A stretch of 64,000 bases of DNA from a virus. A model generated the notes under the pieces. It saw only the letters and a list, made by a program, of their open reading frames with translations. It did not search any database and was not told where the DNA came from. Where the stretch lies: IMG/VR virus record IMGVR_UViG_3300045988_132810, positions 1 through 64,000 of that record; one strand, written 5' to 3'. This document shows, piece by piece, positions 1-64,000 of the stretch (within the stretch, counting starts at the first letter, position 1; each line of letters opens with the position of its first letter). Made by a program: the position numbers and the translations under genes.

Positions 1-107
1 AAGGAACTGATAGGTATAGCAAAGCAGAAGAATGCTGTGAACAGCTTGAAGAATGTATTGATTTGCTTAGTGAAGTGATTGACATCATGGAGGAGGTCGT
101 AACGTAA

Positions 108-590
108 ATGAATAATGGCGTCATGTGTGATTATTTTGAATATAATGGCATTAGATACTATACTGGTTCAAAATTTAAATGTAACAATTTTGTAAAGACA
201 AACGTTCAACTTTTTCCAGAAATTGAAGTCACATTTGTCAAGTACAATAAGAAGTCTAATATTTGCCGCATTCGCAGTAATGTTGCTATGTGTGAATTTG
301 AGTTCGCGCTTAGTACTTTTACAGACAATATTATTTGCGTCACTTGTCCTAAGACAAAAGAAGTTGTAAATAAAACAAATGAAAAATATGAAAATGACAA
401 ACAATACTATCACTGGATTGAAGACGGAGAAGACTGCTATAAGGCAAAGCCAGATGGCCTTGCTATTGGCTGGATGTGGTATATTTTTTTGATGGCAATT
501 GCAGCGATCTTTAATGGAGTTCTTGGACTCTGGGCGTTGATTACGTTTGGTTTTGTAAAATGGAGAAAAAAGAAAATTAAGGAGGGATAA
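108..590 (+). CDS. hypothetical protein with C-terminal membrane anchor
   Basis: 160-aa ORF; hydrophobic run LAIGWMWYIFLMAIAAIFNGVLGLWALITFGF followed by KWRKKK; abuts next gene. Confidence 0.5.
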   Translation: MNNGVMCDYFEYNGIRYYTGSKFKCNNFVKTNVQLFPEIEVTFVKYNKKSNICRIRSNVAMCEFEFALSTFTDNIICVTCPKTKEVVNKTNEKYENDKQYYHWIEDGEDCYKAKPDGLAIGWMWYIFLMAIAAIFNGVLGLWALITFGFVKWRKKKIKEG

Positions 591-592
591 AA

Positions 593-1567
593 ATGACAGG
601 CAGAACTGAAAAGGAAATTGCATCTACGAAGAAAATGCAAGAAAAATTGAAAGAGCTCCCTAAAATCTTTTCTGAATTTTATTATTATATGTGTTCGACA
701 AAATCTTATACAACAGTCGAAAGATATGTTGCATATGTAAGGGAATTCGCAGAATTTTTGAACGACGGGGACATTCCAAACAATTTTTACAAGAGAGTTG
801 CTCCGCTAGATATCAATAAATATTTCGCCGCAATGAAGAATAAAGAAAGCGCACATGGGCATTATAATACAAGTGACAGTATTCGTGCGACAAAATGGTC
901 TGCGTTGAATACTTTCTTTGGATTTCTTAAGAGTAATAACTATATTGCAAATAATCCAATGGAGAGAACGGAGCGTCCAAAAGTTCAAGATAGACCAGAC
1001 GTTGCTTACTTGACAGAAGAAGAAATTCAGGCAATGCTGGACAATGTTAACAAACTTGCAAGCACAAAAATGAAAAACAGAGATCTGGCGATTATTATGC
1101 TTGGACTTACAACTGGACTTCGTGTATCAGCACTTACGCAAATTGATATTAGTGATATTGATTTTGAGAATAATACTATTAAGGTAATTGAAAAAAGAGG
1201 AAAAACATGTAACATTCTTATTGGCGACAAGGTAAAAGAACAGATTGAATTGTGGCTCCAAGATAGAAAAAAATATTTTAGTATGACAGATTCCGATGCA
1301 CTATTTATTTCTAGTTTTAAGAAAAGAATTACTAGAGATGGGATCAGAGTAATTCTAGAAAAGTATAGCAAAGGTGTTATAAATAAGCATGTTACTCCAC
1401 ATGTGCTAAGGCATTCTTGTGCAACAAATCTGTATGAAAAAACAGGAGATATTTATCTTTGTGCAACAGTGCTAAATCATAAAAATATTGCTACTACTAT
1501 GAGATATGCAAATATGTCTAAAGACAAAAAACAGCAAGCTGCAAACATTTTGGATGATATGATTTAA
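593..1567 (+). CDS. tyrosine recombinase (XerC/XerD-like integrase family)
   Basis: 324-aa ORF after GGAGGG RBS; catalytic signature visible: TGLRVSAL (Arg), HVLRHSCAT (His-x-x-Arg), TTMRY (Tyr). Confidence 0.85.
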   Translation: MTGRTEKEIASTKKMQEKLKELPKIFSEFYYYMCSTKSYTTVERYVAYVREFAEFLNDGDIPNNFYKRVAPLDINKYFAAMKNKESAHGHYNTSDSIRATKWSALNTFFGFLKSNNYIANNPMERTERPKVQDRPDVAYLTEEEIQAMLDNVNKLASTKMKNRDLAIIMLGLTTGLRVSALTQIDISDIDFENNTIKVIEKRGKTCNILIGDKVKEQIELWLQDRKKYFSMTDSDALFISSFKKRITRDGIRVILEKYSKGVINKHVTPHVLRHSCATNLYEKTGDIYLCATVLNHKNIATTMRYANMSKDKKQQAANILDDMI

Positions 1568-1573
1568 TAAGAT

Positions 1574-1602
1574 TTGACAGTTATAATTTTGTACTGTACA
1601 AT
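1574..1602 (+). promoter_or_regulatory. sigma-70-type promoter
   Basis: TTGACA-17 nt-TACAAT; spacer holds the window-wide motif in reverse orientation (TATAATTTTGTACTG). Confidence 0.6.
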
Positions 1603-1635
1603 AAAAGAAACGAGAAATTCACAAGGGGTGATCAT

Positions 1636-2556
1636 GTGTTTTACAATGAGGAGGTAAAGATACAATTTATAAACGATTATAAAAGAAGTAGAATTGTAGC
1701 AGAGACTTCATTAACAGGAATGTTTAACAAAACATATAAATACGAACAACAAAAAGGGAAAGATTGTAATAGCTTTTCAAGAAAAGAAATATTAGCGATG
1801 TATAAAGAATTTGATGCAAAATCTGTGCATGTGCTTGAAAATTACAATGTATATTTGAAAAGCTATTCTATTTTCTGTATGCATCATGGTTTTTGTAAGA
1901 AAAATAATTATGCAGATATAAATAAAGCTATGCTGCTTCAATGCCTTGATACAGAAACATTGAATCAAAAATTCTTAACAAGGGAACAGCTTGATGATAT
2001 AGAAGATGAGTTATATAACTATACAGATAAAGCGCTTTTAGAATTGCTATGGGAAGGCATTAGCGGCAAAAGTATGGAAGATATTGTTGCTCTTAATAGA
2101 AGTATGATTAGCGAAGATAAAAAATATATATGTTTTAATGATGGACGAAAAGTTAAATTATCATCAAAATTATATAATTATTTAGACAAGGCATTTTCAG
2201 AAAAAGAATATATGTGTTATGGAACAACTATTAGGGTTAAAAAATTAATTGGAGATGACTGTCTCTATAAAGAAATGGATAATGCATATACAGTAGACTC
2301 AGACGATAAATTTTTCCGCTGGGTATATAGAAGAGTTCAAACATATAGAAAACATGTAGATATGCCATTGCTGACAATGAAGGCACTTGCTGCATCTGGG
2401 CTATTGTATAAAATTAAAAATGCAATGGAAAAAAACAATCTTGGATTAAGAGAATTTTTATATACAGAAGAAGGCAAAGCATTGGCGCAACAATATGGAT
2501 ATAAGTTAAATTCATATGTTGATGTTATTGCTAATAAATTTATAGATTTTGTATAG
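1636..2556 (+). CDS. hypothetical protein downstream of recombinase
   Basis: 306-aa ORF, GTG start 7 nt after AAGGGG RBS; family not recognised by eye. Confidence 0.6.
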   Translation: MFYNEEVKIQFINDYKRSRIVAETSLTGMFNKTYKYEQQKGKDCNSFSRKEILAMYKEFDAKSVHVLENYNVYLKSYSIFCMHHGFCKKNNYADINKAMLLQCLDTETLNQKFLTREQLDDIEDELYNYTDKALLELLWEGISGKSMEDIVALNRSMISEDKKYICFNDGRKVKLSSKLYNYLDKAFSEKEYMCYGTTIRVKKLIGDDCLYKEMDNAYTVDSDDKFFRWVYRRVQTYRKHVDMPLLTMKALAASGLLYKIKNAMEKNNLGLREFLYTEEGKALAQQYGYKLNSYVDVIANKFIDFV

Positions 2557-2588
2557 GCCGTAATGGTGCGGTCTATAATCTTAATTAA

Positions 2589-2603
2589 CAATACAAAATT
2601 ATA
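2589..2603 (+). promoter_or_regulatory. conserved intergenic motif copy (CAATACAAAATTATA)
   Basis: exact core ACAAAATTAT; lies 15 nt upstream of the -35 of the 2618 promoter. Confidence 0.6.
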
Positions 2604-2617
2604 ATTGCAAAAAATAG

Positions 2618-2646
2618 TTGCCGAACATATGTTTTTATTGTATAAT
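2618..2646 (+). promoter_or_regulatory. sigma-70-type promoter
   Basis: TTGCCG-17 nt-TATAAT upstream of ORF 2709. Confidence 0.5.
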
Positions 2647-2708
2647 TTTTGTATAAGAGAGAAGCAAAGGTAAATTATTTTACATTACAAAAGGGGAGAC
2701 ATAATTTT

Positions 2709-2960
2709 ATGGAAAAGAAAATTGTAAATGACTTACATAATCTAAATGGTAAGAATGGGGAAATAACAATACATCATGATTGGTATGGAAATCAAAAAAT
2801 TAGGGGAATTTTCCATATTATTGATGATGGAGAAAGGATTGGTGTTAAATTGAAAGATAATGAAATCTTTTTATGGAACAATGAAATTACAAACATTGAG
2901 GTAAGTGGAAATTACGCAATGATCAAAGGAGAGTCCATGCAAATTAAAATCGAAATATAA
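2709..2960 (+). CDS. hypothetical protein
   Basis: ATG 2709 (MEKKIVNDL) preceded by AAAGGGGAG RBS; the ORF-track start at 2649 lacks an RBS. Confidence 0.5.
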   Translation: MEKKIVNDLHNLNGKNGEITIHHDWYGNQKIRGIFHIIDDGERIGVKLKDNEIFLWNNEITNIEVSGNYAMIKGESMQIKIEI

Positions 2961-2986
2961 AATTTTTCGCTCTCTGATAAAAAAGC

Positions 2987-3015
2987 TTGACAAGACACAA
3001 TTATTATGGTATAAT
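2987..3015 (+). promoter_or_regulatory. sigma-70-type promoter (consensus)
   Basis: TTGACA-17 nt-TATAAT. Confidence 0.7.
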
Positions 3016-3032
3016 GCAATCGTAATGAGATG

Positions 3033-3048
3033 TAATACAAAATTATAG
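3033..3048 (+). promoter_or_regulatory. conserved intergenic motif copy (TAATACAAAATTATAG)
   Basis: 18 nt downstream of the -10 at 3010-3015 and 36 nt upstream of ATG 3085. Confidence 0.6.
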
Positions 3049-3084
3049 TCTTTTCAATTGTTAAGAAAGGGGGATGAATAATGA

Positions 3085-3294
3085 ATGAAATCAGAGAGCG
3101 TCAATGTTCAATGCCAGAAATGTGGAACAATTTTTCAGGTTGATGAACGAAATAATTATATTGAGTATTTATATATACAAGCGAAATGTCCATGCTGTGA
3201 GCACGAAAATGATATGTTGAATATAGGGAAAGACATTTTAGATAAATACACATATTATAATGTGGTCATGGATGAAAGATATTATAGGTATTAA
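3085..3294 (+). CDS. small zinc-ribbon protein, function unknown
   Basis: 69 aa with two CxxC pairs (CQKCG, CPCCE); GGGGGA RBS. Confidence 0.5.
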   Translation: MKSESVNVQCQKCGTIFQVDERNNYIEYLYIQAKCPCCEHENDMLNIGKDILDKYTYYNVVMDERYYRY

Positions 3295-3310
3295 TTTTTA
3301 TTTTATTAAA

Positions 3311-3326
3311 CAATACAAAATTATAG
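3311..3326 (+). promoter_or_regulatory. conserved intergenic motif copy (CAATACAAAATTATAG)
   Basis: 20 nt upstream of ATG 3347, directly before AAGGAG RBS; no -35/-10 pair nearby. Confidence 0.6.
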
Positions 3327-3346
3327 AAAAAGGAGACTAATAAGAT

Positions 3347-4420
3347 ATGGCAAACAAACTTTTTGAACTTCCACAAACCAAGGGAACCTTTCAGGTTAGA
3401 GGAATTGTAAGCGGAGTAGAGAAGGATAACTTCTATACAGAAAAGAAGACCAAGACAGGCAAGGATTTCCGTATGGTTAACTTTGGCGTAGAATATGAGG
3501 ACAAGAAGACAATTTATCCTTCGCTTAATGGTATGCCGCGCGATAAGGTATATTTTAGTAAGAAGGATGAAGATGGCAAGACAGAAGTAAAGGCAATTGC
3601 TTGGAAGGATAGAATTAAGAATGCACCAGAGGGATATCGTATGATTGGTGTACTGACTGGGCTTAAGAAAGTTCCGGGAGATAATGGCAAGCTCAAGAAT
3701 GACAATCATTATAGAACAGAATATGATGCATGTGAATATATTAATGAAAATCTTAATGATGGTGATTCTGTTTTTGTTAAAGGAAATCTAGAATTTGGCA
3801 GTTATACTAACAAAGATGGAGAAGTCTCTCGTACCACAAAGTTTGTCCCAACACAAGTTTCTCTATGTCAGAAGGATGTTGACTTTGAGGCGGAGGATTA
3901 TGCTCCCGCTCATGATTTTACGCAGACAATTGTTTTTGTTGGTATTGATCAGGAAAGAGAAAACGACAAACCAACCGGTCGATTCGTAGTTGATGCAAAG
4001 ATTGTAAATTATAACTCTATTGAGTCTGCTGAATTTATTATTGAAGATGCAAAGCTCGCAAAGCAGATGCGCAGTGGGCTAAAGCCTTATAATTCCATTC
4101 AGGTTCATGGGCACATCAATGTTGTTAATAATGTTGAAGACATGAATGATGAGGAAGATGATGATTGCTGGGGCGAATCTAATGATATGGACAATAAGAG
4201 AGTTTTTGCACCGACTCATCGAGAACTTATTATTACAGGTGCAAAGCCATCAACTATTGACAAAGACACATATACTGAAAAGGCAATTGATGAGGCAATT
4301 AAGAAGGTAAATGCATCAAAGAAAGCAGAACAGGATTTCACTGGTAAGGCAGAGTCAACATTCAATGTAGATGATGATTGGGGCGACGATACATCTGACG
4401 ATGAAGATGTGCCATGGTGA
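3347..4420 (+). CDS. putative single-stranded DNA-binding protein
   Basis: 357 aa; acidic C-terminal tail DDDWGDDTSDDEDVPW resembles SSB C-terminal tips; located in replication module. Confidence 0.5.
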   Translation: MANKLFELPQTKGTFQVRGIVSGVEKDNFYTEKKTKTGKDFRMVNFGVEYEDKKTIYPSLNGMPRDKVYFSKKDEDGKTEVKAIAWKDRIKNAPEGYRMIGVLTGLKKVPGDNGKLKNDNHYRTEYDACEYINENLNDGDSVFVKGNLEFGSYTNKDGEVSRTTKFVPTQVSLCQKDVDFEAEDYAPAHDFTQTIVFVGIDQERENDKPTGRFVVDAKIVNYNSIESAEFIIEDAKLAKQMRSGLKPYNSIQVHGHINVVNNVEDMNDEEDDDCWGESNDMDNKRVFAPTHRELIITGAKPSTIDKDTYTEKAIDEAIKKVNASKKAEQDFTGKAESTFNVDDDWGDDTSDDEDVPW

Positions 4421-4432
4421 GAATCCATAAGT

Positions 4433-4458
4433 CTAGGGAAGAATTAAAGCTTCCCTAG
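4433..4458 (+). terminator. stem-loop after SSB-like gene (weak terminator or attenuator)
   Basis: CTAGGGAAG / CTTCCCTAG 9-bp stem; no clear T-run follows. Confidence 0.35.
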
Positions 4459-4459
4459 A

Positions 4460-4475
4460 CAATACTAAATTATAG
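4460..4475 (+). promoter_or_regulatory. conserved intergenic motif copy, variant (CAATACTAAATTATAG)
   Basis: one mismatch to consensus; 18 nt upstream of ATG 4494. Confidence 0.5.
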
Positions 4476-4493
4476 ACAGCGAAGTGATAATAG

Positions 4494-5504
4494 ATGGAAG
4501 AATTAAAAGAAATGAATTCTTCCGTTGATGGGCTACAAGATACAACATATGCGGAAGTAAAAGATCCATATGGATTTATTTATATCACAACGAATTTGAT
4601 TGATGGCAAAAGATATTTAGGCCAAAGAAAATTCTATGGAAATTGGCAAGAATATCTTGGTAGTGGTGCAGCATTTAAACAAGCAATTGACAAATATGGA
4701 AAAGAAAATTTTGTAAGAAATGTAATTGATATTGCTTATTCTGCAGAAGAATTAAATGAAAAGGAATATAATTATAGTGTTTTCTTTAATGCTGTTGAAT
4801 CTAACAATTGGTATAATCTTGTTTATGGTGGAGGAACAACGCAAGGATGAACTCCAAGTAAAGAAACAAGAAAAAAGATATCAAAAGCTGCAAAAGAAAG
4901 ACTTTCAGATCCAAATAATCATCCAATGTATGGAAGAGTAGGATTAGTAGGCGAGAATAATCCCCAGTTTAAAGTTTCTCCAAAAGAACGCATGGATGAA
5001 GAAACATATAAACAATGGTATGAAAAACATAAATTATATTGGGCAAATCCAACAACTAAAGGCAAACATATATGGATAGAAAAACAACATCCCAGTTTAG
5101 GTAAAAAAATGTCAGATGAACAAAAATTAAATCTATCAGAAAAAGCAAAAGAAAGATTTATAAATCCAAGCAATCATCCAATGTATGGGAAACATCACAC
5201 AGAAGAAGCAAAGAAAAAGATGAGTGATTCTCGTAAAGGTAGTAATTGGTGGAAATGTAGAAGAATATATTGTATAGAATTAAATCAAATTTTTTGGGGA
5301 GCAAAAGAAGTACAAAATTTATATGGATTTGATCCAAGCTCTATTACAAAGTGCTGTAGAGGTAAACAAAATTATACGTATAAACATCCACAAACAGGCG
5401 AGGCATTGCATTGGTTGTATGCGGAAGATGCAATTGAAAAAGGATATATCACACAAGAAGAGTTAGATAGATATATAAATAGTTTAAAAGGTAAAGGAGA
5501 CTGA
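4494..5504 (+). pseudogene. GIY-YIG homing endonuclease with NUMOD3-like repeats, interrupted by one in-frame TGA (4848-4850)
   Basis: N-terminal GFIYITTN..KRYLGQ (GIY-YIG); ORFs 4494-4850 and 4926-5504 are in the same frame. Reading through the TGA gives GGGTTQG*TPSKETRKKISKAAKERLSDPNNHPMYGR, continuous with three NHPMYG(K/R) repeats. Confidence 0.75.
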
Positions 5505-5511
5505 TATTATT

Positions 5512-6588
5512 ATGGCTTTATGGAAGAAAAATGAGGTAACAGTAGATATTACTAACTATCGCCACTATTGGAGAGCACCAAAAAAATGGGGCAAAACTAC
5601 ATTGTTTGCAAATTTAATTAAAGAACTATATGGCGACATGAGTCATGGCCTATTGATTAGCTGTGGAAATGAGAGAGGTTATCTTGCTCTTGACAATCTA
5701 ATGGTTGCTGATTGCCCAGATTGGTCTACACTAATGGAAGTCGTTGACGAACTAGTAGAAAATAAGGACGAAAATTCGTTTTCTATTATTGCATTTGATA
5801 CCGTTGACGAATGGATTTCTATGGCTCAAAAGGAAATTGTGCGTCTTGACTATAAGAAGTCTGGCACCAAGCATGAATTTAATGCGTGTTTTGGAGGTTA
5901 TGGAGCTGGGCGTAGAAAAGTGGATGAGCTAATTAATTCCGTTATTACCAGACTAGAATCTAGTGGGTACTGTCTAGTGTTTATTGGGCACACTAAGATT
6001 AAGGATATTAAAGAGAAAAATGGCGATGAATACCAGATGCTTACATCTAATCTTTCAACAGATTATGATTCGATTTTTGCTAATAAGGCAGATATTTGTA
6101 TGATGGGTGTTATTGAAAGAGAAATTACTGATGGGCATGTAGATGGTGTTAGCAGATGGATGTACTTTCGTGGAAATGGATATATTGATGCAGGTGGTAG
6201 ATTTGAAGATATTGCTGACAGAGTAGAAGTTTCTGCAAAGAATTATATTGATACTGTCAAGGATGCAATTAAGAACTCTATTAAGTCTCATGACGCAACA
6301 GACGAATATATTGAGAGCAAATCAAAGCAGGAGAAAAAAGAAAAGGAAGACTATTATAATTCACATAAAGAGGATCTAATGGAAACAGACGAGTTGGATG
6401 TGGAAATTAGAAAAGACGAAGAATGCAAGAACCTTAAGGCAGAAATTAAGGGAGTTCTGTCATCTCTTTCTCCTGAAGACAAGAAAGCCAAACGTGCTGC
6501 CATAAAGGAAGCAGGACTTCCAGACCAGTTCGCCAAGGTTACAGATATTGCTATTCTAAACCAGATTCTTGAAGTAGTTTCACAGTAA
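5512..6588 (+). CDS. AAA/RecA-like ATPase (Sak4-like recombination/annealing protein)
   Basis: 358 aa; P-loop-like APKKWGKTT, FDTVDE Walker-B-like, FIGHTK; typical phage AAA_24 layout, judged by eye. Confidence 0.6.
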   Translation: MALWKKNEVTVDITNYRHYWRAPKKWGKTTLFANLIKELYGDMSHGLLISCGNERGYLALDNLMVADCPDWSTLMEVVDELVENKDENSFSIIAFDTVDEWISMAQKEIVRLDYKKSGTKHEFNACFGGYGAGRRKVDELINSVITRLESSGYCLVFIGHTKIKDIKEKNGDEYQMLTSNLSTDYDSIFANKADICMMGVIEREITDGHVDGVSRWMYFRGNGYIDAGGRFEDIADRVEVSAKNYIDTVKDAIKNSIKSHDATDEYIESKSKQEKKEKEDYYNSHKEDLMETDELDVEIRKDEECKNLKAEIKGVLSSLSPEDKKAKRAAIKEAGLPDQFAKVTDIAILNQILEVVSQ

Positions 6589-6601
6589 GGAGATACAACA
6601 A

Positions 6602-7267
6602 ATGAGCGCCACTTTAATTAGAAAATGCGCGTTCTGTGGGGAAGATATTGTTTTGACAAAGAATGATATGCATATGGTTTCTTACAAACAGAAAAGCTAT
6701 CATACTGAATGTTTTAAAACAATGTGTAATGGGCGAGTACTAAAAAACAACAGGTACTCGTCCATTTATTCAGATGCCTTACAGAATTTAGATCAACTAG
6801 AATCAGAAGCAAAAAAGAAATTAATGCATCGTTTTGTGCAAGACGAATTCAATGAGTATTTGATTGTACATTATGATGTTGGGGCATTAAGTCGTCGTTT
6901 TTGGTCAATTATTGCAGATATTCAATCTGGAAAATATAATGGAAGACGGTGCAAGCCAATTGAATTAGAAACCTTGTTTGATATGTGGAAGGACTATCAG
7001 AAAGAACTAGACAAAACAAATGCATGGAACAAGCGTCATGGCAAGGTGATTGACGGAGAGGTAAGAGTTAACTATGATCTTGCTATTTTAATGAGTAATT
7101 ATGTAAAATATTCAAAAGCCAAGGAAAAAGCAAAGAAAGAAGCAGAAGAGAAAGAGAAACAAAGTCGCGTTAAAAAGAGTGTAAACATTGATTATAGCAA
7201 AATTAAAGCAGTTGAACAGAATGATGGATTAGGGGATATTAGCGATCTTTTGGAAGACTTAATTTGA
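6602..7267 (+). CDS. hypothetical zinc-finger protein
   Basis: 221 aa; CAFCGE...YHTECF motif; K/E-rich C-terminus. Confidence 0.5.
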   Translation: MSATLIRKCAFCGEDIVLTKNDMHMVSYKQKSYHTECFKTMCNGRVLKNNRYSSIYSDALQNLDQLESEAKKKLMHRFVQDEFNEYLIVHYDVGALSRRFWSIIADIQSGKYNGRRCKPIELETLFDMWKDYQKELDKTNAWNKRHGKVIDGEVRVNYDLAILMSNYVKYSKAKEKAKKEAEEKEKQSRVKKSVNIDYSKIKAVEQNDGLGDISDLLEDLI

Positions 7268-7281
7268 TAGGAAGTGAAAAT

Positions 7282-8811
7282 ATGGAACTTGAATTAACTA
7301 ATAGCCAGTCCGAAATGCTGGTAGTTGGATCATTTTATAAAGAGCCAACATTATATCTAACATATGGAACCTCAATTGTCCCAAAATATGATTTTTCGGA
7401 CAAGGCATGTGAGTTTTTTTATCAGTTATTTTCTGATTATTATGTTTCATATTCTGAAGATTTTACCGAATTGAAAATTAATACGTTCTGCAGCATGTCT
7501 AAAGAGCGTTTTAAACAATATAGACAGTATGGTGGATATAAGACAATTAAAGAATTAATGGCAATGAGCGACCCTCATGATATTAAGAATTATCTTTCAA
7601 TATTTAAGAAGTTTTCATTGCTAAGAGCTTTTAATGAGACTGGATATGATGTATCAAAAATTTTGGCAATTAAGAATTTCAATGCATTAACGCCAGATGA
7701 TATTTGTAGAATTGTTCGTGGCAGAATTGATAAGGTAGCTAATAAAGTACAAGCAATTGATGAACCTGTTGTTCTTACAGAAAACGCAGTTGCATGTATT
7801 GATCAATTCCTATGCATGCCATCTATGGGCGTTGCTGGGCCATGGCCATATCTTCAGAAGTATTATAGAGGATTGCTTCCCGGAAACGTTTTGATGACAG
7901 GAGCTTTGAGCAATAGCGGTAAGGGTAGAAATCTCGTTTATCTTATTGCGTATCTAGTCCTTGTTCAAAAGCAAAAAATTCTATTGCTTGCAAACGAAAT
8001 GTCGGCAGAGAGCATTAAATTGAATTTCTTAGTTACATGCATTAATTCTCCAGAGATTCAAGAGCTACATGGAATTAAAGATATTTATAAACCAGAAAGA
8101 GAAATTGCACTCGGATCATATAAAGATGATAACGGAAAGTACATTTATAGACAGATGGATGATAATGGCGTGTATACAGAAGATGAAGAGTCTTATAAAA
8201 AGAGAATTTATGAAACATCTTCTGAATATCGGAAGGTGCAACGAATTATGCAATGGGTTGAATCTGAAAGTAGTGGAAAATTCTTGTTTAAGAATATCGG
8301 CTCTTGCTATGAAGATGAAGTACTTGAAATGGAAATTAAAAAAGCCAATACAATTTATAAGTGTGATGGTGTAGCATATGATACGCTAAAATGCTCTGGC
8401 CTTGAGGATTTTGCAAAGCTCGCAGCAACAGCGACAAAAATCACAGAATGGATTCATGAAACAAAAATGTATTGCATTTGTACTTTTCAGCTAACAGATT
8501 CAGCGCATGACATTTCAATTGAAAATCTAAACTCGCAAGAGATTGCAAGTTCTAAGAGAATTATGCATGTTACTGACCAAATGCAAATGTGGAAGCATTT
8601 ATCAGCAGATGATAAGCAAAACTATGTATATGTCTGTGAAGATGATACTTGGGGAGAACCAATAGAACATGATTTAAGATATGATAAAAATTATGTTGGA
8701 TTAAGAATTGTAAAGAACAGAGTTGGTTCTAAGAATGATTTGATCTGCTTTGAAGTAGATATGGACGGAAATGTTTGGAAAGAAATTGGTGTGCTTAAGA
8801 AGAAAATGTAA
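7282..8811 (+). CDS. DnaB-like replicative DNA helicase
   Basis: ATG 7282 after GGAAG RBS; N-terminal DnaB-like region, P-loop GALSNSGKGRN, C-terminal RecA-like fold motifs. Confidence 0.55.
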   Translation: MELELTNSQSEMLVVGSFYKEPTLYLTYGTSIVPKYDFSDKACEFFYQLFSDYYVSYSEDFTELKINTFCSMSKERFKQYRQYGGYKTIKELMAMSDPHDIKNYLSIFKKFSLLRAFNETGYDVSKILAIKNFNALTPDDICRIVRGRIDKVANKVQAIDEPVVLTENAVACIDQFLCMPSMGVAGPWPYLQKYYRGLLPGNVLMTGALSNSGKGRNLVYLIAYLVLVQKQKILLLANEMSAESIKLNFLVTCINSPEIQELHGIKDIYKPEREIALGSYKDDNGKYIYRQMDDNGVYTEDEESYKKRIYETSSEYRKVQRIMQWVESESSGKFLFKNIGSCYEDEVLEMEIKKANTIYKCDGVAYDTLKCSGLEDFAKLAATATKITEWIHETKMYCICTFQLTDSAHDISIENLNSQEIASSKRIMHVTDQMQMWKHLSADDKQNYVYVCEDDTWGEPIEHDLRYDKNYVGLRIVKNRVGSKNDLICFEVDMDGNVWKEIGVLKKKM

Positions 8812-8902
8812 AGCCAACAAAGGTGAAATTCTTAGATATAGTCTTAAGATTGATAGTATTAATTAAATAATATTTAGCAATGTATTGATTTAATTATACG
8901 AA

Positions 8903-8936
8903 AACTCCCACTTATATAGTGGGAGTTATTTTTTTA
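8903..8936 (+). terminator. rho-independent terminator
   Basis: ACTCCCAC/GTGGGAGT stem followed by TTATTTTTTT. Confidence 0.8.
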
Positions 8937-8983
8937 TACAAAAGTAGCAAAATATAAACTACAGTTTTGTACAACTTGCTATA

Positions 8984-9011
8984 TTGACAAACCGCAGAAA
9001 TGTGATATACT
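8984..9011 (+). promoter_or_regulatory. sigma-70-type promoter with TGn extension
   Basis: TTGACA-16 nt-TATACT preceded by TGTGA. Confidence 0.6.
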
Positions 9012-9016
9012 GGCTA

Positions 9017-9032
9017 TAGTACAAAATTATAG
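9017..9032 (+). promoter_or_regulatory. conserved intergenic motif copy (TAGTACAAAATTATAG)
   Basis: 6 nt after the -10 and 39 nt upstream of ATG 9072. Confidence 0.6.
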
Positions 9033-9071
9033 TACATCAAGGCGACAAATTTATAAAGGAGCAATCAACAA

Positions 9072-9416
9072 ATGTCAAATGAATATAAGGATTGGCTCAA
9101 TGATCAAAAAGAGCAAAATGAAGTAATTTTTAATCAGCTTCGAAATGGAAAACATCCATTTATTAGTTTGGAAGAACTAGAATTTTTTATCCATTGTATT
9201 AACGATTTTGGTATAAATGGGTTGATTATTCAGCAAAGCTATGTTAATAATGGATTCTATCTTGGTGTGGATGACGCAACTATTAATAAGTGGATGGAAA
9301 AAGATTCGATGAATATTAGAGATTGCCACAAATGTGTCTATGAGGTTGGATGCAATGGCAATCCAGCAGGATGCACATCTTATAAGAGAGATGCGCCAGA
9401 TGGAGGATGTTATTAA
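9072..9416 (+). CDS. hypothetical protein
   Basis: 114-aa ORF after AAGGAG RBS. Confidence 0.55.
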   Translation: MSNEYKDWLNDQKEQNEVIFNQLRNGKHPFISLEELEFFIHCINDFGINGLIIQQSYVNNGFYLGVDDATINKWMEKDSMNIRDCHKCVYEVGCNGNPAGCTSYKRDAPDGGCY

Positions 9417-9417
9417 A

Positions 9418-9585
9418 ATGAATTTTGATAATCGGGTTGTGATTGTAAGTAATTATGCAACTGAAGCACTTAATAATGAACTGAGCTATTGGGGCGATCG
9501 TGGATTTAGGCTAGTCTCTACTGAAATGGCAGCGAATACATGTGGCGTTACAGTTATGTATCTATTTTTTACAAAAGAGGCGTAA
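9418..9585 (+). CDS. hypothetical small protein
   Basis: ATG 9418 (MNFDNRVV) 1 nt after the upstream stop; internal Met of ORF-track 9334..9585. Confidence 0.45.
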   Translation: MNFDNRVVIVSNYATEALNNELSYWGDRGFRLVSTEMAANTCGVTVMYLFFTKEA

Positions 9586-9590
9586 AATCA

Positions 9591-9791
9591 ATGGATCAAT
9601 GCGGGACATGCAAGCATTATATTGGTTGTGGAGATTGGAATTTATGTTGTGATATTCCACATCCGACTCCTAAAGAAAAAGAAATGGGGATTACTTTTAT
9701 ATTTGGGCATTTGTGTTATGAGGACACAGGTGCTTGTGACATGTACGAGCCGAAAGGAGCAAACTATGTTAATGAAAATTGCACATCATAA
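9591..9791 (+). CDS. hypothetical Cys-rich protein
   Basis: ATG 9591 (MDQCGTCKHY...); multiple CxxC-like pairs. Confidence 0.45.
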   Translation: MDQCGTCKHYIGCGDWNLCCDIPHPTPKEKEMGITFIFGHLCYEDTGACDMYEPKGANYVNENCTS

Positions 9792-10035
9792 TGATGGAAA
9801 GGAAAAGTTTCAATCACATACTTGTTATTTATTTAATGATTCTGATAGATATCATAATTTTGACTTAACAAATATTTATGGATATGGCGAAACAAAAGAA
9901 GAAGCTATAGAAAACCTAAAGAAAAAACTTGCATATTATTTTGACGAGCTTCATGCGCTAGAAGAGATGCTTTATGAAACAGATGTGCTCGACAACGATA
10001 TTGTTGAAGTTGATTGTTTAGGAAGAAAGATTTAG
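9766..10035 (+). CDS. hypothetical protein
   Basis: ATG 9766 (MLMKIAHH) 6 nt after AAGGAG RBS; overlaps the upstream gene end. Confidence 0.45.
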   Translation: MLMKIAHHNDGKEKFQSHTCYLFNDSDRYHNFDLTNIYGYGETKEEAIENLKKKLAYYFDELHALEEMLYETDVLDNDIVEVDCLGRKI

Positions 10036-10130
10036 TGTATGTGGTGGCAAGATGGAGATTGTATTTGTAACACGGTAGTAAAATTACTTGGATTACTTGC
10101 GAATAGTATGGCATATTTAAAAAGTGCCAC

Positions 10131-10159
10131 TTGACAAACAGAAATTGTTGTGATATAAT
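10131..10159 (+). promoter_or_regulatory. sigma-70-type promoter (consensus, TGn-extended)
   Basis: TTGACA-17 nt-TATAAT with TGTGA immediately upstream of the -10. Confidence 0.7.
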
Positions 10160-10212
10160 CAAAGCATAGTTGAAAGAAGCCAATATGTGATTCAAAAAAA
10201 CGAAAAAAGCTA

Positions 10213-10241
10213 TTGACAAACAGAAAAACATATGGTATAAT
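10213..10241 (+). promoter_or_regulatory. sigma-70-type promoter (consensus)
   Basis: TTGACA-17 nt-TATAAT. Confidence 0.7.
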
Positions 10242-10260
10242 TCAAGCATAAGTCAAAAGA

Positions 10261-10276
10261 CAATACAAAATTATTT
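10261..10276 (+). promoter_or_regulatory. conserved intergenic motif copy (CAATACAAAATTATTT)
   Basis: 20 nt after the -10 and 24 nt upstream of ATG 10301. Confidence 0.55.
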
Positions 10277-10300
10277 AAAAAAGAAAGGACAAAAGAAAAA

Positions 10301-10645
10301 ATGGCTATTCAGTATTATAGCAACCCAAACACGAAGGAAACGTTCGCCGTTCTAAGAGGAACTGAGCTTGATGCAATTAATAAGATTGATAAGTTTCTCA
10401 ATGAGTTTGACTGTTATATGATTCGTGAGAAGTACATGATGCCTAAGCAGTTTAAGGTTAAGGTCAAGCTTGCGAAAGGTGATGTGTACGACGAGGAGAA
10501 GGGCAAGATGCTTGCAAAGGAAAAGCTTATGAAGAAGTATTATAGTGCTTTTGATAAGCGAATTGATATGTTTAGAGCAGATCTGATTGCACTAAACAGT
10601 CGTGTATTTGAAACTCCAGTAGAAATTCTTGAAAATATCACTTGA
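10301..10645 (+). CDS. hypothetical protein
   Basis: 114-aa ORF after AAAGGA RBS; stop codon overlaps the next -35 box. Confidence 0.55.
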   Translation: MAIQYYSNPNTKETFAVLRGTELDAINKIDKFLNEFDCYMIREKYMMPKQFKVKVKLAKGDVYDEEKGKMLAKEKLMKKYYSAFDKRIDMFRADLIALNSRVFETPVEILENIT

Positions 10646-10670
10646 CAATGCGAAATTATTGTGGTATAAT
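10642..10670 (+). promoter_or_regulatory. sigma-70-type promoter embedding a motif variant
   Basis: TTGACA-ATGCGAAATTATTGTGG-TATAAT. Confidence 0.7.
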
Positions 10671-10748
10671 TCAGAATGTAGTCAAGAGAGAGCCAACTTG
10701 ATTGATTGAGCCGCTTGAATACATAAGAAGAAAGACTATAAGATGCAC

Positions 10749-10777
10749 TTGACATGTGACAAGTAATGTGGTAATAT
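10749..10777 (+). promoter_or_regulatory. sigma-70-type promoter
   Basis: TTGACA-17 nt-TAATAT. Confidence 0.55.
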
Positions 10778-10791
10778 GTAAGCACGCTAGA

Positions 10792-10807
10792 CAGTACAAA
10801 ATTATAG
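10792..10807 (+). promoter_or_regulatory. conserved intergenic motif copy (CAGTACAAAATTATAG)
   Basis: 13 nt upstream of ATG 10821. Confidence 0.6.
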
Positions 10808-10820
10808 TCAAGGTGATAAG

Positions 10821-11558
10821 ATGAGCCAACTGATTGATATGACTAATTGGATTATGGCAGAGCATGGAGTGCCTGATAGTAAAATCACGGTACTTAAAAG
10901 AGTTGAAAACAACAAACATGGATCTACACGCTGGTTGTGTGAGTGCTCTTGTAGTGAACATAACAAATTTATTGCAATTGGTCAAGACATTAGGAATGGT
11001 AAAGTTAGATCTTGTGGATGTTTGCAAAAAGAAGCCACAAAAAAGATGGGGCAAAGCAGGCCAACAGAAAACAAACGAGATTTGTCTGGAAAGTTTGGAA
11101 TACTTTGGACAACAAACACTAATGATGAAGTGTATTTTGACCTAGAAGATTCAGAAGAAATTTTAAAACACAGTTGGTATTTGAGTGTAAAAGGTTATCC
11201 TACTTCACAGATTAATGGAAAACCAGTTAGGTTGCACCAATTTATTGGGTGTTATAACCACGACCATAAAAATAGGAATAAATTAGACAACCGAAAATCC
11301 AATTTAAGACCTTGTACTCAACAGGAAAACACAAGGAATAGAAGCAAGAACAAAAACAATAAATCTGGATTTACTGGAGTGTATTGGGATAAGCAATATT
11401 GTAAATGGGGCGCTCAAATTAAAGTCAAACAAAAGACAATTAAATTAGGAACATTTGATGATAAAATCGAAGCGCTTATCGCAAGATTAAAGGCCGAAAA
11501 AGAAATTTACAAAGAGTTTGCTCCACAAAGAGATTTGTTTGATGAATATAATATTTGA
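10821..11558 (+). CDS. free-standing HNH endonuclease with C-terminal AP2-type DNA-binding domain
   Basis: 245 aa; HQF..HDHKNRNKLDNRKSNLR..TQQEN (HNH_3-like) followed by SGFTGVYWDKQYCKWGAQIKVKQKTIKLGTF (AP2-like). Confidence 0.7.
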   Translation: MSQLIDMTNWIMAEHGVPDSKITVLKRVENNKHGSTRWLCECSCSEHNKFIAIGQDIRNGKVRSCGCLQKEATKKMGQSRPTENKRDLSGKFGILWTTNTNDEVYFDLEDSEEILKHSWYLSVKGYPTSQINGKPVRLHQFIGCYNHDHKNRNKLDNRKSNLRPCTQQENTRNRSKNKNNKSGFTGVYWDKQYCKWGAQIKVKQKTIKLGTFDDKIEALIARLKAEKEIYKEFAPQRDLFDEYNI

Positions 11559-11578
11559 TTTATAAGGAGATTGAGACT

Positions 11579-12232
11579 ATGACAAAAGAAACTTTGACTG
11601 TACATCGTGCTCTTGCAGAACTTAAGGTTATTGATTCACGCATCAATAATGCGATTTGTTCTGGTACGTTTGTGGTTGCGAATAAGCATTCTAATGAGAA
11701 GATTCATGGAGTGACCATTAATGAGTTTAAGAACAGCATGAAGTCAGATTTCCAGAAAGTGTCTGATCTGATTGCAAGACGTAATGCAATCAAGAAGGCG
11801 GTTGTTGCATCTAATGCAGTAACGAAGGTTAAGGTTGGTGACAACGAATACACAGTTGCTACCGCAATTGAGATGAAGAATCATGGGATGGAGTTCAAGA
11901 ACACATTCAAGAAGTGTCTTGAAGCTCAGTATGCTGTAGCAAAGAATGAGCTTGATAAGAACAGTGGTGATCCTCTTGAGAAGAGAGCAGAGAATTATGT
12001 TCTTAGTGTCATTCAGGCACAGCCGAAGGACTCTAAAATGGCTGTTGATTCGGAAGCGATGAAGAATCTTCGTGCTCAGTACATCAAGGATAACACTTAT
12101 GACATCATTGATCCTATTGGTGTCAAGGATGCCATTGAGCAGCTTGACAATGAGATTTCTAGTTTTATTACTGAAGTTGATGCGGCACTTTCGGTTAGTA
12201 ACGCACTAACTGTGCTTGATATCGAGTATTAA
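11579..12232 (+). CDS. hypothetical protein
   Basis: ATG 11579 (MTKETLTV) 10 nt after AAGGAG; 217 aa, predicted helical. Confidence 0.55.
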   Translation: MTKETLTVHRALAELKVIDSRINNAICSGTFVVANKHSNEKIHGVTINEFKNSMKSDFQKVSDLIARRNAIKKAVVASNAVTKVKVGDNEYTVATAIEMKNHGMEFKNTFKKCLEAQYAVAKNELDKNSGDPLEKRAENYVLSVIQAQPKDSKMAVDSEAMKNLRAQYIKDNTYDIIDPIGVKDAIEQLDNEISSFITEVDAALSVSNALTVLDIEY

Positions 12233-12445
12233 GCAACTAACTTGCTGCCATTCGAAAACCTAGAACGGACTTGCTTCGATGGTTTTGACCGATACATTGA
12301 TGTGAAATAATAAAAAAATTGGTCTTCAACAATATTTTTACTAATGCTAATAATACAGTAAAAGGTCTAATATATGGATTGACTTAAAATTGATTAAAAT
12401 TAAGACGTACATATATTTTCTAACTGTAAAGCTTAAAGTTTAAAT

Positions 12446-12473
12446 ATCAATGCTCAGAGATCAATGCTCAAAG
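12446..12473. repeat. tandem 14-bp direct repeat inside a 490-bp AT-rich non-coding region
   Basis: ATCAATGCTCAGAG / ATCAATGCTCAAAG back to back; flanked by several TAAAGTT-like repeats. Confidence 0.8.
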
Positions 12474-12757
12474 ATTATTTTTCGTCAAAGTTTAAGTCTT
12501 AAAGTTGTAAAGAGGGCTTTTAGATAATTATTAATTAAAATTGTGTGCCCACAAAGTTTTACAAAATCCTTGAGCAATGGTTTGGTTTCAAGTTCAATGG
12601 CCATAGGTTATCCACAAGGCTGAATGGTAGCAATCCTTGTGTGAAAATAGGTTAATGTGTGAAATATATAGAATTTCGAGTACTAGCAGAGCTGGGCATC
12701 TCTGAAAACTGCCCATTGATATGGCGGAGTGATGGAAGCAGTAGACATAGCAGACTT

Positions 12758-13525
12758 TTTCAGAAAGTAATTCTTTTTAAGAGATTCATACAAAGTGCTT
12801 AAGAATTACCTAATTTAAAATGTTAGGTGGATTGTATGAAAAAATGGGAAAGATTTACTCGGCAAGAGATTGAACAATTTGTAAAAGATAGTTTTAGTTA
12901 TGCTCAATTAGCAAAAAAGTGTGGATATAAAGGCGGGAGTAGTTTACAACAAATAAAGCAAATGGTAGAACAGTTTGAGCTAGACGTATCACATTTTACT
13001 GGGCAAGGGTGGCTTGCAGGAAGAACATACGAAAGTAAAAAATATATTCAGTTTAACGAATATATAAAAAGCAAATATGTCCAGACTAATAAACTTCGAA
13101 AAAAATTATTAAAAGAAGGACTTAAAGAGCATGTATGTGAATGTTGTTTAAATTCTATGTGGAATGGAGTGCCAATACCACTTGAAGTTCATCATATAGA
13201 CGGTGATAAAAACAACAATGATTTGGAAAATCTTCAATTATTGTGTCCAAATTGTCATGCATTAACTGATACTTATCGAGGAAGAAATACGAGAAGACAC
13301 AAGGAGAAAACATCAAATTGAAATCTCTTGTAGGAGCACCAAGTCAGGAAACTACTTGCGTGAATGACCCCTAAACGGCGAACAGTTCTGAGAACGCCGT
13401 ACCAATCCAACACTTGTTGGAAGTGCGTAGAGACTATACAGGGTCAACCTAAGTCGAAAGATATGGTTAAGACATAGTCCAGCCCACAACGTAGAAATAC
13501 GGCCATGGTGACATGGAGTGGGATG
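12758..13525 (+). mobile_element. group I intron (768 nt) in the tRNA-Leu(UAA) anticodon loop, carrying an HNH ORF
   Basis: Follows exon U34 and ends in G. Core-like elements are GTGCGTAGAGACTATACA (13423-13440, R-like) and AAGACATAGTCC (13469-13480, S-like). The ORF sits in the 5' part. Confidence 0.75.
12836..13321 (+). CDS. intron-encoded HNH homing endonuclease
   Basis: ATG 12836 after AGGTGG RBS; EVHHIDGDKNNNDLENLQLLCPNCH motif. Confidence 0.85.
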   Translation: MKKWERFTRQEIEQFVKDSFSYAQLAKKCGYKGGSSLQQIKQMVEQFELDVSHFTGQGWLAGRTYESKKYIQFNEYIKSKYVQTNKLRKKLLKEGLKEHVCECCLNSMWNGVPIPLEVHHIDGDKNNNDLENLQLLCPNCHALTDTYRGRNTRRHKEKTSN

Positions 13526-13635
13526 AAAATCTGCTGGTAGTAATACCGTGCGGGAGCAAAGCCCGTCTCCGCTACCACGCGAACAAATGGAATGCGTTAA
13601 GTAATGTGTGGCTGACTGACCTAAGAGTCAAATAT

Positions 13636-13709
13636 GCAAGCGTAACTCAGTTGGATAGAGTGCCTCGCTACGAACGAGGAAGACATGGGTTCAAATCCTA
13701 TCGTTTGCA
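13636..13709 (+). tRNA. tRNA-Arg(ACG): tRNA-Arg(ACG)
   Basis: Acceptor GCAAGCG/CGTTTGC, D arm ACTC..GAGT, anticodon arm CCTCG-CTACGAA-CGAGG, T arm ATGGG-TTCAAAT-CCTAT. Confidence 0.85.
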
Positions 13710-13720
13710 TTCTTTAATAT

Positions 13721-13805
13721 GCCCGAATGATGGAATTGGTAGACATGCAGCTCTCAAAAAGCTGTGCCGCAAGGCGTGTGAGATCGTGGCTCACTTCGGG
13801 TACCA
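13721..13805 (+). tRNA. tRNA-Leu(CAA): tRNA-Leu(CAA), CCA encoded
   Basis: Acceptor GCCCGAA/TTCGGGT, anticodon arm CAGCT-CTCAAAA-AGCTG, long variable arm, T arm GTGAG-ATCGTGG-CTCAC (atypical T-loop), A-CCA. Confidence 0.8.
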
Positions 13806-13971
13806 AATGGTAGTAAGTAGTGCAAATTTTATATCAGATAACCAGTAAGGATAAAATCCGTTGCAGGATTTGCTCCCTGTATCGAGAAAGATTAAATTTG
13901 AACTCGCTGAAAGTAGCTGGTGAATGGGTATAAAATGGAGTCATGCACGGCTCCGCTTGCTATCATTACCA
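13806..13971 (+). ncRNA. structured RNA X1 (unknown family): 12-bp terminal helix, NCCA 3' end, starts directly after the tRNA-Leu CCA
   Basis: Terminal helix AATGGTAGTAAG (13806-17) pairs with CTTGCTATCATT (13956-67), then A-CCA. Inner helices are GTGCA/TGCAC (13820-24/13944-48) and ATTTTATA/TATAAAAT (13826-33/13929-36). Homologous to X2 with compensatory changes. Confidence 0.6.
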
Positions 13972-14024
13972 CAGGTCTTTGTGGCAACTGTACGACCTTA
14001 TAAACTACTAAAGTTGCAACATAT

Positions 14025-14099
14025 TGCTGGCGGGAGGTTGGCATCTCAAGCGGCCTCATAAATCGTTTTAATCTGGTTCAATTCCAGAGTCAGCAACCA
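14025..14099 (+). tRNA. tRNA-(CAU): tRNA with CAU anticodon (Met or Ile2 type), weak anticodon stem
   Basis: Acceptor TGCTGGC/GTCAGCA, T arm TCTGG-TTCAATT-CCAGA, A-CCA; loop CTCATAA. The anticodon stem GCGGC/ATCGT has two G-U pairs and one mismatch. Confidence 0.6.
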
Positions 14100-14108
14100 A
14101 ATAAATAT

Positions 14109-14191
14109 GGGCAGGTAGCGAATCGGCAAACGCGGCGGACTGTAAATCCGTTCCTTCGGGGTAGTGGGCTCGACACCCACCCTGCCCACCA
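14109..14191 (+). tRNA. tRNA-Tyr(GUA): tRNA-Tyr(GUA), copy 1
   Basis: Acceptor GGGCAGG/CCTGCCC, anticodon arm GCGGA-CTGTAAA-TCCGT, long variable arm, T arm GTGGG-CTCGACA-CCCAC (atypical loop), A-CCA. Confidence 0.8.
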
Positions 14192-14294
14192 AATGATGGT
14201 GAGTAGCGTACAATGTCAGATTTTAGTGAAGGTAGAACCAGCAACTTTTAAATCTGTTAGGGGTCATACGCGGCCTCGCTTGCTATCATTGCCA
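14192..14294 (+). ncRNA. structured RNA X2 (same family as X1), starts directly after the tRNA-Tyr CCA
   Basis: Terminal helix AATGATGGTGAG (14192-203) pairs with CTTGCTATCATT (14279-90), then G-CCA. Inner helices are GCGTA/TACGC (14206-10/14267-71) and CAGATTT/AAATCTG (14217-23/14250-56). Confidence 0.6.
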
Positions 14295-14374
14295 AGGGAT
14301 AAGTTGCTTAAACTGTTCGAACGAACCCTACAAATCGGCAGAAACGGTGACAGCTCGGAAAGACGGCAAAACAT

Positions 14375-14450
14375 GGGGCGGTCATACAGCGGTCTAGTAT
14401 GTCGGACTTATAATCCGTTCACGAGTGTTCAAATCACTCTCGTCCCACCA
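14375..14450 (+). tRNA. tRNA-Ile(UAU): tRNA-Ile(UAU), CCA encoded
   Basis: 76-nt cloverleaf: acceptor GGGGCGG/TCGTCCC, D arm ATAC..GTAT, anticodon loop CT-TAT-AA, T arm GAGTG-TTCAAAT-CACTC. Confidence 0.8.
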
Positions 14451-14459
14451 AATTACATA

Positions 14460-14475
14460 TAATACAAAATTATAG
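14460..14475 (+). promoter_or_regulatory. conserved intergenic motif copy (TAATACAAAATTATAG)
   Basis: Between tRNA-Ile and ORF 14504, inside the tRNA array. Confidence 0.6.
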
Positions 14476-14503
14476 CTTTCAACACATGGAAGGACGACAA
14501 AGA

Positions 14504-15250
14504 ATGAATGACAAAATTGACGATATTGGAATTTATACTGATATACATGAAAGTGGTAAAAGAAATAAGGATGGTAATAAAATGTATTATGCCACCTGTA
14601 AAGTGTGTGGAACAATAGTAGAAAAGAAATTGGCCAATATCAAGCGAAGTAATAAAATTTGTTGTCACAAAACACAAAAAAACAATTTAAATAAGATTAA
14701 TGACATGCCAGTTGGCTGGATCAATAAATCAGATTTAAATAAAAAAATTTATGATACGTGGAAAGGAATGTGGAATAGAACAACTGAAAAATGTTGGGGG
14801 AAATACCCTACTTACATAGGGACAACAGTTGATGATTCATGGAGATTGCTTAGTAATTTTGTAAATGATATCAAAGAATTGCCCGGATATGAAGAGTGGG
14901 CAAATTCTAAAAAAAGAATGATGATGCTAGATAAAGACACATTGGTTGATGGGAATAAACACTATAGCAAAGAAACTTGTTGTTTTATCACAGCTTTAGA
15001 ATCGAGCAAAGACGTGAATAAAAGGCATCCTGATAATACTTTGAAAGCAAATGCAGCTAGTGTTAAGAAGTGTTCTATCCCAGTAAAAATAATGAATAAG
15101 CAAACTTTCGAAGAAAAGATTTTCCCTTCACTTCGAGAAGCGTGTAGAGTAATGGGATGGAATGAAGGTAATGCTTGGAAGGTAGTAAGTGATAAGTATC
15201 CATATAACAGTTCTGTAGAAGGATGGACAATAGAACAACTAAATGAATAA
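14504..15250 (+). CDS. putative free-standing homing-endonuclease-like DNA-binding protein
   Basis: ATG 14504 after GAAGGA RBS. N-terminal zinc-finger-like CKVCGT..CCHK resembles the N-terminus of the 10821 HNH-AP2 protein. C-terminal FPSLREACRVMGWNEGNAWKVV looks like a nuclease-associated HTH module; no clear catalytic motif seen. Confidence 0.4.
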   Translation: MNDKIDDIGIYTDIHESGKRNKDGNKMYYATCKVCGTIVEKKLANIKRSNKICCHKTQKNNLNKINDMPVGWINKSDLNKKIYDTWKGMWNRTTEKCWGKYPTYIGTTVDDSWRLLSNFVNDIKELPGYEEWANSKKRMMMLDKDTLVDGNKHYSKETCCFITALESSKDVNKRHPDNTLKANAASVKKCSIPVKIMNKQTFEEKIFPSLREACRVMGWNEGNAWKVVSDKYPYNSSVEGWTIEQLNE

Positions 15251-15282
15251 ACGCAATAAAGAAAATGTTGAAACATAAATGA

Positions 15283-15361
15283 AACACTGAGGTCGGAAAG
15301 GCTCCCGACGCTCCTCTTATAGGGAATCTGAGATGCAGGATACGCCGCCCTGCCAGTGTTT
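15283..15361 (+). ncRNA. degenerate tRNA-like cloverleaf (loop CT-TAT-AG), probable tRNA pseudogene
   Basis: Acceptor-like AACACTG/CAGTGTT, arm GTCGG..CCGAC, arm GCAGG-ATACGCCGC-CCTGC; poor anticodon stem, no CCA, no T-loop consensus. Confidence 0.4.
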
Positions 15362-15371
15362 AAAATTATAT

Positions 15372-15442
15372 TATCGTATAGCTTAATGGGAAAGCGCCCT
15401 CACTATCAGAGGGAGATACTTGTTCGATTCAAGTTGCGTTAG
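15372..15442 (+). tRNA. tRNA with non-canonical anticodon loop ACTATCA (formally UAU, Ile-like)
   Basis: Acceptor TATCGTA/TGCGTTA (one U-U mismatch), D arm GCTT..AAGC, anticodon stem CCCTC/GAGGG, T arm ACTTG-TTCGATT-CAAGT; C33 and C37 are unusual. Confidence 0.55.
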
Positions 15443-15520
15443 AAAAATGTGGATGCTATGCACGTCGCGCGCCGCCACCAAACAAAGCATAGCTGGCGCT
15501 GTGGAAAGACACAGAGATCT

Positions 15521-15605
15521 GCAGGAGTCCCATAGTGGTCGATTGGAGCGGTTTTGTAAGCCGCCAGCTTTGCTCACGTCGGTTCGAATCCGACCTCCTG
15601 CTCCA
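15521..15605 (+). tRNA. tRNA-Tyr(GUA): tRNA-Tyr(GUA), copy 2, CCA encoded
   Basis: Acceptor GCAGGAG/CTCCTGC, anticodon arm GCGGT-TTGTAAG-GCCGC, variable arm AGC-TTT-GCT, T arm GTCGG-TTCGAAT-CCGAC, T-CCA. Confidence 0.75.
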
Positions 15606-15613
15606 CATTATAT

Positions 15614-15729
15614 GCAAGTAAGGAAGAATTGGTCTTCTCTCATTTAACAAAGCTGAGATACAAAAAGATCGCTACTTTGGAAACGTTCGCTTTGGGGAAA
15701 TGTGTGTTCGAATCACACTACTTGCTCCA
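15614..15729 (+). ncRNA. 116-nt tRNA-like gene with expanded anticodon/variable region
   Basis: Canonical acceptor GCAAGTA/TACTTGC plus T-CCA, D arm GAAG-AATTGGT-CTTC, T arm GTGTG-TTCGAAT-CACAC. The middle part is TCTCA-(11-nt loop TTTAACAAAGC)-TGAGA followed by a 43-nt insert. Confidence 0.5.
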
Positions 15730-15853
15730 GCGAGGTAACGTCACTTCCATCACGTAGCACAGCGGATAGCAAATAGTGAAAGAGATATGTGCACCTAGGC
15801 TCTTGTTTGAACTATTTGGTTATGATAAAGAAGGATTGGAAACCTCGCTTTAT

Positions 15854-15943
15854 GAGAGCGTAACTCAGTTGGTAGAGTTTTATAGCGTGAAGGGATATGC
15901 TATTGAATACCCTTAGTCGCCAGTTCGAGTCTGGCCGCTCTCA
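15854..15943 (+). ncRNA. 90-nt tRNA-like gene with the anticodon arm replaced by a possible pseudoknot
   Basis: Canonical acceptor GAGAGCG/CGCTCTC, D arm ACTC-AGTTGGTA-GAGT, T arm GCCAG-TTCGAGT-CTGGC. The 38-nt centre has interleaved pairings ATAGC/GCTAT and AAGGG/CCCTT. Confidence 0.5.
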
Positions 15944-15970
15944 TTAAAATATATATTAGGAGAAATAGTT

Positions 15971-16225
15971 ATGGCAATTAAAATAATTAGTCAAGGAAAA
16001 GATTTTGATAATCCTATATTTACCCAGCGATGCCCTAAATGCGATTGCGTATTTACCTATCAGAATGAAGATGTTCATAGAGAGCCTACTGGTAGATATT
16101 ATAGAGATTTTGAAGAGTATTTTATTAAAATGGACGATTGCGACAGACAAGAAATTGCAGTATCTATTGAATGTCCTTGGTGCCATAAAAAGATTCATGT
16201 AAAAGATGAATATAAAAAAATATGA
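15971..16225 (+). CDS. small zinc-ribbon protein inside the tRNA array
   Basis: 84 aa after AGGAG RBS; CPKCDC...CPWCH. Confidence 0.55.
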   Translation: MAIKIISQGKDFDNPIFTQRCPKCDCVFTYQNEDVHREPTGRYYRDFEEYFIKMDDCDRQEIAVSIECPWCHKKIHVKDEYKKI

Positions 16226-16349
16226 AAGATGTAATTGCTCAATTTTAATGGAGTATTGCATGCAATAGAATTTATGGATGAATGTTATCGTCCGACAAGT
16301 TAATTGGTTCTTGTCGAAGTCAAAAACCATTATTTTATATAACTAGTAT

Positions 16350-16424
16350 GGGCCTGTAATTCAATAGTAGAATATACGCCTTTTAAGCGTACTACGGACG
16401 GAGCGTAACCGCCCAGACCCACCA
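16350..16424 (+). tRNA. tRNA-Lys(UUU): tRNA-Lys(UUU), CCA encoded
   Basis: Acceptor GGGCCTG/CAGACCC (one C-A mismatch), D arm ATTC..GAAT, anticodon arm TACGC-CTTTTAA-GCGTA, T arm GG(A)CGG-AGCGTAA-CCGCC (atypical). Confidence 0.7.
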
Positions 16425-16520
16425 TTTATTCTCTGTAATTTAGTCCACTTGACTCCGGTACAATCTTCTGCTCTGTTCCCTGTTTATGCAGGTTAGATGA
16501 ATAAAGACAGAGCTATTTAT

Positions 16521-16596
16521 GGCTGGCGGGAGGTTGGCATCTCAACTTGGCTCATAACCAAGCTCAATTCAGTTCGATTCTGAAGCTCAGCAACCA
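16521..16596 (+). tRNA. tRNA-(CAU): second CAU-anticodon tRNA, paralogue of 14025..14099, imperfect acceptor
   Basis: 5' half is identical to the first copy (GCTGGCGGGAGGTTGGCATCTCAA). Good anticodon arm CTTGG-CTCATAA-CCAAG and T arm TTCAG-TTCGATT-CTGAA. The acceptor has a 1-72 mismatch and a bulged C. Confidence 0.55.
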
Positions 16597-16599
16597 AAT

Positions 16600-16673
16600 A
16601 GCGGATTAGTGTAATAGTAGCACGACAGACTTTGGATCTGTAGGTAGGGGAGCATAGCCTCTATCCGCTGCCA
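16600..16673 (+). tRNA. tRNA-Gln(UUG): tRNA-Gln(UUG), CCA encoded
   Basis: Acceptor AGCGGAT/ATCCGCT, anticodon arm ACAGA-CTTTGGA-TCTGT, T arm AGGGG-AGCATAG-CCTCT (atypical loop), G-CCA. Confidence 0.75.
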
Positions 16674-16704
16674 TGTAAATATTAATTTTTAGGAGGAATA
16701 TATT

Positions 16705-16830
16705 ATGAACACAAGAACTGCACTACATTATGAGAATCGTATTGCGAAGCTAAAGGCCAAGAGTGAAGTTGTAAATGCAAACCTGATTAATAAAGCACAG
16801 AGGGAGCTTAACAAGCTGACACAAAAGTAA
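16705..16830 (+). CDS. 41-aa hypothetical protein between tRNA genes
   Basis: ATG 16705 8 nt after AGGAGG; MNTRTALHYENRIAKLKAKSEVVNANLINKAQRELNKLTQK; below the ORF-track length cutoff. Confidence 0.45.
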   Translation: MNTRTALHYENRIAKLKAKSEVVNANLINKAQRELNKLTQK

Positions 16831-16836
16831 GAATAT

Positions 16837-16911
16837 GCGGTAGTAGCTCAATGGTAGAGCATCAGATTTCCAATCTGATTGTTGCGAGATCGTGCCTCGT
16901 CTACCGCTCCA
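16837..16911 (+). tRNA. tRNA-Gly(UCC): tRNA-Gly(UCC), CCA encoded
   Basis: Acceptor GCGGTAG/CTACCGC, D arm GCTC..GAGC, anticodon arm TCAGA-TTTCCAA-TCTGA, T arm GCGAG-ATCGTGC-CTCGT (atypical loop). Confidence 0.8.
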
Positions 16912-16942
16912 TTGGCGTTGACCATTATTGGCAGCGACCATA

Positions 16943-16977
16943 GGGGGCCTAGAGCTTTCTAGGCTCCCATTTTTTTG
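16943..16977 (+). terminator. rho-independent terminator closing the tRNA array
   Basis: GGGGGCCTAGA..TCTAGGCTCCC hairpin followed by TTTTTTT. Confidence 0.8.
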
Positions 16978-16991
16978 TGCAATTTGCACAA

Positions 16992-17020
16992 TTGACAAAA
17001 CGAAAATATATGATATGATA
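16992..17020 (+). promoter_or_regulatory. sigma-70-type promoter
   Basis: TTGACA-16/17 nt-TATGAT/ATGATA. Confidence 0.5.
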
Positions 17021-17033
17021 ACGATAGATTGAA

Positions 17034-17049
17034 CAATACAAAATTATTG
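17034..17049 (+). promoter_or_regulatory. conserved intergenic motif copy (CAATACAAAATTATTG)
   Basis: 11 nt upstream of ATG 17061. Confidence 0.6.
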
Positions 17050-17060
17050 CGAGGTAAAAA

Positions 17061-17696
17061 ATGAATAAGATTAAAAAACTACTTATCATTGTTGGTCTTA
17101 TTATTTTAATTTTATTTTCAATTTCGATTAATGATGGTAAGAATATGAACAGCAAACAACCTTTGAAAGAAATGCCCATAGAATGTACAGCGACACCGGC
17201 ACTAGAAGAAATGCCTGTCATGGATCCAGAGGATGAACTTATTACATATGAAGAAGTTGCAGAAGTGGTTGCTGAAGATCAACCAGATATGTTTTCCGCA
17301 CCACAGACACAATATTCTGAAAGTGACTTAATGCTTTTAGCAAAAGTAATATATGCAGAGGCAGGAAGTGATTTTCTGTCAGATGAGTGGAAGATGTGTG
17401 TTGGCGAGGTCGTGTTAAATCGTGTTGCATCTCCTGAGTTTCCTAATACGATTACTGATGTTGTTTATCAGCCCGGACAATATCATAGAGCACGAAGTGG
17501 ATATATTGCCAGTTTAATTCCGAGTGAGCGATGCATTGATGTTGCACAAAGGCTATTGAATGGAGAGCGAATTATGGAGCCTTCGGTTGTTTTCCAAGCG
17601 AATTTTAAGCAGGGTAGTGGAGTTTATAAGGCGCTATATGATAGCCATCTTGGATGGACATATTTCTGTTATTCTAGTAATATGAGTTTGTATTAA
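17061..17696 (+). CDS. SleB/CwlJ-type cell wall hydrolase with N-terminal signal-anchor
   Basis: N-terminal LLIIVGLIILILFSISI; LLAKVIYAEAGSDFLSDEWKMCVGEVVLNRVASPEFPNTITDVVYQPGQY matches the Hydrolase_2 pattern. Confidence 0.7.
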   Translation: MNKIKKLLIIVGLIILILFSISINDGKNMNSKQPLKEMPIECTATPALEEMPVMDPEDELITYEEVAEVVAEDQPDMFSAPQTQYSESDLMLLAKVIYAEAGSDFLSDEWKMCVGEVVLNRVASPEFPNTITDVVYQPGQYHRARSGYIASLIPSERCIDVAQRLLNGERIMEPSVVFQANFKQGSGVYKALYDSHLGWTYFCYSSNMSLY

Positions 17697-17708
17697 GGGG
17701 AAGGTTAA

Positions 17709-17882
17709 ATGAGATACATAAAAATGAGTGTATTAGCTAATAAGCTGAATGCACGTGGCGGAGAACAAATTAGCAAAAATCTAGTTAATTACTGGTTTAG
17801 CACACTAGGGTATGATGTTAATCCAGAGCAAGCAGAAGATAACAAAAATACAAATAACAACAAAGGAGAAGAAAAACAATGA
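17709..17882 (+). CDS. 57-aa hypothetical protein
   Basis: ATG 17709 after GGGGAAGG; stop overlaps the next start (ATGA). Confidence 0.4.
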   Translation: MRYIKMSVLANKLNARGGEQISKNLVNYWFSTLGYDVNPEQAEDNKNTNNNKGEEKQ

Positions 17883-18298
17883 ACAACAATGACATGTCAA
17901 CAGCGCTGCGCAATCAGATTGAAACTATTCGCCGCAAGAGATGGTGCTCTGAAAATGAGTGTAGAAAATGCAAGAATTCTTTTTGGTGCAATATGTGTCG
18001 GCTACTAGCTTCTGCGGCAAACTATATTGATGATATGAATGAGCAGCTTCGTGCACAGGAGAAAATGGCAAAGGATACTTGTGATCTACTTACACGTCAG
18101 CTACTGGAGGCGACAAACGCGGCAGATGCCATGCGAGAAGACGTTGTTGACCTTGCTAATGATCTTCAGCTCGGACATGTTTGCGAGACTTGTAGCAGAA
18201 GAGAAAATTGTCTCAAGAATAAGACGGGTTGGCTGTCAAACAAGCAGTGCGTTGATTGGGAATATAAGAAGTTTGTTACTGATGTGGTGGACAATTGA
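17879..18298 (+). CDS. hypothetical Cys-rich coiled-coil protein
   Basis: 139-aa ORF after AAAGGAG RBS. Confidence 0.55.
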   Translation: MNNNDMSTALRNQIETIRRKRWCSENECRKCKNSFWCNMCRLLASAANYIDDMNEQLRAQEKMAKDTCDLLTRQLLEATNAADAMREDVVDLANDLQLGHVCETCSRRENCLKNKTGWLSNKQCVDWEYKKFVTDVVDN

Positions 18299-18299
18299 G

Positions 18300-18464
18300 A
18301 TGGATGAGCTAAAACCCTGTCCTTTTTGTGGGAATGCGCCCAATATGCGAATTACTGGATATGGAGCAGTATATGTGAGATGTCCTAACTGCGGAGTTGA
18401 AACACCTTATTATCAGAATGTTGAACTCGCAACACTTAAATGGAATATGAGAATTGAGTGTTGA
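18300..18464 (+). CDS. Lar-family-like small zinc-ribbon protein (possible restriction alleviation)
   Basis: ATG 18300; MDELKPCPFCGN...RCPNCG matches the LKPCPFCG-type N-terminus of the Lar family. Confidence 0.5.
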   Translation: MDELKPCPFCGNAPNMRITGYGAVYVRCPNCGVETPYYQNVELATLKWNMRIEC

Positions 18465-18489
18465 CAATACGAAATTATAGTGTTACAAT
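18461..18489 (+). promoter_or_regulatory. sigma-70-type promoter embedding a motif variant
   Basis: TTGACA-ATACGAAATTATAGTGT-TACAAT. Confidence 0.65.
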
Positions 18490-18524
18490 TGCTTATGATA
18501 AAACAAGTAAGGAGTTGTAACACT

Positions 18525-18686
18525 ATGAAAATGAAAAAATACATAATTATATACAAGGATAGAGGAAAACACAAATGGGCTGAATCAGACAGCTTAGAGA
18601 TACTACAAAGCATTTTTAGTAAATGTAGTTGGATTAAAGAATACAAAATTATTGACACATCAAATTTTAAGGAGGTAATGGATTAA
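18525..18686 (+). CDS. hypothetical small protein
   Basis: ATG 18525 after AAGGAG; contains an in-coding copy of the motif (18640-18654). Confidence 0.45.
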   Translation: MKMKKYIIIYKDRGKHKWAESDSLEILQSIFSKCSWIKEYKIIDTSNFKEVMD

Positions 18687-18688
18687 AA

Positions 18689-18907
18689 ATGGATTACAAT
18701 AATCTAGACAAGCAGTCCTATGAAAAGGGCTATAACGATGGTAAGCAAGATGCAGCATATGAGATTATCACTAAGATGAGATATCTTAATTATAATATTA
18801 TTGGCTCACTTGGATATGAAAATGTAGAGGATTATCCTGATTATTTGATGGTGTTTCTTGAAGGCATTGCAAAAGAATATGATGTAGAAGAAGACGAGGT
18901 GCATTAA
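18689..18907 (+). CDS. hypothetical protein
   Basis: 72-aa ORF after AAGGAGG RBS. Confidence 0.55.
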   Translation: MDYNNLDKQSYEKGYNDGKQDAAYEIITKMRYLNYNIIGSLGYENVEDYPDYLMVFLEGIAKEYDVEEDEVH

Positions 18908-18909
18908 TT

Positions 18910-20013
18910 ATGATTTACCTAGATAACGCTGCTACATCTCCAATTTGTGAAGCCGCAAAGAATATTATCCTTGACAATCTTGACGAATATTACAATCCAA
19001 ACAGTTCATATGAGGATGCTCGTGGAGTAAAGATTAAGGTCGAGGAAGCACGTGAAAAGATTGCGGCACTAATTGGAGCACAACCTGACGAGATTTACTT
19101 TACTTCTGGTGGATCTGAAGCAAATTCATGGGTTTCAAATCATGATTTTACACTAGCATCTAACATTGAGCATCATTCTATTGATCCAGACTATAAATTC
19201 AAGGTCGATTATAGAGGAATGGTTGATATAGAGAAATTTGAAAAAAGAGTAAATGAATTGCAGAATAATTATTTCGGTATTAGTCCGGGTATTGCTTCAT
19301 GTATGATGGTAAATAATGAACTTGGAGTTATTGAGCCAATTGAAGAACTAGCAAAGATTGCTCATGATAATCATATGTTGTTCCATACAGATGCAGTTCA
19401 GGCATTCCCTCATATGAAAATTAATGTAGAAGAGCTTGGCGTAGATATGTTGTCATGCTCTGCTCATAAGTTTGGTGGGATTAAAGGATGCGGATTCCTT
19501 TATATCAAAGATGGAATTCATATTCATCCTTTAATTAATGGTGGAAGCCAAGAAAGAGGAATCAGAGGTGGCACAACTAATGTCCTTGGTGTCTTGGCTA
19601 TGGCTGCTGCGCTAGAAGATACGACAACCCATATGAATGGAAATAATGCAAAAATTGCACGTTTATCCAAGAAGATTAAGGATAATTTATTGAATGTAAA
19701 AGGTGTCACAATTAATGGGGCAACAGATAAAAAGCAGTATTTAGACAGTATTTTGAACTTTAGAATTGATGGTGTACATGGTTCAGATGTTGTTGCGATG
19801 GCTGACGAATTTGGGATTGCTATTAGTGCTGGTTCAGCTTGCAATGAAGGTGATGCCATTCCATCTCATGTGCTAAAAGCAATTGGTTTGTCTGACGAAG
19901 AGGCACTAAGTAGCATTCGTGTATCTCTTGGAAGATATAATACAGAAGAAGAAATTGATTATGCTTGTGTGATTCTTCCAAAGGTCATTGAAAGATTGAG
20001 ATCACTTAATTGA
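18910..20013 (+). CDS. cysteine desulfurase (class V aminotransferase, NifS/IscS-like)
   Basis: IYLDNAATSP N-terminus; PLP-lysine context SAHKFGGIKGCGFLYIK; 367 aa. Confidence 0.85.
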   Translation: MIYLDNAATSPICEAAKNIILDNLDEYYNPNSSYEDARGVKIKVEEAREKIAALIGAQPDEIYFTSGGSEANSWVSNHDFTLASNIEHHSIDPDYKFKVDYRGMVDIEKFEKRVNELQNNYFGISPGIASCMMVNNELGVIEPIEELAKIAHDNHMLFHTDAVQAFPHMKINVEELGVDMLSCSAHKFGGIKGCGFLYIKDGIHIHPLINGGSQERGIRGGTTNVLGVLAMAAALEDTTTHMNGNNAKIARLSKKIKDNLLNVKGVTINGATDKKQYLDSILNFRIDGVHGSDVVAMADEFGIAISAGSACNEGDAIPSHVLKAIGLSDEEALSSIRVSLGRYNTEEEIDYACVILPKVIERLRSLN

Positions 20014-20029
20014 TAGTACAAAATTATAG
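20014..20029 (+). promoter_or_regulatory. conserved intergenic motif copy (TAGTACAAAATTATAG)
   Basis: Starts 1 nt after the desulfurase stop codon; 14 nt upstream of ATG 20044. Confidence 0.6.
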
Positions 20030-20043
20030 AAAGGATTTAATAA

Positions 20044-21207
20044 ATGATTATCAATAATAAAAGAGCGCTTGCATACATCCAGCATGTAACCAACATTCGT
20101 CCTATTGATGGTGCAGATAATATTGAACAGTGTAATGTACTTGGATGGAATCTCATTTGTAAGAAGGGTGAATTCCATGAAGGCGATCCTTGTGTTTATA
20201 TTGAGATTGACTCAAAAGTCCCTGAGAGAGAGGAATTTGAATTCCTTCGTGCAAAAGGTTTTAAGGTCAAGACAATGAAGCTTGGTAAGTTTAATTGTAT
20301 CAGTCAGGGCCTTGCCATGCCACAGTCTGCATTTAAAGAGTTGGCAGGGCTTTCAGAGGGGACGGATGTAACCGACATTCTTGGAATTAAGTATTCCGTA
20401 CAAGAGGACAATGCTCGTAAGAGCAATGGCGATCCTAATGCAAAATATAAATCTATGGCCGCTCGTCACCAGAAAATCTTTAAAAAGAAGTGGGCACGTT
20501 GGATGATGCGTCGTTCTTGGGGGCGTAAGGTTATGTTTTTCTTCTTCGGCAAGAAGAAGGATAACCCTCGTGGTTTTCCTTCATTTGTTTCAAAGACAGA
20601 TGAAGAGCGTGTAGAAAATCAGCCTTGGCGTATTAGTGATGGCAAGACTTATATTGCTACAGAAAAGCTAGATGGCACTTCTTGTACTTATGCACTTGAA
20701 CGAAAAGGGCGTAATAAGTTTGAATTTTATGTTTGTTCTCGTAATGTAAGACAGCAGGACGAGAAGCAAGAGTGTTACCATGACCATAACATCTATTGGG
20801 ATTTGGCGTTCAAGTACAATATCGAACAGCATTTGAAGGATATCCTGAATCAATTTCCTAAGCTTAAATGGGTATGCATTCAAGGCGAGGGCGTAGGCTC
20901 TGTTCAGGGCAATCCACTGAAGCTCAAGGAAGATGATTTATATGTTTTTAACTTTAAAGATTCTGAAAGGGGAAGATATAATTCTATTATTGGTAGAGCT
21001 ATTATTGAAAAGATGGGCATGAAATGGGTTCCCATTCTTGGAAAAGTTCAAATGCCAAACACTATGGAGGAACTTAAGGCGCTTGCAACTGGCAAGTCCA
21101 AGGTGAATCCAGATGTAATGCGTGAAGGTATTGTGTACCGTTCTTTGGATGGTAGTGATAGTTTCAAAAATGTCAGCCGCGAGTATTTGCTAAAACATAA
21201 TAATTAA
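20044..21207 (+). CDS. RNA ligase, DRB0094 (Rnl5)-like: N-terminal OB-like domain plus nucleotidyltransferase domain
   Basis: Adenylylation motif I ATEKLDGTS; N-terminal IDGADNIE..VLGW..GEF..GD..VYIEID pattern typical of this family. Confidence 0.75.
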   Translation: MIINNKRALAYIQHVTNIRPIDGADNIEQCNVLGWNLICKKGEFHEGDPCVYIEIDSKVPEREEFEFLRAKGFKVKTMKLGKFNCISQGLAMPQSAFKELAGLSEGTDVTDILGIKYSVQEDNARKSNGDPNAKYKSMAARHQKIFKKKWARWMMRRSWGRKVMFFFFGKKKDNPRGFPSFVSKTDEERVENQPWRISDGKTYIATEKLDGTSCTYALERKGRNKFEFYVCSRNVRQQDEKQECYHDHNIYWDLAFKYNIEQHLKDILNQFPKLKWVCIQGEGVGSVQGNPLKLKEDDLYVFNFKDSERGRYNSIIGRAIIEKMGMKWVPILGKVQMPNTMEELKALATGKSKVNPDVMREGIVYRSLDGSDSFKNVSREYLLKHNN

Positions 21208-21218
21208 AGGAGAATGAG

Positions 21219-21461
21219 ATGAAAGATTGTATTGAATTAATTGTTGGATTTATCATCTGGTGCATTATTAAACCTATCATTATTTTCGGTGCTGGTTGGT
21301 TTGGCGGTTGGATCCTGATGAATATTGTTGGTGGCGCAGTTGCAACTGGACTGAATACTTTGTTTGAAACTACTAGATTTATGCCAGACATAATTCCTGT
21401 TGTGTGCGGTACATTAGCGGTTATTGGAAATTTTTTTAAGACGACTGTAAGTAAAGAGTGA
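21219..21461 (+). CDS. small integral membrane protein
   Basis: 80 aa, three hydrophobic segments; AAGGAG RBS. Confidence 0.55.
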   Translation: MKDCIELIVGFIIWCIIKPIIIFGAGWFGGWILMNIVGGAVATGLNTLFETTRFMPDIIPVVCGTLAVIGNFFKTTVSKE

Positions 21462-21468
21462 GAATATA

Positions 21469-22284
21469 ATGAACTATCATTCAGATAATTGGATAATGGA
21501 CGGTGTTCGAGAGCATTATAACGAAGCTCTCGAATACTTTCCAGAAGATAGAATTGTGGGAATCTTCTATCAAGGTAGTGGTAATTATGGACTTGATTAT
21601 GAAGAGTCAGATGTTGATACTAAACTTATTGTAGCGCCGACATTTAAGGATATTGCAATGAACAAAAATCCCGTTAGTACAACTCATATTCGAACCAATG
21701 ATGAGCATACAGATTGGAAGGATATTAGACTTTATATCCAGACATTTAGGAAGCAAAATTTAAACTTCTTAGAAATCTTGTTCACTCCTTATAAAATCAT
21801 CAATCCCATGTATGAAAATCAATGGAATAGACTTATTAATGCCAGAGAAGATATTGCACATTATTCTCCAGTTCAAGCAATTAAGTCTATGCGAGGTATT
21901 GCTAAAGAAAAGTATTTTGCAATGGAGCATCATTATCCATCTCGTATGAAATTGATTAATAAGTTTGGATATGATCCGAAACAACTACATCATCTATTGC
22001 GAGTAGAGGAGTATATTGCAAGATATATCAATCATGTGCCATATGAAAAATGTTTGATTTCTGAAAGTCCAGAATATTTAGTAGAGGTCAAGAAAGGCTT
22101 ATATAATCTAGAAGACGCACGAGCACACGCTAATGACGCGATCGACCATATTGATTTACTATGTAATGATTTCTTAAAAAATGAATACACAGTGGATGCA
22201 AAAATTGATGAGCTGTTAAATAGCGTACAGTACGAGATTATGAAGATTGCAATTAAGAAAGAGATCGGTGATGAAAATGAATAG
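21469..22284 (+). CDS. Pol-beta superfamily nucleotidyltransferase (RNA-ligase-associated type)
   Basis: GSGNYGLDYEESDVDTK (G-S...D-x-D NTase motif); position next to the RNA ligase and kinase-HD genes. Confidence 0.65.
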   Translation: MNYHSDNWIMDGVREHYNEALEYFPEDRIVGIFYQGSGNYGLDYEESDVDTKLIVAPTFKDIAMNKNPVSTTHIRTNDEHTDWKDIRLYIQTFRKQNLNFLEILFTPYKIINPMYENQWNRLINAREDIAHYSPVQAIKSMRGIAKEKYFAMEHHYPSRMKLINKFGYDPKQLHHLLRVEEYIARYINHVPYEKCLISESPEYLVEVKKGLYNLEDARAHANDAIDHIDLLCNDFLKNEYTVDAKIDELLNSVQYEIMKIAIKKEIGDENE

Positions 22285-23158
22285 ACCAACTTTGATATTA
22301 CTTGTCGGGCCACCCGGCGCAGGAAAGACTACATATGCTGAAAAATATATCTCACAGCATGATAATACAGTTTATTTAAGCTCAGATGAAATCCGCAAAG
22401 AAATGTGGGGAAATGAAGCTATTCAGGGCGATAACAGTGAAATATTTAGTAGAATGCAGGCTAGGGCAGTTGATGGTTTGAATTTCGGCTATGATGTCAT
22501 TTATGACGCAACAAATATGACACGCAAGGATAGAGCAGGAATCATTTCAGTTTGTCCAAAGGTTGCTAAGATCGAATGTCATATTATCTGGGCCACAATT
22601 GAAACTTGTATTGAAAGAGATACTGCAAGAAAGCGTACAGTTGGTAAAGAAGTTATTGACAGAATGCTAAAGCGTTTTCACGCTCCTTATTATGATGAGG
22701 GGATTGACGAGATTAAGGTGATTGTGCCAAACAATTTTAATCATCAAAAATACATAGACGATTCTATGAATGCAATGAAGATCTCACATGACAATCCACA
22801 TCATACTTTAGACATTTACAATCATTGTGAGTCGGCATATAAGTATACTGTAAGTAACGATATGTGTGATAATACTATTGCACTTGCAGCATCCTTTCAC
22901 GATATTGGTAAACCATATGTCAAAACATTCATTGATGCAAAAGGTGAACCGAGTGATACTGCACACTACTATGGTCATCAATGCGTTGGAGCATGGATGG
23001 TATATGGTCTTGTTGTAGATAACATTAGAGTAGATATTGCTTGGCTTGTAAGCACTCATATGGCACCATTTCTTAATGAAAAGTATTATAGGAATTTGCC
23101 ATCATATTTAAAAACGTCTGTAGCTTTGCTTCATGAGGCAGACGTAGCGGCGCATTGA
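22271..23158 (+). CDS. P-loop polynucleotide-kinase-like domain fused to HD phosphohydrolase domain
   Basis: ATG 22271 overlaps the upstream gene by 14 nt; LVGPPGAGKTT Walker A; C-terminal FHDIGKP...HEAD HD signature. Confidence 0.7.
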   Translation: MKMNRPTLILLVGPPGAGKTTYAEKYISQHDNTVYLSSDEIRKEMWGNEAIQGDNSEIFSRMQARAVDGLNFGYDVIYDATNMTRKDRAGIISVCPKVAKIECHIIWATIETCIERDTARKRTVGKEVIDRMLKRFHAPYYDEGIDEIKVIVPNNFNHQKYIDDSMNAMKISHDNPHHTLDIYNHCESAYKYTVSNDMCDNTIALAASFHDIGKPYVKTFIDAKGEPSDTAHYYGHQCVGAWMVYGLVVDNIRVDIAWLVSTHMAPFLNEKYYRNLPSYLKTSVALLHEADVAAH

Positions 23159-23178
23159 TAAAATATTAAATTAACCTC

Positions 23179-23207
23179 TTGACAATACAAAATTATTGAC
23201 ATATAAT
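23179..23207 (+). promoter_or_regulatory. sigma-70-type promoter embedding the motif
   Basis: TTGACA-ATACAAAATTATTGACA-TATAAT. Confidence 0.75.
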
Positions 23208-23235
23208 GTCCACATAGAAAGGAGAGTGAATATTT

Positions 23236-24264
23236 GTGGATGTACAATCTTTAAAAGAATATATATTAGACAATGAAAAATTGCTAGAGATTCTTCAGGA
23301 GATTGGATGCCACAGTATTCACGATCATGGTGGATATATTACATGCGGAAACAAAACTGGAGATAACAAATCAGCAATTGTTATTTATTTAAATGAAAAT
23401 TTAACTGTTGTAAATTACACTCGTACAATGACGAGCAGCAAAAGAACAACAGATATCTTTGATTTGATTTGTTATAACGAAGACTATTCTTTTCCTGAAG
23501 CTCTTAAGTTCTGTTGCAATTTATTTGGGCTAGATTATTATCAAGAGCCAGAAGAAGTTCCAGAATCTCTTCAAATCCTTAAAATGTTACAGCAAATGGC
23601 GACAGAAGAAGATGACTTTGATGACACTCCGCTAAAGCCTATTCCAGAAAAAATTCTATCTTATTATCTCCCTTACGGTAATAAGCAGTTTGAACAAGAT
23701 GGAATTAGTCTAAGCACTCAAAGATTATTTGAAGTATCTTTTGACCCAATGACAAACTCAATTGCGATTCCAATTAGAGATGAAATTGGGACATTGGTTG
23801 GGATTAAAGCAAGAAGAATGGAATATGACCCGGATAGTGGAATGTCTAAATATTTTTTTCTCGAACCATGTGCAAAGTCAAGAATCTTGTATGGTCTATT
23901 TCAAAATATAAAATTAATTCAACATACAGGGATAGTATGGGTTGGTGAAAGTGAAAAATTTGTGCAGCAATTGTACGATATGGGGTATTATGGTGTAAGT
24001 ACTGGTGGCACAAAAATTTCAAAAATTCAAGTTGAGATGCTAACAAGATTAAATGCCAAGATTGTTTTTTGTTATGATGAAGATGTTGATGAAGAACAAT
24101 TAAAAAACATTTCGAATATGTTCCTAAATGGGATTCCAGTATATGCAATTATTGATAAAGATCATATTCTTGACAATAAAGAATCTCCTAGCGACAATCC
24201 TGAAAAATTTAAACATCTAATTAAAAATAATATATATAGTTTGCGTGAGGATAATGACGAATAA
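23236..24264 (+). CDS. DNA primase (Toprim domain)
   Basis: GTG start after AAGGAGAG; VWVGESEKFVQQLYDMGYYGVSTGG and CYDEDVDE Toprim-like motifs. Confidence 0.65.
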   Translation: MDVQSLKEYILDNEKLLEILQEIGCHSIHDHGGYITCGNKTGDNKSAIVIYLNENLTVVNYTRTMTSSKRTTDIFDLICYNEDYSFPEALKFCCNLFGLDYYQEPEEVPESLQILKMLQQMATEEDDFDDTPLKPIPEKILSYYLPYGNKQFEQDGISLSTQRLFEVSFDPMTNSIAIPIRDEIGTLVGIKARRMEYDPDSGMSKYFFLEPCAKSRILYGLFQNIKLIQHTGIVWVGESEKFVQQLYDMGYYGVSTGGTKISKIQVEMLTRLNAKIVFCYDEDVDEEQLKNISNMFLNGIPVYAIIDKDHILDNKESPSDNPEKFKHLIKNNIYSLREDNDE

Positions 24265-24688
24265 ACAGAGAAAATTTTTTAAACATGCAAAGGCCGCTTC
24301 TGAAATGAGCAGTTTCCCAAGAGTACATATTGGTGCAATTGTTACATGTGGCAATAAAGTTGTAGGTGTAGGTTTCAATAGCAGAAAGAGTTCACCGATT
24401 CAAAAGAAATATAATAAATATAGAAATTTTGATTGTTCTGCAACCAATACAGAGCCTCTTCATTTGACACATGCAGAAGTGGCCGCACTTGGGCAGTTGA
24501 AATATATGGACATTGATGTTAGCAAATGTGAAGTATGGACATATAGAGAAAATCTAAATCATGAGCTTTCTCCATCTCGTCCATGCGCTGCATGTATGAA
24601 TTATCTCAAAGACCTTGGTATTAAAAAAATACATTATACAACTGATGGCGGATACGCCGACGAAGAAATTGTGATTAAGGAGAGTTAA
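24254..24688 (+). CDS. dCMP deaminase
   Basis: HAEVAAL ... PCAACMNYL zinc-binding deaminase signature. Confidence 0.8.
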   Translation: MTNKQRKFFKHAKAASEMSSFPRVHIGAIVTCGNKVVGVGFNSRKSSPIQKKYNKYRNFDCSATNTEPLHLTHAEVAALGQLKYMDIDVSKCEVWTYRENLNHELSPSRPCAACMNYLKDLGIKKIHYTTDGGYADEEIVIKES

Positions 24689-24690
24689 AA

Positions 24691-24870
24691 GTGTATAAGA
24701 GAAATTGTGTTGAAGTTAGTGAGGATCTATGTAAAAAATGTTTTATTAAGATCGCCAAGCCAAGCAAGAAAGAGATTAAGCATATTGTACTAACAGACTA
24801 TAATGCGACATGTGACAATTGCGGGCGAAAGGGGCCAATTGTTGATTATATTAATGATGAAGATTATTAA
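24691..24870 (+). CDS. 59-aa zinc-ribbon-like protein
   Basis: GTG 24691 after AAGGAGAG; CKKC...CDNCG. Confidence 0.4.
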   Translation: MYKRNCVEVSEDLCKKCFIKIAKPSKKEIKHIVLTDYNATCDNCGRKGPIVDYINDEDY

Positions 24871-24888
24871 TTTGGAGGAAATAAAATA

Positions 24889-25659
24889 ATGACAAATGAT
24901 CAGAAAGAATTGGTTCAGCCGATTTTAAATACGATTACGAACTCAGATATTAAAGAATTTGCAATGGTACTACTTGAAGATATGCCAGATTACATATGGC
25001 ACATTGGTGCTTCAAGTACCGGGAAATATCATCCCGCTTATAGTCTTGGAGAAGGCGGGCTTATGCGTCATCAAATGGCGGTTGTAAGATTCTTAAATTT
25101 CTTTTTTGAACTTGAGCAGTACAACAGTAAGCTTACCACGAGGCAGATGGATTTAATGCGTGTAGCGGGGTTGTTGCACGATGGTCGCAAAAGTGGTTCT
25201 CAGCAAGATTATGAAACTTCTAAATATACAAGATTTAATCATCCACTACTGATGGCAGATGAAATTAGAAAATATGATGGGAAATATTTAGATCATGAGG
25301 AAATTGAATTTATCGCTGATGTAGTCTCTAAGCACATGGGGCAGTGGTCAGAGGATAGGAAAAGCAATGTTGTTCTTCCAAAACCTAGCGATAGATTCTC
25401 TAGGATGCTACATGTTGCCGATTACCTTGCAAGTCGCAAATGCCTTACAATGGATTTTACAGGATATATTGAACCAAAAAGTACAACTATTAACCCAGAA
25501 GAATATGTGTTACCATTCGGCAAATATAGTGGGCAGAAGCTCATAGACATCTATAAAGCGCATCCTGATTATTGTGATTGGATGGAAAATAATATTCATA
25601 AGCGTGATGTTCTAGCTGTTTTAAAAATGGTAAAGGAGAAATGTAAAAATGAAGATTGA
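24889..25659 (+). CDS. HD-domain phosphohydrolase with DUF3820-like C-terminus
   Basis: KYHP...LLHDGRKSG...HVADYL HD pattern; C-terminal PFGKYSGQKLIDIYKAHPDYCDWM. Confidence 0.6.
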   Translation: MTNDQKELVQPILNTITNSDIKEFAMVLLEDMPDYIWHIGASSTGKYHPAYSLGEGGLMRHQMAVVRFLNFFFELEQYNSKLTTRQMDLMRVAGLLHDGRKSGSQQDYETSKYTRFNHPLLMADEIRKYDGKYLDHEEIEFIADVVSKHMGQWSEDRKSNVVLPKPSDRFSRMLHVADYLASRKCLTMDFTGYIEPKSTTINPEEYVLPFGKYSGQKLIDIYKAHPDYCDWMENNIHKRDVLAVLKMVKEKCKNED

Positions 25660-26059
25660 GATCCTTGCTGGTGGTAATATTGAAAAAGCATTTAAAGAAC
25701 TTAATGTAGATTTTGTTACAACATATTCTGGCGATCAATATAAAGTATGTGAAATTGATAAGAAAGACATGAAGCGCATGGAAGATTATGAAGGAGAATG
25801 GCCTGACGATTGGGGCTGGTGGAGCTTTACTAAAGGATCAAACATGGGAACTCCTTATAATTTTGTTAAGATTAATGGCCGTGATATTATTTGTTGGGAG
25901 GGCGATGGCCATTGTAACGATGAATACAATACTCTTCTAGACTATATGAGTAAAGCAATTGGGGCGTCACAGCCAAGAAATGTATGTGCTCTGGCGGTTG
26001 ATCTTGCTCGTGCGAATGGCATGTCTATGTCAGAACTGTTTAAAATCTATCAAAGATAA
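25649..26059 (+). CDS. hypothetical protein
   Basis: 136-aa ORF overlapping the upstream stop; AAGGAG RBS. Confidence 0.55.
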   Translation: MKIEILAGGNIEKAFKELNVDFVTTYSGDQYKVCEIDKKDMKRMEDYEGEWPDDWGWWSFTKGSNMGTPYNFVKINGRDIICWEGDGHCNDEYNTLLDYMSKAIGASQPRNVCALAVDLARANGMSMSELFKIYQR

Positions 26060-26099
26060 TGCATTTTATAAAAAACACAATAGTATATCAAAAAAATAT

Positions 26100-26127
26100 G
26101 GCTCCTAGGCAACTGGGAGCCTTTTTG
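26100..26127 (+). terminator. rho-independent terminator
   Basis: GGCTCC..GGAGCC hairpin followed by TTTTTGTT. Confidence 0.75.
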
Positions 26128-26131
26128 TTAC

Positions 26132-26160
26132 TTGACAATACAAAATTATTGTGATATAGT
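26132..26160 (+). promoter_or_regulatory. sigma-70-type promoter embedding the motif
   Basis: TTGACA-ATACAAAATTATTGTGA-TATAGT. Confidence 0.7.
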
Positions 26161-26181
26161 GGTATCACAAAGAAAGGGTGC

Positions 26182-27897
26182 ATGCATTTGAAATATAAAT
26201 TAACAGGCAATAATGATACTACAAATATTTTAAAAACAGTATTAAATAATAGAGGAATTGAAAATTATAATAAATACCTAGCGTTGTGTGACAATTGTTC
26301 CGACAATTGGGATAATTTAAATTCTATAGATGAAGCAGTAAATTGTTTTGATTGTCATTTTTATAATAAGCATAAAATGGCAATTTTGTCTGACACTGAT
26401 GTTGATGGAATCACAAGTGCAACAATGATGTATCAATATATTAAACTCATGGACGCAGACTATCCAGTATCAATTATTGTGCATAAGAAGAACAAGTCAC
26501 ACGGTCTAGCATCTTGGGACTTTGATATTCCAGACAATACAAAGTTATTGATTATTCCAGATGCAGGGAGTAATGATGTGGATGAATGTAAAAAGTTAAT
26601 AAACGATGGTATTGAAGTAATTGTTCTTGATCACCATCAAGTGTCTACAGACAAATTAAATCCTGCTATTGTAGTAAACAACCAAGCATCTAATAGGTAT
26701 CCAAATAAGGAAGCATGTGGCGCTCATGTTACATATAATTTCCTGCAAGCATTAGATGAGTGTTATTGGAATGATATTTGTGAAGATCATTTTACTGACC
26801 TAGTGGCATTAGCAGATATTTCAGATGTGATGTCAATGAGATCATTTAATACTCGTGCGATGGTTAACTATGGAATAAATCATATTAACAATAAAATGTT
26901 TCAAGAGATCCTTAAGGCGCAGGATTTTTCTACAAAAGGGATTGTATCTCCATTTACAATTGCATTCTACGTTACTCCTTTGATTAATGCGTTTCTACGT
27001 AGTGCTTCATTTGAGGAGCGAGAGTTGCTGGTTAATGCTTTTTGTGAATGTGAAGAAAAAACTTTTGAATATATAAAACGTGGAGAAAATTTTCCTATTG
27101 AAGAAAATATTTATCAACATTGCGTTAGGATTGCAAAATCATATAAATCGAAGCAAGATCGCGCTAGAGACAAAGCATACAAGGCATTAATGGCTTCTAA
27201 TGATTATTCTAATGATAAAGTTGCTATTGTAGATGCGACAGGTGAATTAAATTCAGCATATACAGGGCTTGTTGCAATTAAGATGTCTGAGGTGCTGAAT
27301 AAACCTGTACTTCTTGTTATAGAAACAGATAATGGATTTGCTGGAAGCGGTAGAGTTTTTGATTATTGCCCAATTGAAGACTTCAGAGAACTTGTCGATG
27401 AGTGCCCGGAATCTACTATGTCACAGGGCCATGCACAAGCATTCGGTCTTTGTTTGACTGACATTAATAAGGCACGAGAATGGTTTAATGAAAATCTTAA
27501 AGACGTATCTTTTGAAAAAATATATGTAGTAGATTTCATTGTTGATGCAGAAGATGTATCAATTTCGTGGTGCCAAGAACTTGATAAATATAAATCAACT
27601 TTTGCACATGGAGTAGACGAACCATTGTGGTTGATTAAAGATTTATATATATCTAATGATAATGCCAAAATTGTCGGCAAGAACGATGATACAATTCAAA
27701 TTTATGACGAGGATACGAATATCAAATATGTTATGTTCAAATGCGATGAATCAAATGAAGTGTTTGATTGGATAAATAATAACTTTGCAGGAGAAGAGAC
27801 GTATATTAATGTAATTGGTACATTAGGCATTAACGTATATAATGGACAAGTTTCTCCACAAGTATTAATTAAAGAATGTGAGATTAGAAAGGATTAA
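26182..27897 (+). CDS. RecJ-like DHH/DHHA1 single-strand exonuclease
   Basis: DTDVDGITS, IPDAGSND, VLDHHQ motifs in order. Confidence 0.75.
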   Translation: MHLKYKLTGNNDTTNILKTVLNNRGIENYNKYLALCDNCSDNWDNLNSIDEAVNCFDCHFYNKHKMAILSDTDVDGITSATMMYQYIKLMDADYPVSIIVHKKNKSHGLASWDFDIPDNTKLLIIPDAGSNDVDECKKLINDGIEVIVLDHHQVSTDKLNPAIVVNNQASNRYPNKEACGAHVTYNFLQALDECYWNDICEDHFTDLVALADISDVMSMRSFNTRAMVNYGINHINNKMFQEILKAQDFSTKGIVSPFTIAFYVTPLINAFLRSASFEERELLVNAFCECEEKTFEYIKRGENFPIEENIYQHCVRIAKSYKSKQDRARDKAYKALMASNDYSNDKVAIVDATGELNSAYTGLVAIKMSEVLNKPVLLVIETDNGFAGSGRVFDYCPIEDFRELVDECPESTMSQGHAQAFGLCLTDINKAREWFNENLKDVSFEKIYVVDFIVDAEDVSISWCQELDKYKSTFAHGVDEPLWLIKDLYISNDNAKIVGKNDDTIQIYDEDTNIKYVMFKCDESNEVFDWINNNFAGEETYINVIGTLGINVYNGQVSPQVLIKECEIRKD

Positions 27898-27902
27898 TCG
27901 CA

Positions 27903-28121
27903 ATGGGATGGAATAGTACAAAAGATAAACTTCCTCCAGACATGGTAGATGTTCTTGGCTATACAGATGCAGATAAATTCAAAGTCGTATCCATTAAGAA
28001 TGGAGTTTGGAACACTTATATGAATGTACTTTATTGGATGTGGCTTCCTGATAAACCAGATATTAAGTCAGAAGAGCCAACAAAAAGACGTGGTAGAAAG
28101 AAGGCGACAGATAAAACATGA
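27903..28121 (+). CDS. hypothetical protein (DUF551-like)
   Basis: 72 aa; W..KDKLPP N-terminus. Confidence 0.45.
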   Translation: MGWNSTKDKLPPDMVDVLGYTDADKFKVVSIKNGVWNTYMNVLYWMWLPDKPDIKSEEPTKRRGRKKATDKT

Positions 28122-28405
28122 CAAAAATTGATCAATATAAATGTGATTATTGTGGAGAAGTTTTCAATGATTATGACAAGTGCCTTGCACATGAATATGA
28201 GCATCAGAATGATGATGTGTCTAGAGCAAAATATTTAATCAAATATAATTTAAGAAAAGATCTTTGTGACTATTGTGAGCATAGCTACTTTGTATATGGG
28301 TGCGAGATTGATTGCCAGTTTAAGAAAAACTGCAATTACAAAAACAATTATGAATTATTTGCGCCAGTGAAACCATTCCATGATAAAAGCATTAAAGGTT
28401 ATTAA
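28118..28405 (+). CDS. hypothetical zinc-finger protein
   Basis: 95 aa; CDYCGE..CLAHEYEH. Confidence 0.5.
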   Translation: MTKIDQYKCDYCGEVFNDYDKCLAHEYEHQNDDVSRAKYLIKYNLRKDLCDYCEHSYFVYGCEIDCQFKKNCNYKNNYELFAPVKPFHDKSIKGY

Positions 28406-28419
28406 GAAAGGATAATTAA

Positions 28420-29157
28420 ATGAGCTATTGGGACTATGAAGAACCTATGTGGGAACCATCTGAAGCAGACGAACTATTTGATGAAATAAAATCAAAGCTT
28501 ATTGATGCAGCTAAAGATTCTTTGAAGAGTGACATGGAATCACTTAAAAGACGCAATGAGTATCTTGAGAAGCGCAATAAAGAGCTTGAGGACAAATCAC
28601 TAGAAGTATCAAGAAAAGAAAGTGATCTGGAATATAAATCACGAAATCTTCGTAGAGAAGTAGAAAAAGAATTTTATAAGACTGCTATTGACGATATCTT
28701 TAAGGATGCGCTTGAAAAATCTCAGCTTTGGATTGCATATAATAAACCACATGAAAAGCCTAAGTGCGACAAATGCGACGAAAATAGGAAGTGGGTTTTG
28801 ACTTGGCCTGATGGGACAACCACGAGCAAGAGTTGCACATGTTCACAGCCAGATTATTGGTATGAGCCAGAAGAGACATGGATTGAGTCATTGAGATATA
28901 GAGTTAATGACGCATATTATCCATCGGAAAGATATTATCGCCTCGATAAAAGTTATCAGTGCACTGGTGACAGCAGATGGAATGATTATTCTTATAAAGA
29001 TTTTGGGATCCAGTTTGTATATGATAAGTTCTGTGATGATGTTATTGAAAAGCGAGATCAACTCACATATGGTAAAAATATTGGATTTACATCAAAAGAA
29101 GAATGTCAAAAGTATTGTGATTGGTTGAATAAACGGAGTTTGAGAAATAAGCAATAG
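28420..29157 (+). CDS. hypothetical coiled-coil protein
   Basis: 245-aa ORF. Confidence 0.55.
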   Translation: MSYWDYEEPMWEPSEADELFDEIKSKLIDAAKDSLKSDMESLKRRNEYLEKRNKELEDKSLEVSRKESDLEYKSRNLRREVEKEFYKTAIDDIFKDALEKSQLWIAYNKPHEKPKCDKCDENRKWVLTWPDGTTTSKSCTCSQPDYWYEPEETWIESLRYRVNDAYYPSERYYRLDKSYQCTGDSRWNDYSYKDFGIQFVYDKFCDDVIEKRDQLTYGKNIGFTSKEECQKYCDWLNKRSLRNKQ

Positions 29158-29180
29158 AAATAAAGATTTGAGGTGTGTAT

Positions 29181-29381
29181 ATGAATTGGAGAGAGCAGAT
29201 TATTCAAAATATTAAAGATTGCGGACAGTCCCTTATGGATAACGCCGAGAACATTGTGGATGGTTACAAGTACGCAAGGGTATTTACTATTACTTGCTAT
29301 GTAGACGGAAATGGAGAACCCCCGTATGTCAGTGTCAACACTGATTTTTATCCTGAGAAGTTTATTGAAAGGCATATGTAA
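29181..29381 (+). CDS. hypothetical protein
   Basis: ATG 29181 after GAGGTG. Confidence 0.45.
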   Translation: MNWREQIIQNIKDCGQSLMDNAENIVDGYKYARVFTITCYVDGNGEPPYVSVNTDFYPEKFIERHM

Positions 29382-29396
29382 AAGGAGGACAAAACA

Positions 29397-29738
29397 ATGA
29401 ATAGTAATGTAATTATTGATAACCATATTACTCCCACTGACGTAAAGATTTATGTTGAAAATGGCACTCCTTATCTTGATTATACAGGTGTATGCTATGC
29501 GAGTAACGGTGACAAAATTAAAGTTCATTTTCCAAAAATTGATCTTACACTTACTAATATAACACAAGAAAAAGAATATGAAGAGTGGAAATATCAGTTT
29601 GGCTCCAGAAAAATACTTACAAAATTTAATGTTTGCGCGTCAAATGACAAATGGGCTACATTTGAAGTTATTGAACGAGAAGTGTCAAAGGAACAGCTTG
29701 AGAAGGAGCTCGGTTATAAGTTGAATATTAAGGAGTAA
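29397..29738 (+). CDS. hypothetical protein
   Basis: 113-aa ORF after AAGGAGG. Confidence 0.55.
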   Translation: MNSNVIIDNHITPTDVKIYVENGTPYLDYTGVCYASNGDKIKVHFPKIDLTLTNITQEKEYEEWKYQFGSRKILTKFNVCASNDKWATFEVIEREVSKEQLEKELGYKLNIKE

Positions 29739-29741
29739 TTT

Positions 29742-30026
29742 ATGGAAACTTATCCTCTTACAATACGTCCGAGATGCGACACAGAAGATGAATGGATTAA
29801 ATATAATCCTGTATTAAAATACAAAGAGTTTGTAGTGTCTGTTGATAAAAATGGTGCAAGATATAAAATTGGAGATGGAGCATCTAAGTATGATAAACTG
29901 CAATTTGTACCACTGGAAATGGCGATAACAAATGGAATGATATACTGCACTGGTGGCCTATATAGCTATGTAAAGATTGAACTAATAAATCCAAAAAAAA
30001 TTGAGGAGGCAAATCATGATCTCTAA
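29742..30026 (+). CDS. hypothetical protein
   Basis: 94-aa ORF after AAGGAG. Confidence 0.5.
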   Translation: METYPLTIRPRCDTEDEWIKYNPVLKYKEFVVSVDKNGARYKIGDGASKYDKLQFVPLEMAITNGMIYCTGGLYSYVKIELINPKKIEEANHDL

Positions 30027-30351
30027 GGAAGCTTTTATTAATACTATGAAGCATCTTGAAAATCTGGACACGAAAATGGCAAGAGTTGATAGTGCTCTAA
30101 AGGATCTTTGCGAAGACTTTTGTGGATTTTATATTACAGACATTTTTGATATTGTTATTAATTTGCTCGAAGAAGTGTTCCATGACCAAGAGGAATGGAT
30201 GGGTTACTTTGTGTTTGAGGAGGATTGGTTGCATGGATTTAAAATTGGAGATGTAATTGTTAACAATGTACCGGTTATTATTGATGATTGGGGAGATGTT
30301 TATGATTTTTTGATTGTCAACATGGAGGAAGAAAATGAAAAAACAATTTAA
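30016..30351 (+). CDS. hypothetical acidic protein
   Basis: ATG 30016 after GAGGAGG. Confidence 0.5.
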   Translation: MISKEAFINTMKHLENLDTKMARVDSALKDLCEDFCGFYITDIFDIVINLLEEVFHDQEEWMGYFVFEEDWLHGFKIGDVIVNNVPVIIDDWGDVYDFLIVNMEEENEKTI

Positions 30352-30634
30352 AACAGTTATTTGCCTTGTTGCTTTGACGATCTCTCTTCTATGTCTAGCA
30401 GGATGTGCCTCAACTGGTTCTAAGGATTATATAAAGAATACTAATGGTCGTTTGAGACCAACAGCTATGCAAGACCTATATTATGATACGAATACCAAAA
30501 TCGTGTATATACTTTTCAATGAATACGCGGGACATTCTGGATACGGCTATATGTCTCCTTATTATGCGCCGAATGGAATGCCTTATACTTATGATGCGTC
30601 AACTAACACTTTGAAAGAAATTGAAAGGAATTAA
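30335..30634 (+). CDS. lipoprotein
   Basis: MKKQFKTVICLVALTISLLCLAGCAS: signal peptide with LAGC lipobox. Confidence 0.65.
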   Translation: MKKQFKTVICLVALTISLLCLAGCASTGSKDYIKNTNGRLRPTAMQDLYYDTNTKIVYILFNEYAGHSGYGYMSPYYAPNGMPYTYDASTNTLKEIERN

Positions 30635-30637
30635 CTT

Positions 30638-31477
30638 ATGGACAAGACTACACTTGGTGATAGAATGAAAAACAACTACGAGAATATTAGCAGATATTAT
30701 CTAACTCGTAGAATGCCAATAATTACCCGCATTGACGGAAAGAGCTTCCACACTTTTACAAGAGGTTTTAAAAAGCCTTTTGATGACATTCTTGTAAAGA
30801 CTATGCAAGAGACTATGAAGTATCTTTGTGAAAATATTCAAGGCTGTGTTCTTGGTTATACACAAAGTGACGAAATTTCTCTTGTATTAGTAGATTATGC
30901 AGAGCTTACCACAGATGCTTGGTTTGGGAACAATCTACAGAAGATGTGTAGCGTTTCTGCAAGCATGGCTACTCTCGCGTTTAATAAAGCTTTTACTCGT
31001 AATATTTCAAAACAATCTAAACGACTTTATACAGAACACCTTGAGGAAAAAGATGCTTCTTATATTGAAACTCTTGAAATTGCAATGAATAAAGGTGCAA
31101 TGTTTGATTCTCGTGTCTTTACAATTCCAAAAGAAGAGGTTTGCAATTATATGCTATGGCGGCAACAAGACGCTACTCGCAATTCAATCCTGTCTGTAGG
31201 TCAGGCCAACTTTAGTCATAAGGATCTTCATGGTAAGTCTTGCAACAACATTCAGGATATGCTTATGACCAAGAAGGGCATTAATTGGAACGATTATGCT
31301 ACAACTTTAAAGCGTGGTAGTTGCTGCATTAAGGTTGATGATGGTCTTGCCCAGTACGATGAAGCAGGAAATATTTGTGGTTATACACAGAGAAGCCAGT
31401 GGATAATTGATAATGAAATTCCTATCTTCTCACAGGACAGAAATTATATTGAAAGACTTATTAATGTAGGAGGTTAA
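30638..31477 (+). CDS. Thg1-like protein (tRNA-His guanylyltransferase family, 3'-5' nucleotide addition)
   Basis: RIDGKSFHTFTRGFKKPFDD and GYTQSDEISLVL match Thg1/TLP catalytic-region patterns. Confidence 0.75.
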   Translation: MDKTTLGDRMKNNYENISRYYLTRRMPIITRIDGKSFHTFTRGFKKPFDDILVKTMQETMKYLCENIQGCVLGYTQSDEISLVLVDYAELTTDAWFGNNLQKMCSVSASMATLAFNKAFTRNISKQSKRLYTEHLEEKDASYIETLEIAMNKGAMFDSRVFTIPKEEVCNYMLWRQQDATRNSILSVGQANFSHKDLHGKSCNNIQDMLMTKKGINWNDYATTLKRGSCCIKVDDGLAQYDEAGNICGYTQRSQWIIDNEIPIFSQDRNYIERLINVGG

Positions 31478-31481
31478 AAAA

Positions 31482-31622
31482 ATGATTAACGATCTAATTA
31501 ATAGACTACAGAAGTGCCCTGAGTATTCGTGCTCTAGATGCACTTATTATGGAACTCCTGCTTGTGCAATCAAGGAAGCAATTGTTGAACTACGCCATTA
31601 TGAGCAGGTTATTTCTAAGTAA
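31482..31622 (+). CDS. 46-aa Cys-rich hypothetical protein
   Basis: ATG 31482 after GGAGG; below the ORF-track cutoff. Confidence 0.4.
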   Translation: MINDLINRLQKCPEYSCSRCTYYGTPACAIKEAIVELRHYEQVISK

Positions 31623-31635
31623 CGAGGGATAGCTT

Positions 31636-31842
31636 ATGAAAATTCTAGTAGATGAGATGCCATCGCGCCCAATGGATTGCCCACATTCAGAACTGAGTGG
31701 AAATATAGAATATCAATGGTGGCATTGTAATTATGGAGGTTGTGGATGTCAAAACACAAATAGCTGTCCATTCTTTATTAGCTTTGAAGACTATAAAAAT
31801 CGAACATATGAACGTACTCGTTTTACACCAATCATGGACTAG
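31636..31842 (+). CDS. hypothetical Cys-rich protein
   Basis: 68-aa ORF. Confidence 0.5.
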   Translation: MKILVDEMPSRPMDCPHSELSGNIEYQWWHCNYGGCGCQNTNSCPFFISFEDYKNRTYERTRFTPIMD

Positions 31843-31930
31843 AAGTATAAAAGCATGTTATTGCTTCTGTATTGACCATTATTGTATTATATCTGCTGTA
31901 GAAATAAAACAAAATTTTAGGAGGAATATT

Positions 31931-32161
31931 ATGATCCAATGTTGCGAATATGCTTGTCCATATAGAAATTCGTCTTCTGGATATTGTAGTCTAACTGCTT
32001 GTTATAAGCAACCAATTGTACCAAAGCATGAAAATATGTTAATTTTCCCTCATACTATAGGTAATATTACATATTACAACAAAGAAGAATTGATTAAATG
32101 GGTTGAAGACCAGCAGAAATTTAATAAAGATACCACTTATGGAGTAGGAAATTGGTGTTAA
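31931..32161 (+). CDS. hypothetical Cys-rich protein
   Basis: ATG 31931 after AGGAGG; upstream part of ORF-track 31733..32161 overlaps the previous gene. Confidence 0.5.
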   Translation: MIQCCEYACPYRNSSSGYCSLTACYKQPIVPKHENMLIFPHTIGNITYYNKEELIKWVEDQQKFNKDTTYGVGNWC

Positions 32162-32195
32162 ATAACAAATAAAAATATATTTTTAAGGTGAATGT

Positions 32196-32510
32196 ATGGA
32201 ATTGTTTAAAAAAGCATTTAGAAAGAATATGGTGACTCTTCAAAAGTTTAAGCCTATTTTTACTACTGTAGACGGTCATAGGCATACTGGTTTTGAATAT
32301 AATTATGGAATTGTAGAAAAATTGCTGTGTAGTGTTCCAGAATATATGATGATTGATATTAAAAGTGATGGTTACTTAGAAGATAATTGTGGGGTAATGT
32401 ACCCGCTGGCAAATATTGTGTCGATTGATTGGCAACTGGTAGACGAAAAAAAAGTAGAGGATAAATTTGGAGAATATCAAATTTTCGTAACAACAAAAGA
32501 TGTAGAATAA
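32196..32510 (+). CDS. hypothetical protein
   Basis: 104-aa ORF after AAGGTG. Confidence 0.5.
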   Translation: MELFKKAFRKNMVTLQKFKPIFTTVDGHRHTGFEYNYGIVEKLLCSVPEYMMIDIKSDGYLEDNCGVMYPLANIVSIDWQLVDEKKVEDKFGEYQIFVTTKDVE

Positions 32511-32535
32511 ATATGTTAAATATATGGGGGAGTAT

Positions 32536-32757
32536 ATGAAAAATATAACTTTCGAAGAAATGTTAAATATGGAAGTGCAAGACTTGTTACATGGTTATCC
32601 GTCAGGCGGTTATACATATTATTATAAAGATGGTGATGGCGGGTATCATGAAATTGTTGAATTGGATCTGTTGCGTGGTAGATTTGTGACGGATGACGGT
32701 GACTTCTCAGAGTTTGAATGGGAGCTTAAAGAGAGTCATATTTACATAGATGAATGA
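32536..32757 (+). CDS. hypothetical protein
   Basis: ATG 32536 after GGGGGAG. Confidence 0.5.
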   Translation: MKNITFEEMLNMEVQDLLHGYPSGGYTYYYKDGDGGYHEIVELDLLRGRFVTDDGDFSEFEWELKESHIYIDE

Positions 32758-32792
32758 TAAAAATTACATTTTAATATAAGGAGTTAAGGTAT

Positions 32793-32936
32793 ATGAATAA
32801 GAGTGCATGGTGGGCATGGGCAATCAGAAATAGCGTATGTGTAATTTGCTGGACTACTCTTGCGATTGTTTTAACAAGTGGTGGATATGTCTTTTCTCCA
32901 TGCTATTTCTTTGTTCTCTCCAGACTAACACTGTAA
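32793..32936 (+). CDS. 47-aa hydrophobic peptide
   Basis: ATG 32793 after AAGGAG; AWWAWAIRNSVCVICWTTLAIVL; overlaps the next ORF in another frame. Confidence 0.4.
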   Translation: MNKSAWWAWAIRNSVCVICWTTLAIVLTSGGYVFSPCYFFVLSRLTL

Positions 32937-33094
32937 AGGAATATTGTAGAATTTGCGACAAATGCGGCAAGCATAGTGAATATGCAGATAGCTACGATGC
33001 AGCATTAGACAAGGCGAAGAAAGCAGGATGGATTCATTATGCAGATGGCAATAAAGATTATTGCCCAGAATGTAAGGACAAATTAGACGAATAA
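32900..33094 (+). CDS. zinc-ribbon protein, start uncertain
   Basis: CRICDKCG...YCPECK; no RBS before either candidate ATG (32837 or 32900). Confidence 0.4.
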   Translation: MLFLCSLQTNTVKEYCRICDKCGKHSEYADSYDAALDKAKKAGWIHYADGNKDYCPECKDKLDE

Positions 33095-33104
33095 GGAGTA
33101 ACTC

Positions 33105-33293
33105 ATGGATCTTGAAAATTATTTTGTGAAAGCGGTTGAAGAGTGTAATATGACCAAGCCTTTAGAAATTCTTAATTGGTATCGTAATCTTTATTATAAA
33201 GAAGAAGTACATACCGAGCACAGAATCATGGCAGAGGCCATCAATAATTTGTTTATGGAATATAAGGACGTATTTTGCGACGATGAGGAGTAA
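33105..33293 (+). CDS. hypothetical protein
   Basis: 62-aa ORF after AAGGAG. Confidence 0.5.
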   Translation: MDLENYFVKAVEECNMTKPLEILNWYRNLYYKEEVHTEHRIMAEAINNLFMEYKDVFCDDEE

Positions 33294-33297
33294 AGTT

Positions 33298-33465
33298 ATG
33301 ACAGACAATAAAGAATTTGCAACATGTAGCTGTTGTGGAAAAACTGTTCAACAAGGTGATATGTATTTCGAGGCAGGGTTTTTTGACAGATATGAAATTG
33401 TAGATGGCGAATATGTATATAAAGGATACGCGGTTTGTGAAGATTGCCATAATAACGGCAAGTAA
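33298..33465 (+). CDS. hypothetical zinc-ribbon protein
   Basis: ATG 33298 after GAGGAG; CSCCG...CEDCH. Confidence 0.5.
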   Translation: MTDNKEFATCSCCGKTVQQGDMYFEAGFFDRYEIVDGEYVYKGYAVCEDCHNNGK

Positions 33466-33493
33466 AAAATAGAATTTATGGAGAAAAAATTGT

Positions 33494-33838
33494 ATGGATT
33501 ATGAATTTCATGTAGGAGATTATGTTGAAACAAAGGATGGCACCATTGGTTATATCAGCTCTGTACGTGCCACTGGTGATGTATTGTGGATGTGTACTAG
33601 CGATGGCCATGGTTATCATGCAGGTCAAGAATATGGGATTATGCATAATGTTGATTTTCCTTATTTCTATAACCGTATTGGCCAGTACACTTTTACATAC
33701 CAAGACAAAAAGCTTAAAAAGTTGACAAGTTATGGTTGGAATATGGGCGTATCTGGCGATGATCTTATTTTAAAAATCAACGAACTTATAGATGCTGTAA
33801 ATGAATTGAGGGATAAAAATGACAGGCAAGCAAAATAA
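33494..33838 (+). CDS. hypothetical protein
   Basis: 114-aa ORF. Confidence 0.5.
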   Translation: MDYEFHVGDYVETKDGTIGYISSVRATGDVLWMCTSDGHGYHAGQEYGIMHNVDFPYFYNRIGQYTFTYQDKKLKKLTSYGWNMGVSGDDLILKINELIDAVNELRDKNDRQAK

Positions 33839-33849
33839 GTTTAATAGAT

Positions 33850-34041
33850 ATGCACTTATATACTGTCGAATACGCGCCAAGCATCCAAATTGGAGCCATG
33901 GACAGATTAAATATTGTACTATATATGCTTGGAGAAGGACACAACATGACAAGAAGTGAATATGATCAGCTTCATAAACTGTTGCACACATTGCAGACAG
34001 AGGCTCCTTGTCATAATAGATCTTGTAAATGCTGTAAATAA
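33850..34041 (+). CDS. hypothetical protein
   Basis: 63-aa ORF. Confidence 0.4.
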   Translation: MHLYTVEYAPSIQIGAMDRLNIVLYMLGEGHNMTRSEYDQLHKLLHTLQTEAPCHNRSCKCCK

Positions 34042-34056
34042 ATGGAGGAATAAATA

Positions 34057-34248
34057 ATGGGTATTTATTATTTTGCAAGACCTAATCAGATGGTTGGGCA
34101 TAAGTTTACTGATGATGTTGCAGTTGTATATGCAATGAGCAAGGGATCTGCAATTAAGAAGTTCTCTGTATTATATAAAGATGTGCAGGATAATGAAGTC
34201 AAGAAGATTAGTTTCTGGAATAGAGCCATAGTCTTAACAGACTACTAA
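34057..34248 (+). CDS. hypothetical protein
   Basis: 63-aa ORF after GGAGGA. Confidence 0.5.
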   Translation: MGIYYFARPNQMVGHKFTDDVAVVYAMSKGSAIKKFSVLYKDVQDNEVKKISFWNRAIVLTDY

Positions 34249-34280
34249 AATAAACAAAAAAATAAGCTAGGAGATAAAAT

Positions 34281-34517
34281 ATGGAATCAGTATGCAGAAA
34301 TTGTGATTTAGGATTAAAGCGTTCAGAATGTACTGACAAAGAACATACTGAATGTGAATGTCGTAAATGGATAATTAAAGAAATTAATCAAACTACTTTA
34401 TTAGGTTTGATGCATCTTTTAGATGAAGTTCTTGAAACAGTTTCTGAGAACAAAAATGATTTACGAAACAATAAAGCTAGAATGATCGAATTTCTGAGTA
34501 GAGGGATGATTGAGTGA
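34281..34517 (+). CDS. hypothetical protein
   Basis: 78-aa ORF after AGGAG. Confidence 0.5.
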   Translation: MESVCRNCDLGLKRSECTDKEHTECECRKWIIKEINQTTLLGLMHLLDEVLETVSENKNDLRNNKARMIEFLSRGMIE

Positions 34518-36451
34518 ATAAAATTGAAACTATTAAAAATCTGACAGCCAAACTGCTGCAGTATTGCGATGAATATTATAATTTAGACCGTCCGACTATC
34601 TCTGACGCAGAATATGATAAGAAGTTTGACGAACTTAAATCACTTGAGGATGAAACAGGATTTTGGCTTGCCAATTCTCCTACTCGTAAGGTACAGGGGC
34701 AAGCGCTTGATTGTTTTACGAAAGTTAAGCATAGTAAACCAATGCTTTCTGCAGCAAAGACTAAAGATGCGAATGAAATTAAAAAATTTATTGGCAATCA
34801 GCCATTTTATTGTAGCTACAAGTTAGATGGGCTTACACTCGTGGTTCGCTACGAAAATGGAGAATTTATTCAGGCTGTAACTCGTGGCAATGGTGAAATT
34901 GGTGAAGATGTGACCGCTCAAGCAAGAATGATTTCAAATCTTCCAATGCATATTGATTACAACGATAAACTTGAACTTCGCGGCGAATGTGTGATTTCTT
35001 GGAAGAATTTTCACAAGATTAATGAGTCTCTTGATGAGCCTTATAGTCATCCTCGCAACTTAGCAGCGGGGAGCCTCCGTCAGCTTGATACAAATATTAC
35101 AAAGCAGCGCAATCTTTCTTATGTGGTTTTTGAGTGTGTATCAAATCTATATGATAACAATACACTATTTGATTCTAAATTAGACGAACTTGGATATCTA
35201 GATTGCCTTGGATTTGAAACTGTTGGGCGATGTATTGGAAATGTTGATGATTGTATCGAAGGTATGCAACCAGATTGGTATCAATATCCTTGTGATGGAT
35301 TAATCTTTGAAATGTGCATGAAGTCATATTCCAAGACACTACCAGTTACCGCACATCATGAGGGATGTCGTATGGCTCTTAAGTGGGCTGATGAAATGTA
35401 TGAGACAACTCTTCGAGATGTAGAGTGGAATCCAACAAGAAGCGGATTAATCGCACCTGTCGCAATCTTTGATGAAATAGATTTAGATGGGGCATTAACT
35501 ACAAGAGCAACACTCCATAATCTTTCTATCATTGAGCAGCTTGAACTTGGGATTGGTGATACTATTACGGTATACCGCAGCAATATGGTGATTCCTAAAG
35601 TTTATGACAATCTAACTCGTAGCAATACACTAACAATTCCAACTACGTGTCCTTGTTGTGGAGAGCCTACTGAGATTAAATATACTGATAATAGTAAAGT
35701 TCTCATGTGTACTAATCCAAATTGCGCAGCAAAGAAATTGGCACAGTTTACGCATTTTGTAAGTCGTAAAGCAATGAGCATTGATGGTCTATCAGAGAAG
35801 ACACTTGAGCTGCTAATTTCCCATGGATTTTTGCATAATTATAAGGACATTTATCGTTTGAAAGAACATAAGAATGAAATTACACAACTGCCGGGGATGG
35901 GGGTAAAATCTGTAGATAAACTGCTAGATTCTATTGAAAAATCAAGGACAGTAACGCTTGATAGATTTATTACTGCGCTTGGTATTCCTAATATTGGCTC
36001 TTCTGCGGCAAAAGCTATTAGTAAGCAATTTAATGGAGACCATTATGATTTTGTACAAGCATTAGCTAATGGATATGATTTTTCGCAAATTGATGATTTC
36101 GGAGAAATTACAAATAAGTCAATTCATGATTGGTGGAATAGCAAAGATCCAATGGTTGAATTGCTTCCTGTTGAGATGAACTTTATCGTTGAGAATGATG
36201 TGGGTTCTAGTTCCAATCTTGATGGTAAAAGCTTCTGCATTACAGGAAGTTTAACTCATTACCCAAATAGGGATGCACTTGTTAAAGCCATTGAAGACAA
36301 TGGCGGCAAATATGTATCTGGAGTGAGCAAGAAGACTGACTATCTTATTAATAATGATACCACAAGCACAAGCGGCAAGAATAAGAAGGCTATTGAATTA
36401 AATATTCCAATTATTAGCGAGGAGGATTTTCTTAAAATGCTATCAGAATAA
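34514..36451 (+). CDS. ligA: NAD-dependent DNA ligase
   Basis: 645 aa; YYNLDRPTISDAEYD N-terminus, adenylation motif SYKLDGL, four-Cys zinc finger CPCCGE..CTNPNC, C-terminal BRCT-like FCITGSL. Confidence 0.9.
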   Translation: MNKIETIKNLTAKLLQYCDEYYNLDRPTISDAEYDKKFDELKSLEDETGFWLANSPTRKVQGQALDCFTKVKHSKPMLSAAKTKDANEIKKFIGNQPFYCSYKLDGLTLVVRYENGEFIQAVTRGNGEIGEDVTAQARMISNLPMHIDYNDKLELRGECVISWKNFHKINESLDEPYSHPRNLAAGSLRQLDTNITKQRNLSYVVFECVSNLYDNNTLFDSKLDELGYLDCLGFETVGRCIGNVDDCIEGMQPDWYQYPCDGLIFEMCMKSYSKTLPVTAHHEGCRMALKWADEMYETTLRDVEWNPTRSGLIAPVAIFDEIDLDGALTTRATLHNLSIIEQLELGIGDTITVYRSNMVIPKVYDNLTRSNTLTIPTTCPCCGEPTEIKYTDNSKVLMCTNPNCAAKKLAQFTHFVSRKAMSIDGLSEKTLELLISHGFLHNYKDIYRLKEHKNEITQLPGMGVKSVDKLLDSIEKSRTVTLDRFITALGIPNIGSSAAKAISKQFNGDHYDFVQALANGYDFSQIDDFGEITNKSIHDWWNSKDPMVELLPVEMNFIVENDVGSSSNLDGKSFCITGSLTHYPNRDALVKAIEDNGGKYVSGVSKKTDYLINNDTTSTSGKNKKAIELNIPIISEEDFLKMLSE

Positions 36452-36457
36452 AATTTA

Positions 36458-36485
36458 GGGGAGAACTTATCTCCCCATTTTTTAT
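36458..36485 (+). terminator. rho-independent terminator
   Basis: GGGGAGA/TCTCCCC hairpin followed by ATTTTTTAT. Confidence 0.8.
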
Positions 36486-36497
36486 GCATTTAACTAC

Positions 36498-36526
36498 TTG
36501 ACAAATCAAAATTTTGTGATATTATA
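36498..36526 (+). promoter_or_regulatory. sigma-70-type promoter
   Basis: TTGACA-16/17 nt-TATTAT/ATTATA preceded by TGTGA. Confidence 0.6.
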
Positions 36527-36538
36527 TGTATAGTTGAA

Positions 36539-36554
36539 CAATACAAAATTATAG
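36539..36554 (+). promoter_or_regulatory. conserved intergenic motif copy (CAATACAAAATTATAG)
   Basis: 13 nt after the -10 and 11 nt upstream of ATG 36566. Confidence 0.6.
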
Positions 36555-36565
36555 TTAAGGAGTTG

Positions 36566-36742
36566 ATGCATGATATGATTGAATATAATAATTGCTGTGT
36601 CGCATGTGGTGAAATTATTCCTGAAGGAAGACAGGTTTGCTCACAGTGTGAGAGAAAATATGAAGCAAAAGATGATGCGACTGATAATATTCAGAAAAAA
36701 CAAAACACATTTATAAATTACATTAAAAAATATTTTATTTAA
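36566..36742 (+). CDS. 58-aa zinc-ribbon protein
   Basis: CCVACGE...CSQCE; AAGGAG RBS; start is 36566 or 36575. Confidence 0.45.
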   Translation: MHDMIEYNNCCVACGEIIPEGRQVCSQCERKYEAKDDATDNIQKKQNTFINYIKKYFI

Positions 36743-36757
36743 GAAAGGATTTACATT

Positions 36758-37000
36758 ATGAAAAAGAACAACACGAACAATCAGAACGCGACGCTAATGG
36801 TTACTAGTCTAGAGGATAATGGCGACTATATTCTCTCGTATATTCCGCTGTCTATTGACATGGATCTGCTTCAGCATATTCTAGCTGAGGGCAAGAGCAC
36901 TAATAGCGAAGTCGTGCAGTACGTGCTAGATTGTGACGAAAAGACTTATTGGAAGGATATGTGGGAGAGTTTCAAGGAGGAGCCAGAGAATGACGCATAA
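36758..37000 (+). CDS. hypothetical protein
   Basis: 80-aa ORF after AAAGGA. Confidence 0.5.
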   Translation: MKKNNTNNQNATLMVTSLEDNGDYILSYIPLSIDMDLLQHILAEGKSTNSEVVQYVLDCDEKTYWKDMWESFKEEPENDA

Positions 37001-37235
37001 GCTTTATTTTTATAATAGTTATCACGAGGCACGAGAGCTTGCTACATTTGAGGATGGCCTAACTGACGAAGAAGTGCGTAAGGCTGCGTATAAAGAAATT
37101 ACAAAGTTTTGCAATGAACGTTACTTCGCAATTTATTATACGAGAATGTGGAATGCCGCAGGAGATACTATTATTGACGTAGGAAGCCATACAGAATTCT
37201 TTCACATTTCTCCTGCAGTGAGTATTGCCGAGTAA
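36990..37235 (+). CDS. hypothetical protein
   Basis: ATG 36990 after AGGAGG, overlaps the upstream stop. Confidence 0.5.
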   Translation: MTHKLYFYNSYHEARELATFEDGLTDEEVRKAAYKEITKFCNERYFAIYYTRMWNAAGDTIIDVGSHTEFFHISPAVSIAE

Positions 37236-37239
37236 TATA

Positions 37240-37255
37240 CAATACAAAATTATAT
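37240..37255 (+). promoter_or_regulatory. conserved intergenic motif copy (CAATACAAAATTATAT)
   Basis: 14 nt upstream of ATG 37270, directly before AGGAGG. Confidence 0.6.
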
Positions 37256-37269
37256 AGGAGGTTGGTTGA

Positions 37270-37455
37270 ATGAGTAAAAAGTGTACGTGCGCTTATTGTA
37301 AGTGCAAATTAAATAAAGAAGATGCGTTCGTAAAGCATGCAGGCAAGCATAATACCTATTATTGCTCGGAAGAGCACTATAAATATGCAGTAGATCGCAA
37401 GAAGAAAAGAGAGGAATTTAAGAAAAGACAGGCAATGAAAAGTGGTGAGGTTTAA
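37270..37455 (+). CDS. hypothetical Cys-rich basic protein
   Basis: 61-aa ORF. Confidence 0.5.
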   Translation: MSKKCTCAYCKCKLNKEDAFVKHAGKHNTYYCSEEHYKYAVDRKKKREEFKKRQAMKSGEV

Positions 37456-38598
37456 TTGGAGCTAACAGATGGACAGAAGAAAGGACTAGAAATTGCTTGC
37501 CAGCGGTATAAAGAGAATAAGTCATATACTGTTATTGCAGGCTTTGGCGGAACTGGTAAAAGTTTCCTAGTTTGTCATATTATCAAAGAACTAAAGTTAA
37601 AAGACAATGAAGTGGTCTTTATCGCGTTTACAGGCAAAGCCGCTCTGGTTCTTAAAGAAAAGGGCAATAAAAATACAATGACGGCGCATAAGTTGTTATA
37701 CCACTCAGAAGAGCAAGCTGATGGCACATATATTCATACTCCGAAGACCAAACTTGACCATAAATACAAGCTTATTGTCGTTGACGAGGCGAGTATGTTG
37801 CCGCAGGAAATGATTGATTTGTTGCTGTCTCATCATGTATACACCATTTTCCTTGGTGATCCAGCGCAGCTTCCACCAATCTCTGGAGAACAAACTATTT
37901 TGAACAATCCACACGTTTTTCTTGATGAAATTGTGCGACAGGCTCTTGATAATCCGATTATTAAACTTTCTATGGATGTTCGGCATGGAATGAAGCTGCA
38001 TTATACTGCAGAGGATAAACGATGCCGTGTTCTTCCTAGAAGTAAAGTGTCAGATAAAATGTTGCTTGGTGCAGATCAGATTCTTTGTGGGAAAAATAAA
38101 ACTAGGAATGAGCTTAATTACTACATGAGAAAACTAATTCTCGGAGATAACTACAGCGACGAGCCAGTAGAAGGAGATAAAGTAATTTGCCTTAAAAATA
38201 GCTGGAACAAAATTAATAACGTTGGTAACGAGCTTGTCAATGGCACTATCGGCACGTTACAGAATATCCGCATTATGGAATCAAACTTTTATGGCAAAGT
38301 GATTTATGCTACCTTTGCTTCTAATGACGGAGGAATTTATAAAGACTTGATGATTGATTATCAGTTACTTACTACTGGCAAGCCGACTGTGAATGCTGAT
38401 AATTGGAAGCAATTCGCGGGGATTGAGAAGCCACTACAGTTTGCTTTTGGGTATGTGTGCACTGTTCACAAATACCAAGGCTCAGAGGCTGACAGAGTTG
38501 TAGTTTTTGACGAAGCGTTTGGAGATGCGGACGAACAAAGAAAATGGCGATACACAGCGGTGACACGCGCCGCCAAGCAATTGGTATTAGTGGAATAA
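37456..38598 (+). CDS. RecD-like superfamily 1 DNA helicase
   Basis: TTG start; GFGGTGKSF Walker A, VVDEASML Walker B, C-terminal CTVHKYQGSEADRVVV. Confidence 0.75.
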   Translation: MELTDGQKKGLEIACQRYKENKSYTVIAGFGGTGKSFLVCHIIKELKLKDNEVVFIAFTGKAALVLKEKGNKNTMTAHKLLYHSEEQADGTYIHTPKTKLDHKYKLIVVDEASMLPQEMIDLLLSHHVYTIFLGDPAQLPPISGEQTILNNPHVFLDEIVRQALDNPIIKLSMDVRHGMKLHYTAEDKRCRVLPRSKVSDKMLLGADQILCGKNKTRNELNYYMRKLILGDNYSDEPVEGDKVICLKNSWNKINNVGNELVNGTIGTLQNIRIMESNFYGKVIYATFASNDGGIYKDLMIDYQLLTTGKPTVNADNWKQFAGIEKPLQFAFGYVCTVHKYQGSEADRVVVFDEAFGDADEQRKWRYTAVTRAAKQLVLVE

Positions 38599-38616
38599 AT
38601 AAAAAAGGAGAAAACA

Positions 38617-39003
38617 ATGAAAAAGAATAATGTAACATTTAAGTATTGCGGACTTAACAAGAAGAATAATTTTCTAGAAGCGCCAATTTGTCCATGTGGA
38701 TGTGGGAATCGTATAAGTCTCGTACTAGAGAATGATAACGATGTATTTGACTTCATGTATACTATGCTAGATGAGCATGAATGCAATCATTGCGCTATCT
38801 TTGCACTGAAGAACGATGGACATATTCTCATAGCGTTGAAGTTTTCGCCTGATGAGATTCAGTGCTATGTAGTCAGAAATAATAATGTTCGAGCAAGTAG
38901 ATGGCGCAATGTATTTGCTGGTCTTCAGAGTGAGTGCGAGTTCCATTGCTATGGACTGCTTGAGCAGGTCGATAACGAACATTATAAAATTGTAATGGAT
39001 TGA
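38617..39003 (+). CDS. hypothetical protein
   Basis: 128-aa ORF after AAGGAG. Confidence 0.5.
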   Translation: MKKNNVTFKYCGLNKKNNFLEAPICPCGCGNRISLVLENDNDVFDFMYTMLDEHECNHCAIFALKNDGHILIALKFSPDEIQCYVVRNNNVRASRWRNVFAGLQSECEFHCYGLLEQVDNEHYKIVMD

Positions 39004-39009
39004 TAGTGG

Positions 39010-39025
39010 GAATACAAAATTATTG
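39010..39025 (+). promoter_or_regulatory. conserved intergenic motif copy (GAATACAAAATTATTG)
   Basis: 14 nt upstream of ATG 39040. Confidence 0.6.
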
Positions 39026-39039
39026 TTGGGGGTGAGAAG

Positions 39040-40017
39040 ATGGGGAAAGTGACTTGGACTAAAGAACAGGAAGAGTATCTAGAAAAATTATATTCACAAT
39101 ACCTTCCATTAAAAGATATTGTTGAGAAAATAAATGATTTTTCTGGGATTGCCCGTACATATACGGCAGTCTCTAATAAAGCAGGAAGTATGGGGTTAAC
39201 TAAAAAATATATAAAGCAAAATAATGCTCATTTTGAAGCGATTTATCAAAATTACAATTGGTATTATGACATGTTCGTTGAAAGAGGATTGAATCATGAC
39301 GAAATGGCAAAAATCGCGAGCTGTACAAAACGAGTAATAGAGAAATGGGGACAAGAAAAGCACCATATAGACACATACACTAGGATGAAAAATAAACAAA
39401 TAAATGCACAACAGCATGATTTAATTATTGGTTCATTGCTAGGAGATGGACACATTGATAAAAGAGAAGATTTCCCATTGTTTATTGTAAGTCATGCAAA
39501 AAATCAAAAAGATTATCTGTATTATAAATATGAAATTATGAAAGATTTGTGTGAGATGACTCCAACGGAGTACAATGGGAAAAAAGAATATTCTATAATG
39601 GGCAGTGTATGTAATTGTCAAGATTTTTATAGATTCAATACTAGGACATACTATTCGTTAAAGCCGTTTCGAGATATGACAAAAATAGACTTAATTCGTT
39701 GTCTTAATGAATATTCATTCTCTATTTGGATGTTAGACGATGCGCATTGTAATATAAAAGGATATTGGGAGTTGTGCGCTCCATTGGAAACAGAGTCTGA
39801 AAGAAAAGAGCTGATATCATCCCTTCAAAACAAATTTGGCCTATCAACAGTTCAGAAAAAAGACAATAGATATTTTCGATTTCATTCAGAAGATTCTTTA
39901 AAAATTACAAAAATAATATTAAACAACATCCCCCACAATTTAGATATTGTGCAAGATAAGATATTGTCTAAAAATAAATATCGTGCATTAGGAGGTGAAA
40001 AAAATGAGTTTCGTTAA
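39040..40017 (+). CDS. free-standing LAGLIDADG homing endonuclease with N-terminal HTH-like region
   Basis: LIIGSLLGDGHIDK and SIWMLDDAHC (two LAGLIDADG-type motifs); 3' end overlaps the dnaE start. Confidence 0.75.
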   Translation: MGKVTWTKEQEEYLEKLYSQYLPLKDIVEKINDFSGIARTYTAVSNKAGSMGLTKKYIKQNNAHFEAIYQNYNWYYDMFVERGLNHDEMAKIASCTKRVIEKWGQEKHHIDTYTRMKNKQINAQQHDLIIGSLLGDGHIDKREDFPLFIVSHAKNQKDYLYYKYEIMKDLCEMTPTEYNGKKEYSIMGSVCNCQDFYRFNTRTYYSLKPFRDMTKIDLIRCLNEYSFSIWMLDDAHCNIKGYWELCAPLETESERKELISSLQNKFGLSTVQKKDNRYFRFHSEDSLKITKIILNNIPHNLDIVQDKILSKNKYRALGGEKNEFR

Positions 40018-42322
40018 TCTCCACGTACATAGCGCTCAAGGCTCACTTCTTGACTCTATTCTTACTGTAAAACAAATTGCTCAGTATGCGAAAGACAATG
40101 GGCAACCAGCAATTGCTCTAAGTGACCATGGCTTTATGTATGCGTCAATGAATCACGTTATTGAATGTCAAAAGCTTGGCATCAAACCTATCACTGCATG
40201 TGAAATTTATGAATGTGATGACCATATGCTTAAAAACGATACAAAAGACAATGTGCAACCAAGATATCATTTGCTTTTAATTGTAAAAAATCAAATCGGG
40301 AAAGATAACCTTTTTAAAATAGTATCAGAAGGATGTACGAATGGCATGTATAAAAAGCCAAGAGTGTCAATTCAGTGGATCAAAGACAACAATTTAGGGG
40401 AAGGTATTATTTGTCTCACTGCATGTCAAGCTGGACGACTAGCAAAATACCTTGACACAGGAATGTATCAAGAAGCAGAAGAATTTGTTAATCTGCTTAA
40501 AGACACATTTGATTATGTTGCTTGTGAGATTCAGTCACATCCAACAGAGTCTCAGCTAAGGTCAAACACTCTTATTTGGAAATTTGCTAATCATCTTCAA
40601 ATTCCATATGTCATTACAACAGATGCTCATATGCTGAGAGCAGATCAACTAGATACACATTCAATCTTTGTAGAAATTGGAGAAGGCAGAGAAGCAGGAG
40701 AAACTTATATTGGATGCCACCTTCAAAATGAAGAAGACATTTATAAATATCTTGGAAATTGGAATCTAGACAGGGTAATTCAGCATGGTATTGATGAAAC
40801 AATTCACATTGCCAATATGGTGGATGACAATATTGATTATGAGTTAAATAAGGGTACAATAATGCCAAAGGCTCATATCCCAGACGGATATGACACAGAG
40901 TCATATTTTAGATATTTAGTATATTCTACATTTGATGAAAAGTTTGGGCATATGCCACAAGAAGAGCAGGATGCACGTAGAGAAAGAATTGAGTCTGAAA
41001 TTCCCGTCTTGAAAGAATTAGACTTTTTGAACTATCTTTTAATTCAGTATGAATTTTGTAATGAATGTGATAGGCGTGGAATCCCAAGAGGGTATAGTCG
41101 TGGTTCCGCTGCAAATTGCCTTTGCGTTTTTATGCTAAATATTACTCAAATAGATAGTGTAAAATATGATCTAGACTTTACAAGATTCGCGAATCTAGGT
41201 CGTAAAGGCTCGGCAGCAGATATTGACTTGGATATTTCAAAAGCTAGAAGACAAGAAGCAATCCAAGTCCTGTGTGATATTTTTGGACAAGATCACGTTG
41301 CACCAATGGCAACATTTAATACACTCAGCACTAAAGTAGCAATTAGTGATATTGGAAAAGTATTAAATGACAAACAGGACAGCCCATACTTTGGGCAAAT
41401 CCCATATAGTCTGAGGAACGAAGTAACAAAAATGATTCCTACAATCAAGACATTAAACGATCTTGGTGAGTCGGAAGACAAAGACATGTTGCTTAAAGAC
41501 CTTATTGGCAAGAACGAAAAACTTGATAAAATTTATAAACAATTCCCTTTATGGTTTAAATATGTTATGGAGCTTGAAGGGCTCCCAAAATCGCGGGGTC
41601 GTCATGCAAGCGGTACTCTATTAACTCCTAAACCAGTATTACATTATGCCCCATTATGTTTAGATAATGAAAAGCATGTTATGGCACAATTTGAAATGCA
41701 TATATGCCAAGATACTGATGGTGGAATGGGCCTCGTTAAGGAAGATGCACTTGGGCTTGAAACATTAGACATCCTCGATTCGGCTTTAAAAAATGCCAAT
41801 TTAACATGGAAAGACGTTGATATTAATCATTTAAATATTGATGATAAGAAAGTATTTAAAGAAATCTATGCTTCTGGCAATACTGTTGGGATCTTCCAAT
41901 TTGAAAGCGCCGAGGCAAGGAACATGAGTATTGCGGCGCATGTTGACAACATTGAGGATGTTATCGCCATAAATGCAAGTAATCGTCCCGGAACAAAAAA
42001 TAGTTTTCCTGATTATTGCAAAAATAAATTGTGCCCAGAATCCATTCAATGTATACATCCAGATTTAAAAAAACTATTTCAAAAAACATGGGGAATTCTT
42101 TTATATCAAGAAGATTCGCTCCATTTGCTTGCATATGCAGGTTTTAATGAGGTAGAACAGGACACTGGACGTAGGGCCATCGGCAAAAAAAAGAAAGATG
42201 TTATGGCCTCTTTGTATACACAATTTGCAGATGGGCTAAGAAAAAAACAATGGACAGAGCAACAAATCAAAGAAGTTTGGGCTTTACTTGAGAAACAAGC
42301 AGAATATAGCTTCAATCGTGGT
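40004..42322 (+). CDS. dnaE: DNA polymerase III alpha subunit, exon 1
   Basis: PHP-domain start FVNLHVHSAQGSLLDS; ORF ends ..AEYSFNRG then a TAA inside the intron. Confidence 0.85.
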
Positions 42323-42532
42323 TAACACAATGGCCCCTTATATTGGCGACAATATATTGAACACCGAATATGCTGGAACACCCTTAGAGCTTCACATACC
42401 AAGGCGTAATAGTTGTGGAGATTGGGCAATCAGCAGGGAGTAATGACCCTCAACGACCACCAAGGTGCTTCTCTCAGAGAAGATGGTATGGTCTAATCCC
42501 TTTTAAATACTGCGAAAGCAGGGGTATAAATG
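42323..42532 (+). mobile_element. ORF-less group I intron (210 nt) in dnaE
   Basis: Exon 1 ends in T and the intron ends in G. Joining restores FNRG-HAVAYSLLSY..YYPVEFM, colinear with the FNKSHxxAY..HYPxEFM block of DnaE. Core-like AATCAGCAGG (42428-37) and TCAACGAC (42450-57). Confidence 0.75.
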
Positions 42533-43552
42533 CATGCTGTTGCTTATAGTCTGTTATCTTATCTTACCGCATGGATGAAAGTATATTATCCAGTAGAATT
42601 TATGACCGCACTTTTGACAGCGAAGTCGGACAATACTTCAAAGCTTAGTGTTATTATTACAGATTGTCATAGAATGGGAATCAAAGTACTTCCGCCTAAG
42701 ATTAATGAGTCTGAATTTTCTTTTAAGGCTAAGCCAGAGACTAAAGAAATCCTTTTTGGTTTTGGCGCAGTAAAAGGCATTGGCGAGTCAGTAATTACTA
42801 AGATTATTGAGAACCAGCCATATAGCAGCTTTGATGATTATCTGTCAAAAATCCAAGATAAAGCGGCCACAATTGCTCTAATTAAAGCTGGTGCTTTCCC
42901 TACTTCTAATAAAATGAAGCTGATGAGAAAGTATGCTACCTTATCGTATGATAAGAAAGAATATAAACCAGTTCAATCATATGGGACAAAAGCAAAATTA
43001 TTGCTAAATTGGGATATCAACGTAGATGATTACAAGGCTGGCAAAAAAGTAGATAAAGAAGCCGTGCTGCAATTGTATAATGCAAAGCGTAAAGAAAAGT
43101 TCGACCAAGTGCAAGAGGTCAAATATAAAGCGTATATGACAGAGTTCCAACAAAAATATGCTAGAGATCAATTCCTATGGGAATACGAAAGCTTATCAAT
43201 GTTTTTGACAGAGAACCCATTGCAAGAAGGTGTAGATTTAATAAACGCTAATTGGGATGATGTCCCGAATGGAGAAAAAACAGTTGTCTTGTGTGTTATA
43301 TCAGACATAAAGCGCAAGAAAGATAAAAACAACAATCCCTTCGCATATCTAGATTTGATTACTTCTGATAGAATTATTGAAGCGACTATTTGGAGTAGAC
43401 AACTAAAAGAATATTTTGATCTTATCTCGAAGGGCAAGTGCCTTGCAATTCTTGGAAGGAAAGAAGACGATCATTTGTTCGTTGAAAAAGTTAAACCCTA
43501 CACCGTTTGGCTCGAAAAAATAAAACATACACGTGCCAAAAAGACATCTTGA
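42533..43552 (+). CDS. dnaE: DNA polymerase III alpha subunit, exon 2
   Basis: Same frame as exon 1 after intron removal; HhH-like and OB-fold-like C-terminal parts. Confidence 0.85.
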   Translation, partial: HAVAYSLLSYLTAWMKVYYPVEFMTALLTAKSDNTSKLSVIITDCHRMGIKVLPPKINESEFSFKAKPETKEILFGFGAVKGIGESVITKIIENQPYSSFDDYLSKIQDKAATIALIKAGAFPTSNKMKLMRKYATLSYDKKEYKPVQSYGTKAKLLLNWDINVDDYKAGKKVDKEAVLQLYNAKRKEKFDQVQEVKYKAYMTEFQQKYARDQFLWEYESLSMFLTENPLQEGVDLINANWDDVPNGEKTVVLCVISDIKRKKDKNNNPFAYLDLITSDRIIEATIWSRQLKEYFDLISKGKCLAILGRKEDDHLFVEKVKPYTVWLEKIKHTRAKKTS

Positions 43553-43577
43553 CAGCACAAAATTATTGTGATATAAT
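43549..43577 (+). promoter_or_regulatory. sigma-70-type promoter embedding a motif variant
   Basis: TTGACA-GCACAAAATTATTGTGA-TATAAT; the -35 overlaps the dnaE stop codon. Confidence 0.7.
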
Positions 43578-43610
43578 CGCATTACAAACTAGAAGAAGGA
43601 GTGATTCAAC

Positions 43611-43976
43611 ATGGATGAAAATGAAAACTATGAACAGCCAGAGAGCGTTGAAAGCGTAGAAGAAGCAGACGAGCAAGCACCGCCAGCATCTGAACTTGCA
43701 AACGACGAGCTCAAAGAAGCAATTACTACACAGATGAAGAAGGTACAGATGGCGGCTTTGCTCAGTGGCTCGAAAGCAATTTGTGGCGTTGTGCTTCAGT
43801 ACATCGCGGAGTTCAAGCGTCAACCGGGCAAGAAGTCGGCGAACGACTATAAGAGACTAATCAAGAAGATTGAACATTTTTGTTCAATTAGTCTGGGCAA
43901 GGACGTTAACGAGAATGGTGATATTGTTGATGTAAAGAAGGAAGAAGAAAACACTTCCGAACCAGAGCAGGATTAA
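43611..43976 (+). CDS. hypothetical acidic protein
   Basis: 121-aa ORF after AAGGAG. Confidence 0.55.
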   Translation: MDENENYEQPESVESVEEADEQAPPASELANDELKEAITTQMKKVQMAALLSGSKAICGVVLQYIAEFKRQPGKKSANDYKRLIKKIEHFCSISLGKDVNENGDIVDVKKEEENTSEPEQD

Positions 43977-43992
43977 CAATACAAAATTATTG
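43977..43992 (+). promoter_or_regulatory. conserved intergenic motif copy (CAATACAAAATTATTG)
   Basis: Starts right after the upstream stop; 9 nt upstream of ATG 44002. Confidence 0.6.
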
Positions 43993-44001
43993 GAGGCAAC
44001 T

Positions 44002-44592
44002 ATGCAGAAGTTTACTGTTGCTCTAGATTGTGATGAGGTACTTAATAATCTCATTGAGAAAACTCTAGAGCTATATAACACGAGACATGACACAGAACTA
44101 ACGACAGAGATTTTCACGCAATATGACTTTTACAAATGCCTTCCATTTGAAGTAGCTGAGGAACTAACTTCTATTTTTATGGAGAAAGAGCTGTGGGATT
44201 CACTATCCCCAGCTCCTGATTCTCAGTGGGGTGTTAAGAAGCTAATTGATAATGGGTATGATGTCTACGTTGCAACAGCAACGCATTACTCAAATTTTGC
44301 GTGGAAAGTTGATTGGTTCGCTAATAACTTCCCATTTATTGACCAGAAACATATTATCTGTATTCAAAACAAGTCGCTATTGCATGTAGATGTACTTGTT
44401 GATGATTGTGCAGAGAATTTAATGGCTACAAATTATGCGGTTGATAGAGTGCTTCTTGACAAGCCATGGAATCGAAACGTACATGATGATGTGTATGGAA
44501 TTTACAGAGCTAATAACTGGGAAGAAATTGTAGATTATGTGAATGAACTATATAAAGAAAACCAAGGGCTTTATTTGATGGAGGGATGCTAA
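44002..44592 (+). CDS. 5'(3')-deoxyribonucleotidase (HAD family)
   Basis: ATG 44002 after GGAGG; VALDCDEVLNN (DxDxV HAD motif I). Confidence 0.6.
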   Translation: MQKFTVALDCDEVLNNLIEKTLELYNTRHDTELTTEIFTQYDFYKCLPFEVAEELTSIFMEKELWDSLSPAPDSQWGVKKLIDNGYDVYVATATHYSNFAWKVDWFANNFPFIDQKHIICIQNKSLLHVDVLVDDCAENLMATNYAVDRVLLDKPWNRNVHDDVYGIYRANNWEEIVDYVNELYKENQGLYLMEGC

Positions 44593-45837
44593 TTGATTGT
44601 AACTAAGCGTGATGGACGAAAGGTAGAATTTGATAAAACAAAGATCGAGAACGCTATTTTAAAAGCACATAAAAGTATTTACCATGGAGAGAATTTTGAA
44701 GATATTCAAGATTTTGCTGCAAAAGTTGCTTTCGATATCGAGTCAAGCAATTCTGCTTCTGAACTTTCCGTTGAAGACATTCAGGATATGGTTGAACGAA
44801 AGCTAATGGCGTCTCGGTTCAAAACAACTGCCAGAGCATATGTAAATTATCGTTTCTTGCATGAAATGGCGAGAAATCAATATCAAGAGCTAATGCAGAC
44901 CGTGTCAGAAAAGCTAACAGCGAATAATATCCAAAACCAAAATGCAAATGTTGACGAAGCTTCATTTGGTGGCCGTATTGGAGAGGCGAGCGATGTTGTG
45001 ACAAGACGTTATGCTCTAGAATACCTTGTCTCACCAATGGCAAAGGCCAACCATGAGAATAATGAGGTTTACATTCATGACCTTAATGCTTATGCGGTTG
45101 GTTCTCATAACTGTCTTAGCATTCCGTTCGACGATCTGCTTGCGAATGGATTCAATACTAGACAGACGGATGTGCGTCCTGCACAAAGTATTAATACGGC
45201 ATTTCAGCTTGTTGCGGTTATCTTTCAACTTCAGAGCTTACAACAGTTTGGCGGCGTAAGTGCTACGCATTTAGACTGGACGATGGTTCCTTATGTAAGA
45301 AAGAGCTTTTATAAGCACTTTAAGGATGGGGTCAAATATTGCCTACGAGATGAATGGGACGAACATTGGGACAGCGACTTTAATGATTCTCGTCCGATTG
45401 ACTGGGATGAATATAAAAACTATCCAGAGGCATATGAGTATGCACTGGATATGACAACAAAGGAAATTTATCAGGCCGTTGAGGGAATGTACCACAATTT
45501 AAATACACTTCAAAGTCGTTCTGGAAATCAGCTCCCATTTACATCAATTAATTATGGTACTTGTACGCTTCCAGAAGGACGTATGGTAACTAAAGCACTA
45601 CTTGATGTTTCTATCAAAGGCATTGGCAAACTTCATCGCACTAGTATTTTCCCATGTGGAATCTTTCAGTGCATGAAGGGAGTAAACCGCAAGCCAGAAG
45701 ATCCGAATTATGATCTATTCCAGTTGGCTCTAAAGTCTACAAGTCTTAGACTTTATCCTAATTATGCCAATGTAGATTGGAGTAATAATGCTGGATATGA
45801 CATTAATGATCCAAGAACGTACTTCAGTACCATGGGT
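44593..45837 (+). CDS. nrdD: anaerobic ribonucleoside-triphosphate reductase, exon 1
   Basis: TTG start; ATP-cone VTKRDGRKVEFDKTKIENAI; exon ends ..YFSTMG. Confidence 0.85.
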
Positions 45838-46167
45838 AAGCGTAAACTTATAGCTCATGTAAAACCTTTTGAACCTCGCCAGAGGGTGTCTAATTTAGGC
45901 TAACGGTTAGGACTCTACGAGTTGAGACCGTGCTAAGTAATTAAGAATAGATTATTTCAGGGCAATGGATGGTGATATGTGCGACAATTTATAAAATAAC
46001 TATTCTTAATTAAAAGTGTATCGACTATCCCTGATGAATGTATGGGAGTAGGGGCAGAGATTGGCGCTGCCGTTGTTTTAGGAAACGAAGCAACTGAGAA
46101 CCGAAGCGGAAGGCTATCGAAAGATAGAAGATATAGTCAGTGCAGATGGCAACATCTGATAAACACG
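45838..46167 (+). mobile_element. ORF-less group I intron (330 nt) in nrdD
   Basis: Exon 1 ends in T (ATGGGT) and the intron ends in G (AACACG). Joining gives ..STMG-CRTANGY.. (MGCR block of class III RNRs). S-like AAGATATAGTC at 46128-46138. Confidence 0.75.
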
Positions 46168-47166
46168 TGTAGAACAGCAAATGGATATGACATTAATGGT
46201 TTTGGTCAGCTAAAAGACGGTAGAGGAAATATCTGCCCTGTGACAATCATTATGCCAACATTGGCAATGGAAGCAAAAGAAGCTGCTCTCAAAAATTCAG
46301 AGCCTTTTGAAGAAGATTTAGAAGGATTGGCCGTTGATAATTTCATGAAACTTTTGAATGAAAAAATCAATGAAGCAAAAGATATGCTTCTTGAACGTTT
46401 TGATTGGATTTGTTCTCAATCTCCAGAAGCGGCAAAGTTTATGTATGAAAATAATGTTATGGCTGGATATGTACCAGAAGAAGGTATTCGTTCTGCTTTA
46501 AAACATGGAACTTTAGCACTAGGCCAATTAGGTTTAGCCGAAACACTGCAAATTCTCATTGGTTGTGATCATACAGAGCCAGAGGGAATGAAATTGGCAA
46601 AGCACATTGAGCAACTATTCAAAGATAGATGTGCAGAGTTTAAGCAAGAATATCATCTCAACTTTGGTGTATATTATACACCTGCAGAGAATCTTTGTTA
46701 CACTGCTATGCAGAAATTTAAAATGAAGTATGGAGAAATTCCTAATGTGTCTGACAAAGACTTCTTTACTAATTCAATTCATGTTCCTGTTTGGAAAGAA
46801 GTAAATCCATTTGAGAAGATTGATATTGAATCACAGCTAACAGGATATTCAAATGCAGGATGCATTACTTATGTTGAATTAGACTCTGGAGCAAAAAACA
46901 ATGTTAAAGCTCTTGAAACAATTGTAAATTATGCGATGAATAAAGATATACCTTATTTTGCTTTGAATGTCCCAAACGACCAGTGTATGAACTGTGGATA
47001 TTGCGATGAAATGAACGATGTTTGCCCAATGTGCAACAGTAATGATATTAAAAGGTTGCGTCGTGTAACCGGATATTTGACAAATGATTACAAAACTGCA
47101 TTTAATAAGGGCAAGCAACAAGAAGTTGAAATGCGTGTTAAACACGACAAAATTATTAGTAGGTGA
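46168..47166 (+). CDS. nrdD: anaerobic ribonucleoside-triphosphate reductase, exon 2
   Basis: In frame after splicing; C-terminal zinc cluster CMNCGY..CPMC and glycyl-radical motif RRVTGYL. Confidence 0.85.
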   Translation, partial: CRTANGYDINGFGQLKDGRGNICPVTIIMPTLAMEAKEAALKNSEPFEEDLEGLAVDNFMKLLNEKINEAKDMLLERFDWICSQSPEAAKFMYENNVMAGYVPEEGIRSALKHGTLALGQLGLAETLQILIGCDHTEPEGMKLAKHIEQLFKDRCAEFKQEYHLNFGVYYTPAENLCYTAMQKFKMKYGEIPNVSDKDFFTNSIHVPVWKEVNPFEKIDIESQLTGYSNAGCITYVELDSGAKNNVKALETIVNYAMNKDIPYFALNVPNDQCMNCGYCDEMNDVCPMCNSNDIKRLRRVTGYLTNDYKTAFNKGKQQEVEMRVKHDKIISR

Positions 47167-47171
47167 TTCAT

Positions 47172-47711
47172 ATGAATTATTTAGGAATCAATAAATGCTC
47201 AATCGCAGACGGCCCCGGAGTACGAGTAGTACTCTGGGTGTCTGGATGTAATGTACATTGTAATAATTGTCAAAACCCTCAGTCATGGGATTTTAATGCG
47301 GGCGAACAATTTGATGATCTTGCGAAGCAAAAGCTGTTTGACGCATTAAATAAGCCATGGGTACAAGGTTTAACATTATCTGGTGGCCATCCTTTAGAAT
47401 ATGAAAATCTGCAAGAAGTATATTGTATCATTAATGAATTTAGAGAGAAATTTCAAGACAAAGATATCTGGCTATATACCGGATACACATTAACAATCAA
47501 TGACTTTGATACATCGGTTGATGTTTGTTTCGACAATAGTCTATTGACAAATTACATTCTTGCAATGTGCGATGTTGTAGTTGATGGCCCATATATAGAT
47601 TCTATGCGAGATATTACATTACCATTTCGTGGGAGCACAAATCAGCGTCTTATTGACGTTCATGAGACAATCAAACAACAAGAGATTGTTTTATACAATA
47701 CAAAACTATAA
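47172..47711 (+). CDS. nrdG: anaerobic RNR activating enzyme (radical SAM)
   Basis: ATG 47172; GPGVRVVLWVSGCNVHCNNCQNP (CxxxCxxC). Confidence 0.85.
   Translation: MNYLGINKCSIADGPGVRVVLWVSGCNVHCNNCQNPQSWDFNAGEQFDDLAKQKLFDALNKPWVQGLTLSGGHPLEYENLQEVYCIINEFREKFQDKDIWLYTGYTLTINDFDTSVDVCFDNSLLTNYILAMCDVVVDGPYIDSMRDITLPFRGSTNQRLIDVHETIKQQEIVLYNTKL
47696..47711 (+). promoter_or_regulatory. conserved motif copy, variant (CAATACAAAACTATAA)
   Basis: Overlaps the last codons of nrdG; 17 nt upstream of ATG 47729. Confidence 0.45.
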
Positions 47712-47728
47712 TAAAGGAGTAATGAATA

Positions 47729-48031
47729 ATGGGTGATATTACAAGAGAGAAGACAATTGAAGAACTAGAAGAGGAACTTAAGACAGCATCTGAAGAATAC
47801 AAGAGACTTAGCTCACTAGTTAAGCAGAAGAAGGATGCTGAAGAGGAAGAGAGAAATAAAAAGATCGAGGCTGCAAAGAAGAATCGTGCAGCAACTATTG
47901 AAAAAATGCTAACAGATGTAGATAATGAGATCAAGAAATATCTTGAGGATTATGGCACTTTCCGCATCAATAAGAGCTTCTATTATCTAAATTATATTTT
48001 TAACGGCAAGAGTCCAATTTGGTTTTGGTAA
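47729..48031 (+). CDS. hypothetical coiled-coil protein
   Basis: 100-aa ORF after AAGGAG. Confidence 0.55.
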   Translation: MGDITREKTIEELEEELKTASEEYKRLSSLVKQKKDAEEEERNKKIEAAKKNRAATIEKMLTDVDNEIKKYLEDYGTFRINKSFYYLNYIFNGKSPIWFW

Positions 48032-48045
48032 TGGAGGGCTTGCTT

Positions 48046-48537
48046 ATGAACGCACATATTAAGTTTGCAAAGACAAGACCAGATGCAAAGATCCCTAGTA
48101 AGCGGCAAGGGGATGGATGCTATGATCTTTATGTTTGCTTCGATGAAGAATTTGTTGTGATTCAGCCTCATACAGTCAAGCTAGTTCCAACAGGAATCTG
48201 TAGCACTTTTGATAGCAATTACCGCATTGGGTTTAGAGAACGCGGAAGTAATACAAAGTCCGCAATGTTCGTTATGGCTGGACAGATTGATTCTAACTTT
48301 ACAGGAGAGTGGTTTGTAGCGCTCTATAATGGCAATGACATTCCTATCGAAATTACCAAAAATGTTTCAGAAGTTACAAAGGAAGAAGATTTCATTCGTG
48401 TTCCATATAGCAAGGCTGTTGCACAGTTTGCTGTAGAAGAAGTGCCGCAGGTTGAGATCGAAGAAGTCGATGTAGACGATATTACCAATCTCAAGACTGA
48501 GCGCGGCGCAGGAATGCTTGGGAGTAGTAATAAGTGA
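48046..48537 (+). CDS. dut: dUTP diphosphatase
   Basis: ATG 48046; PSKRQGDGCYDL, RERGSN, GQIDSNFTGEW, and terminal ERGAGMLGSS resemble trimeric dUTPase motifs. Confidence 0.75.
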   Translation: MNAHIKFAKTRPDAKIPSKRQGDGCYDLYVCFDEEFVVIQPHTVKLVPTGICSTFDSNYRIGFRERGSNTKSAMFVMAGQIDSNFTGEWFVALYNGNDIPIEITKNVSEVTKEEDFIRVPYSKAVAQFAVEEVPQVEIEEVDVDDITNLKTERGAGMLGSSNK

Positions 48538-48578
48538 ATATTGGACAAATAATGACCGAGAAGATAAGGAGAGGTAAT

Positions 48579-49172
48579 ATGAAGAAAAAGCCACTAGGAT
48601 ATCTTGGAGGAGATATAATGAGCTTCGGCTCAAATCTTGCAAGGCAGTATGAATATGATAAGTTTCTTAAAATGGGTCTGCCTGTGGAAGTATACAGCCC
48701 TGTAATGAATAAATCTATTAATGATAAATCTAATATGACAGAAGAAGAAAACAATCACCTTGCAGAAAAGATTACAGAAGCAGATATTGACCGTCTTTGG
48801 AATAGTGATTTTGTCGTTATGTGCCCTGAACAAAGTGCAATTGGTTCAATGTGTGAGACTGGTTGCCTATTCGGTTGGAAGTATATGGCAGACAAGCTTA
48901 CAGAGATCATCACAGAATGCGAAAATAATCACGCCCCATCTGAAGGGGCACTAGCTTGTCTAAAGAGAGAAATTAATCGTATTGCCGATAAACAAAATTA
49001 TTTTCATTACTTTGATATTCGCACAAATCATCTTAATGAAAAGGATTGGCGTAGAAGTTTCAGTATTAATCAATTGCTATATGGCATGATCCTTTATGCA
49101 GCTAAAAATGGCGATTTCGAAACATTTGATGAAATATTAGAGCATTTGGAGGGATTATATGGGAACAAGTAA
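48579..49172 (+). CDS. nucleoside 2-deoxyribosyltransferase-like protein
   Basis: ATG 48579; YLGGDIMSFGSNLARQYE..L..G..VYSP resembles the N-terminal pattern of that family; weak call. Confidence 0.4.
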   Translation: MKKKPLGYLGGDIMSFGSNLARQYEYDKFLKMGLPVEVYSPVMNKSINDKSNMTEEENNHLAEKITEADIDRLWNSDFVVMCPEQSAIGSMCETGCLFGWKYMADKLTEIITECENNHAPSEGALACLKREINRIADKQNYFHYFDIRTNHLNEKDWRRSFSINQLLYGMILYAAKNGDFETFDEILEHLEGLYGNK

Positions 49173-49173
49173 T

Positions 49174-50412
49174 ATGATTTATGGAATTGGCGACAAGCCG
49201 CCGTTTGGGAAAATGATACTCTTTGGAGTACAAATGGTGTTGTCTGTGTTCGTTGCCACAGTGCTTATTGCAAACATTTGTGGAATTGCTACGTCTGGAG
49301 CACTTATAGGAGCAGCACTTTCAACTTTTATTTACATCTTTATAACTAAAGGCCAATCTCCTATGTTCCTAAGTAACAGCGGAGCCTTCGTCGCACCAGT
49401 ATTGTTTGCACTTAGTATAGGTGGTTATACTGGTATAGCAATTGGAGGTTTAACGGCATGTATTGTATATTGTATTTTGGGATTCATCTTCACTAAAATT
49501 CCATACCAATCAATTTACAAGGTGTTCCCTCCAGCTCTTATTGGCGCTGTCACAACAGTAATTGGAGTGAATCTAATGGGATTCATTTCTGGCTATGTTG
49601 GAGAAACTGGACAGTGGGGAATCGTTGTGGCACTAATTACAACATTCTCTATTGCACTTATTTCTCATTATGCTAAAGGTATTGTGAGAATACTGCCATT
49701 TTTGCTTGGTATATTAATTGGATATGCAATCGCCGTACTCCTTACAGTTACAGGAGTATGTGCCCTTGTAGACTTTTCCGTATTTAATAATCTTAAATTT
49801 GTACAAATGCCAGATTTTGCTTTTACTCATTGGGGAGCAATTGAATGGAGTACTATTATCCCTATAGCTGTTATGTTTATAGCATATACTGTGTCTGCTT
49901 GTATGGAAGCTCTTAGTGACCATGCAGCACTAGGCGGAATTATCGGAATAGATCTTTATTCAAAGCCCGGACTTGGGAGAATCTTCTTTGGTGAAGGACT
50001 AGGCAATTTAATTAGTGCATGCTTTGGCGGTCTTGGCTCATGTAGTTACGGAGAAAGTGTGGCGACGATTGGATTCAGTCGTGTAGCATCTGTATGTGTA
50101 ACAGCAACCGCAGCAGTTCTACTCGGACTACTTGGTTTTGTTGCTCCAGTTCAAGCATTTATCGCTTCAATTCCAAGCTGTGTATTTGCAGGAGCGGCTA
50201 TTATTCTTTATGGCTTTATCGCATGTTCTGGTGTTAAGATGCTACAGAAAGTAAATCTTAATGTACAGAAGAATCTGATTATAGTATCTGCAGTTTTGTC
50301 TCTTGGCATCAGTGGGCTAGTTGTTGGTGGTAAAATAATATCATTCTCTGCAACTGCACTAGCTTTGATTGTCGGCGTAATTCTTAATCTAATTCTTCGT
50401 GACAAGGAGTGA
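49174..50412 (+). CDS. nucleobase (uracil/xanthine-type, NCS2 family) permease
   Basis: About 12 hydrophobic segments; FGVQMVLSVFVATVLIA resembles the NCS2 QHxLAMFGATVLVP block. Confidence 0.6.
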   Translation: MIYGIGDKPPFGKMILFGVQMVLSVFVATVLIANICGIATSGALIGAALSTFIYIFITKGQSPMFLSNSGAFVAPVLFALSIGGYTGIAIGGLTACIVYCILGFIFTKIPYQSIYKVFPPALIGAVTTVIGVNLMGFISGYVGETGQWGIVVALITTFSIALISHYAKGIVRILPFLLGILIGYAIAVLLTVTGVCALVDFSVFNNLKFVQMPDFAFTHWGAIEWSTIIPIAVMFIAYTVSACMEALSDHAALGGIIGIDLYSKPGLGRIFFGEGLGNLISACFGGLGSCSYGESVATIGFSRVASVCVTATAAVLLGLLGFVAPVQAFIASIPSCVFAGAAIILYGFIACSGVKMLQKVNLNVQKNLIIVSAVLSLGISGLVVGGKIISFSATALALIVGVILNLILRDKE

Positions 50413-50417
50413 CAAAT

Positions 50418-50966
50418 ATGCACACAATTTTCCTAATTGTTGGCAAGAGTGGGTCTGGAAAAGACTCACTCGTTAACCAGCTATGTAAAGAACATGGATA
50501 TAGACAGCTTAAATCATATGCAACCCGCGCTCGTAGAGATGGAGAGGGAGATACTCATACATTTATTACACCAGAGGAAGTAGCTCAGTATAAAGATCAA
50601 ATGGTTGCTTATACGTGCATCTCTGGTTATGAATATTTCTCAACAAAGCAGCAATTACTAGATTCAGATTTTTATGTAATCGACTATAGAGGGATCGAGT
50701 ATATGCACAATCTCTCGCTTGATCTTTCTGATGTTCGATTCGTAACTATCTATATTCACGTACCAGATGAAGTTCGTGAAGAACGAGCCATTAATGGACG
50801 AAAAGATGATGCACTAACCTTCTATAAACGTTGTTTTAATGAAAATGAACAGTTCACAGAAATGATAATGAGAGATGATTTTGATTACGCAATTTCAAAT
50901 ATTAATTTTGATAAAGCATACAAGGTTCTTAAAACAATTGTAGAGGAGGAGCTAAAAAATGATTAA
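50418..50966 (+). CDS. P-loop nucleoside/nucleotide kinase (guanylate-kinase-like)
   Basis: ATG 50418; IVGKSGSGKDSLVNQL Walker A. Confidence 0.5.
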   Translation: MHTIFLIVGKSGSGKDSLVNQLCKEHGYRQLKSYATRARRDGEGDTHTFITPEEVAQYKDQMVAYTCISGYEYFSTKQQLLDSDFYVIDYRGIEYMHNLSLDLSDVRFVTIYIHVPDEVREERAINGRKDDALTFYKRCFNENEQFTEMIMRDDFDYAISNINFDKAYKVLKTIVEEELKND

Positions 50967-51168
50967 ACGCAATATTGTAGAAACTATTTATGAATATGAC
51001 AAAGACGGCAAGTTGACGAGAAAGTCCGTCACAGAAACGCATGAGACAGATGACGAAACGAGATATCCTCTTACCAATTCTATGCTCACAACTTTATACA
51101 ACAATTGCACCACAACGACTTCGTGTGAATGCCAAGACAAGTGTGGTTCTTGTAATGATGATTTTTGA
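50959..51168 (+). CDS. hypothetical protein
   Basis: 69-aa ORF. Confidence 0.45.
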   Translation: MIKRNIVETIYEYDKDGKLTRKSVTETHETDDETRYPLTNSMLTTLYNNCTTTTSCECQDKCGSCNDDF

Positions 51169-51207
51169 TTATAAAGTGCATATAAATATACAAAATTAAA
51201 TAACAAC

Positions 51208-51247
51208 ATGTCGGTAGTGTAATCTTGCATTACCGACATATTTATTT
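51208..51247 (+). terminator. rho-independent terminator ending the long plus-strand gene block
   Basis: ATGTCGGTA/TACCGACAT 9-bp stem followed by ATTTATTTAT. Confidence 0.65.
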
Positions 51248-51304
51248 ATCAAAAATGCAATGATATAATGTAAAATAGAGCAAATATGATAGGAGAGTGA
51301 TAAT

Positions 51305-51499
51305 ATGAAATACATAACAGTAAAACAGTTATATGAAAAATTAAACGCAGAGCATCCGGGATTAATAGGAATTAATAGTGTTTACGAACTTGTCAAACGT
51401 AAAGATTTCCCATCAGTAAGAAACGGACGAAAATTTCTTATTATTGAGGACAAAGTTGATGAATGGTTTGAAAAGAAAAGTTTAGCTTATAAAAGATAG
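51305..51499 (+). CDS. excisionase-family-like helix-turn-helix DNA-binding protein
   Basis: 64 aa; ITVKQLYEKL...SVYELVKRKDFPSVRNGRKFLI pattern; located upstream of the integrase. Confidence 0.55.
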   Translation: MKYITVKQLYEKLNAEHPGLIGINSVYELVKRKDFPSVRNGRKFLIIEDKVDEWFEKKSLAYKR

Positions 51500-51515
51500 A
51501 TAAACTATATTGAAT

Positions 51516-51826
51516 TGTGGTCAAAAGATGTGGTACAATAAAATTGTGGTAAATGATGTGGTCATTCAGCAAAAACATATCACTTAAATCTAGGAGAATC
51601 AATGACTTGAGTTGTTTTTATTTATGGACACTTATGATTCATATAGCCTGAGAAACAGCCATAAAAACATAATAGAACAGCTATTCACAAACACAAGTCT
51701 AAAGCATTGGAGCTAGAATATATGCTGGTTTAAGCTTGCTTTGGAAGAAAATTGTATTCACTCGATATCACCAATAATCTTGTACTGTTATGATAAATAA
51801 TCAAAAAATTGTGGTATTATTGTGGT
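51516..51826. repeat. two clusters of TGTGGT(A/C) direct repeats (candidate integrase arm-type sites / attP region)
   Basis: TGTGGT at 51516, 51529, 51545 and 51557, then again at 51810 and 51821 (plus TGTGAA at 51832), flanking about 250 bp. Confidence 0.5.
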
Positions 51827-51889
51827 ACGATTGTGAATAAAAATTGCCATTGACCATATTGTTTTCATCAAATATAATAATGATATGAA

Positions 51890-51905
51890 CTATAATTTTG
51901 TATTG
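51890..51905 (-). promoter_or_regulatory. conserved motif copy in reverse orientation
   Basis: CTATAATTTTGTATTG is the reverse complement of CAATACAAAATTATAG; 24 nt upstream of integrase ATG 51929. Confidence 0.5.
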
Positions 51906-51928
51906 TTAGAAAATGGAGGAATATATTT

Positions 51929-53071
51929 ATGGCAAAGAAAAGAAGTAATGGGGAAGGATCGTGGACGCAAAGAGACAATGGCACTTGGAAATTGTCTGTA
52001 GCTTATAAAGGAATAGGAAGAAAATATTTTTACGGGGACAAGCAAACTTGTTTAAAGAAAAAACGTGAATTTGAAGTATTACTTAATAAAAATATCGTTG
52101 GGAATAAGGATATATTATTTGAAGATTTTATTCATTCTTGGCTTTTCACAGTCAAACAGCCAACATTGAAACCTTCATCATTTGATAGAATGGAACGTGT
52201 ATTAAAAGAAAAACATGTGACAAGATTATATAATTTAGAAATGAAACAAATAGATGGACATTTAATTCAAACTTTTATTATTAATAAAATGAAAGACGAT
52301 GGGCTCGCATATGAAACAATTAAGAAAACATGTTCTGTATTAGGAGAAATATTCAATTATGCATTACTACGAGAAAAGATTGATAGAAACCCGATGGGGG
52401 AAGTTAGACTACCAAAAAAGTCGCTATTTGTACAAAAAGAAAGAAGATATTTGTCTCAACAAGAAAGAGAAAAATTAATACAAACATGCTATTCTAGGCA
52501 TAAAAATGGAGTGCGTATTTATAAGAATGGCGCTTTGTATGTATTTTTACTATATACTGGATGCAGAGTTGGAGAAGCTTTAGCTTTAAGGTGGAGCGAC
52601 ATTGATTTTGAAACGCGTACTGCGAAAATTTATAAAACTGTCGCTCGTATCAATGACAGAAGCAAGAGTAAAAATAAGACCATTGAAATTGTATCCAATT
52701 CTACAAAAACAGGAGTCGCAAGAACTATTTATTTGTCAGACATGGCAATTGCTGCGTTAAGAGATCTGCAAGAGCAGATTGGATGGGAGCCAAACGGATA
52801 CATTGTCCATGTGAATCATACAAAACCAATTTGTAAAGTCGCTGCACAAAACACATTTGATCGTATTATTAATAGAGCAGGAATAAAGCATTGTGGAGTC
52901 CACGCACTTAGGCACTCTTTTGTGAGCTTAATGTTACACAACAATGTCCCGATAACAATGATATCTCAAATGGTTGGGCATTTAAATATAAATATGACAA
53001 TGCAGGTCTATTCTCATTTGCTAGACGAAACTAAAATTGAGTCTATGTCAATTATAAAAAACATTAAATAA
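51929..53071 (+). CDS. site-specific tyrosine integrase
   Basis: 380 aa; YTGCRVGEALAL (Arg), HALRHSFVS (His-x-x-Arg), MQVYSH (Tyr). Confidence 0.85.
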   Translation: MAKKRSNGEGSWTQRDNGTWKLSVAYKGIGRKYFYGDKQTCLKKKREFEVLLNKNIVGNKDILFEDFIHSWLFTVKQPTLKPSSFDRMERVLKEKHVTRLYNLEMKQIDGHLIQTFIINKMKDDGLAYETIKKTCSVLGEIFNYALLREKIDRNPMGEVRLPKKSLFVQKERRYLSQQEREKLIQTCYSRHKNGVRIYKNGALYVFLLYTGCRVGEALALRWSDIDFETRTAKIYKTVARINDRSKSKNKTIEIVSNSTKTGVARTIYLSDMAIAALRDLQEQIGWEPNGYIVHVNHTKPICKVAAQNTFDRIINRAGIKHCGVHALRHSFVSLMLHNNVPITMISQMVGHLNINMTMQVYSHLLDETKIESMSIIKNIK

Positions 53072-53228
53072 CAGGATGTTCTTTATAATTGACATTAACT
53101 CCACTCCCCTACTGCCAACTTCAAAAAGGTGCCATCACTTTGTCAATTTTACCCCTAGTTTTTGCTATAAGGGTGATTGCACTTTTTAACGAAAAATGTT
53201 ATGATATTCATATAAAGGTGGTGTGAAT

Positions 53229-53390
53229 ATGACATGCAAACCGGGAACAAAATCCATTACATTTAGGCTTCCAGAAGAAGAAAAATTCCAAATAGAGCTT
53301 GCAGCTCACGCAGAGAATAGGTCAGTGAATAATTGGATACTAAATGTGATTAGAATTCATTTAAAAGCGCAGCAGGGCGCAAAAAAATAG
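53229..53390 (+). CDS. 53-aa ribbon-helix-helix (Arc/CopG-like) protein
   Basis: ATG 53229 after AAAGGTGG; KSITFRLPEEEKFQIELAAHAENRSVNNWILNVI fits a beta-strand plus two-helix RHH pattern. Confidence 0.5.
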   Translation: MTCKPGTKSITFRLPEEEKFQIELAAHAENRSVNNWILNVIRIHLKAQQGAKK

Positions 53391-53419
53391 GGACTAGAGA
53401 TTTTATTCTCTAGTCCCTA
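53391..53419. terminator. bidirectional terminator between convergent modules
   Basis: GGGACTAGAGA-TTTTAT-TCTCTAGTCCC perfect 11-bp hairpin between the plus-strand and minus-strand gene ends. Confidence 0.75.
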
Positions 53420-53427
53420 AGCGTTTA

Positions 53428-53946
53428 TTATGCTTTTAACCAATCTTGGCTCTCATAATATTTCGTAATGGTATGATATAGTTCTGACCCCATAGAATTA
53501 CAATGAAGCTCATTAATATACTTCGAATAGATTTCATCAATATGATTTTTCTCTTCTGGATAAAGTTTTATTCCACGAGCACATCTAGACACACATTCAG
53601 ACAACTCTGCCTTGATCCGATCCCGCTCATTTTCAAAGACTCTATTGTCAAGCGTACACAACTTAGAATCAACGTTATTCAGTCTCGTATCAACATCTTT
53701 TAGATGATTGATAATTTGTTCATCCGCTTTCTTGCTTTTCGTTTCTTGCTGATCAATCTTGTATTCTAAATTATTAAGCTGCTTCGTATGAGCTTTCATC
53801 GTATTAGTTAGCTCCTCGGCATTTGTTGTGTTTCTGAGCCATGTTTCTATTTTTTTTCTTATTGGTTTAATCAGAACGCCCAAGAACGCAACGATTACCA
53901 TAATCCCGCTTATTAGGCTGGATATGTTTGTAATTAAATCTATCAT
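53428..53946 (-). CDS. membrane-anchored coiled-coil protein (function unknown; last gene of the tail module)
   Basis: N-terminal ISSLISGIMVIVAFLGVLI hydrophobic segment followed by a heptad-rich region. Confidence 0.5.
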   Translation of the reverse strand: MIDLITNISSLISGIMVIVAFLGVLIKPIRKKIETWLRNTTNAEELTNTMKAHTKQLNNLEYKIDQQETKSKKADEQIINHLKDVDTRLNNVDSKLCTLDNRVFENERDRIKAELSECVSRCARGIKLYPEEKNHIDEIYSKYINELHCNSMGSELYHTITKYYESQDWLKA

Positions 53947-53973
53947 TGTTTATATCACTCCAAACAATATAAT

Positions 53974-55752
53974 TTATTCTCCTTTTAATATATCAATCTC
54001 GCGCTGAAGTTCTTGGCATTTTTTTACTAGTAACGGGATAATCTCATCATAGGCTAATGAATAATTTTTATGTTCTTTTGTACTTTCATCTTCGTCATAA
54101 TGAACAATTCCCGTTTTCTGTTTTGATTCATTTGAACTTAATAGTACTTGCTCTACATCTTGTGCGATAAATCCATAATGTATTGTATCAGAATCGTCAT
54201 TCTTTAATACATATTGAACCGGCTTTAGCTTGTCAATGATGTCAATATCAATATCGTTAATGTCGCGCTTTAAATTTCTATCAGAATCCACTTGTGGAGA
54301 CGAAGCAAAACTTGCTGCCCATTCACAGCGGAATAACCCTTTGTTGTCAGCTTGTTTTTGTGCAAAACCACCAATTGCAATTGAGCTATTGTCACCAGAA
54401 ATATTTAATGGTACATTCTTTGTCCCAACATTTGTGTAAAACATAGCGTATTGACCAACACTGTCAGAAATAACAATTTTGAAATCATATGCGGTGTCTA
54501 CAGCGAAAGAAGCATCTTTATACGTATATGTGTAGCTAGTTCTATCACTCTCGTCATCTTTCACAATAACACTATTTGATTCGGAATACGTAGCATCTGA
54601 ACGTTTTTTACTATATGCTTTAATTTTGATATTGTTATTGTCACCTAACGTATAAAACGACGCATTTAACTGGTGCGTAACATATTGCCCAGACCCATTC
54701 ATGCTACCATCTGCGTTGCTTCTAAACGAAGTTATTGAAGTAATAGTTGGGGGATTATAATCACTAACATAAATACTTTGAGTCTTAGTCGCAGTTCTAC
54801 CACGACTATCTGTTATTGTGACAGTGTATATTTTAGTTCCACAAGTTGTTAAAGTAGCACTTGTTGCCATATAAGATCTAGATGAAATTGTAGACGTATA
54901 AGACAAATTTGGGCCACTAATTACACATTTACGTATTGTTGAACCGTATATTCCAGAAGCAGATACGGCCCACTGTACAGTTGAATTATTTTTAACATAT
55001 AACCCACATCCAGAAGGCTTAGTACTTGCAATAGACGATGTAAAAGCACTTATAGAAGGTCTCACATCAGAAGGGACTTTTAAAGTAAAATTAATAGATT
55101 TTTTTCCAACCTCTGTATTCCCATTATATGTTATACATGTTAATGTTCCTGTGCCTGATTCAGAATTAGGGATTTGGGATGCTAATTGCTTAGAAAGAGG
55201 AGTCCATGTTACAGATGAATTTGAAGTTTGCGAAACAATTGTTCCATTTTCATTTCCAAAAGACCAAACTAATGTGTGAGTAAAAGAAGATTCTGCTTTT
55301 GATATTTGGATAGTTATTGTAGAATCCATTGTACTCCCACTTACACTAATACTTGAAGCTCTTGGAATTTGAGGAAGATTAATATAATAGTCATATCTCG
55401 TACTGCTGATCGCATATGTATAAAGAGCTGCCTCTGCCCATGCAGAAAATGATTGTGTCCCATTGGAATTATGAGTTAAAGTGAAGCTTCCTGAACCTAA
55501 CGGTTGGTCGACATACATTTTAAACCTGTCAGCTCGACTCACTACAGTAACTCCTGCGATACTAACAGTTATTGGGCCAGCCATAACATAGTGGCCACCA
55601 TATCCACCAGCAGATGTAACAGTCCAATATATGGTTGATGTATTATTTGCAACACTTTGAGAAGAAGACCATTCTACTCTAATTCTATTTGGGAATGCAT
55701 CACCAACATCATATACACTTGTCTCAAACGCACCACTTGATGCAGTTGCCAT
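53974..55752 (-). CDS. tail fibre / receptor-binding protein with C-terminal peptidase S74 intramolecular chaperone domain
   Basis: C-terminal DRNLKRDINDI..KLKPVQYVLKND..IHYGFIAQDVEQVL..YDEIIPLLVKKCQELQ matches the S74 auto-cleaving chaperone pattern; Ser/Thr-rich beta-type repeats upstream. Confidence 0.7.
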   Translation of the reverse strand: MATASSGAFETSVYDVGDAFPNRIRVEWSSSQSVANNTSTIYWTVTSAGGYGGHYVMAGPITVSIAGVTVVSRADRFKMYVDQPLGSGSFTLTHNSNGTQSFSAWAEAALYTYAISSTRYDYYINLPQIPRASSISVSGSTMDSTITIQISKAESSFTHTLVWSFGNENGTIVSQTSNSSVTWTPLSKQLASQIPNSESGTGTLTCITYNGNTEVGKKSINFTLKVPSDVRPSISAFTSSIASTKPSGCGLYVKNNSTVQWAVSASGIYGSTIRKCVISGPNLSYTSTISSRSYMATSATLTTCGTKIYTVTITDSRGRTATKTQSIYVSDYNPPTITSITSFRSNADGSMNGSGQYVTHQLNASFYTLGDNNNIKIKAYSKKRSDATYSESNSVIVKDDESDRTSYTYTYKDASFAVDTAYDFKIVISDSVGQYAMFYTNVGTKNVPLNISGDNSSIAIGGFAQKQADNKGLFRCEWAASFASSPQVDSDRNLKRDINDIDIDIIDKLKPVQYVLKNDDSDTIHYGFIAQDVEQVLLSSNESKQKTGIVHYDEDESTKEHKNYSLAYDEIIPLLVKKCQELQREIDILKGE

Positions 55753-55769
55753 ATAATATCACCTCCACG

Positions 55770-58700
55770 TTATTGTATTGCGACAATAGATAAGCTTCCA
55801 TTGCTTTCTATTTGAAGTTTAAAATTGCCTAAAGAAATAGATGATAGTTTCTCTTCTGTGCCAACTTTTAAACTACCATCAATTTCTGCTTGTTTCATGT
55901 ATGCAGTATCATTCGCAAAATAAGTAATTGGAATACCAAATTTAATTTCTGGATCTGCAAAATTTTCACCAATTGAACTTATCGGCTTATATTGGGCAGA
56001 CAAAAAATCTGGATTTTTATAATAGTCGTAATAAGTATCATTGTTTTCTTGGTGGATATATAAAATATAATCATAATTATTATATCTATTGCTTTGTGTT
56101 GGTTCAGACTCTACTGTTATAATTCTCGCCTTACGACAGAATTCAATTCTTTGTGCAGAAACTCTTGAGAAATATTCCCCAGAACCGTTGTTTTCACCAA
56201 CAACTAAACCATTATCGCCATCAAAACTAAAGAAAGAAAGCTTCTCGGCGGCATCGCCTTTATTCATAGTTACCGTTCCATCTTTATCAACCATAAAAGC
56301 ATAAGAACCATCTTCCTGCTCGCCAATACAAATTTGGCCACCAACTATACTACTACCTTCGACCAGTCCAGCACGAACACAGCCTGCTAGAATGCCCCAA
56401 TATTCTTCTCCATCAATAGTATAATTACCAAATACAGACTTAGTCGTCTGGAAATTGTCGTCTGAGTATAGGAATTTATTGTTTGTAATCCAGCCCTCAT
56501 GATTATCTAATACGCCATCTACAACTTTACGAAGGTGAATACCATAATTATCCCACGACACACTTTGTCCAGCAGAATTTGATTTAATTGAAGTCGTTGC
56601 GTCAATTAATCCGTTTCTAATCCTCTCATCAATAGCAGTGGCTACGTCATAGCCTTTTTGCCAATAAGAAGAACCACTAGCAACCGCTTTACCAGCGCTA
56701 ACTGCTTGAGACAACAAATCAGCATGGATATCGCCCTGATCCTTCGCAGATAATAAGTCTCCGAAAGTACATGAGAAATTACTTAAATCAGAAAAATTCA
56801 ACTGGACTTCGAGCAATCTTGCTTTCTTGATGAAGTCATCTCGCATTTTAACTTTTACAAAATTGCCAAGGCTAAACTGATTCAGAATAGGAGCAAACTC
56901 AGGCATTGCATAGATATTTCTCATAGAAGCAGAGAAAGACAATTTTGGCTGAGAAATCTTTTTTAATTCTTTTTGTCCAGCGACTAACAATTCTTTCTGC
57001 GTATTAATCTTGTCCAAGTCAGTATCAATTTCTGAAACATAGAAGCAATCATCCGAATATTCATCTTCTCTTAGGAACAAGGACAACCTATCCAAATTCT
57101 CTGGAGTAAAATTTTTGTTAACACTTATGTCCTCTGATATTAACGTGATTTCATCATTTACTTTTTGGATCTCCGCTTGAATATCTTCAACCTTTTTTTG
57201 TTTATTCTCTAGTTCTTTATTAATGGCATTAAGCTTATTAAGATTATTTATATAAGCCTTGTATTCATCACTATCTGCGTCCTTTTTGTCCCATTCAGCA
57301 GCAATTTGTACATCTTGGATTGACAAGTATATATCTTTTGTTTCTTTGAGAGAATTAATACCTTCTGCCCCAACAACTAAGTTTCTTTCATTCCAAACAT
57401 AAGTATACTTTTGTTCATCTTTGCCCGTCTGCTTGTTCTTCACAATAGACACTTTAATCTCGCATACATAATACTTAGAAGCAACTTCATTTCCATTGTT
57501 GTCTTGGTTGACTATTTTATAAACTTCACCAAGGTTATCTATACTTGCTTCTGGCAAATAAAGTCCTGCTTGTTCAAAGTTCTCTGGAGTAACAATCTTT
57601 TCTGTAATTTTATATTCGTCAGGGACAGAATTTTCTTCAGTTAACCGACTGTCTATAAGTTCGTATAGCCTTTTTAATGTTTCAGTATAGCCTTCTACCC
57701 ACACAACATAATCTCCGGCTTTTGGCTCGTAAGAATCCAGTTTTGGAGAGACATCTGTTCTTAATATTTTGCCATCTCCCGCATTAGACTCAACAACTGA
57801 CAAAGCGTTTTCGGCCTCGATAGTCTTTACAATAAGTTTATCTCCATTTTCAAGCGCGGCATACACTGTCAATGTTTTTTTAGTTTTGTCGTACAGATAT
57901 CCATCTTCACCTTCTGAAATTGTTTCAGTTAACATCGAATCAGGGGATTTCTTTTCAACGATATGCTTTGAACCAATGTCGTTTTGTAGCATAAAATGAT
58001 TATCTAAAAATTCAGCGGAAACTGTATCTCCAATTCCTAAACTAGTGGTAATAGTTAATATGCTAGAATTAAATGTGTAATCTTCAGTAATATTGTCATT
58101 AATTCTAACAGAAGTTAATGCTTTATTACTATTTGAAACAACAAATGATTTGTTAATAGTTTTAAACAAAACTATATCGTCCTGACTGAGCCTACTATCA
58201 TTAACAACTAAACTATTTTCATTTTTGTCATAAGTATAATCATTAACGTCAACAGTTAGCTCTTGTGTCTTCCCGTCATTTGAATGGCGCAAAATACACA
58301 CTGCCGCAATATTTTCATTTGCAGACAATTGTTTAACATCGAAATGAGTGTCAATAGACGCTACAACCACAGAGCTATTTATCAAAAGATTGTCCAGAGA
58401 AATAGTTAATTTTTTAATACTATAATCGTACTCATATTGTTTAACACCAATTTCTTTGCCATCAACGAGCACAGATACTATTTTGTCTTTTGGCAGAGAT
58501 AGAGAAAAAGATTTTGGAACAAATTCTATTACAATTTGTTCTCCACTAAACAATAAGTCTAAATTAGAAACTGTGACAACATTATCCGAAAAAGTGTAGT
58601 TAACTTTCTGAGAATTAATTTTGACAGATAATATTTGTTTATCGTACTGTTGGCTTTCAAACTTATTATTAACTAAATTTATAACAACTCTATCGCTTGG

Positions 58701-60875
58701 ATTTAATTCATTTATTGTTAAAATGTTTCCATCCAAATTATATCCCTGCTGCTTCTCGCCATTTACCATTACGGACACAATTTCCTTGTCGTCATCATCG
58801 GATAAATCAAACTGCGTATCAATTGATTCAACTCTAATAGTATCTCCTACGGACAAGCCATTGATAGTTAGTTGTGCCCCGTCCAGTTCATACTTAGAAA
58901 AGTCCGTGTCATTTATCTCCACGGAAACGACTTTGTCTCGAAGTTTTTTTAAAGTAAAACGATTTTGAATATATTCTACTTCAATAATGCTTCCATATTT
59001 TATTGCGTCAGTGTCATTAATAGTAATAGTTGACCCAGTAGTGTTCACAGTATATTTAACATCATTTTCATCCACTTTAACAGCAGCTATTGCATATCCG
59101 CTTGGAATAGACACCTGAACGCTTGTAAACAATGTGCCATTTGGTGTGCTGATTTTTATTTCGTCTCCAACAGATAACGAGACATTGATTGTTAAATATT
59201 TTTCATTGCCATTTGTCACATAAGAATATTCAGATGACATCAACTCACGAGCGCCATTAATAATAATCTTGCTGTCTTTTGTAATCACGCTCTCTATTAC
59301 GAACTTATTCTCACATGTGATTACTTCAACTGTATTACCAGTTGTTAACAAAGACTTATTAGTGATTTCTAATTTGTTGTTTGAATATTCATAGTTGGTG
59401 TTATCTACTTCTTTGCCTTCAATTTTTACAATGCTATTCTCATTAAAGTTAAAATCTGAGGGAAGAGTAAATATATACGAGCCATCGAAAGTGAAAGTTG
59501 CAACATCTTCTTGTGCAGTGATCGTTTCGACCTGCATATTTGGCTCATTAAAAGTTTCATTTTTGCTATTAACGGCAATCTCTTCAATCTCGCTGTTAAT
59601 TTTATATTCCTTAATAACTTTATCTATATTATATGAAACTGTATCTCCATTTACATTGAATTGTTCTTGTGCGCTTTGTACGGGGAGCTGTTGTACAACG
59701 CCAGCGACAAAATCCTCGCTCGTCGTCTTTACATCAAAATACTCTTCTGTTGATCCGCTGATATCCTTGCTATAAAACCCACTCATGTACTTAGACTGCT
59801 TGTCCATATAGTATTTATATTCTTGGTACAAGCTATCTCCCATCCACTCTGGAGTGCAATAATAATCTAAATTCATAATAGAAGGTAGTCCAAAGTTAAC
59901 ATTTCGAATATCTAAATCATCCGACCCTTTAACTGTAAGAACGGTCTTTATATCATCTGCCGAATAATTAACTTTCATATCATTTGATAAATTTTCAAAC
60001 GCAATAATAACATCAGTATCATATTTATGCTTAAATTCGTTAGAAACTTCAATAATGTCTCCTTGCGCAGGTACATTATCAAAAGACAATTCTTTTGTAG
60101 TCAAATTGTATTTATACTCTGTGACAACATGGCCATTAATTGTGATATCAGTATCTGTAGAAATATCATTTTGTAAATTGAAAATGTTCGTTTCTCCATC
60201 TCCAATAAAGCGTTCAACTTCATTTTCTGCATAAATGCTAATTGTATTATTAATTGTGTCGAACTCAACATAACATTTAAATGTTTCGCACATATCATTC
60301 ATAATGAAATCATAAATGGACTGACGATCAATTTCAAAACTACGGCTCTGTTTTGCTAATTCTTCATCAACATGTCCTACTGTCCACCCATATGCTTTTT
60401 GTAAAACAAGATGAATTAAACTATGTTCGATATCATCTGGATTATATAGAACGGCTCCATCAATACTACCAACAGTATCTCCAACGTCGCCTTCGTTGAT
60501 AATGAAATTTTCAAGATATCTTTGAGACAGAGAATACTCTAGAGAATAGGCATTGATATGTTTATACTCTTGAATACCATTTCCATCAATTTCTGGGTCT
60601 TGCAATTGGAAATAACCAAATCCCTCTAGATATACAAGCCTAAGTCCTTCAACATAATCATAGTACGGCGTTGGCTTTGTCTCTCCAGTAATAATATCGC
60701 AATAAATAGAAGGAACATCAAATGAAATTTCACTATATGCGTTAAATTTGAAAGTGCCTTCTAGATTAGTCACATTTAATTTACAAATCTTTTCTTTATT
60801 TGTCTGGCACAAAACTACATTAGGGGCACGATAAGTGTCAGACAATAAATCTTTTGGTAGTTGCATTTCTTTCAC
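55770..60875 (-). CDS. tail-associated (Tal-like) baseplate protein, 1701 aa, with a central tandem-repeat array
   Basis: Position directly after Dit; N-terminal prophage-tail-like region; about 10 tandem repeats of roughly 50 aa; coiled coil near residues 1150-1200. Confidence 0.7.
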   Translation of the reverse strand: MKEMQLPKDLLSDTYRAPNVVLCQTNKEKICKLNVTNLEGTFKFNAYSEISFDVPSIYCDIITGETKPTPYYDYVEGLRLVYLEGFGYFQLQDPEIDGNGIQEYKHINAYSLEYSLSQRYLENFIINEGDVGDTVGSIDGAVLYNPDDIEHSLIHLVLQKAYGWTVGHVDEELAKQSRSFEIDRQSIYDFIMNDMCETFKCYVEFDTINNTISIYAENEVERFIGDGETNIFNLQNDISTDTDITINGHVVTEYKYNLTTKELSFDNVPAQGDIIEVSNEFKHKYDTDVIIAFENLSNDMKVNYSADDIKTVLTVKGSDDLDIRNVNFGLPSIMNLDYYCTPEWMGDSLYQEYKYYMDKQSKYMSGFYSKDISGSTEEYFDVKTTSEDFVAGVVQQLPVQSAQEQFNVNGDTVSYNIDKVIKEYKINSEIEEIAVNSKNETFNEPNMQVETITAQEDVATFTFDGSYIFTLPSDFNFNENSIVKIEGKEVDNTNYEYSNNKLEITNKSLLTTGNTVEVITCENKFVIESVITKDSKIIINGARELMSSEYSYVTNGNEKYLTINVSLSVGDEIKISTPNGTLFTSVQVSIPSGYAIAAVKVDENDVKYTVNTTGSTITINDTDAIKYGSIIEVEYIQNRFTLKKLRDKVVSVEINDTDFSKYELDGAQLTINGLSVGDTIRVESIDTQFDLSDDDDKEIVSVMVNGEKQQGYNLDGNILTINELNPSDRVVINLVNNKFESQQYDKQILSVKINSQKVNYTFSDNVVTVSNLDLLFSGEQIVIEFVPKSFSLSLPKDKIVSVLVDGKEIGVKQYEYDYSIKKLTISLDNLLINSSVVVASIDTHFDVKQLSANENIAAVCILRHSNDGKTQELTVDVNDYTYDKNENSLVVNDSRLSQDDIVLFKTINKSFVVSNSNKALTSVRINDNITEDYTFNSSILTITTSLGIGDTVSAEFLDNHFMLQNDIGSKHIVEKKSPDSMLTETISEGEDGYLYDKTKKTLTVYAALENGDKLIVKTIEAENALSVVESNAGDGKILRTDVSPKLDSYEPKAGDYVVWVEGYTETLKRLYELIDSRLTEENSVPDEYKITEKIVTPENFEQAGLYLPEASIDNLGEVYKIVNQDNNGNEVASKYYVCEIKVSIVKNKQTGKDEQKYTYVWNERNLVVGAEGINSLKETKDIYLSIQDVQIAAEWDKKDADSDEYKAYINNLNKLNAINKELENKQKKVEDIQAEIQKVNDEITLISEDISVNKNFTPENLDRLSLFLREDEYSDDCFYVSEIDTDLDKINTQKELLVAGQKELKKISQPKLSFSASMRNIYAMPEFAPILNQFSLGNFVKVKMRDDFIKKARLLEVQLNFSDLSNFSCTFGDLLSAKDQGDIHADLLSQAVSAGKAVASGSSYWQKGYDVATAIDERIRNGLIDATTSIKSNSAGQSVSWDNYGIHLRKVVDGVLDNHEGWITNNKFLYSDDNFQTTKSVFGNYTIDGEEYWGILAGCVRAGLVEGSSIVGGQICIGEQEDGSYAFMVDKDGTVTMNKGDAAEKLSFFSFDGDNGLVVGENNGSGEYFSRVSAQRIEFCRKARIITVESEPTQSNRYNNYDYILYIHQENNDTYYDYYKNPDFLSAQYKPISSIGENFADPEIKFGIPITYFANDTAYMKQAEIDGSLKVGTEEKLSSISLGNFKLQIESNGSLSIVAIQ

Positions 60876-60884
60876 CTGCCTTTA

Positions 60885-61976
60885 TTATGAAATACTTACT
60901 TGTCGTATAGGTTTATTAATAATTAACTCTCCGTTTACGACCTCTGCATCAAATTCATTAAATGGGCATACGCTTCCATCGTCTTCAAGCGTAAGTACAC
61001 CATTGGAGACGTCCGTACCAATTTCTAGCTTCACGTCCTTGAGTTCTCCTCTTACAATCATTTTGTGTCCCTCAACTTTGATATTAGTCCAAATTGGAGG
61101 GTTCTTAGTTGTGTCGCCTTTGATTTTTAATACCTTGCCTTCTACCCAAACGGTTAAGCCATCTTTAAGGTCATAATCATTTAGCAGGCCATCTGCTACT
61201 TTCATTGGATATCTAAACTCAATTTTTAATGTTCCGGTACCATTCGCGGAAAAATAATTAGTTCCGGGGAGCAACGTTGGAAACATAAAATTGAAATCAT
61301 CGTCAAAGATTCTCTTCTCATTCGTAGAATATACAACAAAATTATTATCTATTGTAACTGTTTCGTCCTGTTGTAAATTCTTAAACTCCGTCTCATTATT
61401 CAATGATTTGTTTTTAATGAGTAAATTTCCATGAGATGAGCCATTCTGAAATGTTAACTTTGGATAAATATAAGAATAAACGTCATCACTTTGGTTGTCT
61501 ATTGCGAATTCAGTCTCTCCTGCAATTTTGATTTCTACAGGATATACTTTTGAATACGCCCACGGACTTACTGCAGTAAATGTTGCTACGATGCCAATAA
61601 CTCTTGCATCCATCTTCTGAAGCTGCACATTCGTGAATCTACCAAGATATGAGCACACAACATCACCATCTTTGTCGCAGACATCCATCCATGCGTTGCT
61701 TCTAGAACCAGTAAGCCAACGCAATGTGTTTCTAACCTTGTATGGGCCAATATCAGACCCGTCTACTTCGATAAATGTTACAGACGGAGTTGCGACAGAA
61801 TTATATTTCGCACCATAGTCTGTGCGCATTGTACCATCATAGCTATCAGTAAAAACAGGCTCCATATCTAAGTATGAATCCACTGTCCCGTTATCTGGAT
61901 TGAATGTACTTACTACAAGCTCTAAATCATAATTTGTTTGATTGCGGAAACGAATTTTAGGATGATATATCGCCAA
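60885..61976 (-). CDS. distal tail protein (Dit)
   Basis: 363 aa between the tape measure and Tal genes; typical siphovirus gene order. Confidence 0.65.
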   Translation of the reverse strand: MAIYHPKIRFRNQTNYDLELVVSTFNPDNGTVDSYLDMEPVFTDSYDGTMRTDYGAKYNSVATPSVTFIEVDGSDIGPYKVRNTLRWLTGSRSNAWMDVCDKDGDVVCSYLGRFTNVQLQKMDARVIGIVATFTAVSPWAYSKVYPVEIKIAGETEFAIDNQSDDVYSYIYPKLTFQNGSSHGNLLIKNKSLNNETEFKNLQQDETVTIDNNFVVYSTNEKRIFDDDFNFMFPTLLPGTNYFSANGTGTLKIEFRYPMKVADGLLNDYDLKDGLTVWVEGKVLKIKGDTTKNPPIWTNIKVEGHKMIVRGELKDVKLEIGTDVSNGVLTLEDDGSVCPFNEFDAEVVNGELIINKPIRQVSIS

Positions 61977-62016
61977 GATATCACACCTCCTACTAACTAC
62001 TTGAAATTATATAAAT

Positions 62017-62042
62017 AGGAGAGAGCTGTTGTGCTCTCTCCT
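62017..62042 (-). terminator. stem-loop between the tape measure and Dit genes
   Basis: AGGAGAGAGC/GCTCTCTCCT 10-bp stem; on the minus strand it directly follows a motif copy; weak T-run. Confidence 0.4.
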
Positions 62043-62055
62043 ATAATTTTGTGTT
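62041..62055 (-). promoter_or_regulatory. conserved motif copy on the minus strand (AACACAAAATTATAG)
   Basis: Reverse complement of CTATAATTTTGTGTT; same orientation as the tail genes; 64 nt upstream of the Dit start. Confidence 0.5.
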
Positions 62056-64000
62056 ATCTAACACGATTATAAAGCTTTTTATTGATATTTTTCATATAAT
62101 TGTCCATCTGGTCTTGCACCGCCTTGGTAATGTTCTGGATGGAACTATTATCTGCTCTGTCAATATGGACAACCTCTCCGACTTGGAGGTTCAACTCAAG
62201 ATTGTTGTTAATAACATGAGGCGCACTAACAACAGGTCTAGATTGCTCTAGAACACTAGATGGATCTAGTTTGCCCCATTCCATAAGTCTTTCTGTTAGG
62301 TCTGCAGGAATAATTCCTGTTCCTTTCTTAATATAAGAAAGCCTACCTGCACCGTCTGGAACAAGCTGCAACTCTTCACCAAGCTCGTCAAGGAATGCGA
62401 ACTGGTCTTTATCAATTGATTTAGCTCCACTACTGTAACCCTCTATGTCGCTCAGACGCACCCAGCCAGTGTAGCCACCATTTCTGCCAATGAGAACTTC
62501 CGAGTCGGTTGCCTGATAAACTGTAAATGTAGATCCCGGCACCCAAGACTGCATTCTTGTTCCGTTTCCACCATCTCTAGAGAAGTGAGTCGCTGAACTC
62601 TTAACAGTTACAGATGACCCCTTAGTTGGGGCTGCTGGAGTGGATGGCTCAGTAGCTGGTGATTGCTGCGGCGTCGAAGGAGTTGGCGGAGTATACTTCG
62701 CGCTCTCAGTCGAATTCTTCTTGCTATTTGTGGCCTTAATTATGCTATCTGCGGTCTTATCAGCCTCAACTTGTAAATCTACAAGCTCTTGTTTTAATGC
62801 GCGTAATTGCTCAGTAAATGCGCTCGCAGAAGTGTCTAATTGCTCCTGATAAGTACCAATGGCATCTACGCCTTCCAGCCAAGGCTTAGTTACAGAATCA
62901 GAAAGAGTGATTCCATACTTGTCGGCTATTTCAGATAGGTTTTGTGCTAATGAATCTGTATTCGCAGCGATAACAGCATAGCTATCTTGAATGACTTGGT
63001 TCTCATTCTTAAGCGATTCATCAAGCGCATCCATTTCGTCTTGCTTGTTGTCTTGATAATTCTCAAGAGACTTGTCAAGGGCTTCTTGCTGCTTTTCAAT
63101 ACTATGGTCATAATACAGGTCGTTTAACTCGTCTTGCGCTTGCTTCAGTTCGGCTTCTAATTTTTTCTTCTGCGCAATTGCGGAAGCTGAATTGTCGCCA
63201 GAAATTACTGCAAGCCTCTTCTGAATGTCTGCAATATTCTTCTGCTGCTCGGCAACTTGCTTCGCAAAGTCATTTGCATCTTTTTGGAGGCTAAGTTCCT
63301 CTTTCTTTTTATCTATAAGCTTCGAAAGAGCGTCTATCTCCGCCTGCATAGATGTTTTGACACTTTCTATACGAGTCTTATTCAGATCAATAATAGACTT
63401 CTTCGCGGATTCTTGCGCCTCAATTGCGTCCCATTGATTCTCTTTAAGCTCGGCAAGCTTTTCGTTATACTCATCTGTGCTATAAAGCCCAGCGGAATAA
63501 TCTTTCTCCAGACGTGCAATCGCTTCGCCGTATTGCTCAACTTTAAAGTTTGCAACTTCTAGCTGCTGTGCAAGTAGACCAAGAGCAGTCACGCCATCTT
63601 TAGTCCAATTGCCAAATTCGTCTACTACTTTTTCTTCGTCAGAAACCAAGTTATACAAATGAGAAAGCTCAGAATCAACATTATCAATTTTGCTAATTAA
63701 CTTGTCAAGATTATCCCAGTAAAGGTCATTAATACTATTCTGGAAGCCTTCGATATCTTTCTTACATGAAAGGATTGAGTCGTCAACGTCATAAATGGCG
63801 TTAACCATTTCGTACCAATCATCAGTTCCAACTCTAACATCTCCAGAAGCGACAGCTTGATCTAGGATACTTTGTAGTGAAGCACGCTTATTATTTAGGT
63901 CTTCAATTTGCTTCTGAGAGTCTTTCATTAATTCCTTATAGAAGTTTTCAGAAAGTCTTTCTCCCGCTTCGTCAAGAAGATCCATCTCGGCCTGAATGAG
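62054..64000 (-). CDS. tail tape measure protein, N-terminally truncated by the window edge
   Basis: Reading frame stays open to position 64000; long coiled coil, a P/T/S linker, an SH3-like insert (WVPGSTFTVYQATDSEVLIGRNGGYTGWVRLSDIEGY) and a conserved C-terminal block. Confidence 0.75.
   Translation of the reverse strand, partial: LIQAEMDLLDEAGERLSENFYKELMKDSQKQIEDLNNKRASLQSILDQAVASGDVRVGTDDWYEMVNAIYDVDDSILSCKKDIEGFQNSINDLYWDNLDKLISKIDNVDSELSHLYNLVSDEEKVVDEFGNWTKDGVTALGLLAQQLEVANFKVEQYGEAIARLEKDYSAGLYSTDEYNEKLAELKENQWDAIEAQESAKKSIIDLNKTRIESVKTSMQAEIDALSKLIDKKKEELSLQKDANDFAKQVAEQQKNIADIQKRLAVISGDNSASAIAQKKKLEAELKQAQDELNDLYYDHSIEKQQEALDKSLENYQDNKQDEMDALDESLKNENQVIQDSYAVIAANTDSLAQNLSEIADKYGITLSDSVTKPWLEGVDAIGTYQEQLDTSASAFTEQLRALKQELVDLQVEADKTADSIIKATNSKKNSTESAKYTPPTPSTPQQSPATEPSTPAAPTKGSSVTVKSSATHFSRDGGNGTRMQSWVPGSTFTVYQATDSEVLIGRNGGYTGWVRLSDIEGYSSGAKSIDKDQFAFLDELGEELQLVPDGAGRLSYIKKGTGIIPADLTERLMEWGKLDPSSVLEQSRPVVSAPHVINNNLELNLQVGEVVHIDRADNSSIQNITKAVQDQMDNYMKNINKKLYNRVR

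Follow-up and report, generated by a model that had tools for sequence, protein, structure and literature searches.

Evidence for compensated rewiring of the elbow in six tRNAs of a phage tRNA island

The tRNAs Leu-UAA, Leu-CAA, Tyr, Lys, Gln and Gly encoded in the tRNA island of a ~150-kb phage infecting gut Clostridia are very probably intact molecules, in which the elbow (the corner formed by the D-loop and T-loop) is rewired with compensation, and they represent a class widespread among phages. With the same high confidence, the rewired elbows are assigned to the following states: U54:A58 is replaced by A54:U58, C:A or A:A, G18:U55 by A18:G55, and, in relatives, G19:C56 by C19:G56. As judged from the sequences, and with middling confidence, we read these genes as working decoders for the A-ending codons of the phage, with the elbow rewired with compensation and U54 and U55 removed.

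The window analyzed comprises 64,000 nucleotides (positions 1 to 64,000 of the IMG/VR virus record IMGVR_UViG_3300045988_132810). The host probably belongs to the Lachnospiraceae, as suggested by DNA polymerase genes of 58-59% identity in a Roseburia isolate scaffold and in Lachnospiraceae/Clostridia MAG contigs. The island appears to be a single plus-strand unit, closed by the terminator at 16943. Its region 12723-16911 contains 11 tRNA genes, three tRNA-like genes and one skipping-rope RNA, in addition to homing-endonuclease genes and an HNH-bearing intron within tRNA-Leu(UAA). ARAGORN reported 11 tRNAs, all on the plus strand (13635-16911); Lys-UUU (16350-16421), missed by ARAGORN at default settings, was added by Rfam. 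A CCA-anchored cloverleaf scanner was also applied, which gave no match in 438 kb of shuffled control DNA and, in 16 small, unrelated phages, no loop type other than UUC. The preliminary description held that most genes encode CCA, and indeed this holds for the six atypical genes and for five more, the exceptions being Arg and two tRNA-like genes. The codons read by the island (UUA, AAA, CAA, GGA, ACA, UAU and AUA) are those favored by this 35% G+C phage. The features are as follows.

10821-11558, +: homing-endonuclease-like ORF of HNH/AP2 type, upstream of the island (HNH_3 and AP2 matched weakly in Pfam)
12723-12757, +: tRNA-Leu(UAA) exon 1 (acceptor 5' strand, D-arm, anticodon stem, C32 U33 U34)
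12758-13525, +: 768-nt intervening sequence at the U34/A35 junction, starting after U34, last base G
12837-13321, +: HNH endonuclease ORF within the intron (Pfam HNH and HNH_3; AGGTGG motif precedes the ATG)
13526-13577, +: tRNA-Leu(UAA) exon 2 (T-loop AGCAAAG at 13555-13561; CCA end)
13636-13709, +: tRNA-Arg(ACG) (ARAGORN, Rfam 63.7 bits; T-loop UUCAAAU, CCA not encoded)
13721-13805, +: tRNA-Leu(CAA) (ARAGORN, no report from the Rfam tRNA model; T-loop AUCGUGG with A54:U58, D-loop GG, CCA)
13806-14024, +: conserved structured spacer S1 (no Rfam family match)
14025-14099, +: tRNA(CAU)-1 (ARAGORN, no Rfam match; canonical T-loop, CCA; G8 G9 and a 6-nt D-loop as oddities)
14109-14191, +: tRNA-Tyr(GUA) (ARAGORN, Rfam 52 bits; T-loop CUCGACA with C54:A58, CCA)
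14192-14374, +: conserved structured spacer S2, with a 13-bp closing helix and a hairpin in common with S1
14375-14450, +: tRNA-Ile(UAU) (ARAGORN, Rfam; canonical T-loop, CCA)
14486-15250, +: free-standing HNH-endonuclease-like ORF (PHROG 2081 and 953 "HNH endonuclease", E 6.5e-23; no Pfam match)
15282-15361, +: skipping-rope RNA (Rfam RF02924, 77.9 bits; gathering score 36.7)
15371-15443, +: tRNA-like gene with loop ACUAUCA (C33, C37) (ARAGORN "Ile-UAU", Rfam 44.1 bits; one acceptor mismatch, CCA not encoded)
15521-15605, +: long-variable-arm tRNA, anticodon UGU (ARAGORN Thr-UGU, Rfam 50.3 bits; U73, CCA)
15614-15729, +: 116-nt tRNA-like gene (sequence reading and fold; acceptor, D-arm, T-arm, CCA; oversized central region)
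15853-15944, +: tRNA-like gene with a 35-nt module replacing the anticodon arm (ARAGORN "Phe" of 92 nt, Rfam 43.2 bits)
15971-16225, +: Cys-rich 84-aa ORF (PHROG 2834, unknown function; in 21 of 21 relatives)
16350-16424, +: tRNA-Lys(UUU) (Rfam 43.5 bits, cloverleaf scan; T-loop AGCGUAA with A54 G55 U58, D-loop AAUAGUA with A18, CCA)
16521-16596, +: tRNA(CAU)-2 (ARAGORN; canonical T-loop, one bulged C on the 3' side of the acceptor stem; kept in 20 loci)
16600-16673, +: tRNA-Gln(UUG) (ARAGORN, Rfam 51.8 bits; T-loop AGCAUAG with A54 G55 U58, D-loop AAUAGUA with A18, CCA)
16705-16830, +: 41-aa ORF between Gln and Gly (kept in 18 loci)
16837-16911, +: tRNA-Gly(UCC) (Rfam 65.1 bits; T-loop AUCGUGC with A54:U58, CCA)
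16943-16978, +: intrinsic terminator ending the island (11-bp stem followed by a T-run)
16992-17019: near-consensus promoter 3' of the terminator

The six T-loops outside the UUCRANY pattern agree, sequence for sequence, with the preliminary description. The Arg, Ile and UGU genes and both CAU genes carry canonical UUCRAnU loops. A reading of the six as canonical loops under other stem boundaries was rejected, since no UUC is present in any of their T-arm/acceptor regions as read from the sequence. All three G55 tRNAs of the window have A18 in place of G18, giving AG in the D-loop, as in the D-loop GAAGCAGUAGA (A18 G19) of Leu-UAA exon 1, and the D-loop GG is found in all 11 U55 tRNAs and tRNA-like genes. 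U54:A58 is changed to A54:U58 in four of the six atypical tRNAs, and C56:G19 is retained throughout the rewired tRNAs of the window. As the elbow swaps are compensated, the L-shape should persist, with the near-universal T-Psi-C/GG signature lost.

The same pairing rules hold among 36 related phage loci, which together yielded 87 tRNA clusters. Eighty clusters are U55/G18, five are G55/A18 and none is discordant; U55 never occurs with A18, which accompanies G55 in five of five. Thirteen clusters combine A54 with U58, and no cluster has U58 without A54. An Arg-ACG allele in relatives combines the T-loop UUGGAAU with the D-loop AGCGCAUA, flipping G19:C56 to C19:G56. Covariation extends to all four stems, with compensatory changes at 13 of 24 pairs among five members of the Tyr family and, for the G55 Leu families, at 11 of 23. 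Canonical and rewired alleles alternate at one slot between phages that share 96-98% identity in the flanking protein. Six relatives carry a rewired allele with AUCGUGG in place of tRNA-Ile(UAU) with its canonical loop. The coexistence of both allele types implies that neither is strongly favored everywhere. The Gly homologues of cultured phages have UUCGAGU in place of AUCGUGC. Within rewired lineages, 9 of 63 T-loop sites are variable, compared to 26 of 683 in the remainder of the tRNA (p = 0.0015), and the differences among Gln relatives are almost confined to the T-loop.

Beyond the clade, the 18:55 link is near-absolute in unrelated viral contigs: among tRNAs without a match to the bait, G55 occurs with AG in 96 and with GG in one, and U55 with AG in three and with GG in 293 (p = 4e-87). 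Where position 56 is not C, a Watson-Crick partner is present at 19 in 24 of 25 tRNAs. The G55 tRNAs span 36 anticodons, the D-loop/T-loop pair AAUAGUA/AGCGUAA recurs on many of them, and in six loci every tRNA carries G55. Such rewired tRNAs were also called independently by Rfam and ARAGORN. In a quasi-random phage sample, 39 of 284 tRNAs (~14%) lack UUC. RNA-repair genes showed no visible enrichment beside rewired arrays elsewhere, and a test of whether rewired tRNAs depend on their encoded CCA, taken as a proxy for host enzymes no longer reading the elbow, was inconsistent. Our literature search found no paper on such elbow rewiring.

Several genes of the island differ from their preliminary assignments. 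The Leu-UAA gene is present, but split into two exons; the spliced tRNA is accepted by the cloverleaf scan and covaries with intron-less orthologues in the relatives L019 (11110-11196) and L037. The intervening sequence, missing in 21 of 21 close relatives, is most likely a group I intron: a possible P1, seen by eye, pairs CUU|UU with AAGAG at 12779-12783 and places U.G at the splice site, and the Rfam model Intron_gpI gives a weak, partial match (13310-13504, 10.5 bits, E 2.5) that covers a P7-like GACUA/UAGUC. The supposed second Tyr-GUA gene has a long-variable-arm body, and its 7-nt loop UUUGUAA defines the anticodon as UGU, leaving a single Tyr gene; it is identical in 20 relatives, and its slot is taken by an ordinary Thr-UGU in L031. 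The "UAU-like" or "degenerate" copies are instead three conserved tRNA-like genes. The one at 15371-15443 is found in 21 of 21 relatives, with a compensatory anticodon-stem change in L008, and the 116-nt gene is kept in 17 loci. The 35-nt module at 15853-15944, possibly a pseudoknot, is seen again in other phages and covaries.

A further set of genes, including those of tRNA-repair type 2-14 kb downstream of the island, bears on function.

18910-20013, +: cysteine desulfurase (class-V aminotransferase; Pfam E 1.2e-63), also found downstream of the array in both close and distant relatives
20044-21207, +: RNA ligase of Rnl5 type (Pfam RNA_ligase, PHA02142 OB domain, PHROG 968; Naegleria RNA ligase 5cot, E 5e-43)
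21469-22284, +: Pol-beta-type, RlaP-like nucleotidyltransferase (weak Pfam RlaP; PHROG 388 "nucleotidyltransferase", E 1.3e-19)
22247-23158, +: P-loop polynucleotide-kinase-like domain (Pfam AAA_33; PHROG 505 "polynucleotide kinase"; weak HD match under the cut-off; Pnkp1 4xrp, E 8.7e-10)
30638-31477, +: Thg1-like protein of the 3'-5' nucleotidyl transferase family (Pfam Thg1, E 8e-31; B. thuringiensis Thg1-like protein 4kgk, E 1e-68)

We tentatively propose that the rewiring makes the phage tRNAs unreadable to host factors that recognize the canonical T-loop. First among the candidates would be defence nucleases of the Schlafen/Cash kind, which cut the T-loop and require U54 and U55. CbCash cuts 5' of U55 in UUC, and a single mutation of U54 or U55 abolishes Cash cleavage (PMC13462974); the positions altered in the rewired tRNAs are the ones it needs. 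The Cash protein characterized was of Chloroflexi origin and produced in E. coli, and whether phage tRNAs are targets was left as an open question (PMC13462974). No T-loop nuclease was identified in host or phage. The RNA ligase, kinase and Thg1-like enzymes might repair damaged tRNAs, the cysteine desulfurase may aid U34 thiolation of Lys and Gln, and homing endonucleases probably drive allele swapping between near-identical phages. The rewired tRNAs make up about half of an incomplete set in this phage. If all host tRNAs were cut, translation would halt anyway, which speaks against evasion, as does the coexistence of canonical and rewired alleles. The earlier idea of an evasion or replacement kit is partly supported, by the functional-looking tRNAs, the altered positions needed by a T-loop nuclease and the repair-type genes; the anticodon nucleases that it invoked are not supported.

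Simple codon supplementation still fits, and its combination with compensated neutral drift, in which the rewiring itself brings no benefit, is a serious rival, though we consider it somewhat unlikely. Because phage tRNAs are active only for a short time and evade some of the cell's quality controls, constraints on the elbow sequence could be relaxed; paired changes would then accumulate and pass on via duplication, anticodon switching and recombination. Covariation of the same form is obtainable in this way, the tRNA set fits the preferred codons, one slot takes either allele interchangeably, the solutions at 54:58 and 19:56 are many, and the spread of AAUAGUA/AGCGUAA over anticodons is expected from duplication. 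However, the changes cluster at normally invariant positions, arise again in unrelated phages and extend to every tRNA of some arrays, and within lineages the T-loop outpaces the rest of the tRNA. To our knowledge, cellular tRNAs are hardly ever found in these elbow states, despite the same compensations being open to them. Compared to drift, self-marking is improbable: here a nuclease or modifier from the phage or a partner element would hit canonical host T-loops and spare the rewired phage tRNAs. Wholly rewired arrays fit such a replacement of host tRNAs, and host tRNA loss induced by phage has been reported, but no such nuclease is among the window ORFs, each genome being seen in part, and a set covering about 10 anticodons leaves the phage dependent on host tRNAs.

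Compared to T-loop nucleases, anticodon nucleases of PrrC, RloC, PtuAB or VapC type, proposed earlier as the threat that the tRNAs counter, make an improbable explanation as well. The set does include Lys, Tyr, Gln and Leu species that could replace cleaved tRNAs or resist cleavage, and in their domains the RNA ligase and kinase genes are similar to those with which T4 counters PrrC; nevertheless, the anticodon loops are ordinary (CUUUUAA in Lys, CUGUAAA in Tyr), the novelty sits in the elbow, and Tyr is not doubled. A reading of the atypical genes as pseudogenes, or as cloverleaves arisen by chance, is scarcely credible and already contradicted. ARAGORN missed Lys-UUU and the intron-less Leu-UAA orthologue of L019, and Rfam did not report Leu-CAA, but compensatory changes in all four stems, strong tertiary covariation, CCA encoded in six of six, Rfam scores up to 65 bits and the empty shuffled control all argue for functional tRNAs. 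It is also very improbable that these tRNAs donate amino acids outside translation, like the staphylococcal cell-wall tRNA-Gly, given their many amino-acid specificities (36 anticodons among G55 tRNAs) and with no Fem-type transferase seen. The precedent, the non-proteinogenic tRNA-Gly of Staphylococcus aureus, lacks G18, G19, U55 and C56 (PMC4574755), whereas the phage tRNAs keep C56:G19 and compensate each of their changes.

ARAGORN identified 11 tRNA genes on the + strand between 13635 and 16911, most of which were confirmed by Rfam, and Rfam added a tRNA-Lys(UUU). A strong terminator at about 16943-16968 closes the island and is followed by a near-consensus promoter. The Arg and Ile genes, both CAU genes and a UGU gene have canonical T-loops, and six genes have T-loops that lack UUC.

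T-loops of the six atypical tRNA genes (+ strand)
Leu-UAA, exon 1 at 12723-12757 and exon 2 at 13526-13577: AGCAAAG
Leu-CAA: AUCGUGG
Tyr: CUCGACA
Lys, 16350-16421: AGCGUAA
Gln: AGCAUAG
Gly: AUCGUGC

All six sequences agree exactly with those read in the preliminary description of this DNA, and no alternative stem boundary exposes UUC in any of them. The Leu-UAA gene reported there is indeed present, but it is not contiguous, its two exons being separated by an intervening sequence of 768 nt (12758-13525). The supposed second Tyr gene (15521-15605) has the loop UUUGUAA and is a UGU tRNA on a long-variable-arm body, leaving a single Tyr gene, and three copies taken for degenerate (15371-15443, 15614-15729 and 15853-15944) turned out to be conserved tRNA-like genes. 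In default mode, ARAGORN missed the Lys-UUU gene of the window as well as an intron-less Leu-UAA orthologue in the related phage locus L019; therefore, numbers of phage tRNAs, and conclusions on codon usage that rest on them, may be biased. The preferred codons of the phage (TTA, AAA, CAA, GGA, ACA and TAT) agree with the tRNA set, and the commonest Arg codon, AGA, has no matching tRNA in the island.

Some of the other tRNAs are also unusual. The UGU tRNA has the discriminator U73 and is identical in 20 relatives, and its slot is occupied by an ordinary tRNA-Thr(UGU) in locus L031. Both CAU tRNAs (14025-14099 and 16521-16596) have G8 G9 and a 6-nt D-loop UUGGCA without A14, and the second one, a gene conserved in 20 loci, has in addition a 1:72 mismatch and a C that bulges from the 3' acceptor strand. 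Candidate identities for the two are Met, initiator-like or Ile2.

The window has a G+C content of about 35%, and no close cultured relative was found among 50,697 GenBank phage records, in which the matches were confined to HNH fragments and canonical tRNA-Gly genes. With the protein encoded immediately before the island as query, a search of IMG/VR gave 21 loci at 96-98% identity and one at 81%, on source contigs mostly of 130-160 kb; a second search gave 13 further loci, 12 at 48-82% identity and one repeating a contig already included. The host is probably a gut clostridial bacterium, because relatives of the DNA polymerase III alpha at 58-59% identity are found in the scaffold of a Roseburia isolate and in MAGs of Lachnospiraceae and Clostridia, and the phage encodes an anaerobic ribonucleotide reductase. 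Two tyrosine-recombinase/integrase genes and an MrpR-like recombinase (593-2556 and 51929-53071) are present in this phage of about 150 kb, and the coding strand changes at about 53 kb, where the tail genes start.

All six atypical genes, including the spliced Leu-UAA, fold into complete cloverleaves, with a 7-bp acceptor stem, a D-arm, a 5-bp anticodon stem carrying a 7-nt loop with U33 and purine 37, and a 5-bp T-stem with a 7-nt loop. Most tRNA genes of the island were supported by ARAGORN and Rfam, and all six atypical ones by a CCA-anchored cloverleaf scanner that ignores loop sequence; the scanner gave 0 matches in 438 kb of shuffled DNA and only UUC loops in 16 unrelated small phages. 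The departures lie in the elbow, the corner between the D-loop and the T-loop. Compared to the conserved set of G18 G19, U54 U55 C56 and A58, U54 is absent from all six, U55 and G18 from three, and A58 from four. These deviations are compensated: the G55 tRNAs (Leu-UAA, Lys and Gln) have AG at the usual G18 G19, against GG in all 11 U55 genes, and in four of the six A54 goes with U58, the reverse of the canonical U54:A58.

The same linkage holds in the clade, a group of 36 related phage loci, from which 87 tRNA clusters were counted. U55 goes with G18 in 80 clusters and G55 with A18 in five, with no discordant cluster; U58 occurs only together with A54 (13 clusters), and G54 pairs with G58 in four. 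One Arg-ACG allele combines the T-loop UUGGAAU with the D-loop AGCGCAUA, yielding C19:G56. One slot may hold differing alleles of the same isoacceptor among relatives, as with the four Leu-UAA T-loops AUCGUGG, UUCAAAU, UUCGAAU and AGCAAAG, and the tRNA-Gly homologues of cultured phages have UUCGAGU in place of AUCGUGC. Outside the clade, the rewired Gly allele was found on 21 contigs only, nearly all from the same phages of ~90-160 kb. CCA-ending tRNAs without UUC make up 5-6 of 7-9 in window-like phages and none in four distant relatives. Within rewired lineages, the T-loop is more variable than the rest of the tRNA (9/63 versus 26/683 sites, p = 0.0015). The stems are compensated as well. 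Among aligned divergent members, compensatory changes occur in all four stems; in the G55 Leu families they affect 11 of 23 pairs, in the Tyr family 13 of 24, and the intron-less orthologues of Leu-UAA in L019 and L037 share its odd T-loop and show compensated stem changes. On the strength of the covariation of stems and tertiary contacts, together with the shuffled controls, we reject chance cloverleaves and likewise pseudogenes.

Such elbows extend well beyond the clade. We baited IMG/VR with the 7-nt D-loop AAUAGUA and the T-loop RGCNNAR, and counted the tRNAs in the listed loci that do not match the bait. Among the matches listed, G55 goes with D-loop AG in 96 of these tRNAs and with GG in one, and U55 goes with AG in three and GG in 293 (Fisher p = 4e-87 for the 18:55 linkage). 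The 54:58 pairs among the matches listed are U:A (335), A:U (85), G:G (44), C:A (11) and A:A (10), and a non-C at 56, as read from the same list, has a Watson-Crick partner at 19 in 24 of 25 tRNAs. Also among the matches listed, G55 tRNAs cover at least 36 anticodons, at least six loci have G55 in every tRNA, up to 14/14, and many of the rewired tRNAs were independently called by Rfam and ARAGORN, at 32-64 bits. A quasi-random sample was drawn with a canonical T-arm bait; the bait was offset by one base from the true CCA position, and therefore phage tRNA loci were sampled without selecting the counted tRNAs. In this sample, 39 of 284 unique CCA-ending tRNAs (14%) lack UUC, 13 of 36 tRNA-bearing loci are affected, and G55 occurs in 22 of the 284, 17 of these 22 in one locus. 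The cultured, T4-like Acinetobacter phage Ac42 (L143, HM032710, about 80.6 kb) has an annotated tRNA-Met whose D-loop reads AAUAGUA and whose T-loop reads AGCGUAA; this gene lies close to gene 57B, an RNA ligase by RefSeq annotation. Altogether, these comparisons show that the six genes of the window encode predicted intact tRNAs with a compensated, rewired elbow, and that they are members of a widespread phage class in which 18:55, 19:56 or 54:58 contacts are replaced.

Rewiring was associated with encoded CCA in the clade (36/0 versus 52/7, p = 0.04) and, among the matches listed, in the baited set (p = 0.02). Dependence on encoded CCA is not supported as a rule: no effect was seen in the quasi-random set, and some clearly rewired tRNAs lack CCA. 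In locus L186, all 14 scanned tRNAs of the array have G55, with an RNA ligase gene (4271-4906) nearby and a GOLLD RNA (7054-7423, 150.6 bits) inside the array.

The sequence that interrupts Leu-UAA separates U34 from A35, has U at its 5' splice site and ends in G, as set by comparison of the exon junction with the intron-less orthologues in L019 and L037. By eye, a candidate P1 helix places a U.G pair at the splice site. The insert contains an HNH ORF and is present in one of 22 related genomes, being missing from all 21 close relatives, whose Leu-UAA is intact; it thus has both an endonuclease ORF and the presence/absence polymorphism of a mobile element. The group I model RF00028 gave a weak partial match in its 3' part (10.5 bits, E 2.5, against a gathering score of 50), in which P7-like GACUA/UAGUC segments align, and a wider 5.8-kb Rfam scan gave no group I match. 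From these features, the insert is probably a group I intron. The group I intron of cyanobacterial and plastid tRNA-Leu(UAA) also lies between U34 and A35 and ends in G. The two share host gene, insertion point and terminal G, but the phage copy resides in a phage gene, carries an HNH ORF and occurs in one of 22 related genomes.

Two more ORFs of the homing-endonuclease type lie in or near the island.

10821-11558: homing-endonuclease-like ORF upstream of the island
14486-15250: free-standing HNH-like ORF

In relatives, an HNH ORF adjoins the C19:G56 Arg allele, and homing endonucleases are likely to be the engine of the allele mosaic. Elsewhere in the window, DNA polymerase III alpha (region 39040-43552) is divided between the ORFs 39995-42325 and 42530-43552, a LAGLIDADG ORF lying immediately upstream, and NrdD is split into 44593-45903 and 46042-47166. 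The split genes suggest further introns or inteins; an Rfam search for introns in them gave no match.

The spacers of the island also contain structured elements. A full-length skipping-rope RNA (RF02924, model positions 1-80) lies at 15282-15361, with 77.9 bits versus a curated threshold of 36.7, and BLAST found its sequence in 7 of 21 relatives. Skipping-rope is an orphan motif. As published, the motif usually precedes a terminator and has a protein gene nearby (Weinberg et al. 2017, PMC5737381), whereas the copy in the window follows the HNH-like ORF and is separated by 9 nt from a tRNA-like gene downstream. Two copies of a ~160-nt element, S1 (13806-14024) and S2 (14192-14374), start right after the CCA of Leu-CAA and Tyr, respectively; both copies are closed by a 13-bp helix (AAUGRURGURAGU/GCUUGCUAUCAUU), contain a hairpin that covaries, and are conserved in relatives. 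The spacers S1 to S6 and the tRNA-like genes are conserved, matched no Rfam family and have mostly unremarkable folding z-scores.

The tRNA-like gene at 15853-15944 has a 35-nt module (CGUGAAGGGAUAUGC.AUUGAAUACCCUU) in place of the anticodon arm, as do L025 (3003-3095), L003 (12476-12570) and L044-L069. Two 5-bp helices that overlap, ATAGC/GCTAT and AAGGG/CCCTT, can be drawn in the module and may make up a pseudoknot or act as a switch; the first covaries (ATCGC/GCGAT and TTATC/GATAA). The module recurs in MT836871 and in 16 IMG/VR contigs of 20-45 kb, there on another tRNA body, which ends in CCA. A long variable arm is normally confined to Leu, Ser and Tyr tRNAs. A tRNA family of ~95 nt in the compared loci combines such an arm with the anticodon UAU, and several members have C33.

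Members of the ~95-nt UAU family
L019, 12627-12722
L036 and L037, ~12970
L040, 6507
L042, 6223
L130, 184-276
L186, 10904-10995

The variable-arm loop is CCAGAUUAG in the sequences read (L019, L036/L037, L040 and L042/L043), and the L130 and L186 members are 91-93-nt UAU tRNAs called by ARAGORN only. The window gene at 15371-15443 is a short, CCA-less relative of this family with the loop ACUAUCA.

Several genes, among them some of the tRNA-repair type, follow the island at a distance of 2-14 kb.

18910-20013: cysteine desulfurase (Pfam E 1e-63), which follows the array even in distant relatives
20044-21207: Rnl5-type RNA ligase (Naegleria ligase, E 5e-43)
21469-22284: nucleotidyltransferase
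22247-23158: Pnkp-like kinase with a weak HD match
30638-31477: Thg1-like protein (4kgk, E 1e-68)

RNA ligase, Pnkp-like and Thg1-like families act in the healing and sealing of RNA breaks and in restoring the 5' ends of tRNAs. The ligase and kinase domains are clear, and the HD phosphoesterase match is below the Pfam cut-off. A predicted ligase, a kinase-like P-loop domain and a Thg1-like enzyme encoded together recall T4 Pnkp and Rnl1, bacterial Pnkp/Hen1, Rnl5 ligases and bacterial Thg1-like proteins. Unlike T4, whose ligase is Rnl1, the phage has a ligase of the Naegleria/Deinococcus Rnl5 type and only a weak HD match for the phosphoesterase, and its repair genes are not adjacent throughout. 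Beside rewired arrays elsewhere, each repair gene was found in 0-4 of 112 loci among the matches listed, a frequency without a baseline. In relatives both near and distant (L001-L040), a cysteine desulfurase gene of 37-100% identity follows the island at a distance of a few kb, a position that suggests a link to tRNA thiolation.

As to why the elbows are rewired, prokaryotic Schlafen nucleases appear to be the best lead. Cash, a CRISPR-associated Schlafen T-loop tRNase studied as a Chloroflexi protein in E. coli, cuts tRNAs 5' of U55 in the UUC motif, and a single mutation of U54 or U55 abolishes the cleavage (PMC13462974). The T-loops of the six atypical tRNAs begin with AU, CU or AG, all without U54 and three also without U55, so the U54-U55 dinucleotide is absent throughout and the replaced positions are those that Cash requires. 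Cash is a host nuclease outside the phage locus. We tentatively propose, with somewhat less than even confidence, that phage tRNAs with an orthogonal elbow serve invisibility to T-loop-reading defences of the Schlafen/Cash type, and that the window represents a member in the middle of an arms race. In such a scheme, G18:Psi55, G19:C56 and T54:A58 would be exchanged for A18:G55, any Watson-Crick 19:56 pair, and A54:U58 or G54:G58, with the fold kept, and canonical and rewired alleles would swap at the same slots.

A serious rival is compensated drift under relaxed constraint. Evasion is also opposed by the rewiring of only part of an incomplete tRNA set in the window phage and by the lack of an identified nuclease; no phage-encoded T-loop nuclease was recognised among the window ORFs. 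On the other side stands the coincidence of the replaced nucleotides with the Cash target. The preliminary description had favoured a kit for evading anticodon nucleases or replacing cut tRNAs, a version that the phage anticodon loops, being of standard sequence, do not support. Non-proteinogenic tRNAs of the staphylococcal type, which have lost elbow nucleotides too, are rejected, since the phage changes are compensated and spread over many anticodons, and no partner transferase was seen among the window ORFs.

Phage tRNA islands, homing endonucleases among tRNAs, tRNA repair genes and the skipping-rope RNA were already known. Few nucleotides in biology are as conserved as those of the T-Psi-C loop and the D-loop GG, and in the full-text literature, subscription-only papers excepted, we found no description of A18:G55, A54:U58/G54:G58 or 19:56 swaps in phage tRNAs. 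The compensated alternatives in hundreds of phage tRNAs, comprising every tRNA of some arrays, amount to a natural mutagenesis of the tRNA elbow, and these tRNAs could serve as orthogonal scaffolds for engineering. If the evasion reading holds, phage tRNAs may need to differ from host tRNAs rather than merely add copies, which would answer in part why phages carry tRNAs. What becomes of phage tRNAs is left open by the 2026 Cash study (PMC13462974), and the rewired tRNAs predict escape from T-loop cleavage. The tRNA-Met of Ac42 provides an experimental entry point in a cultured phage.

The nearest precedent for a rewired elbow is the staphylococcal non-proteinogenic tRNA-Gly, which lacks the same nucleotides in a different way. 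Restricted to Gly and used in peptidoglycan synthesis, it lacks G18, G19, U55 and C56 and has U18/U19 or C18/U19 (PMC4574755). Elbow nucleotides are lost in both, but the phage tRNAs keep or flip the 19:56 pair, have A18:G55 and serve many amino acids. The island also resembles the defence-countering arrays of the T5 type, with a tRNA cluster accompanied by homing endonucleases and phage copies that differ at nuclease-readable positions. The tRNA-Lys of T5 reportedly counters PARIS AriB and its tRNA-Tyr the retron PtuAB, and escape variants of the anticodon loop are known as well. All of these differ in the anticodon stem-loop, each in a single tRNA species, whereas the window tRNAs have ordinary anticodon loops and an elbow changed at positions 18, 19, 54, 55, 56 and 58, with compensation, across many species.

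Follow-up and report, generated by a model that had tools for sequence, protein, structure and literature searches.

The window, the whole 64-kb stretch of viral DNA analysed here, carries a tRNA operon on the plus strand (13635-16978) with 11 tRNAs called by ARAGORN, one further tRNA found by Rfam only, and two additional elements, X1 and X2, which lie on this strand with all their parts. The operon ends at a strong intrinsic terminator (16943-16968) followed by a T tract, the only strong terminator there, and since both elements are internal to the operon, their release must come by processing. X1 (13806-13971, 166 nt) follows tRNA-Leu(CAA) (13721-13805) and X2 (14192-14294, 103 nt) follows tRNA-Tyr(GTA) (14109-14191). 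Both tRNAs encode their CCA, and the ends assigned to them by ARAGORN, 13805 and 14191, place each element directly after the upstream CCA, in agreement with the original prediction made from the letters of this DNA. The extents of X1 and X2 are based on sequence, MFE folding and R1, the model of the family, which scored 38.3 bits for X1 (its 3' part) and 33.2 bits for X2. Folding of X1 gave an MFE of -51.7 kcal/mol (z = -4.4), and X2 folded with z = -2.0.

The two ends of each element pair in a terminal helix of 12 bp, termed P1. The 5' strand of X1, AAUGGUAGUAAG (13806-13817), pairs with 13956-13967, and the 5' strand of X2, AAUGAUGGUGAG (14192-14203), pairs with 14279-14290, a pairing also supported by covariation. 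The 3' strand, CUUGCUAUCAUU, is identical in X1 and X2, while the 5' strands differ at three positions, each exchanging an A-U for a G-U pair. A discriminator and CCA complete the 3' end, A-CCA in X1 (13968-13971) and G-CCA in X2 (G at 14291, CCA at 14292-14294). Both elements thus have tRNA-like ends, paired and then extended by discriminator and CCA, but with 12 continuous base pairs and not 7. Behind the first strand of P1 come U13 and A14 (13818-13819 in X1, where U13 is able to pair with G 13955), followed by the 5' strand of a second helix, P2, which is GUGCA in X1 (13820-13824) and GCGUA in X2 (14206-14210). Its partners lie in the loop of a hairpin, UGCAC at 13944-13948 and UACGC at 14267-14271, such that two double compensatory changes distinguish the elements. 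That hairpin, P3, reads GGAGUC-AUGCAC-GGCUCC in X1 (13937-13954, loop 13943-13948) and GGGGUC-AUACGC-GGCCUC in X2 (14260-14277), and is supported by MFE folding and covariation. In both elements the P3 loop pairs with nt 15-19/20, giving an H-type pseudoknot in which a hairpin loop is joined to a distal strand with covariation support. The terminal helix, the NCCA tail and the changes in helix 2 are as originally predicted, and a pseudoknot does exist. Its parts had been assigned differently: the blocks GGNGUC and GGCYYC, described as unpaired, in fact pair together as the 6-bp hairpin P3, and helix 2 is formed by the P3 loop with nt 15-19, which puts the knot between P2 and P3.

Between the first strand of P2 and the P3 hairpin lies a variable insert. 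In X1 it is of type A and 111 nt long (13826-13936), closed by a 10-bp A/U-rich helix (13826-13835/13927-13936) found by MFE folding and RNAalifold; the insert had been noticed originally, at about 95 nt and with an 8-bp A/U helix. It had also been regarded as extra to X1, but X2 has a variable region of its own (type D, 48 nt, 14212-14259), with a closing helix at 14217-14223/14250-14256 by MFE. The X1 insert is more aptly seen as belonging to a set of at least four unrelated, structured and interchangeable inserts that occupy one fixed site of nearly identical cores. Across the family, insert length ranges from 3 to 116 nt, with 3-4 nt at that site in the minimal forms. Type A is present in many other loci, and among 10 variants aligned with RNAalifold it shows compensatory changes in both its closing and its inner helices.

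Pattern scans recovered 57 copies of the element, representing 28 distinct cores. The common anatomy, from 5' to 3', is a 12-bp helix strand, U-A, a strand of 5-6 nt, the insert, a 6-bp hairpin, a G, the 3' helix strand, a purine and CCA. Minimal forms of 58-59 nt occur in unrelated phage tRNA arrays and have P1 sequences unlike those of X1 and X2; in the locus L305, P1 is AUCCAUACGAAG/CUUCGUAUGGAU, wholly different from the P1 of the window. A short ORF starting at the AUG of the AAUG... motif was considered and rejected, as it is not conserved in the minimal forms. True copies paired at 10-12 of the 12 P1 positions, compared with 2-6 of 12 in chance matches to the patterns, and with filters off the R1 model scored true copies at 50-62 bits against noise of at most 12 bits.

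Covariation across the 28 distinct cores supports all three helices. Pairing is kept in 95.6% of cells, as high a value being reached by none of 500 shuffles, and changes on both sides of the pair are seen at 17 of 25 pairs, likewise unmatched by 500 shuffles; shifting the partner strand by 1-3 columns reduces pairing to 29-47%. The homologues therefore preserve the pairings proposed for X1 and X2. Twelve of the 13 P1 pairs covary across the family, and in P2 both partners have changed at 4 of the 6 pairs. P3 contributes one pair with double changes (23-36, occurring as AU, GC, CG and GU) and one with a one-sided change, its other four pairs being invariant. P1 measures 12 bp in 28/28 cores, with its 12-nt 3' strand fixed by the search patterns, and four relatives have a 1-nt bulge; counted with an invariant U-G (U13-G39), the terminal helix has 13 bp. 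U13-A14 is identical in 28/28 cores, where UAG was imposed by one later search pattern and a filter and left free by the three earlier patterns, and the apparent invariance of head positions and the 12-nt length of the P1 3' strand are in part an ascertainment effect of the patterns. The discriminator is A in 27 cores and G in one. All 57 filtered copies end in R-CCA, the CCA being demanded by the pattern, and seven related copies found where it was not demanded end in ACUA, AUCA, ACCG or ACC+U before the next tRNA begins. These natural tail variants suggest that the CCA matters but is repairable.

X1 and X2 belong to a structured RNA family with no Rfam match, as had been supposed: a search of Rfam 15 at gathering and at permissive thresholds (E <= 10) returned no family over 13806-13971 or 14192-14294. 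That they are not tRNAs was borne out as well, neither element being called as a cloverleaf by ARAGORN or matched by RF00005 even at E <= 10. The tmRNA possibility was rejected, as ARAGORN reports none, pair 3-70 is U-A, C-G or A-U and not G3-U70, and a tag would not fit into the 58-nt forms. A blastn search of 50,697 cultured phage genomes with the 1.2-kb region, the L048 and L305 arrays and the 58-nt core yielded tRNA matches only and no X at this sensitivity, and a GC-rich pattern scan of genome contigs gave, among the matches listed, none that passed the P1/P2 filter. As far as the available text of that catalogue goes, the family may lie among the unnamed candidates of a collection of 10,006 virus csRNAs (PMC10690425).

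The junction with the upstream tRNA is exact. In 55 of the 57 copies, 0 nt separate the element from the tRNA called by ARAGORN, with 10 tRNA types represented upstream; between tRNAs in the X-bearing loci, 0 of 410 gaps are shorter than 2 nt. A tRNA downstream of X, where there is one, begins after 2-3 nt, a normal tRNA-tRNA spacing, and in three loci (L048, L301, L310) X lies between two tRNAs. Copies are always oriented as the neighbouring tRNAs are, and this strict co-orientation, together with the many G-U pairs, argues that RNA rather than DNA is the acting form. In the close relatives L054, L057 and L060, X1 is exactly missing and tRNA-ACCA joins the same downstream flank directly; because of this clean absence, single copies of X are dispensable. 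Homologues of X2 are retained in these three relatives, and L063 carries a 75-nt deletion form.

We tentatively propose, with somewhat less than even confidence, that X is a small phage RNA produced from the tRNA operon, an acceptor-arm mimic that is cut out most likely by RNase P and serves as a decoy or dedicated substrate for proteins acting on tRNA ends. Judging from its anatomy and gene context, release, maturation and role may be as follows. RNase P would see X as a tRNA-like substrate through its 3' RCCA and a helix as long as the acceptor plus T stem stack, a likeness in length (12 bp) that the original prediction had drawn correctly. The sequence does hold the stacked helix of about 12 bp and the 3' RCCA of a minihelix-type RNase P substrate, and position -1 (A) would be unable to pair with the discriminator, which is consistent with such a substrate. 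One cut at the tRNA-CCA|X junction would generate both the CCA-OH end of the upstream tRNA and the 5' end of X, and the 3' RCCA would be matured in the manner of a tRNA. RNase Z is less likely than RNase P to be responsible, because an encoded CCA is a known anti-determinant of the bacterial enzyme. The product would be a stable rod displaying a tRNA acceptor end to cellular and phage proteins, with the conserved pseudoknot placed where the T-loop/elbow would be and the variable insert as an optional extra domain on the X scaffold. Stacking of P3 on P1 would put the end of the helical stack 19-24 bp from the CCA and not 12, so that elbow mimicry is a geometric guess. As to role, the choice we make with modest confidence is that X would compete, as a decoy, for the proteins by which acceptor ends of tRNAs are read or modified, or would serve them as a dedicated substrate.

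Some features count against a likeness to tRNAs and RNase P substrates, as P1 is A/U-rich and position +1 varies (A, U, C, G), while most bacterial tRNAs have G1-C72. The first three P1 pairs vary freely and no acceptor-stem identity element is conserved, which makes charging by a stem-reading synthetase appear unlikely.

The alternative that survives best, which we nevertheless consider unlikely, is that X is a processing cassette only, a minimal RNase P landing pad that gives the upstream tRNA an exact CCA-OH, with the excised RNA functionless. Only through the strict 0-nt junction is X connected directly with the maturing of the upstream tRNA, copies are cleanly gained and lost among relatives, X stands behind many tRNA types, and a helix with RCCA is what model RNase P substrates require. 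A plain hairpin with CCA would suffice for this purpose, yet the covarying P2/P3 pseudoknot is kept across unrelated phages, and structured inserts with their own covariation are retained. Where X lies between tRNAs (L048, L301, L310), the next tRNA could do the job, and the 3' end of X is spaced from the following tRNA as tRNA ends are. Even if X were only a processing cassette, it would represent a new way of setting tRNA 3' ends.

A more specific form of the decoy reading places X in the conflict between phage and host. In the available text of one report, a bacterial immune nuclease cuts tRNA CCA tails and takes synthetic mimics of acceptor stem plus tail as substrates (PMC12851939), and a tail nuclease that accepts acceptor mimics would make the decoy idea feasible. 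X may then be a counter-defence decoy or bait, an abundant mimic of acceptor stem and CCA made along with the phage tRNAs, which absorbs host effectors that attack the tail or acceptor (Cas12a3-like nucleases, tail-modifying toxins) or passes the damage to phage repair enzymes, the inserts tuning the partner; in this particular form we regard the idea as rather improbable.

Still more doubtful is the view that X works for the RNA-end enzymes encoded by the phage itself, as their cofactor or as a substrate dedicated to them; it might, for example, be the bait by which repair is recruited or activated, or be modified by these enzymes. The genes in question, for an RNA ligase, a kinase, a nucleotidyltransferase and a Thg1-like enzyme, are found in the same orientation at a distance of 6-17 kb downstream. 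The ligase is of the NgrRnl type, a nick-sealing (Rnl5-type) enzyme (match to 5cot, E = 5e-43), and its neighbours include a Pnkp1-like kinase, an RlaP-like nucleotidyltransferase, an HD protein and the Thg1-like enzyme, a 3'-5' polymerase; the recessed 5' end and 3' overhang of X have the geometry used by Thg1-like enzymes. In L048, a distant locus with a minimal form, an RNA ligase, an AAA_33 kinase and a metallophosphoesterase are encoded upstream of the array. This suggests a link between X and RNA-repair genes in the two lineages checked, the other minimal-form loci being too short, but RNA-repair genes are often found near phage tRNA arrays regardless, and tRNA repair alone explains their presence fully. 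The exact RNA ligase of the window occurs on 91 contigs, the NCBI name being that of a Caudoviricetes MAG, and a protein search with it found only relatives of at least 96% identity. By DnaE, the nearest cultured relative infects [Clostridium] innocuum; in the 50 kb viewed of this relative, Clostridium phage Amboise, there is just one tRNA, not an array.

That X is an HDV-like ribozyme cleaving itself at the 5' end, with a cyclic phosphate left on the released tRNA for the phage kinase/phosphatase to heal, is very improbable. The 0-nt junction, a pseudoknot with conserved nucleotides and nearby RNA end-healing genes are compatible with it, but Rfam gave no ribozyme match (HDV-like, hammerhead, twister, pistol, hatchet) even at E <= 10, the conserved nucleotides lie a 12-bp helix away from the junction, leaving no likely active site there as judged from secondary structure, the RCCA tail and exact helix length are left unexplained, and a cyclic phosphate on the tRNA would prevent charging. 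It is equally hard to credit that X is no RNA device at all, whether a decayed tRNA or pseudogene, a DNA inverted repeat (a recombination or homing-endonuclease site, or attC-like) or a retron-like msr with an a1/a2 stem and UAG branch G: its terminal inverted repeat, its cassette-like presence and absence, the several HNH endonuclease genes in the array and a UAG after the stem (invariant within the limits of the search patterns) that resembles a retron branch context are outweighed by compensatory changes in three helices, the many G-U pairs, which would be C-A mismatches on the other strand, the constant abutment to a tRNA in the same orientation, the lack of D, anticodon and T arms, the absence of a reverse transcriptase among the scanned ORFs of the 64-kb window, and 58-nt forms too small for an msd.

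Among known systems, the phage T4 RNAs RNAC and RNAD (species 1 and 2) are like X in being small stable RNAs of a phage tRNA cluster that share a precursor transcript with tRNAs (PMC2330249). RNAD in particular starts 1 nt past the tRNA-Arg CCA, and the last letters of its gene are ...CACCA. Neither RNA has sequence or architecture in common with X: the ends of RNAD form no 12-bp helix, and the RNAC fold includes a hairpin resembling a T arm. Homology was rejected, as R1 has no match in the T4 region (L046) and the folds differ. No role has been assigned to the T4 species 1 and 2 RNAs (PMC3014915), and the X family offers a tractable case of this old problem, with a compact 58-nt core, clear covariation, an exact tRNA junction, a tRNA-like tail and a very common phage lineage. 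The genomic niche of X is shared by skipping-rope, which Rfam places 1 kb downstream in the window, and by ROOL, present in the tRNA array of L305, the locus with a minimal X; both are orphan RNAs of phage tRNA arrays with unknown function (PMC5737381). Their structures and that of GOLLD are unrelated to X, and they have neither a fusion to a tRNA end nor a CCA tail. The bacterial Y RNA YrlA is described as a tRNA mimic in the available text of PMC4201824. D and T arms are still present in YrlA, an RNA linked to Ro60, whereas X has neither arm; no Ro60-like (TROVE) gene was found within the 64-kb window, and the L305 array encodes a phrog_850 'RNA-binding protein' (DUF2828/DUF7788).

The tRNA-like structures (TLSs) of plant viruses likewise have a terminal CCA and contain pseudoknots, but their pseudoknot lies within the acceptor arm and they keep an anticodon-like arm, which X does not have. 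In MALAT1 mascRNA, the tRNA-pre-miRNA of murine gammaherpesvirus 68 and bacterial tRNA trailer sRNAs, a tRNA nuclease sets the end of an RNA joined to a tRNA or tRNA-like unit. There the signal comes from the tRNA-like part, on the 3' side of which RNase Z makes its cut, whereas X itself resembles an RNase P substrate and has its own CCA. The tRNA acceptor/T-stem minihelix, a model substrate of RNase P and the CCA-adding enzyme, shares with X the 12-bp helix, the purine discriminator and the single-stranded CCA; X differs in that its helix is uninterrupted and its cap is a conserved pseudoknot and not a 7-nt T loop. Should X indeed pass for a tRNA end with host or phage enzymes, the conflict over tRNAs between phages and bacteria would gain a layer made of RNA, and X would count as a modular RNA scaffold of natural origin. 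In the engineered tRNA scaffold, a stable frame processed as a tRNA carries a foreign structured RNA at one permissive site; X is by comparison natural, and its frame would be an acceptor-arm mimic with a pseudoknot and not a full tRNA.

X1 (13806-13971) begins at the base directly after the encoded CCA of tRNA-Leu(CAA), which ends at 13805, and X2 (14192-14294) at the base directly after tRNA-Tyr(GTA), which ends at 14191 (both + strand, ARAGORN). The 5' strand of the terminal helix, P1, is AAUGGUAGUAAG in X1 and AAUGAUGGUGAG in X2, with three differences that are each A-U versus G-U against the common 3' partner strand, CUUGCUAUCAUU, and the tail that follows is A-CCA in X1 and G-CCA in X2. 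The second helix, P2, is GUGCA/UGCAC in X1 versus GCGUA/UACGC in X2. In all of these sequence statements, from the tRNA abutment and P1 strands to the NCCA ends and the changes in helix 2, the original prediction holds. The blocks GGNGUC and GGCYYC, which it had described as unpaired, in fact pair together as a 6-bp hairpin, P3, and P2 is the P3 loop paired with nt 15-19/20. In this way, P2 and P3 form a pseudoknot with each other. An invariant U13-G39 pair can lengthen P1 to 13 bp. Single-sequence folding gave z = -4.4 for X1 and z = -2.0 for X2. Neither element was called a tRNA or tmRNA by ARAGORN or Rfam, in agreement with the claim that they are not tRNAs, and the suggested Rfam search returned no family over X1 or X2, even at E <= 10.

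Relatives were sought with four pattern scans, the hits of which were then filtered on P1 and P2 pairing. The first searched viral contigs for the P1 3' strand plus NCCA, leaving the entire head (the conserved pseudoknot part beyond P1, with UAG, P2 and P3) free, the second and third used the P3 region plus N13-CCA, and the fourth covered metagenomes with an insert of 8-38 nt permitted. After filtering, 57 copies were left, comprising 47 distinct sequences and 28 distinct cores (the element with its variable insert removed). The majority lie on 145-166-kb contigs of a single lineage, that of the window, and ten or so occur in unrelated tRNA arrays (L048, L082, L301, L305, L309-L311, L315 and others) as minimal forms of 58-59 nt, such as UCAUCAUAUGGC-UA-GCGCAU-UUA-GGGGUC-AUGCGC-GGCCCC-G-GCUAUAUGAUGA-A-CCA in L048. 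P1 of the minimal forms shares no sequence with X1 or X2, yet 10-12 of its 12 positions pair, against just 2-6 in pattern matches that arise by chance in GC-rich contigs. Because the patterns and filter demanded UAG, GGNGUC, A....C, GGC..C-G, a 12-nt 3' strand and, for the majority of the scans, CCA, the apparent invariance of all these positions in distant members is partly ascertainment; UAG and C32 were left free in the scan that found L048 and L082. The sole departure from the conserved head that was seen in relatives is an X2-type copy (L062, 2014-2116, +) with GGGAUC in place of GGGGUC in P3, which breaks one otherwise invariant pair.

In an alignment of the 28 cores (insert taken out, 55 columns), standard pairs fill 95.6% of cells and two-sided changes occur in 17 of the 25 pairs, values matched by none of 500 shuffles, and sliding the 3' partner by 1-3 columns lowers pairing to 29-47%. 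Covariation was found in 12 of 13 pairs of P1 and 4 of 6 pairs of P2; within P3, one pair appears as AU, GC, CG and GU, one changes one-sidedly and four are constant. The many G-U pairs and the strict co-orientation with tRNAs point to structure in + strand RNA, not to a repeat at the DNA level. With filters off, a covariance model of the core (R1) gave 50-62 bits for true copies and no more than 12 bits for all else, and in the window it matched X1 and X2 only. The pairings are kept in homologues from other phages, the outcome that the original prediction called for. With no Rfam match and with relatives that keep these pairings in unrelated phage arrays, the view that X is an unrecognised family is sustained, and its standing as a real, uncatalogued RNA family is well supported; a large catalogue of virus RNAs (PMC10690425) may include it as an unnamed candidate.

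The segment between the P2 5' strand and P3 measures 3-4 nt in minimal forms and 25-116 nt in the others. At least four unrelated inserts sit on near-identical cores: type A (about 111 nt, seen in X1), which contains helices of its own that show compensatory changes, type B (about 70 nt), type C (about 63 nt) and type D (48 nt, seen in X2, with a 20-nt deletion form in L063). Since near-identical cores hold unrelated structured inserts, the core is a frame with one permissive site for interchangeable structured domains.

When ARAGORN was run over every member locus, 55 of the 57 copies began 0 nt past the CCA of a predicted tRNA, confirming the head-to-tail fusion to tRNA 3' ends, and the upstream tRNAs were of ten types: Tyr, Leu, Asn, Gly, Thr(AGU), Thr(GGU), Ser, Trp, Phe and Val. 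Of the two exceptions, one is at the edge of its locus and the other (L311, 12245-12300, -) follows only a tRNA 3' half (T arm, acceptor 3' strand and CCA) right behind an ORF end, which suggests that the tRNA gene is interrupted or truncated; a tRNA-Sec-like match lies nearby (13399-13485, -; RF01852, 47.9 bits). Gaps of less than 2 nt were found in 0 of 410 tRNA-tRNA spacings in member loci, and a tRNA closely 3' of X is spaced by 2-3 nt, as is normal for tRNAs. By these counts, the 3' end of X acts like a tRNA end, and its 5' end is, uniquely, joined without a gap to the CCA before it. Clean empty sites in the close relatives L054, L057 and L060, where tRNA-ACCA is joined straight to the flank found after X1 in the window, indicate that X is a discrete cassette with ACCA at both borders. 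A tail-free scan yielded seven copies ending in ACUA, AUCA, ACCG, or ACC+U followed immediately by the next tRNA, so that CCA is the usual tail but has exceptions; for ACC+U, trimming and the addition of an A would be required.

In the operon of the window, ARAGORN places 11 + strand tRNA genes from 13635 to 16911, and Rfam adds a tRNA that ARAGORN missed, at 16350-16421 (+; 43.5 bits). The sole strong terminator in the region is an intrinsic one past the last tRNA (16943-16968), which places X1 and X2 inside a polycistronic tRNA operon, and we infer that separate X1 and X2 RNAs are obtainable through processing only. A near-consensus promoter lies 3' of this terminator. The spacers 3' of X1 (13972-14024, +) and X2 (14295-14374, +) belong to a few conserved types that recur in relatives with or without X (CAGGUCUUUGUGG... 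and AGGGAUAAGUUG... are examples), contain self-complementary stretches and could be additional processing signals or small RNAs. Other non-coding gaps in the array lie at 15606-15852, 15945-16349 and 16674-16836. A full-length skipping-rope RNA lies inside the operon at 15282-15361 (+; RF02924, 77.9 bits, E = 3e-17), between an HNH-like ORF (14486-15250; phrog_2081/953) and tRNA-Ile(TAT) at 15371. Directly before tRNA-Arg, the segment 12233-13634 (+) carries an HNH endonuclease ORF (12827-13321) with non-coding flanks of 594 nt and 313 nt. The 3' flank (13322-13634) has higher G+C, a folding z = -2.9 and an end right at tRNA-Arg, and a weak group I intron match (13315-13504; 18 bits, E = 0.08) includes P7/P8-like strings such as AGACAUAGUCC. 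The segment may represent a group I intron, or an RNA derived from one, with a homing endonuclease gene; no gene interrupted by it was found.

The window is from a siphovirus-like phage of an anaerobe, with tail genes (Dit, tape measure), a DnaE-type polymerase, the best cultured match of which is [Clostridium] innocuum phage Amboise (53% identity), a split anaerobic NrdD and an NAD-dependent ligase. Downstream of the tRNA array lies a dense tRNA/RNA-end toolkit (18910-31477, +): a NifS-like cysteine desulfurase (18910-20013), an RNA ligase matching Naegleria NgrRnl (20044-21207; PDB 5cot, E = 5e-43), which is a ligase of the duplex nick-sealing type, a weakly matched RlaP-like nucleotidyltransferase with no PDB relative found (21469-22284), a Pnkp1-like polynucleotide kinase (22247-23158), an HD protein (24889-25659), a Thg1-like 3'-5' polymerase (30638-31477) and RecJ. 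Identical copies of the RNA ligase sequence are found on 91 contigs, and its near-identical relatives number in the thousands. In the distant L048, an RNA ligase C-terminus, an AAA_33 kinase and a metallophosphoesterase lie directly upstream of the array; as these are just two lineages, a specific link between X and RNA-end genes cannot be claimed. Split-looking genes at 39040-47166 (+), in which introns or inteins are likely, comprise DnaE (39995-42325), preceded immediately by a LAGLIDADG ORF (39040-40017) and followed by a separate HHH_6-domain ORF (42530-43552), and NrdD in two ORFs (44593-45903 and 46042-47166). This phage of about 150 kb also has three genes of the tyrosine-recombinase/integrase type and one of the xanthine/uracil permease family (593-2556, 49159-50412, 51929-53071, +).

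The features read by bacterial RNase P are the 12-bp stack of acceptor and T stems, the 3' RCCA and the elbow. X has a helix of 12 bp, a purine followed by CCA and a structured cap starting exactly at the T-loop position, and the A at position -1 is unable to pair with the discriminator (A or G). RNase P could cut at the tRNA-CCA/X junction, and one such cut would both finish the upstream tRNA 3' end and make the X 5' end. Encoded CCA inhibits RNase Z in bacteria, which makes this enzyme unlikely for X release. Biogenesis by tRNA processing is plausible. The best-supported idea for the released RNA is a mimic of the tRNA acceptor end, since unrelated phages conserve both the pseudoknot and the tRNA-like tail, this tail is either retained or repairable and the phage invests in tRNA-end enzymes. 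In minimal forms only U-A joins P1 to P2 and 3 nt join P2 to P3, so that the three helices cannot all stack as one rod, a geometric reservation on any likeness to the elbow. Some immune effectors act against tRNA tails and take acceptor-stem-plus-tail mimics as substrates (PMC12851939), which makes a decoy role feasible, if speculative.

Phage tRNA arrays gather orphan structured RNAs such as skipping-rope, for which an association with particular nearby proteins has been reported, and ROOL (PMC5737381). The L305 array, which carries a minimal X, has a ROOL RNA cut by the locus end (11242-11722, -; RF03087, 251.8 bits), suppressor-type tRNAs (CUA and UUA anticodons), and a phrog_850 "RNA-binding protein" of 537 aa (DUF2828/DUF7788; 8520-10133, -). 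Like the skipping-rope of the window and this ROOL, X is an orphan structured RNA of phage tRNA arrays, but it is physically fused to tRNAs. It would work like the minihelix substrates of tRNA enzymes and the tRNA-linked mascRNA, without membership in any described family. The closest analogues are T4 RNAC and RNAD, of unknown role (PMC3014915, PMC2330249), which share its niche and kind of precursor; RNAD starts 1 nt past a tRNA CCA and ends in CACCA. Homology was rejected, as R1 finds no match in the T4 region and the folds differ. In total, X is best described as belonging with the small stable RNAs of phage tRNA clusters and with tRNA mimics.
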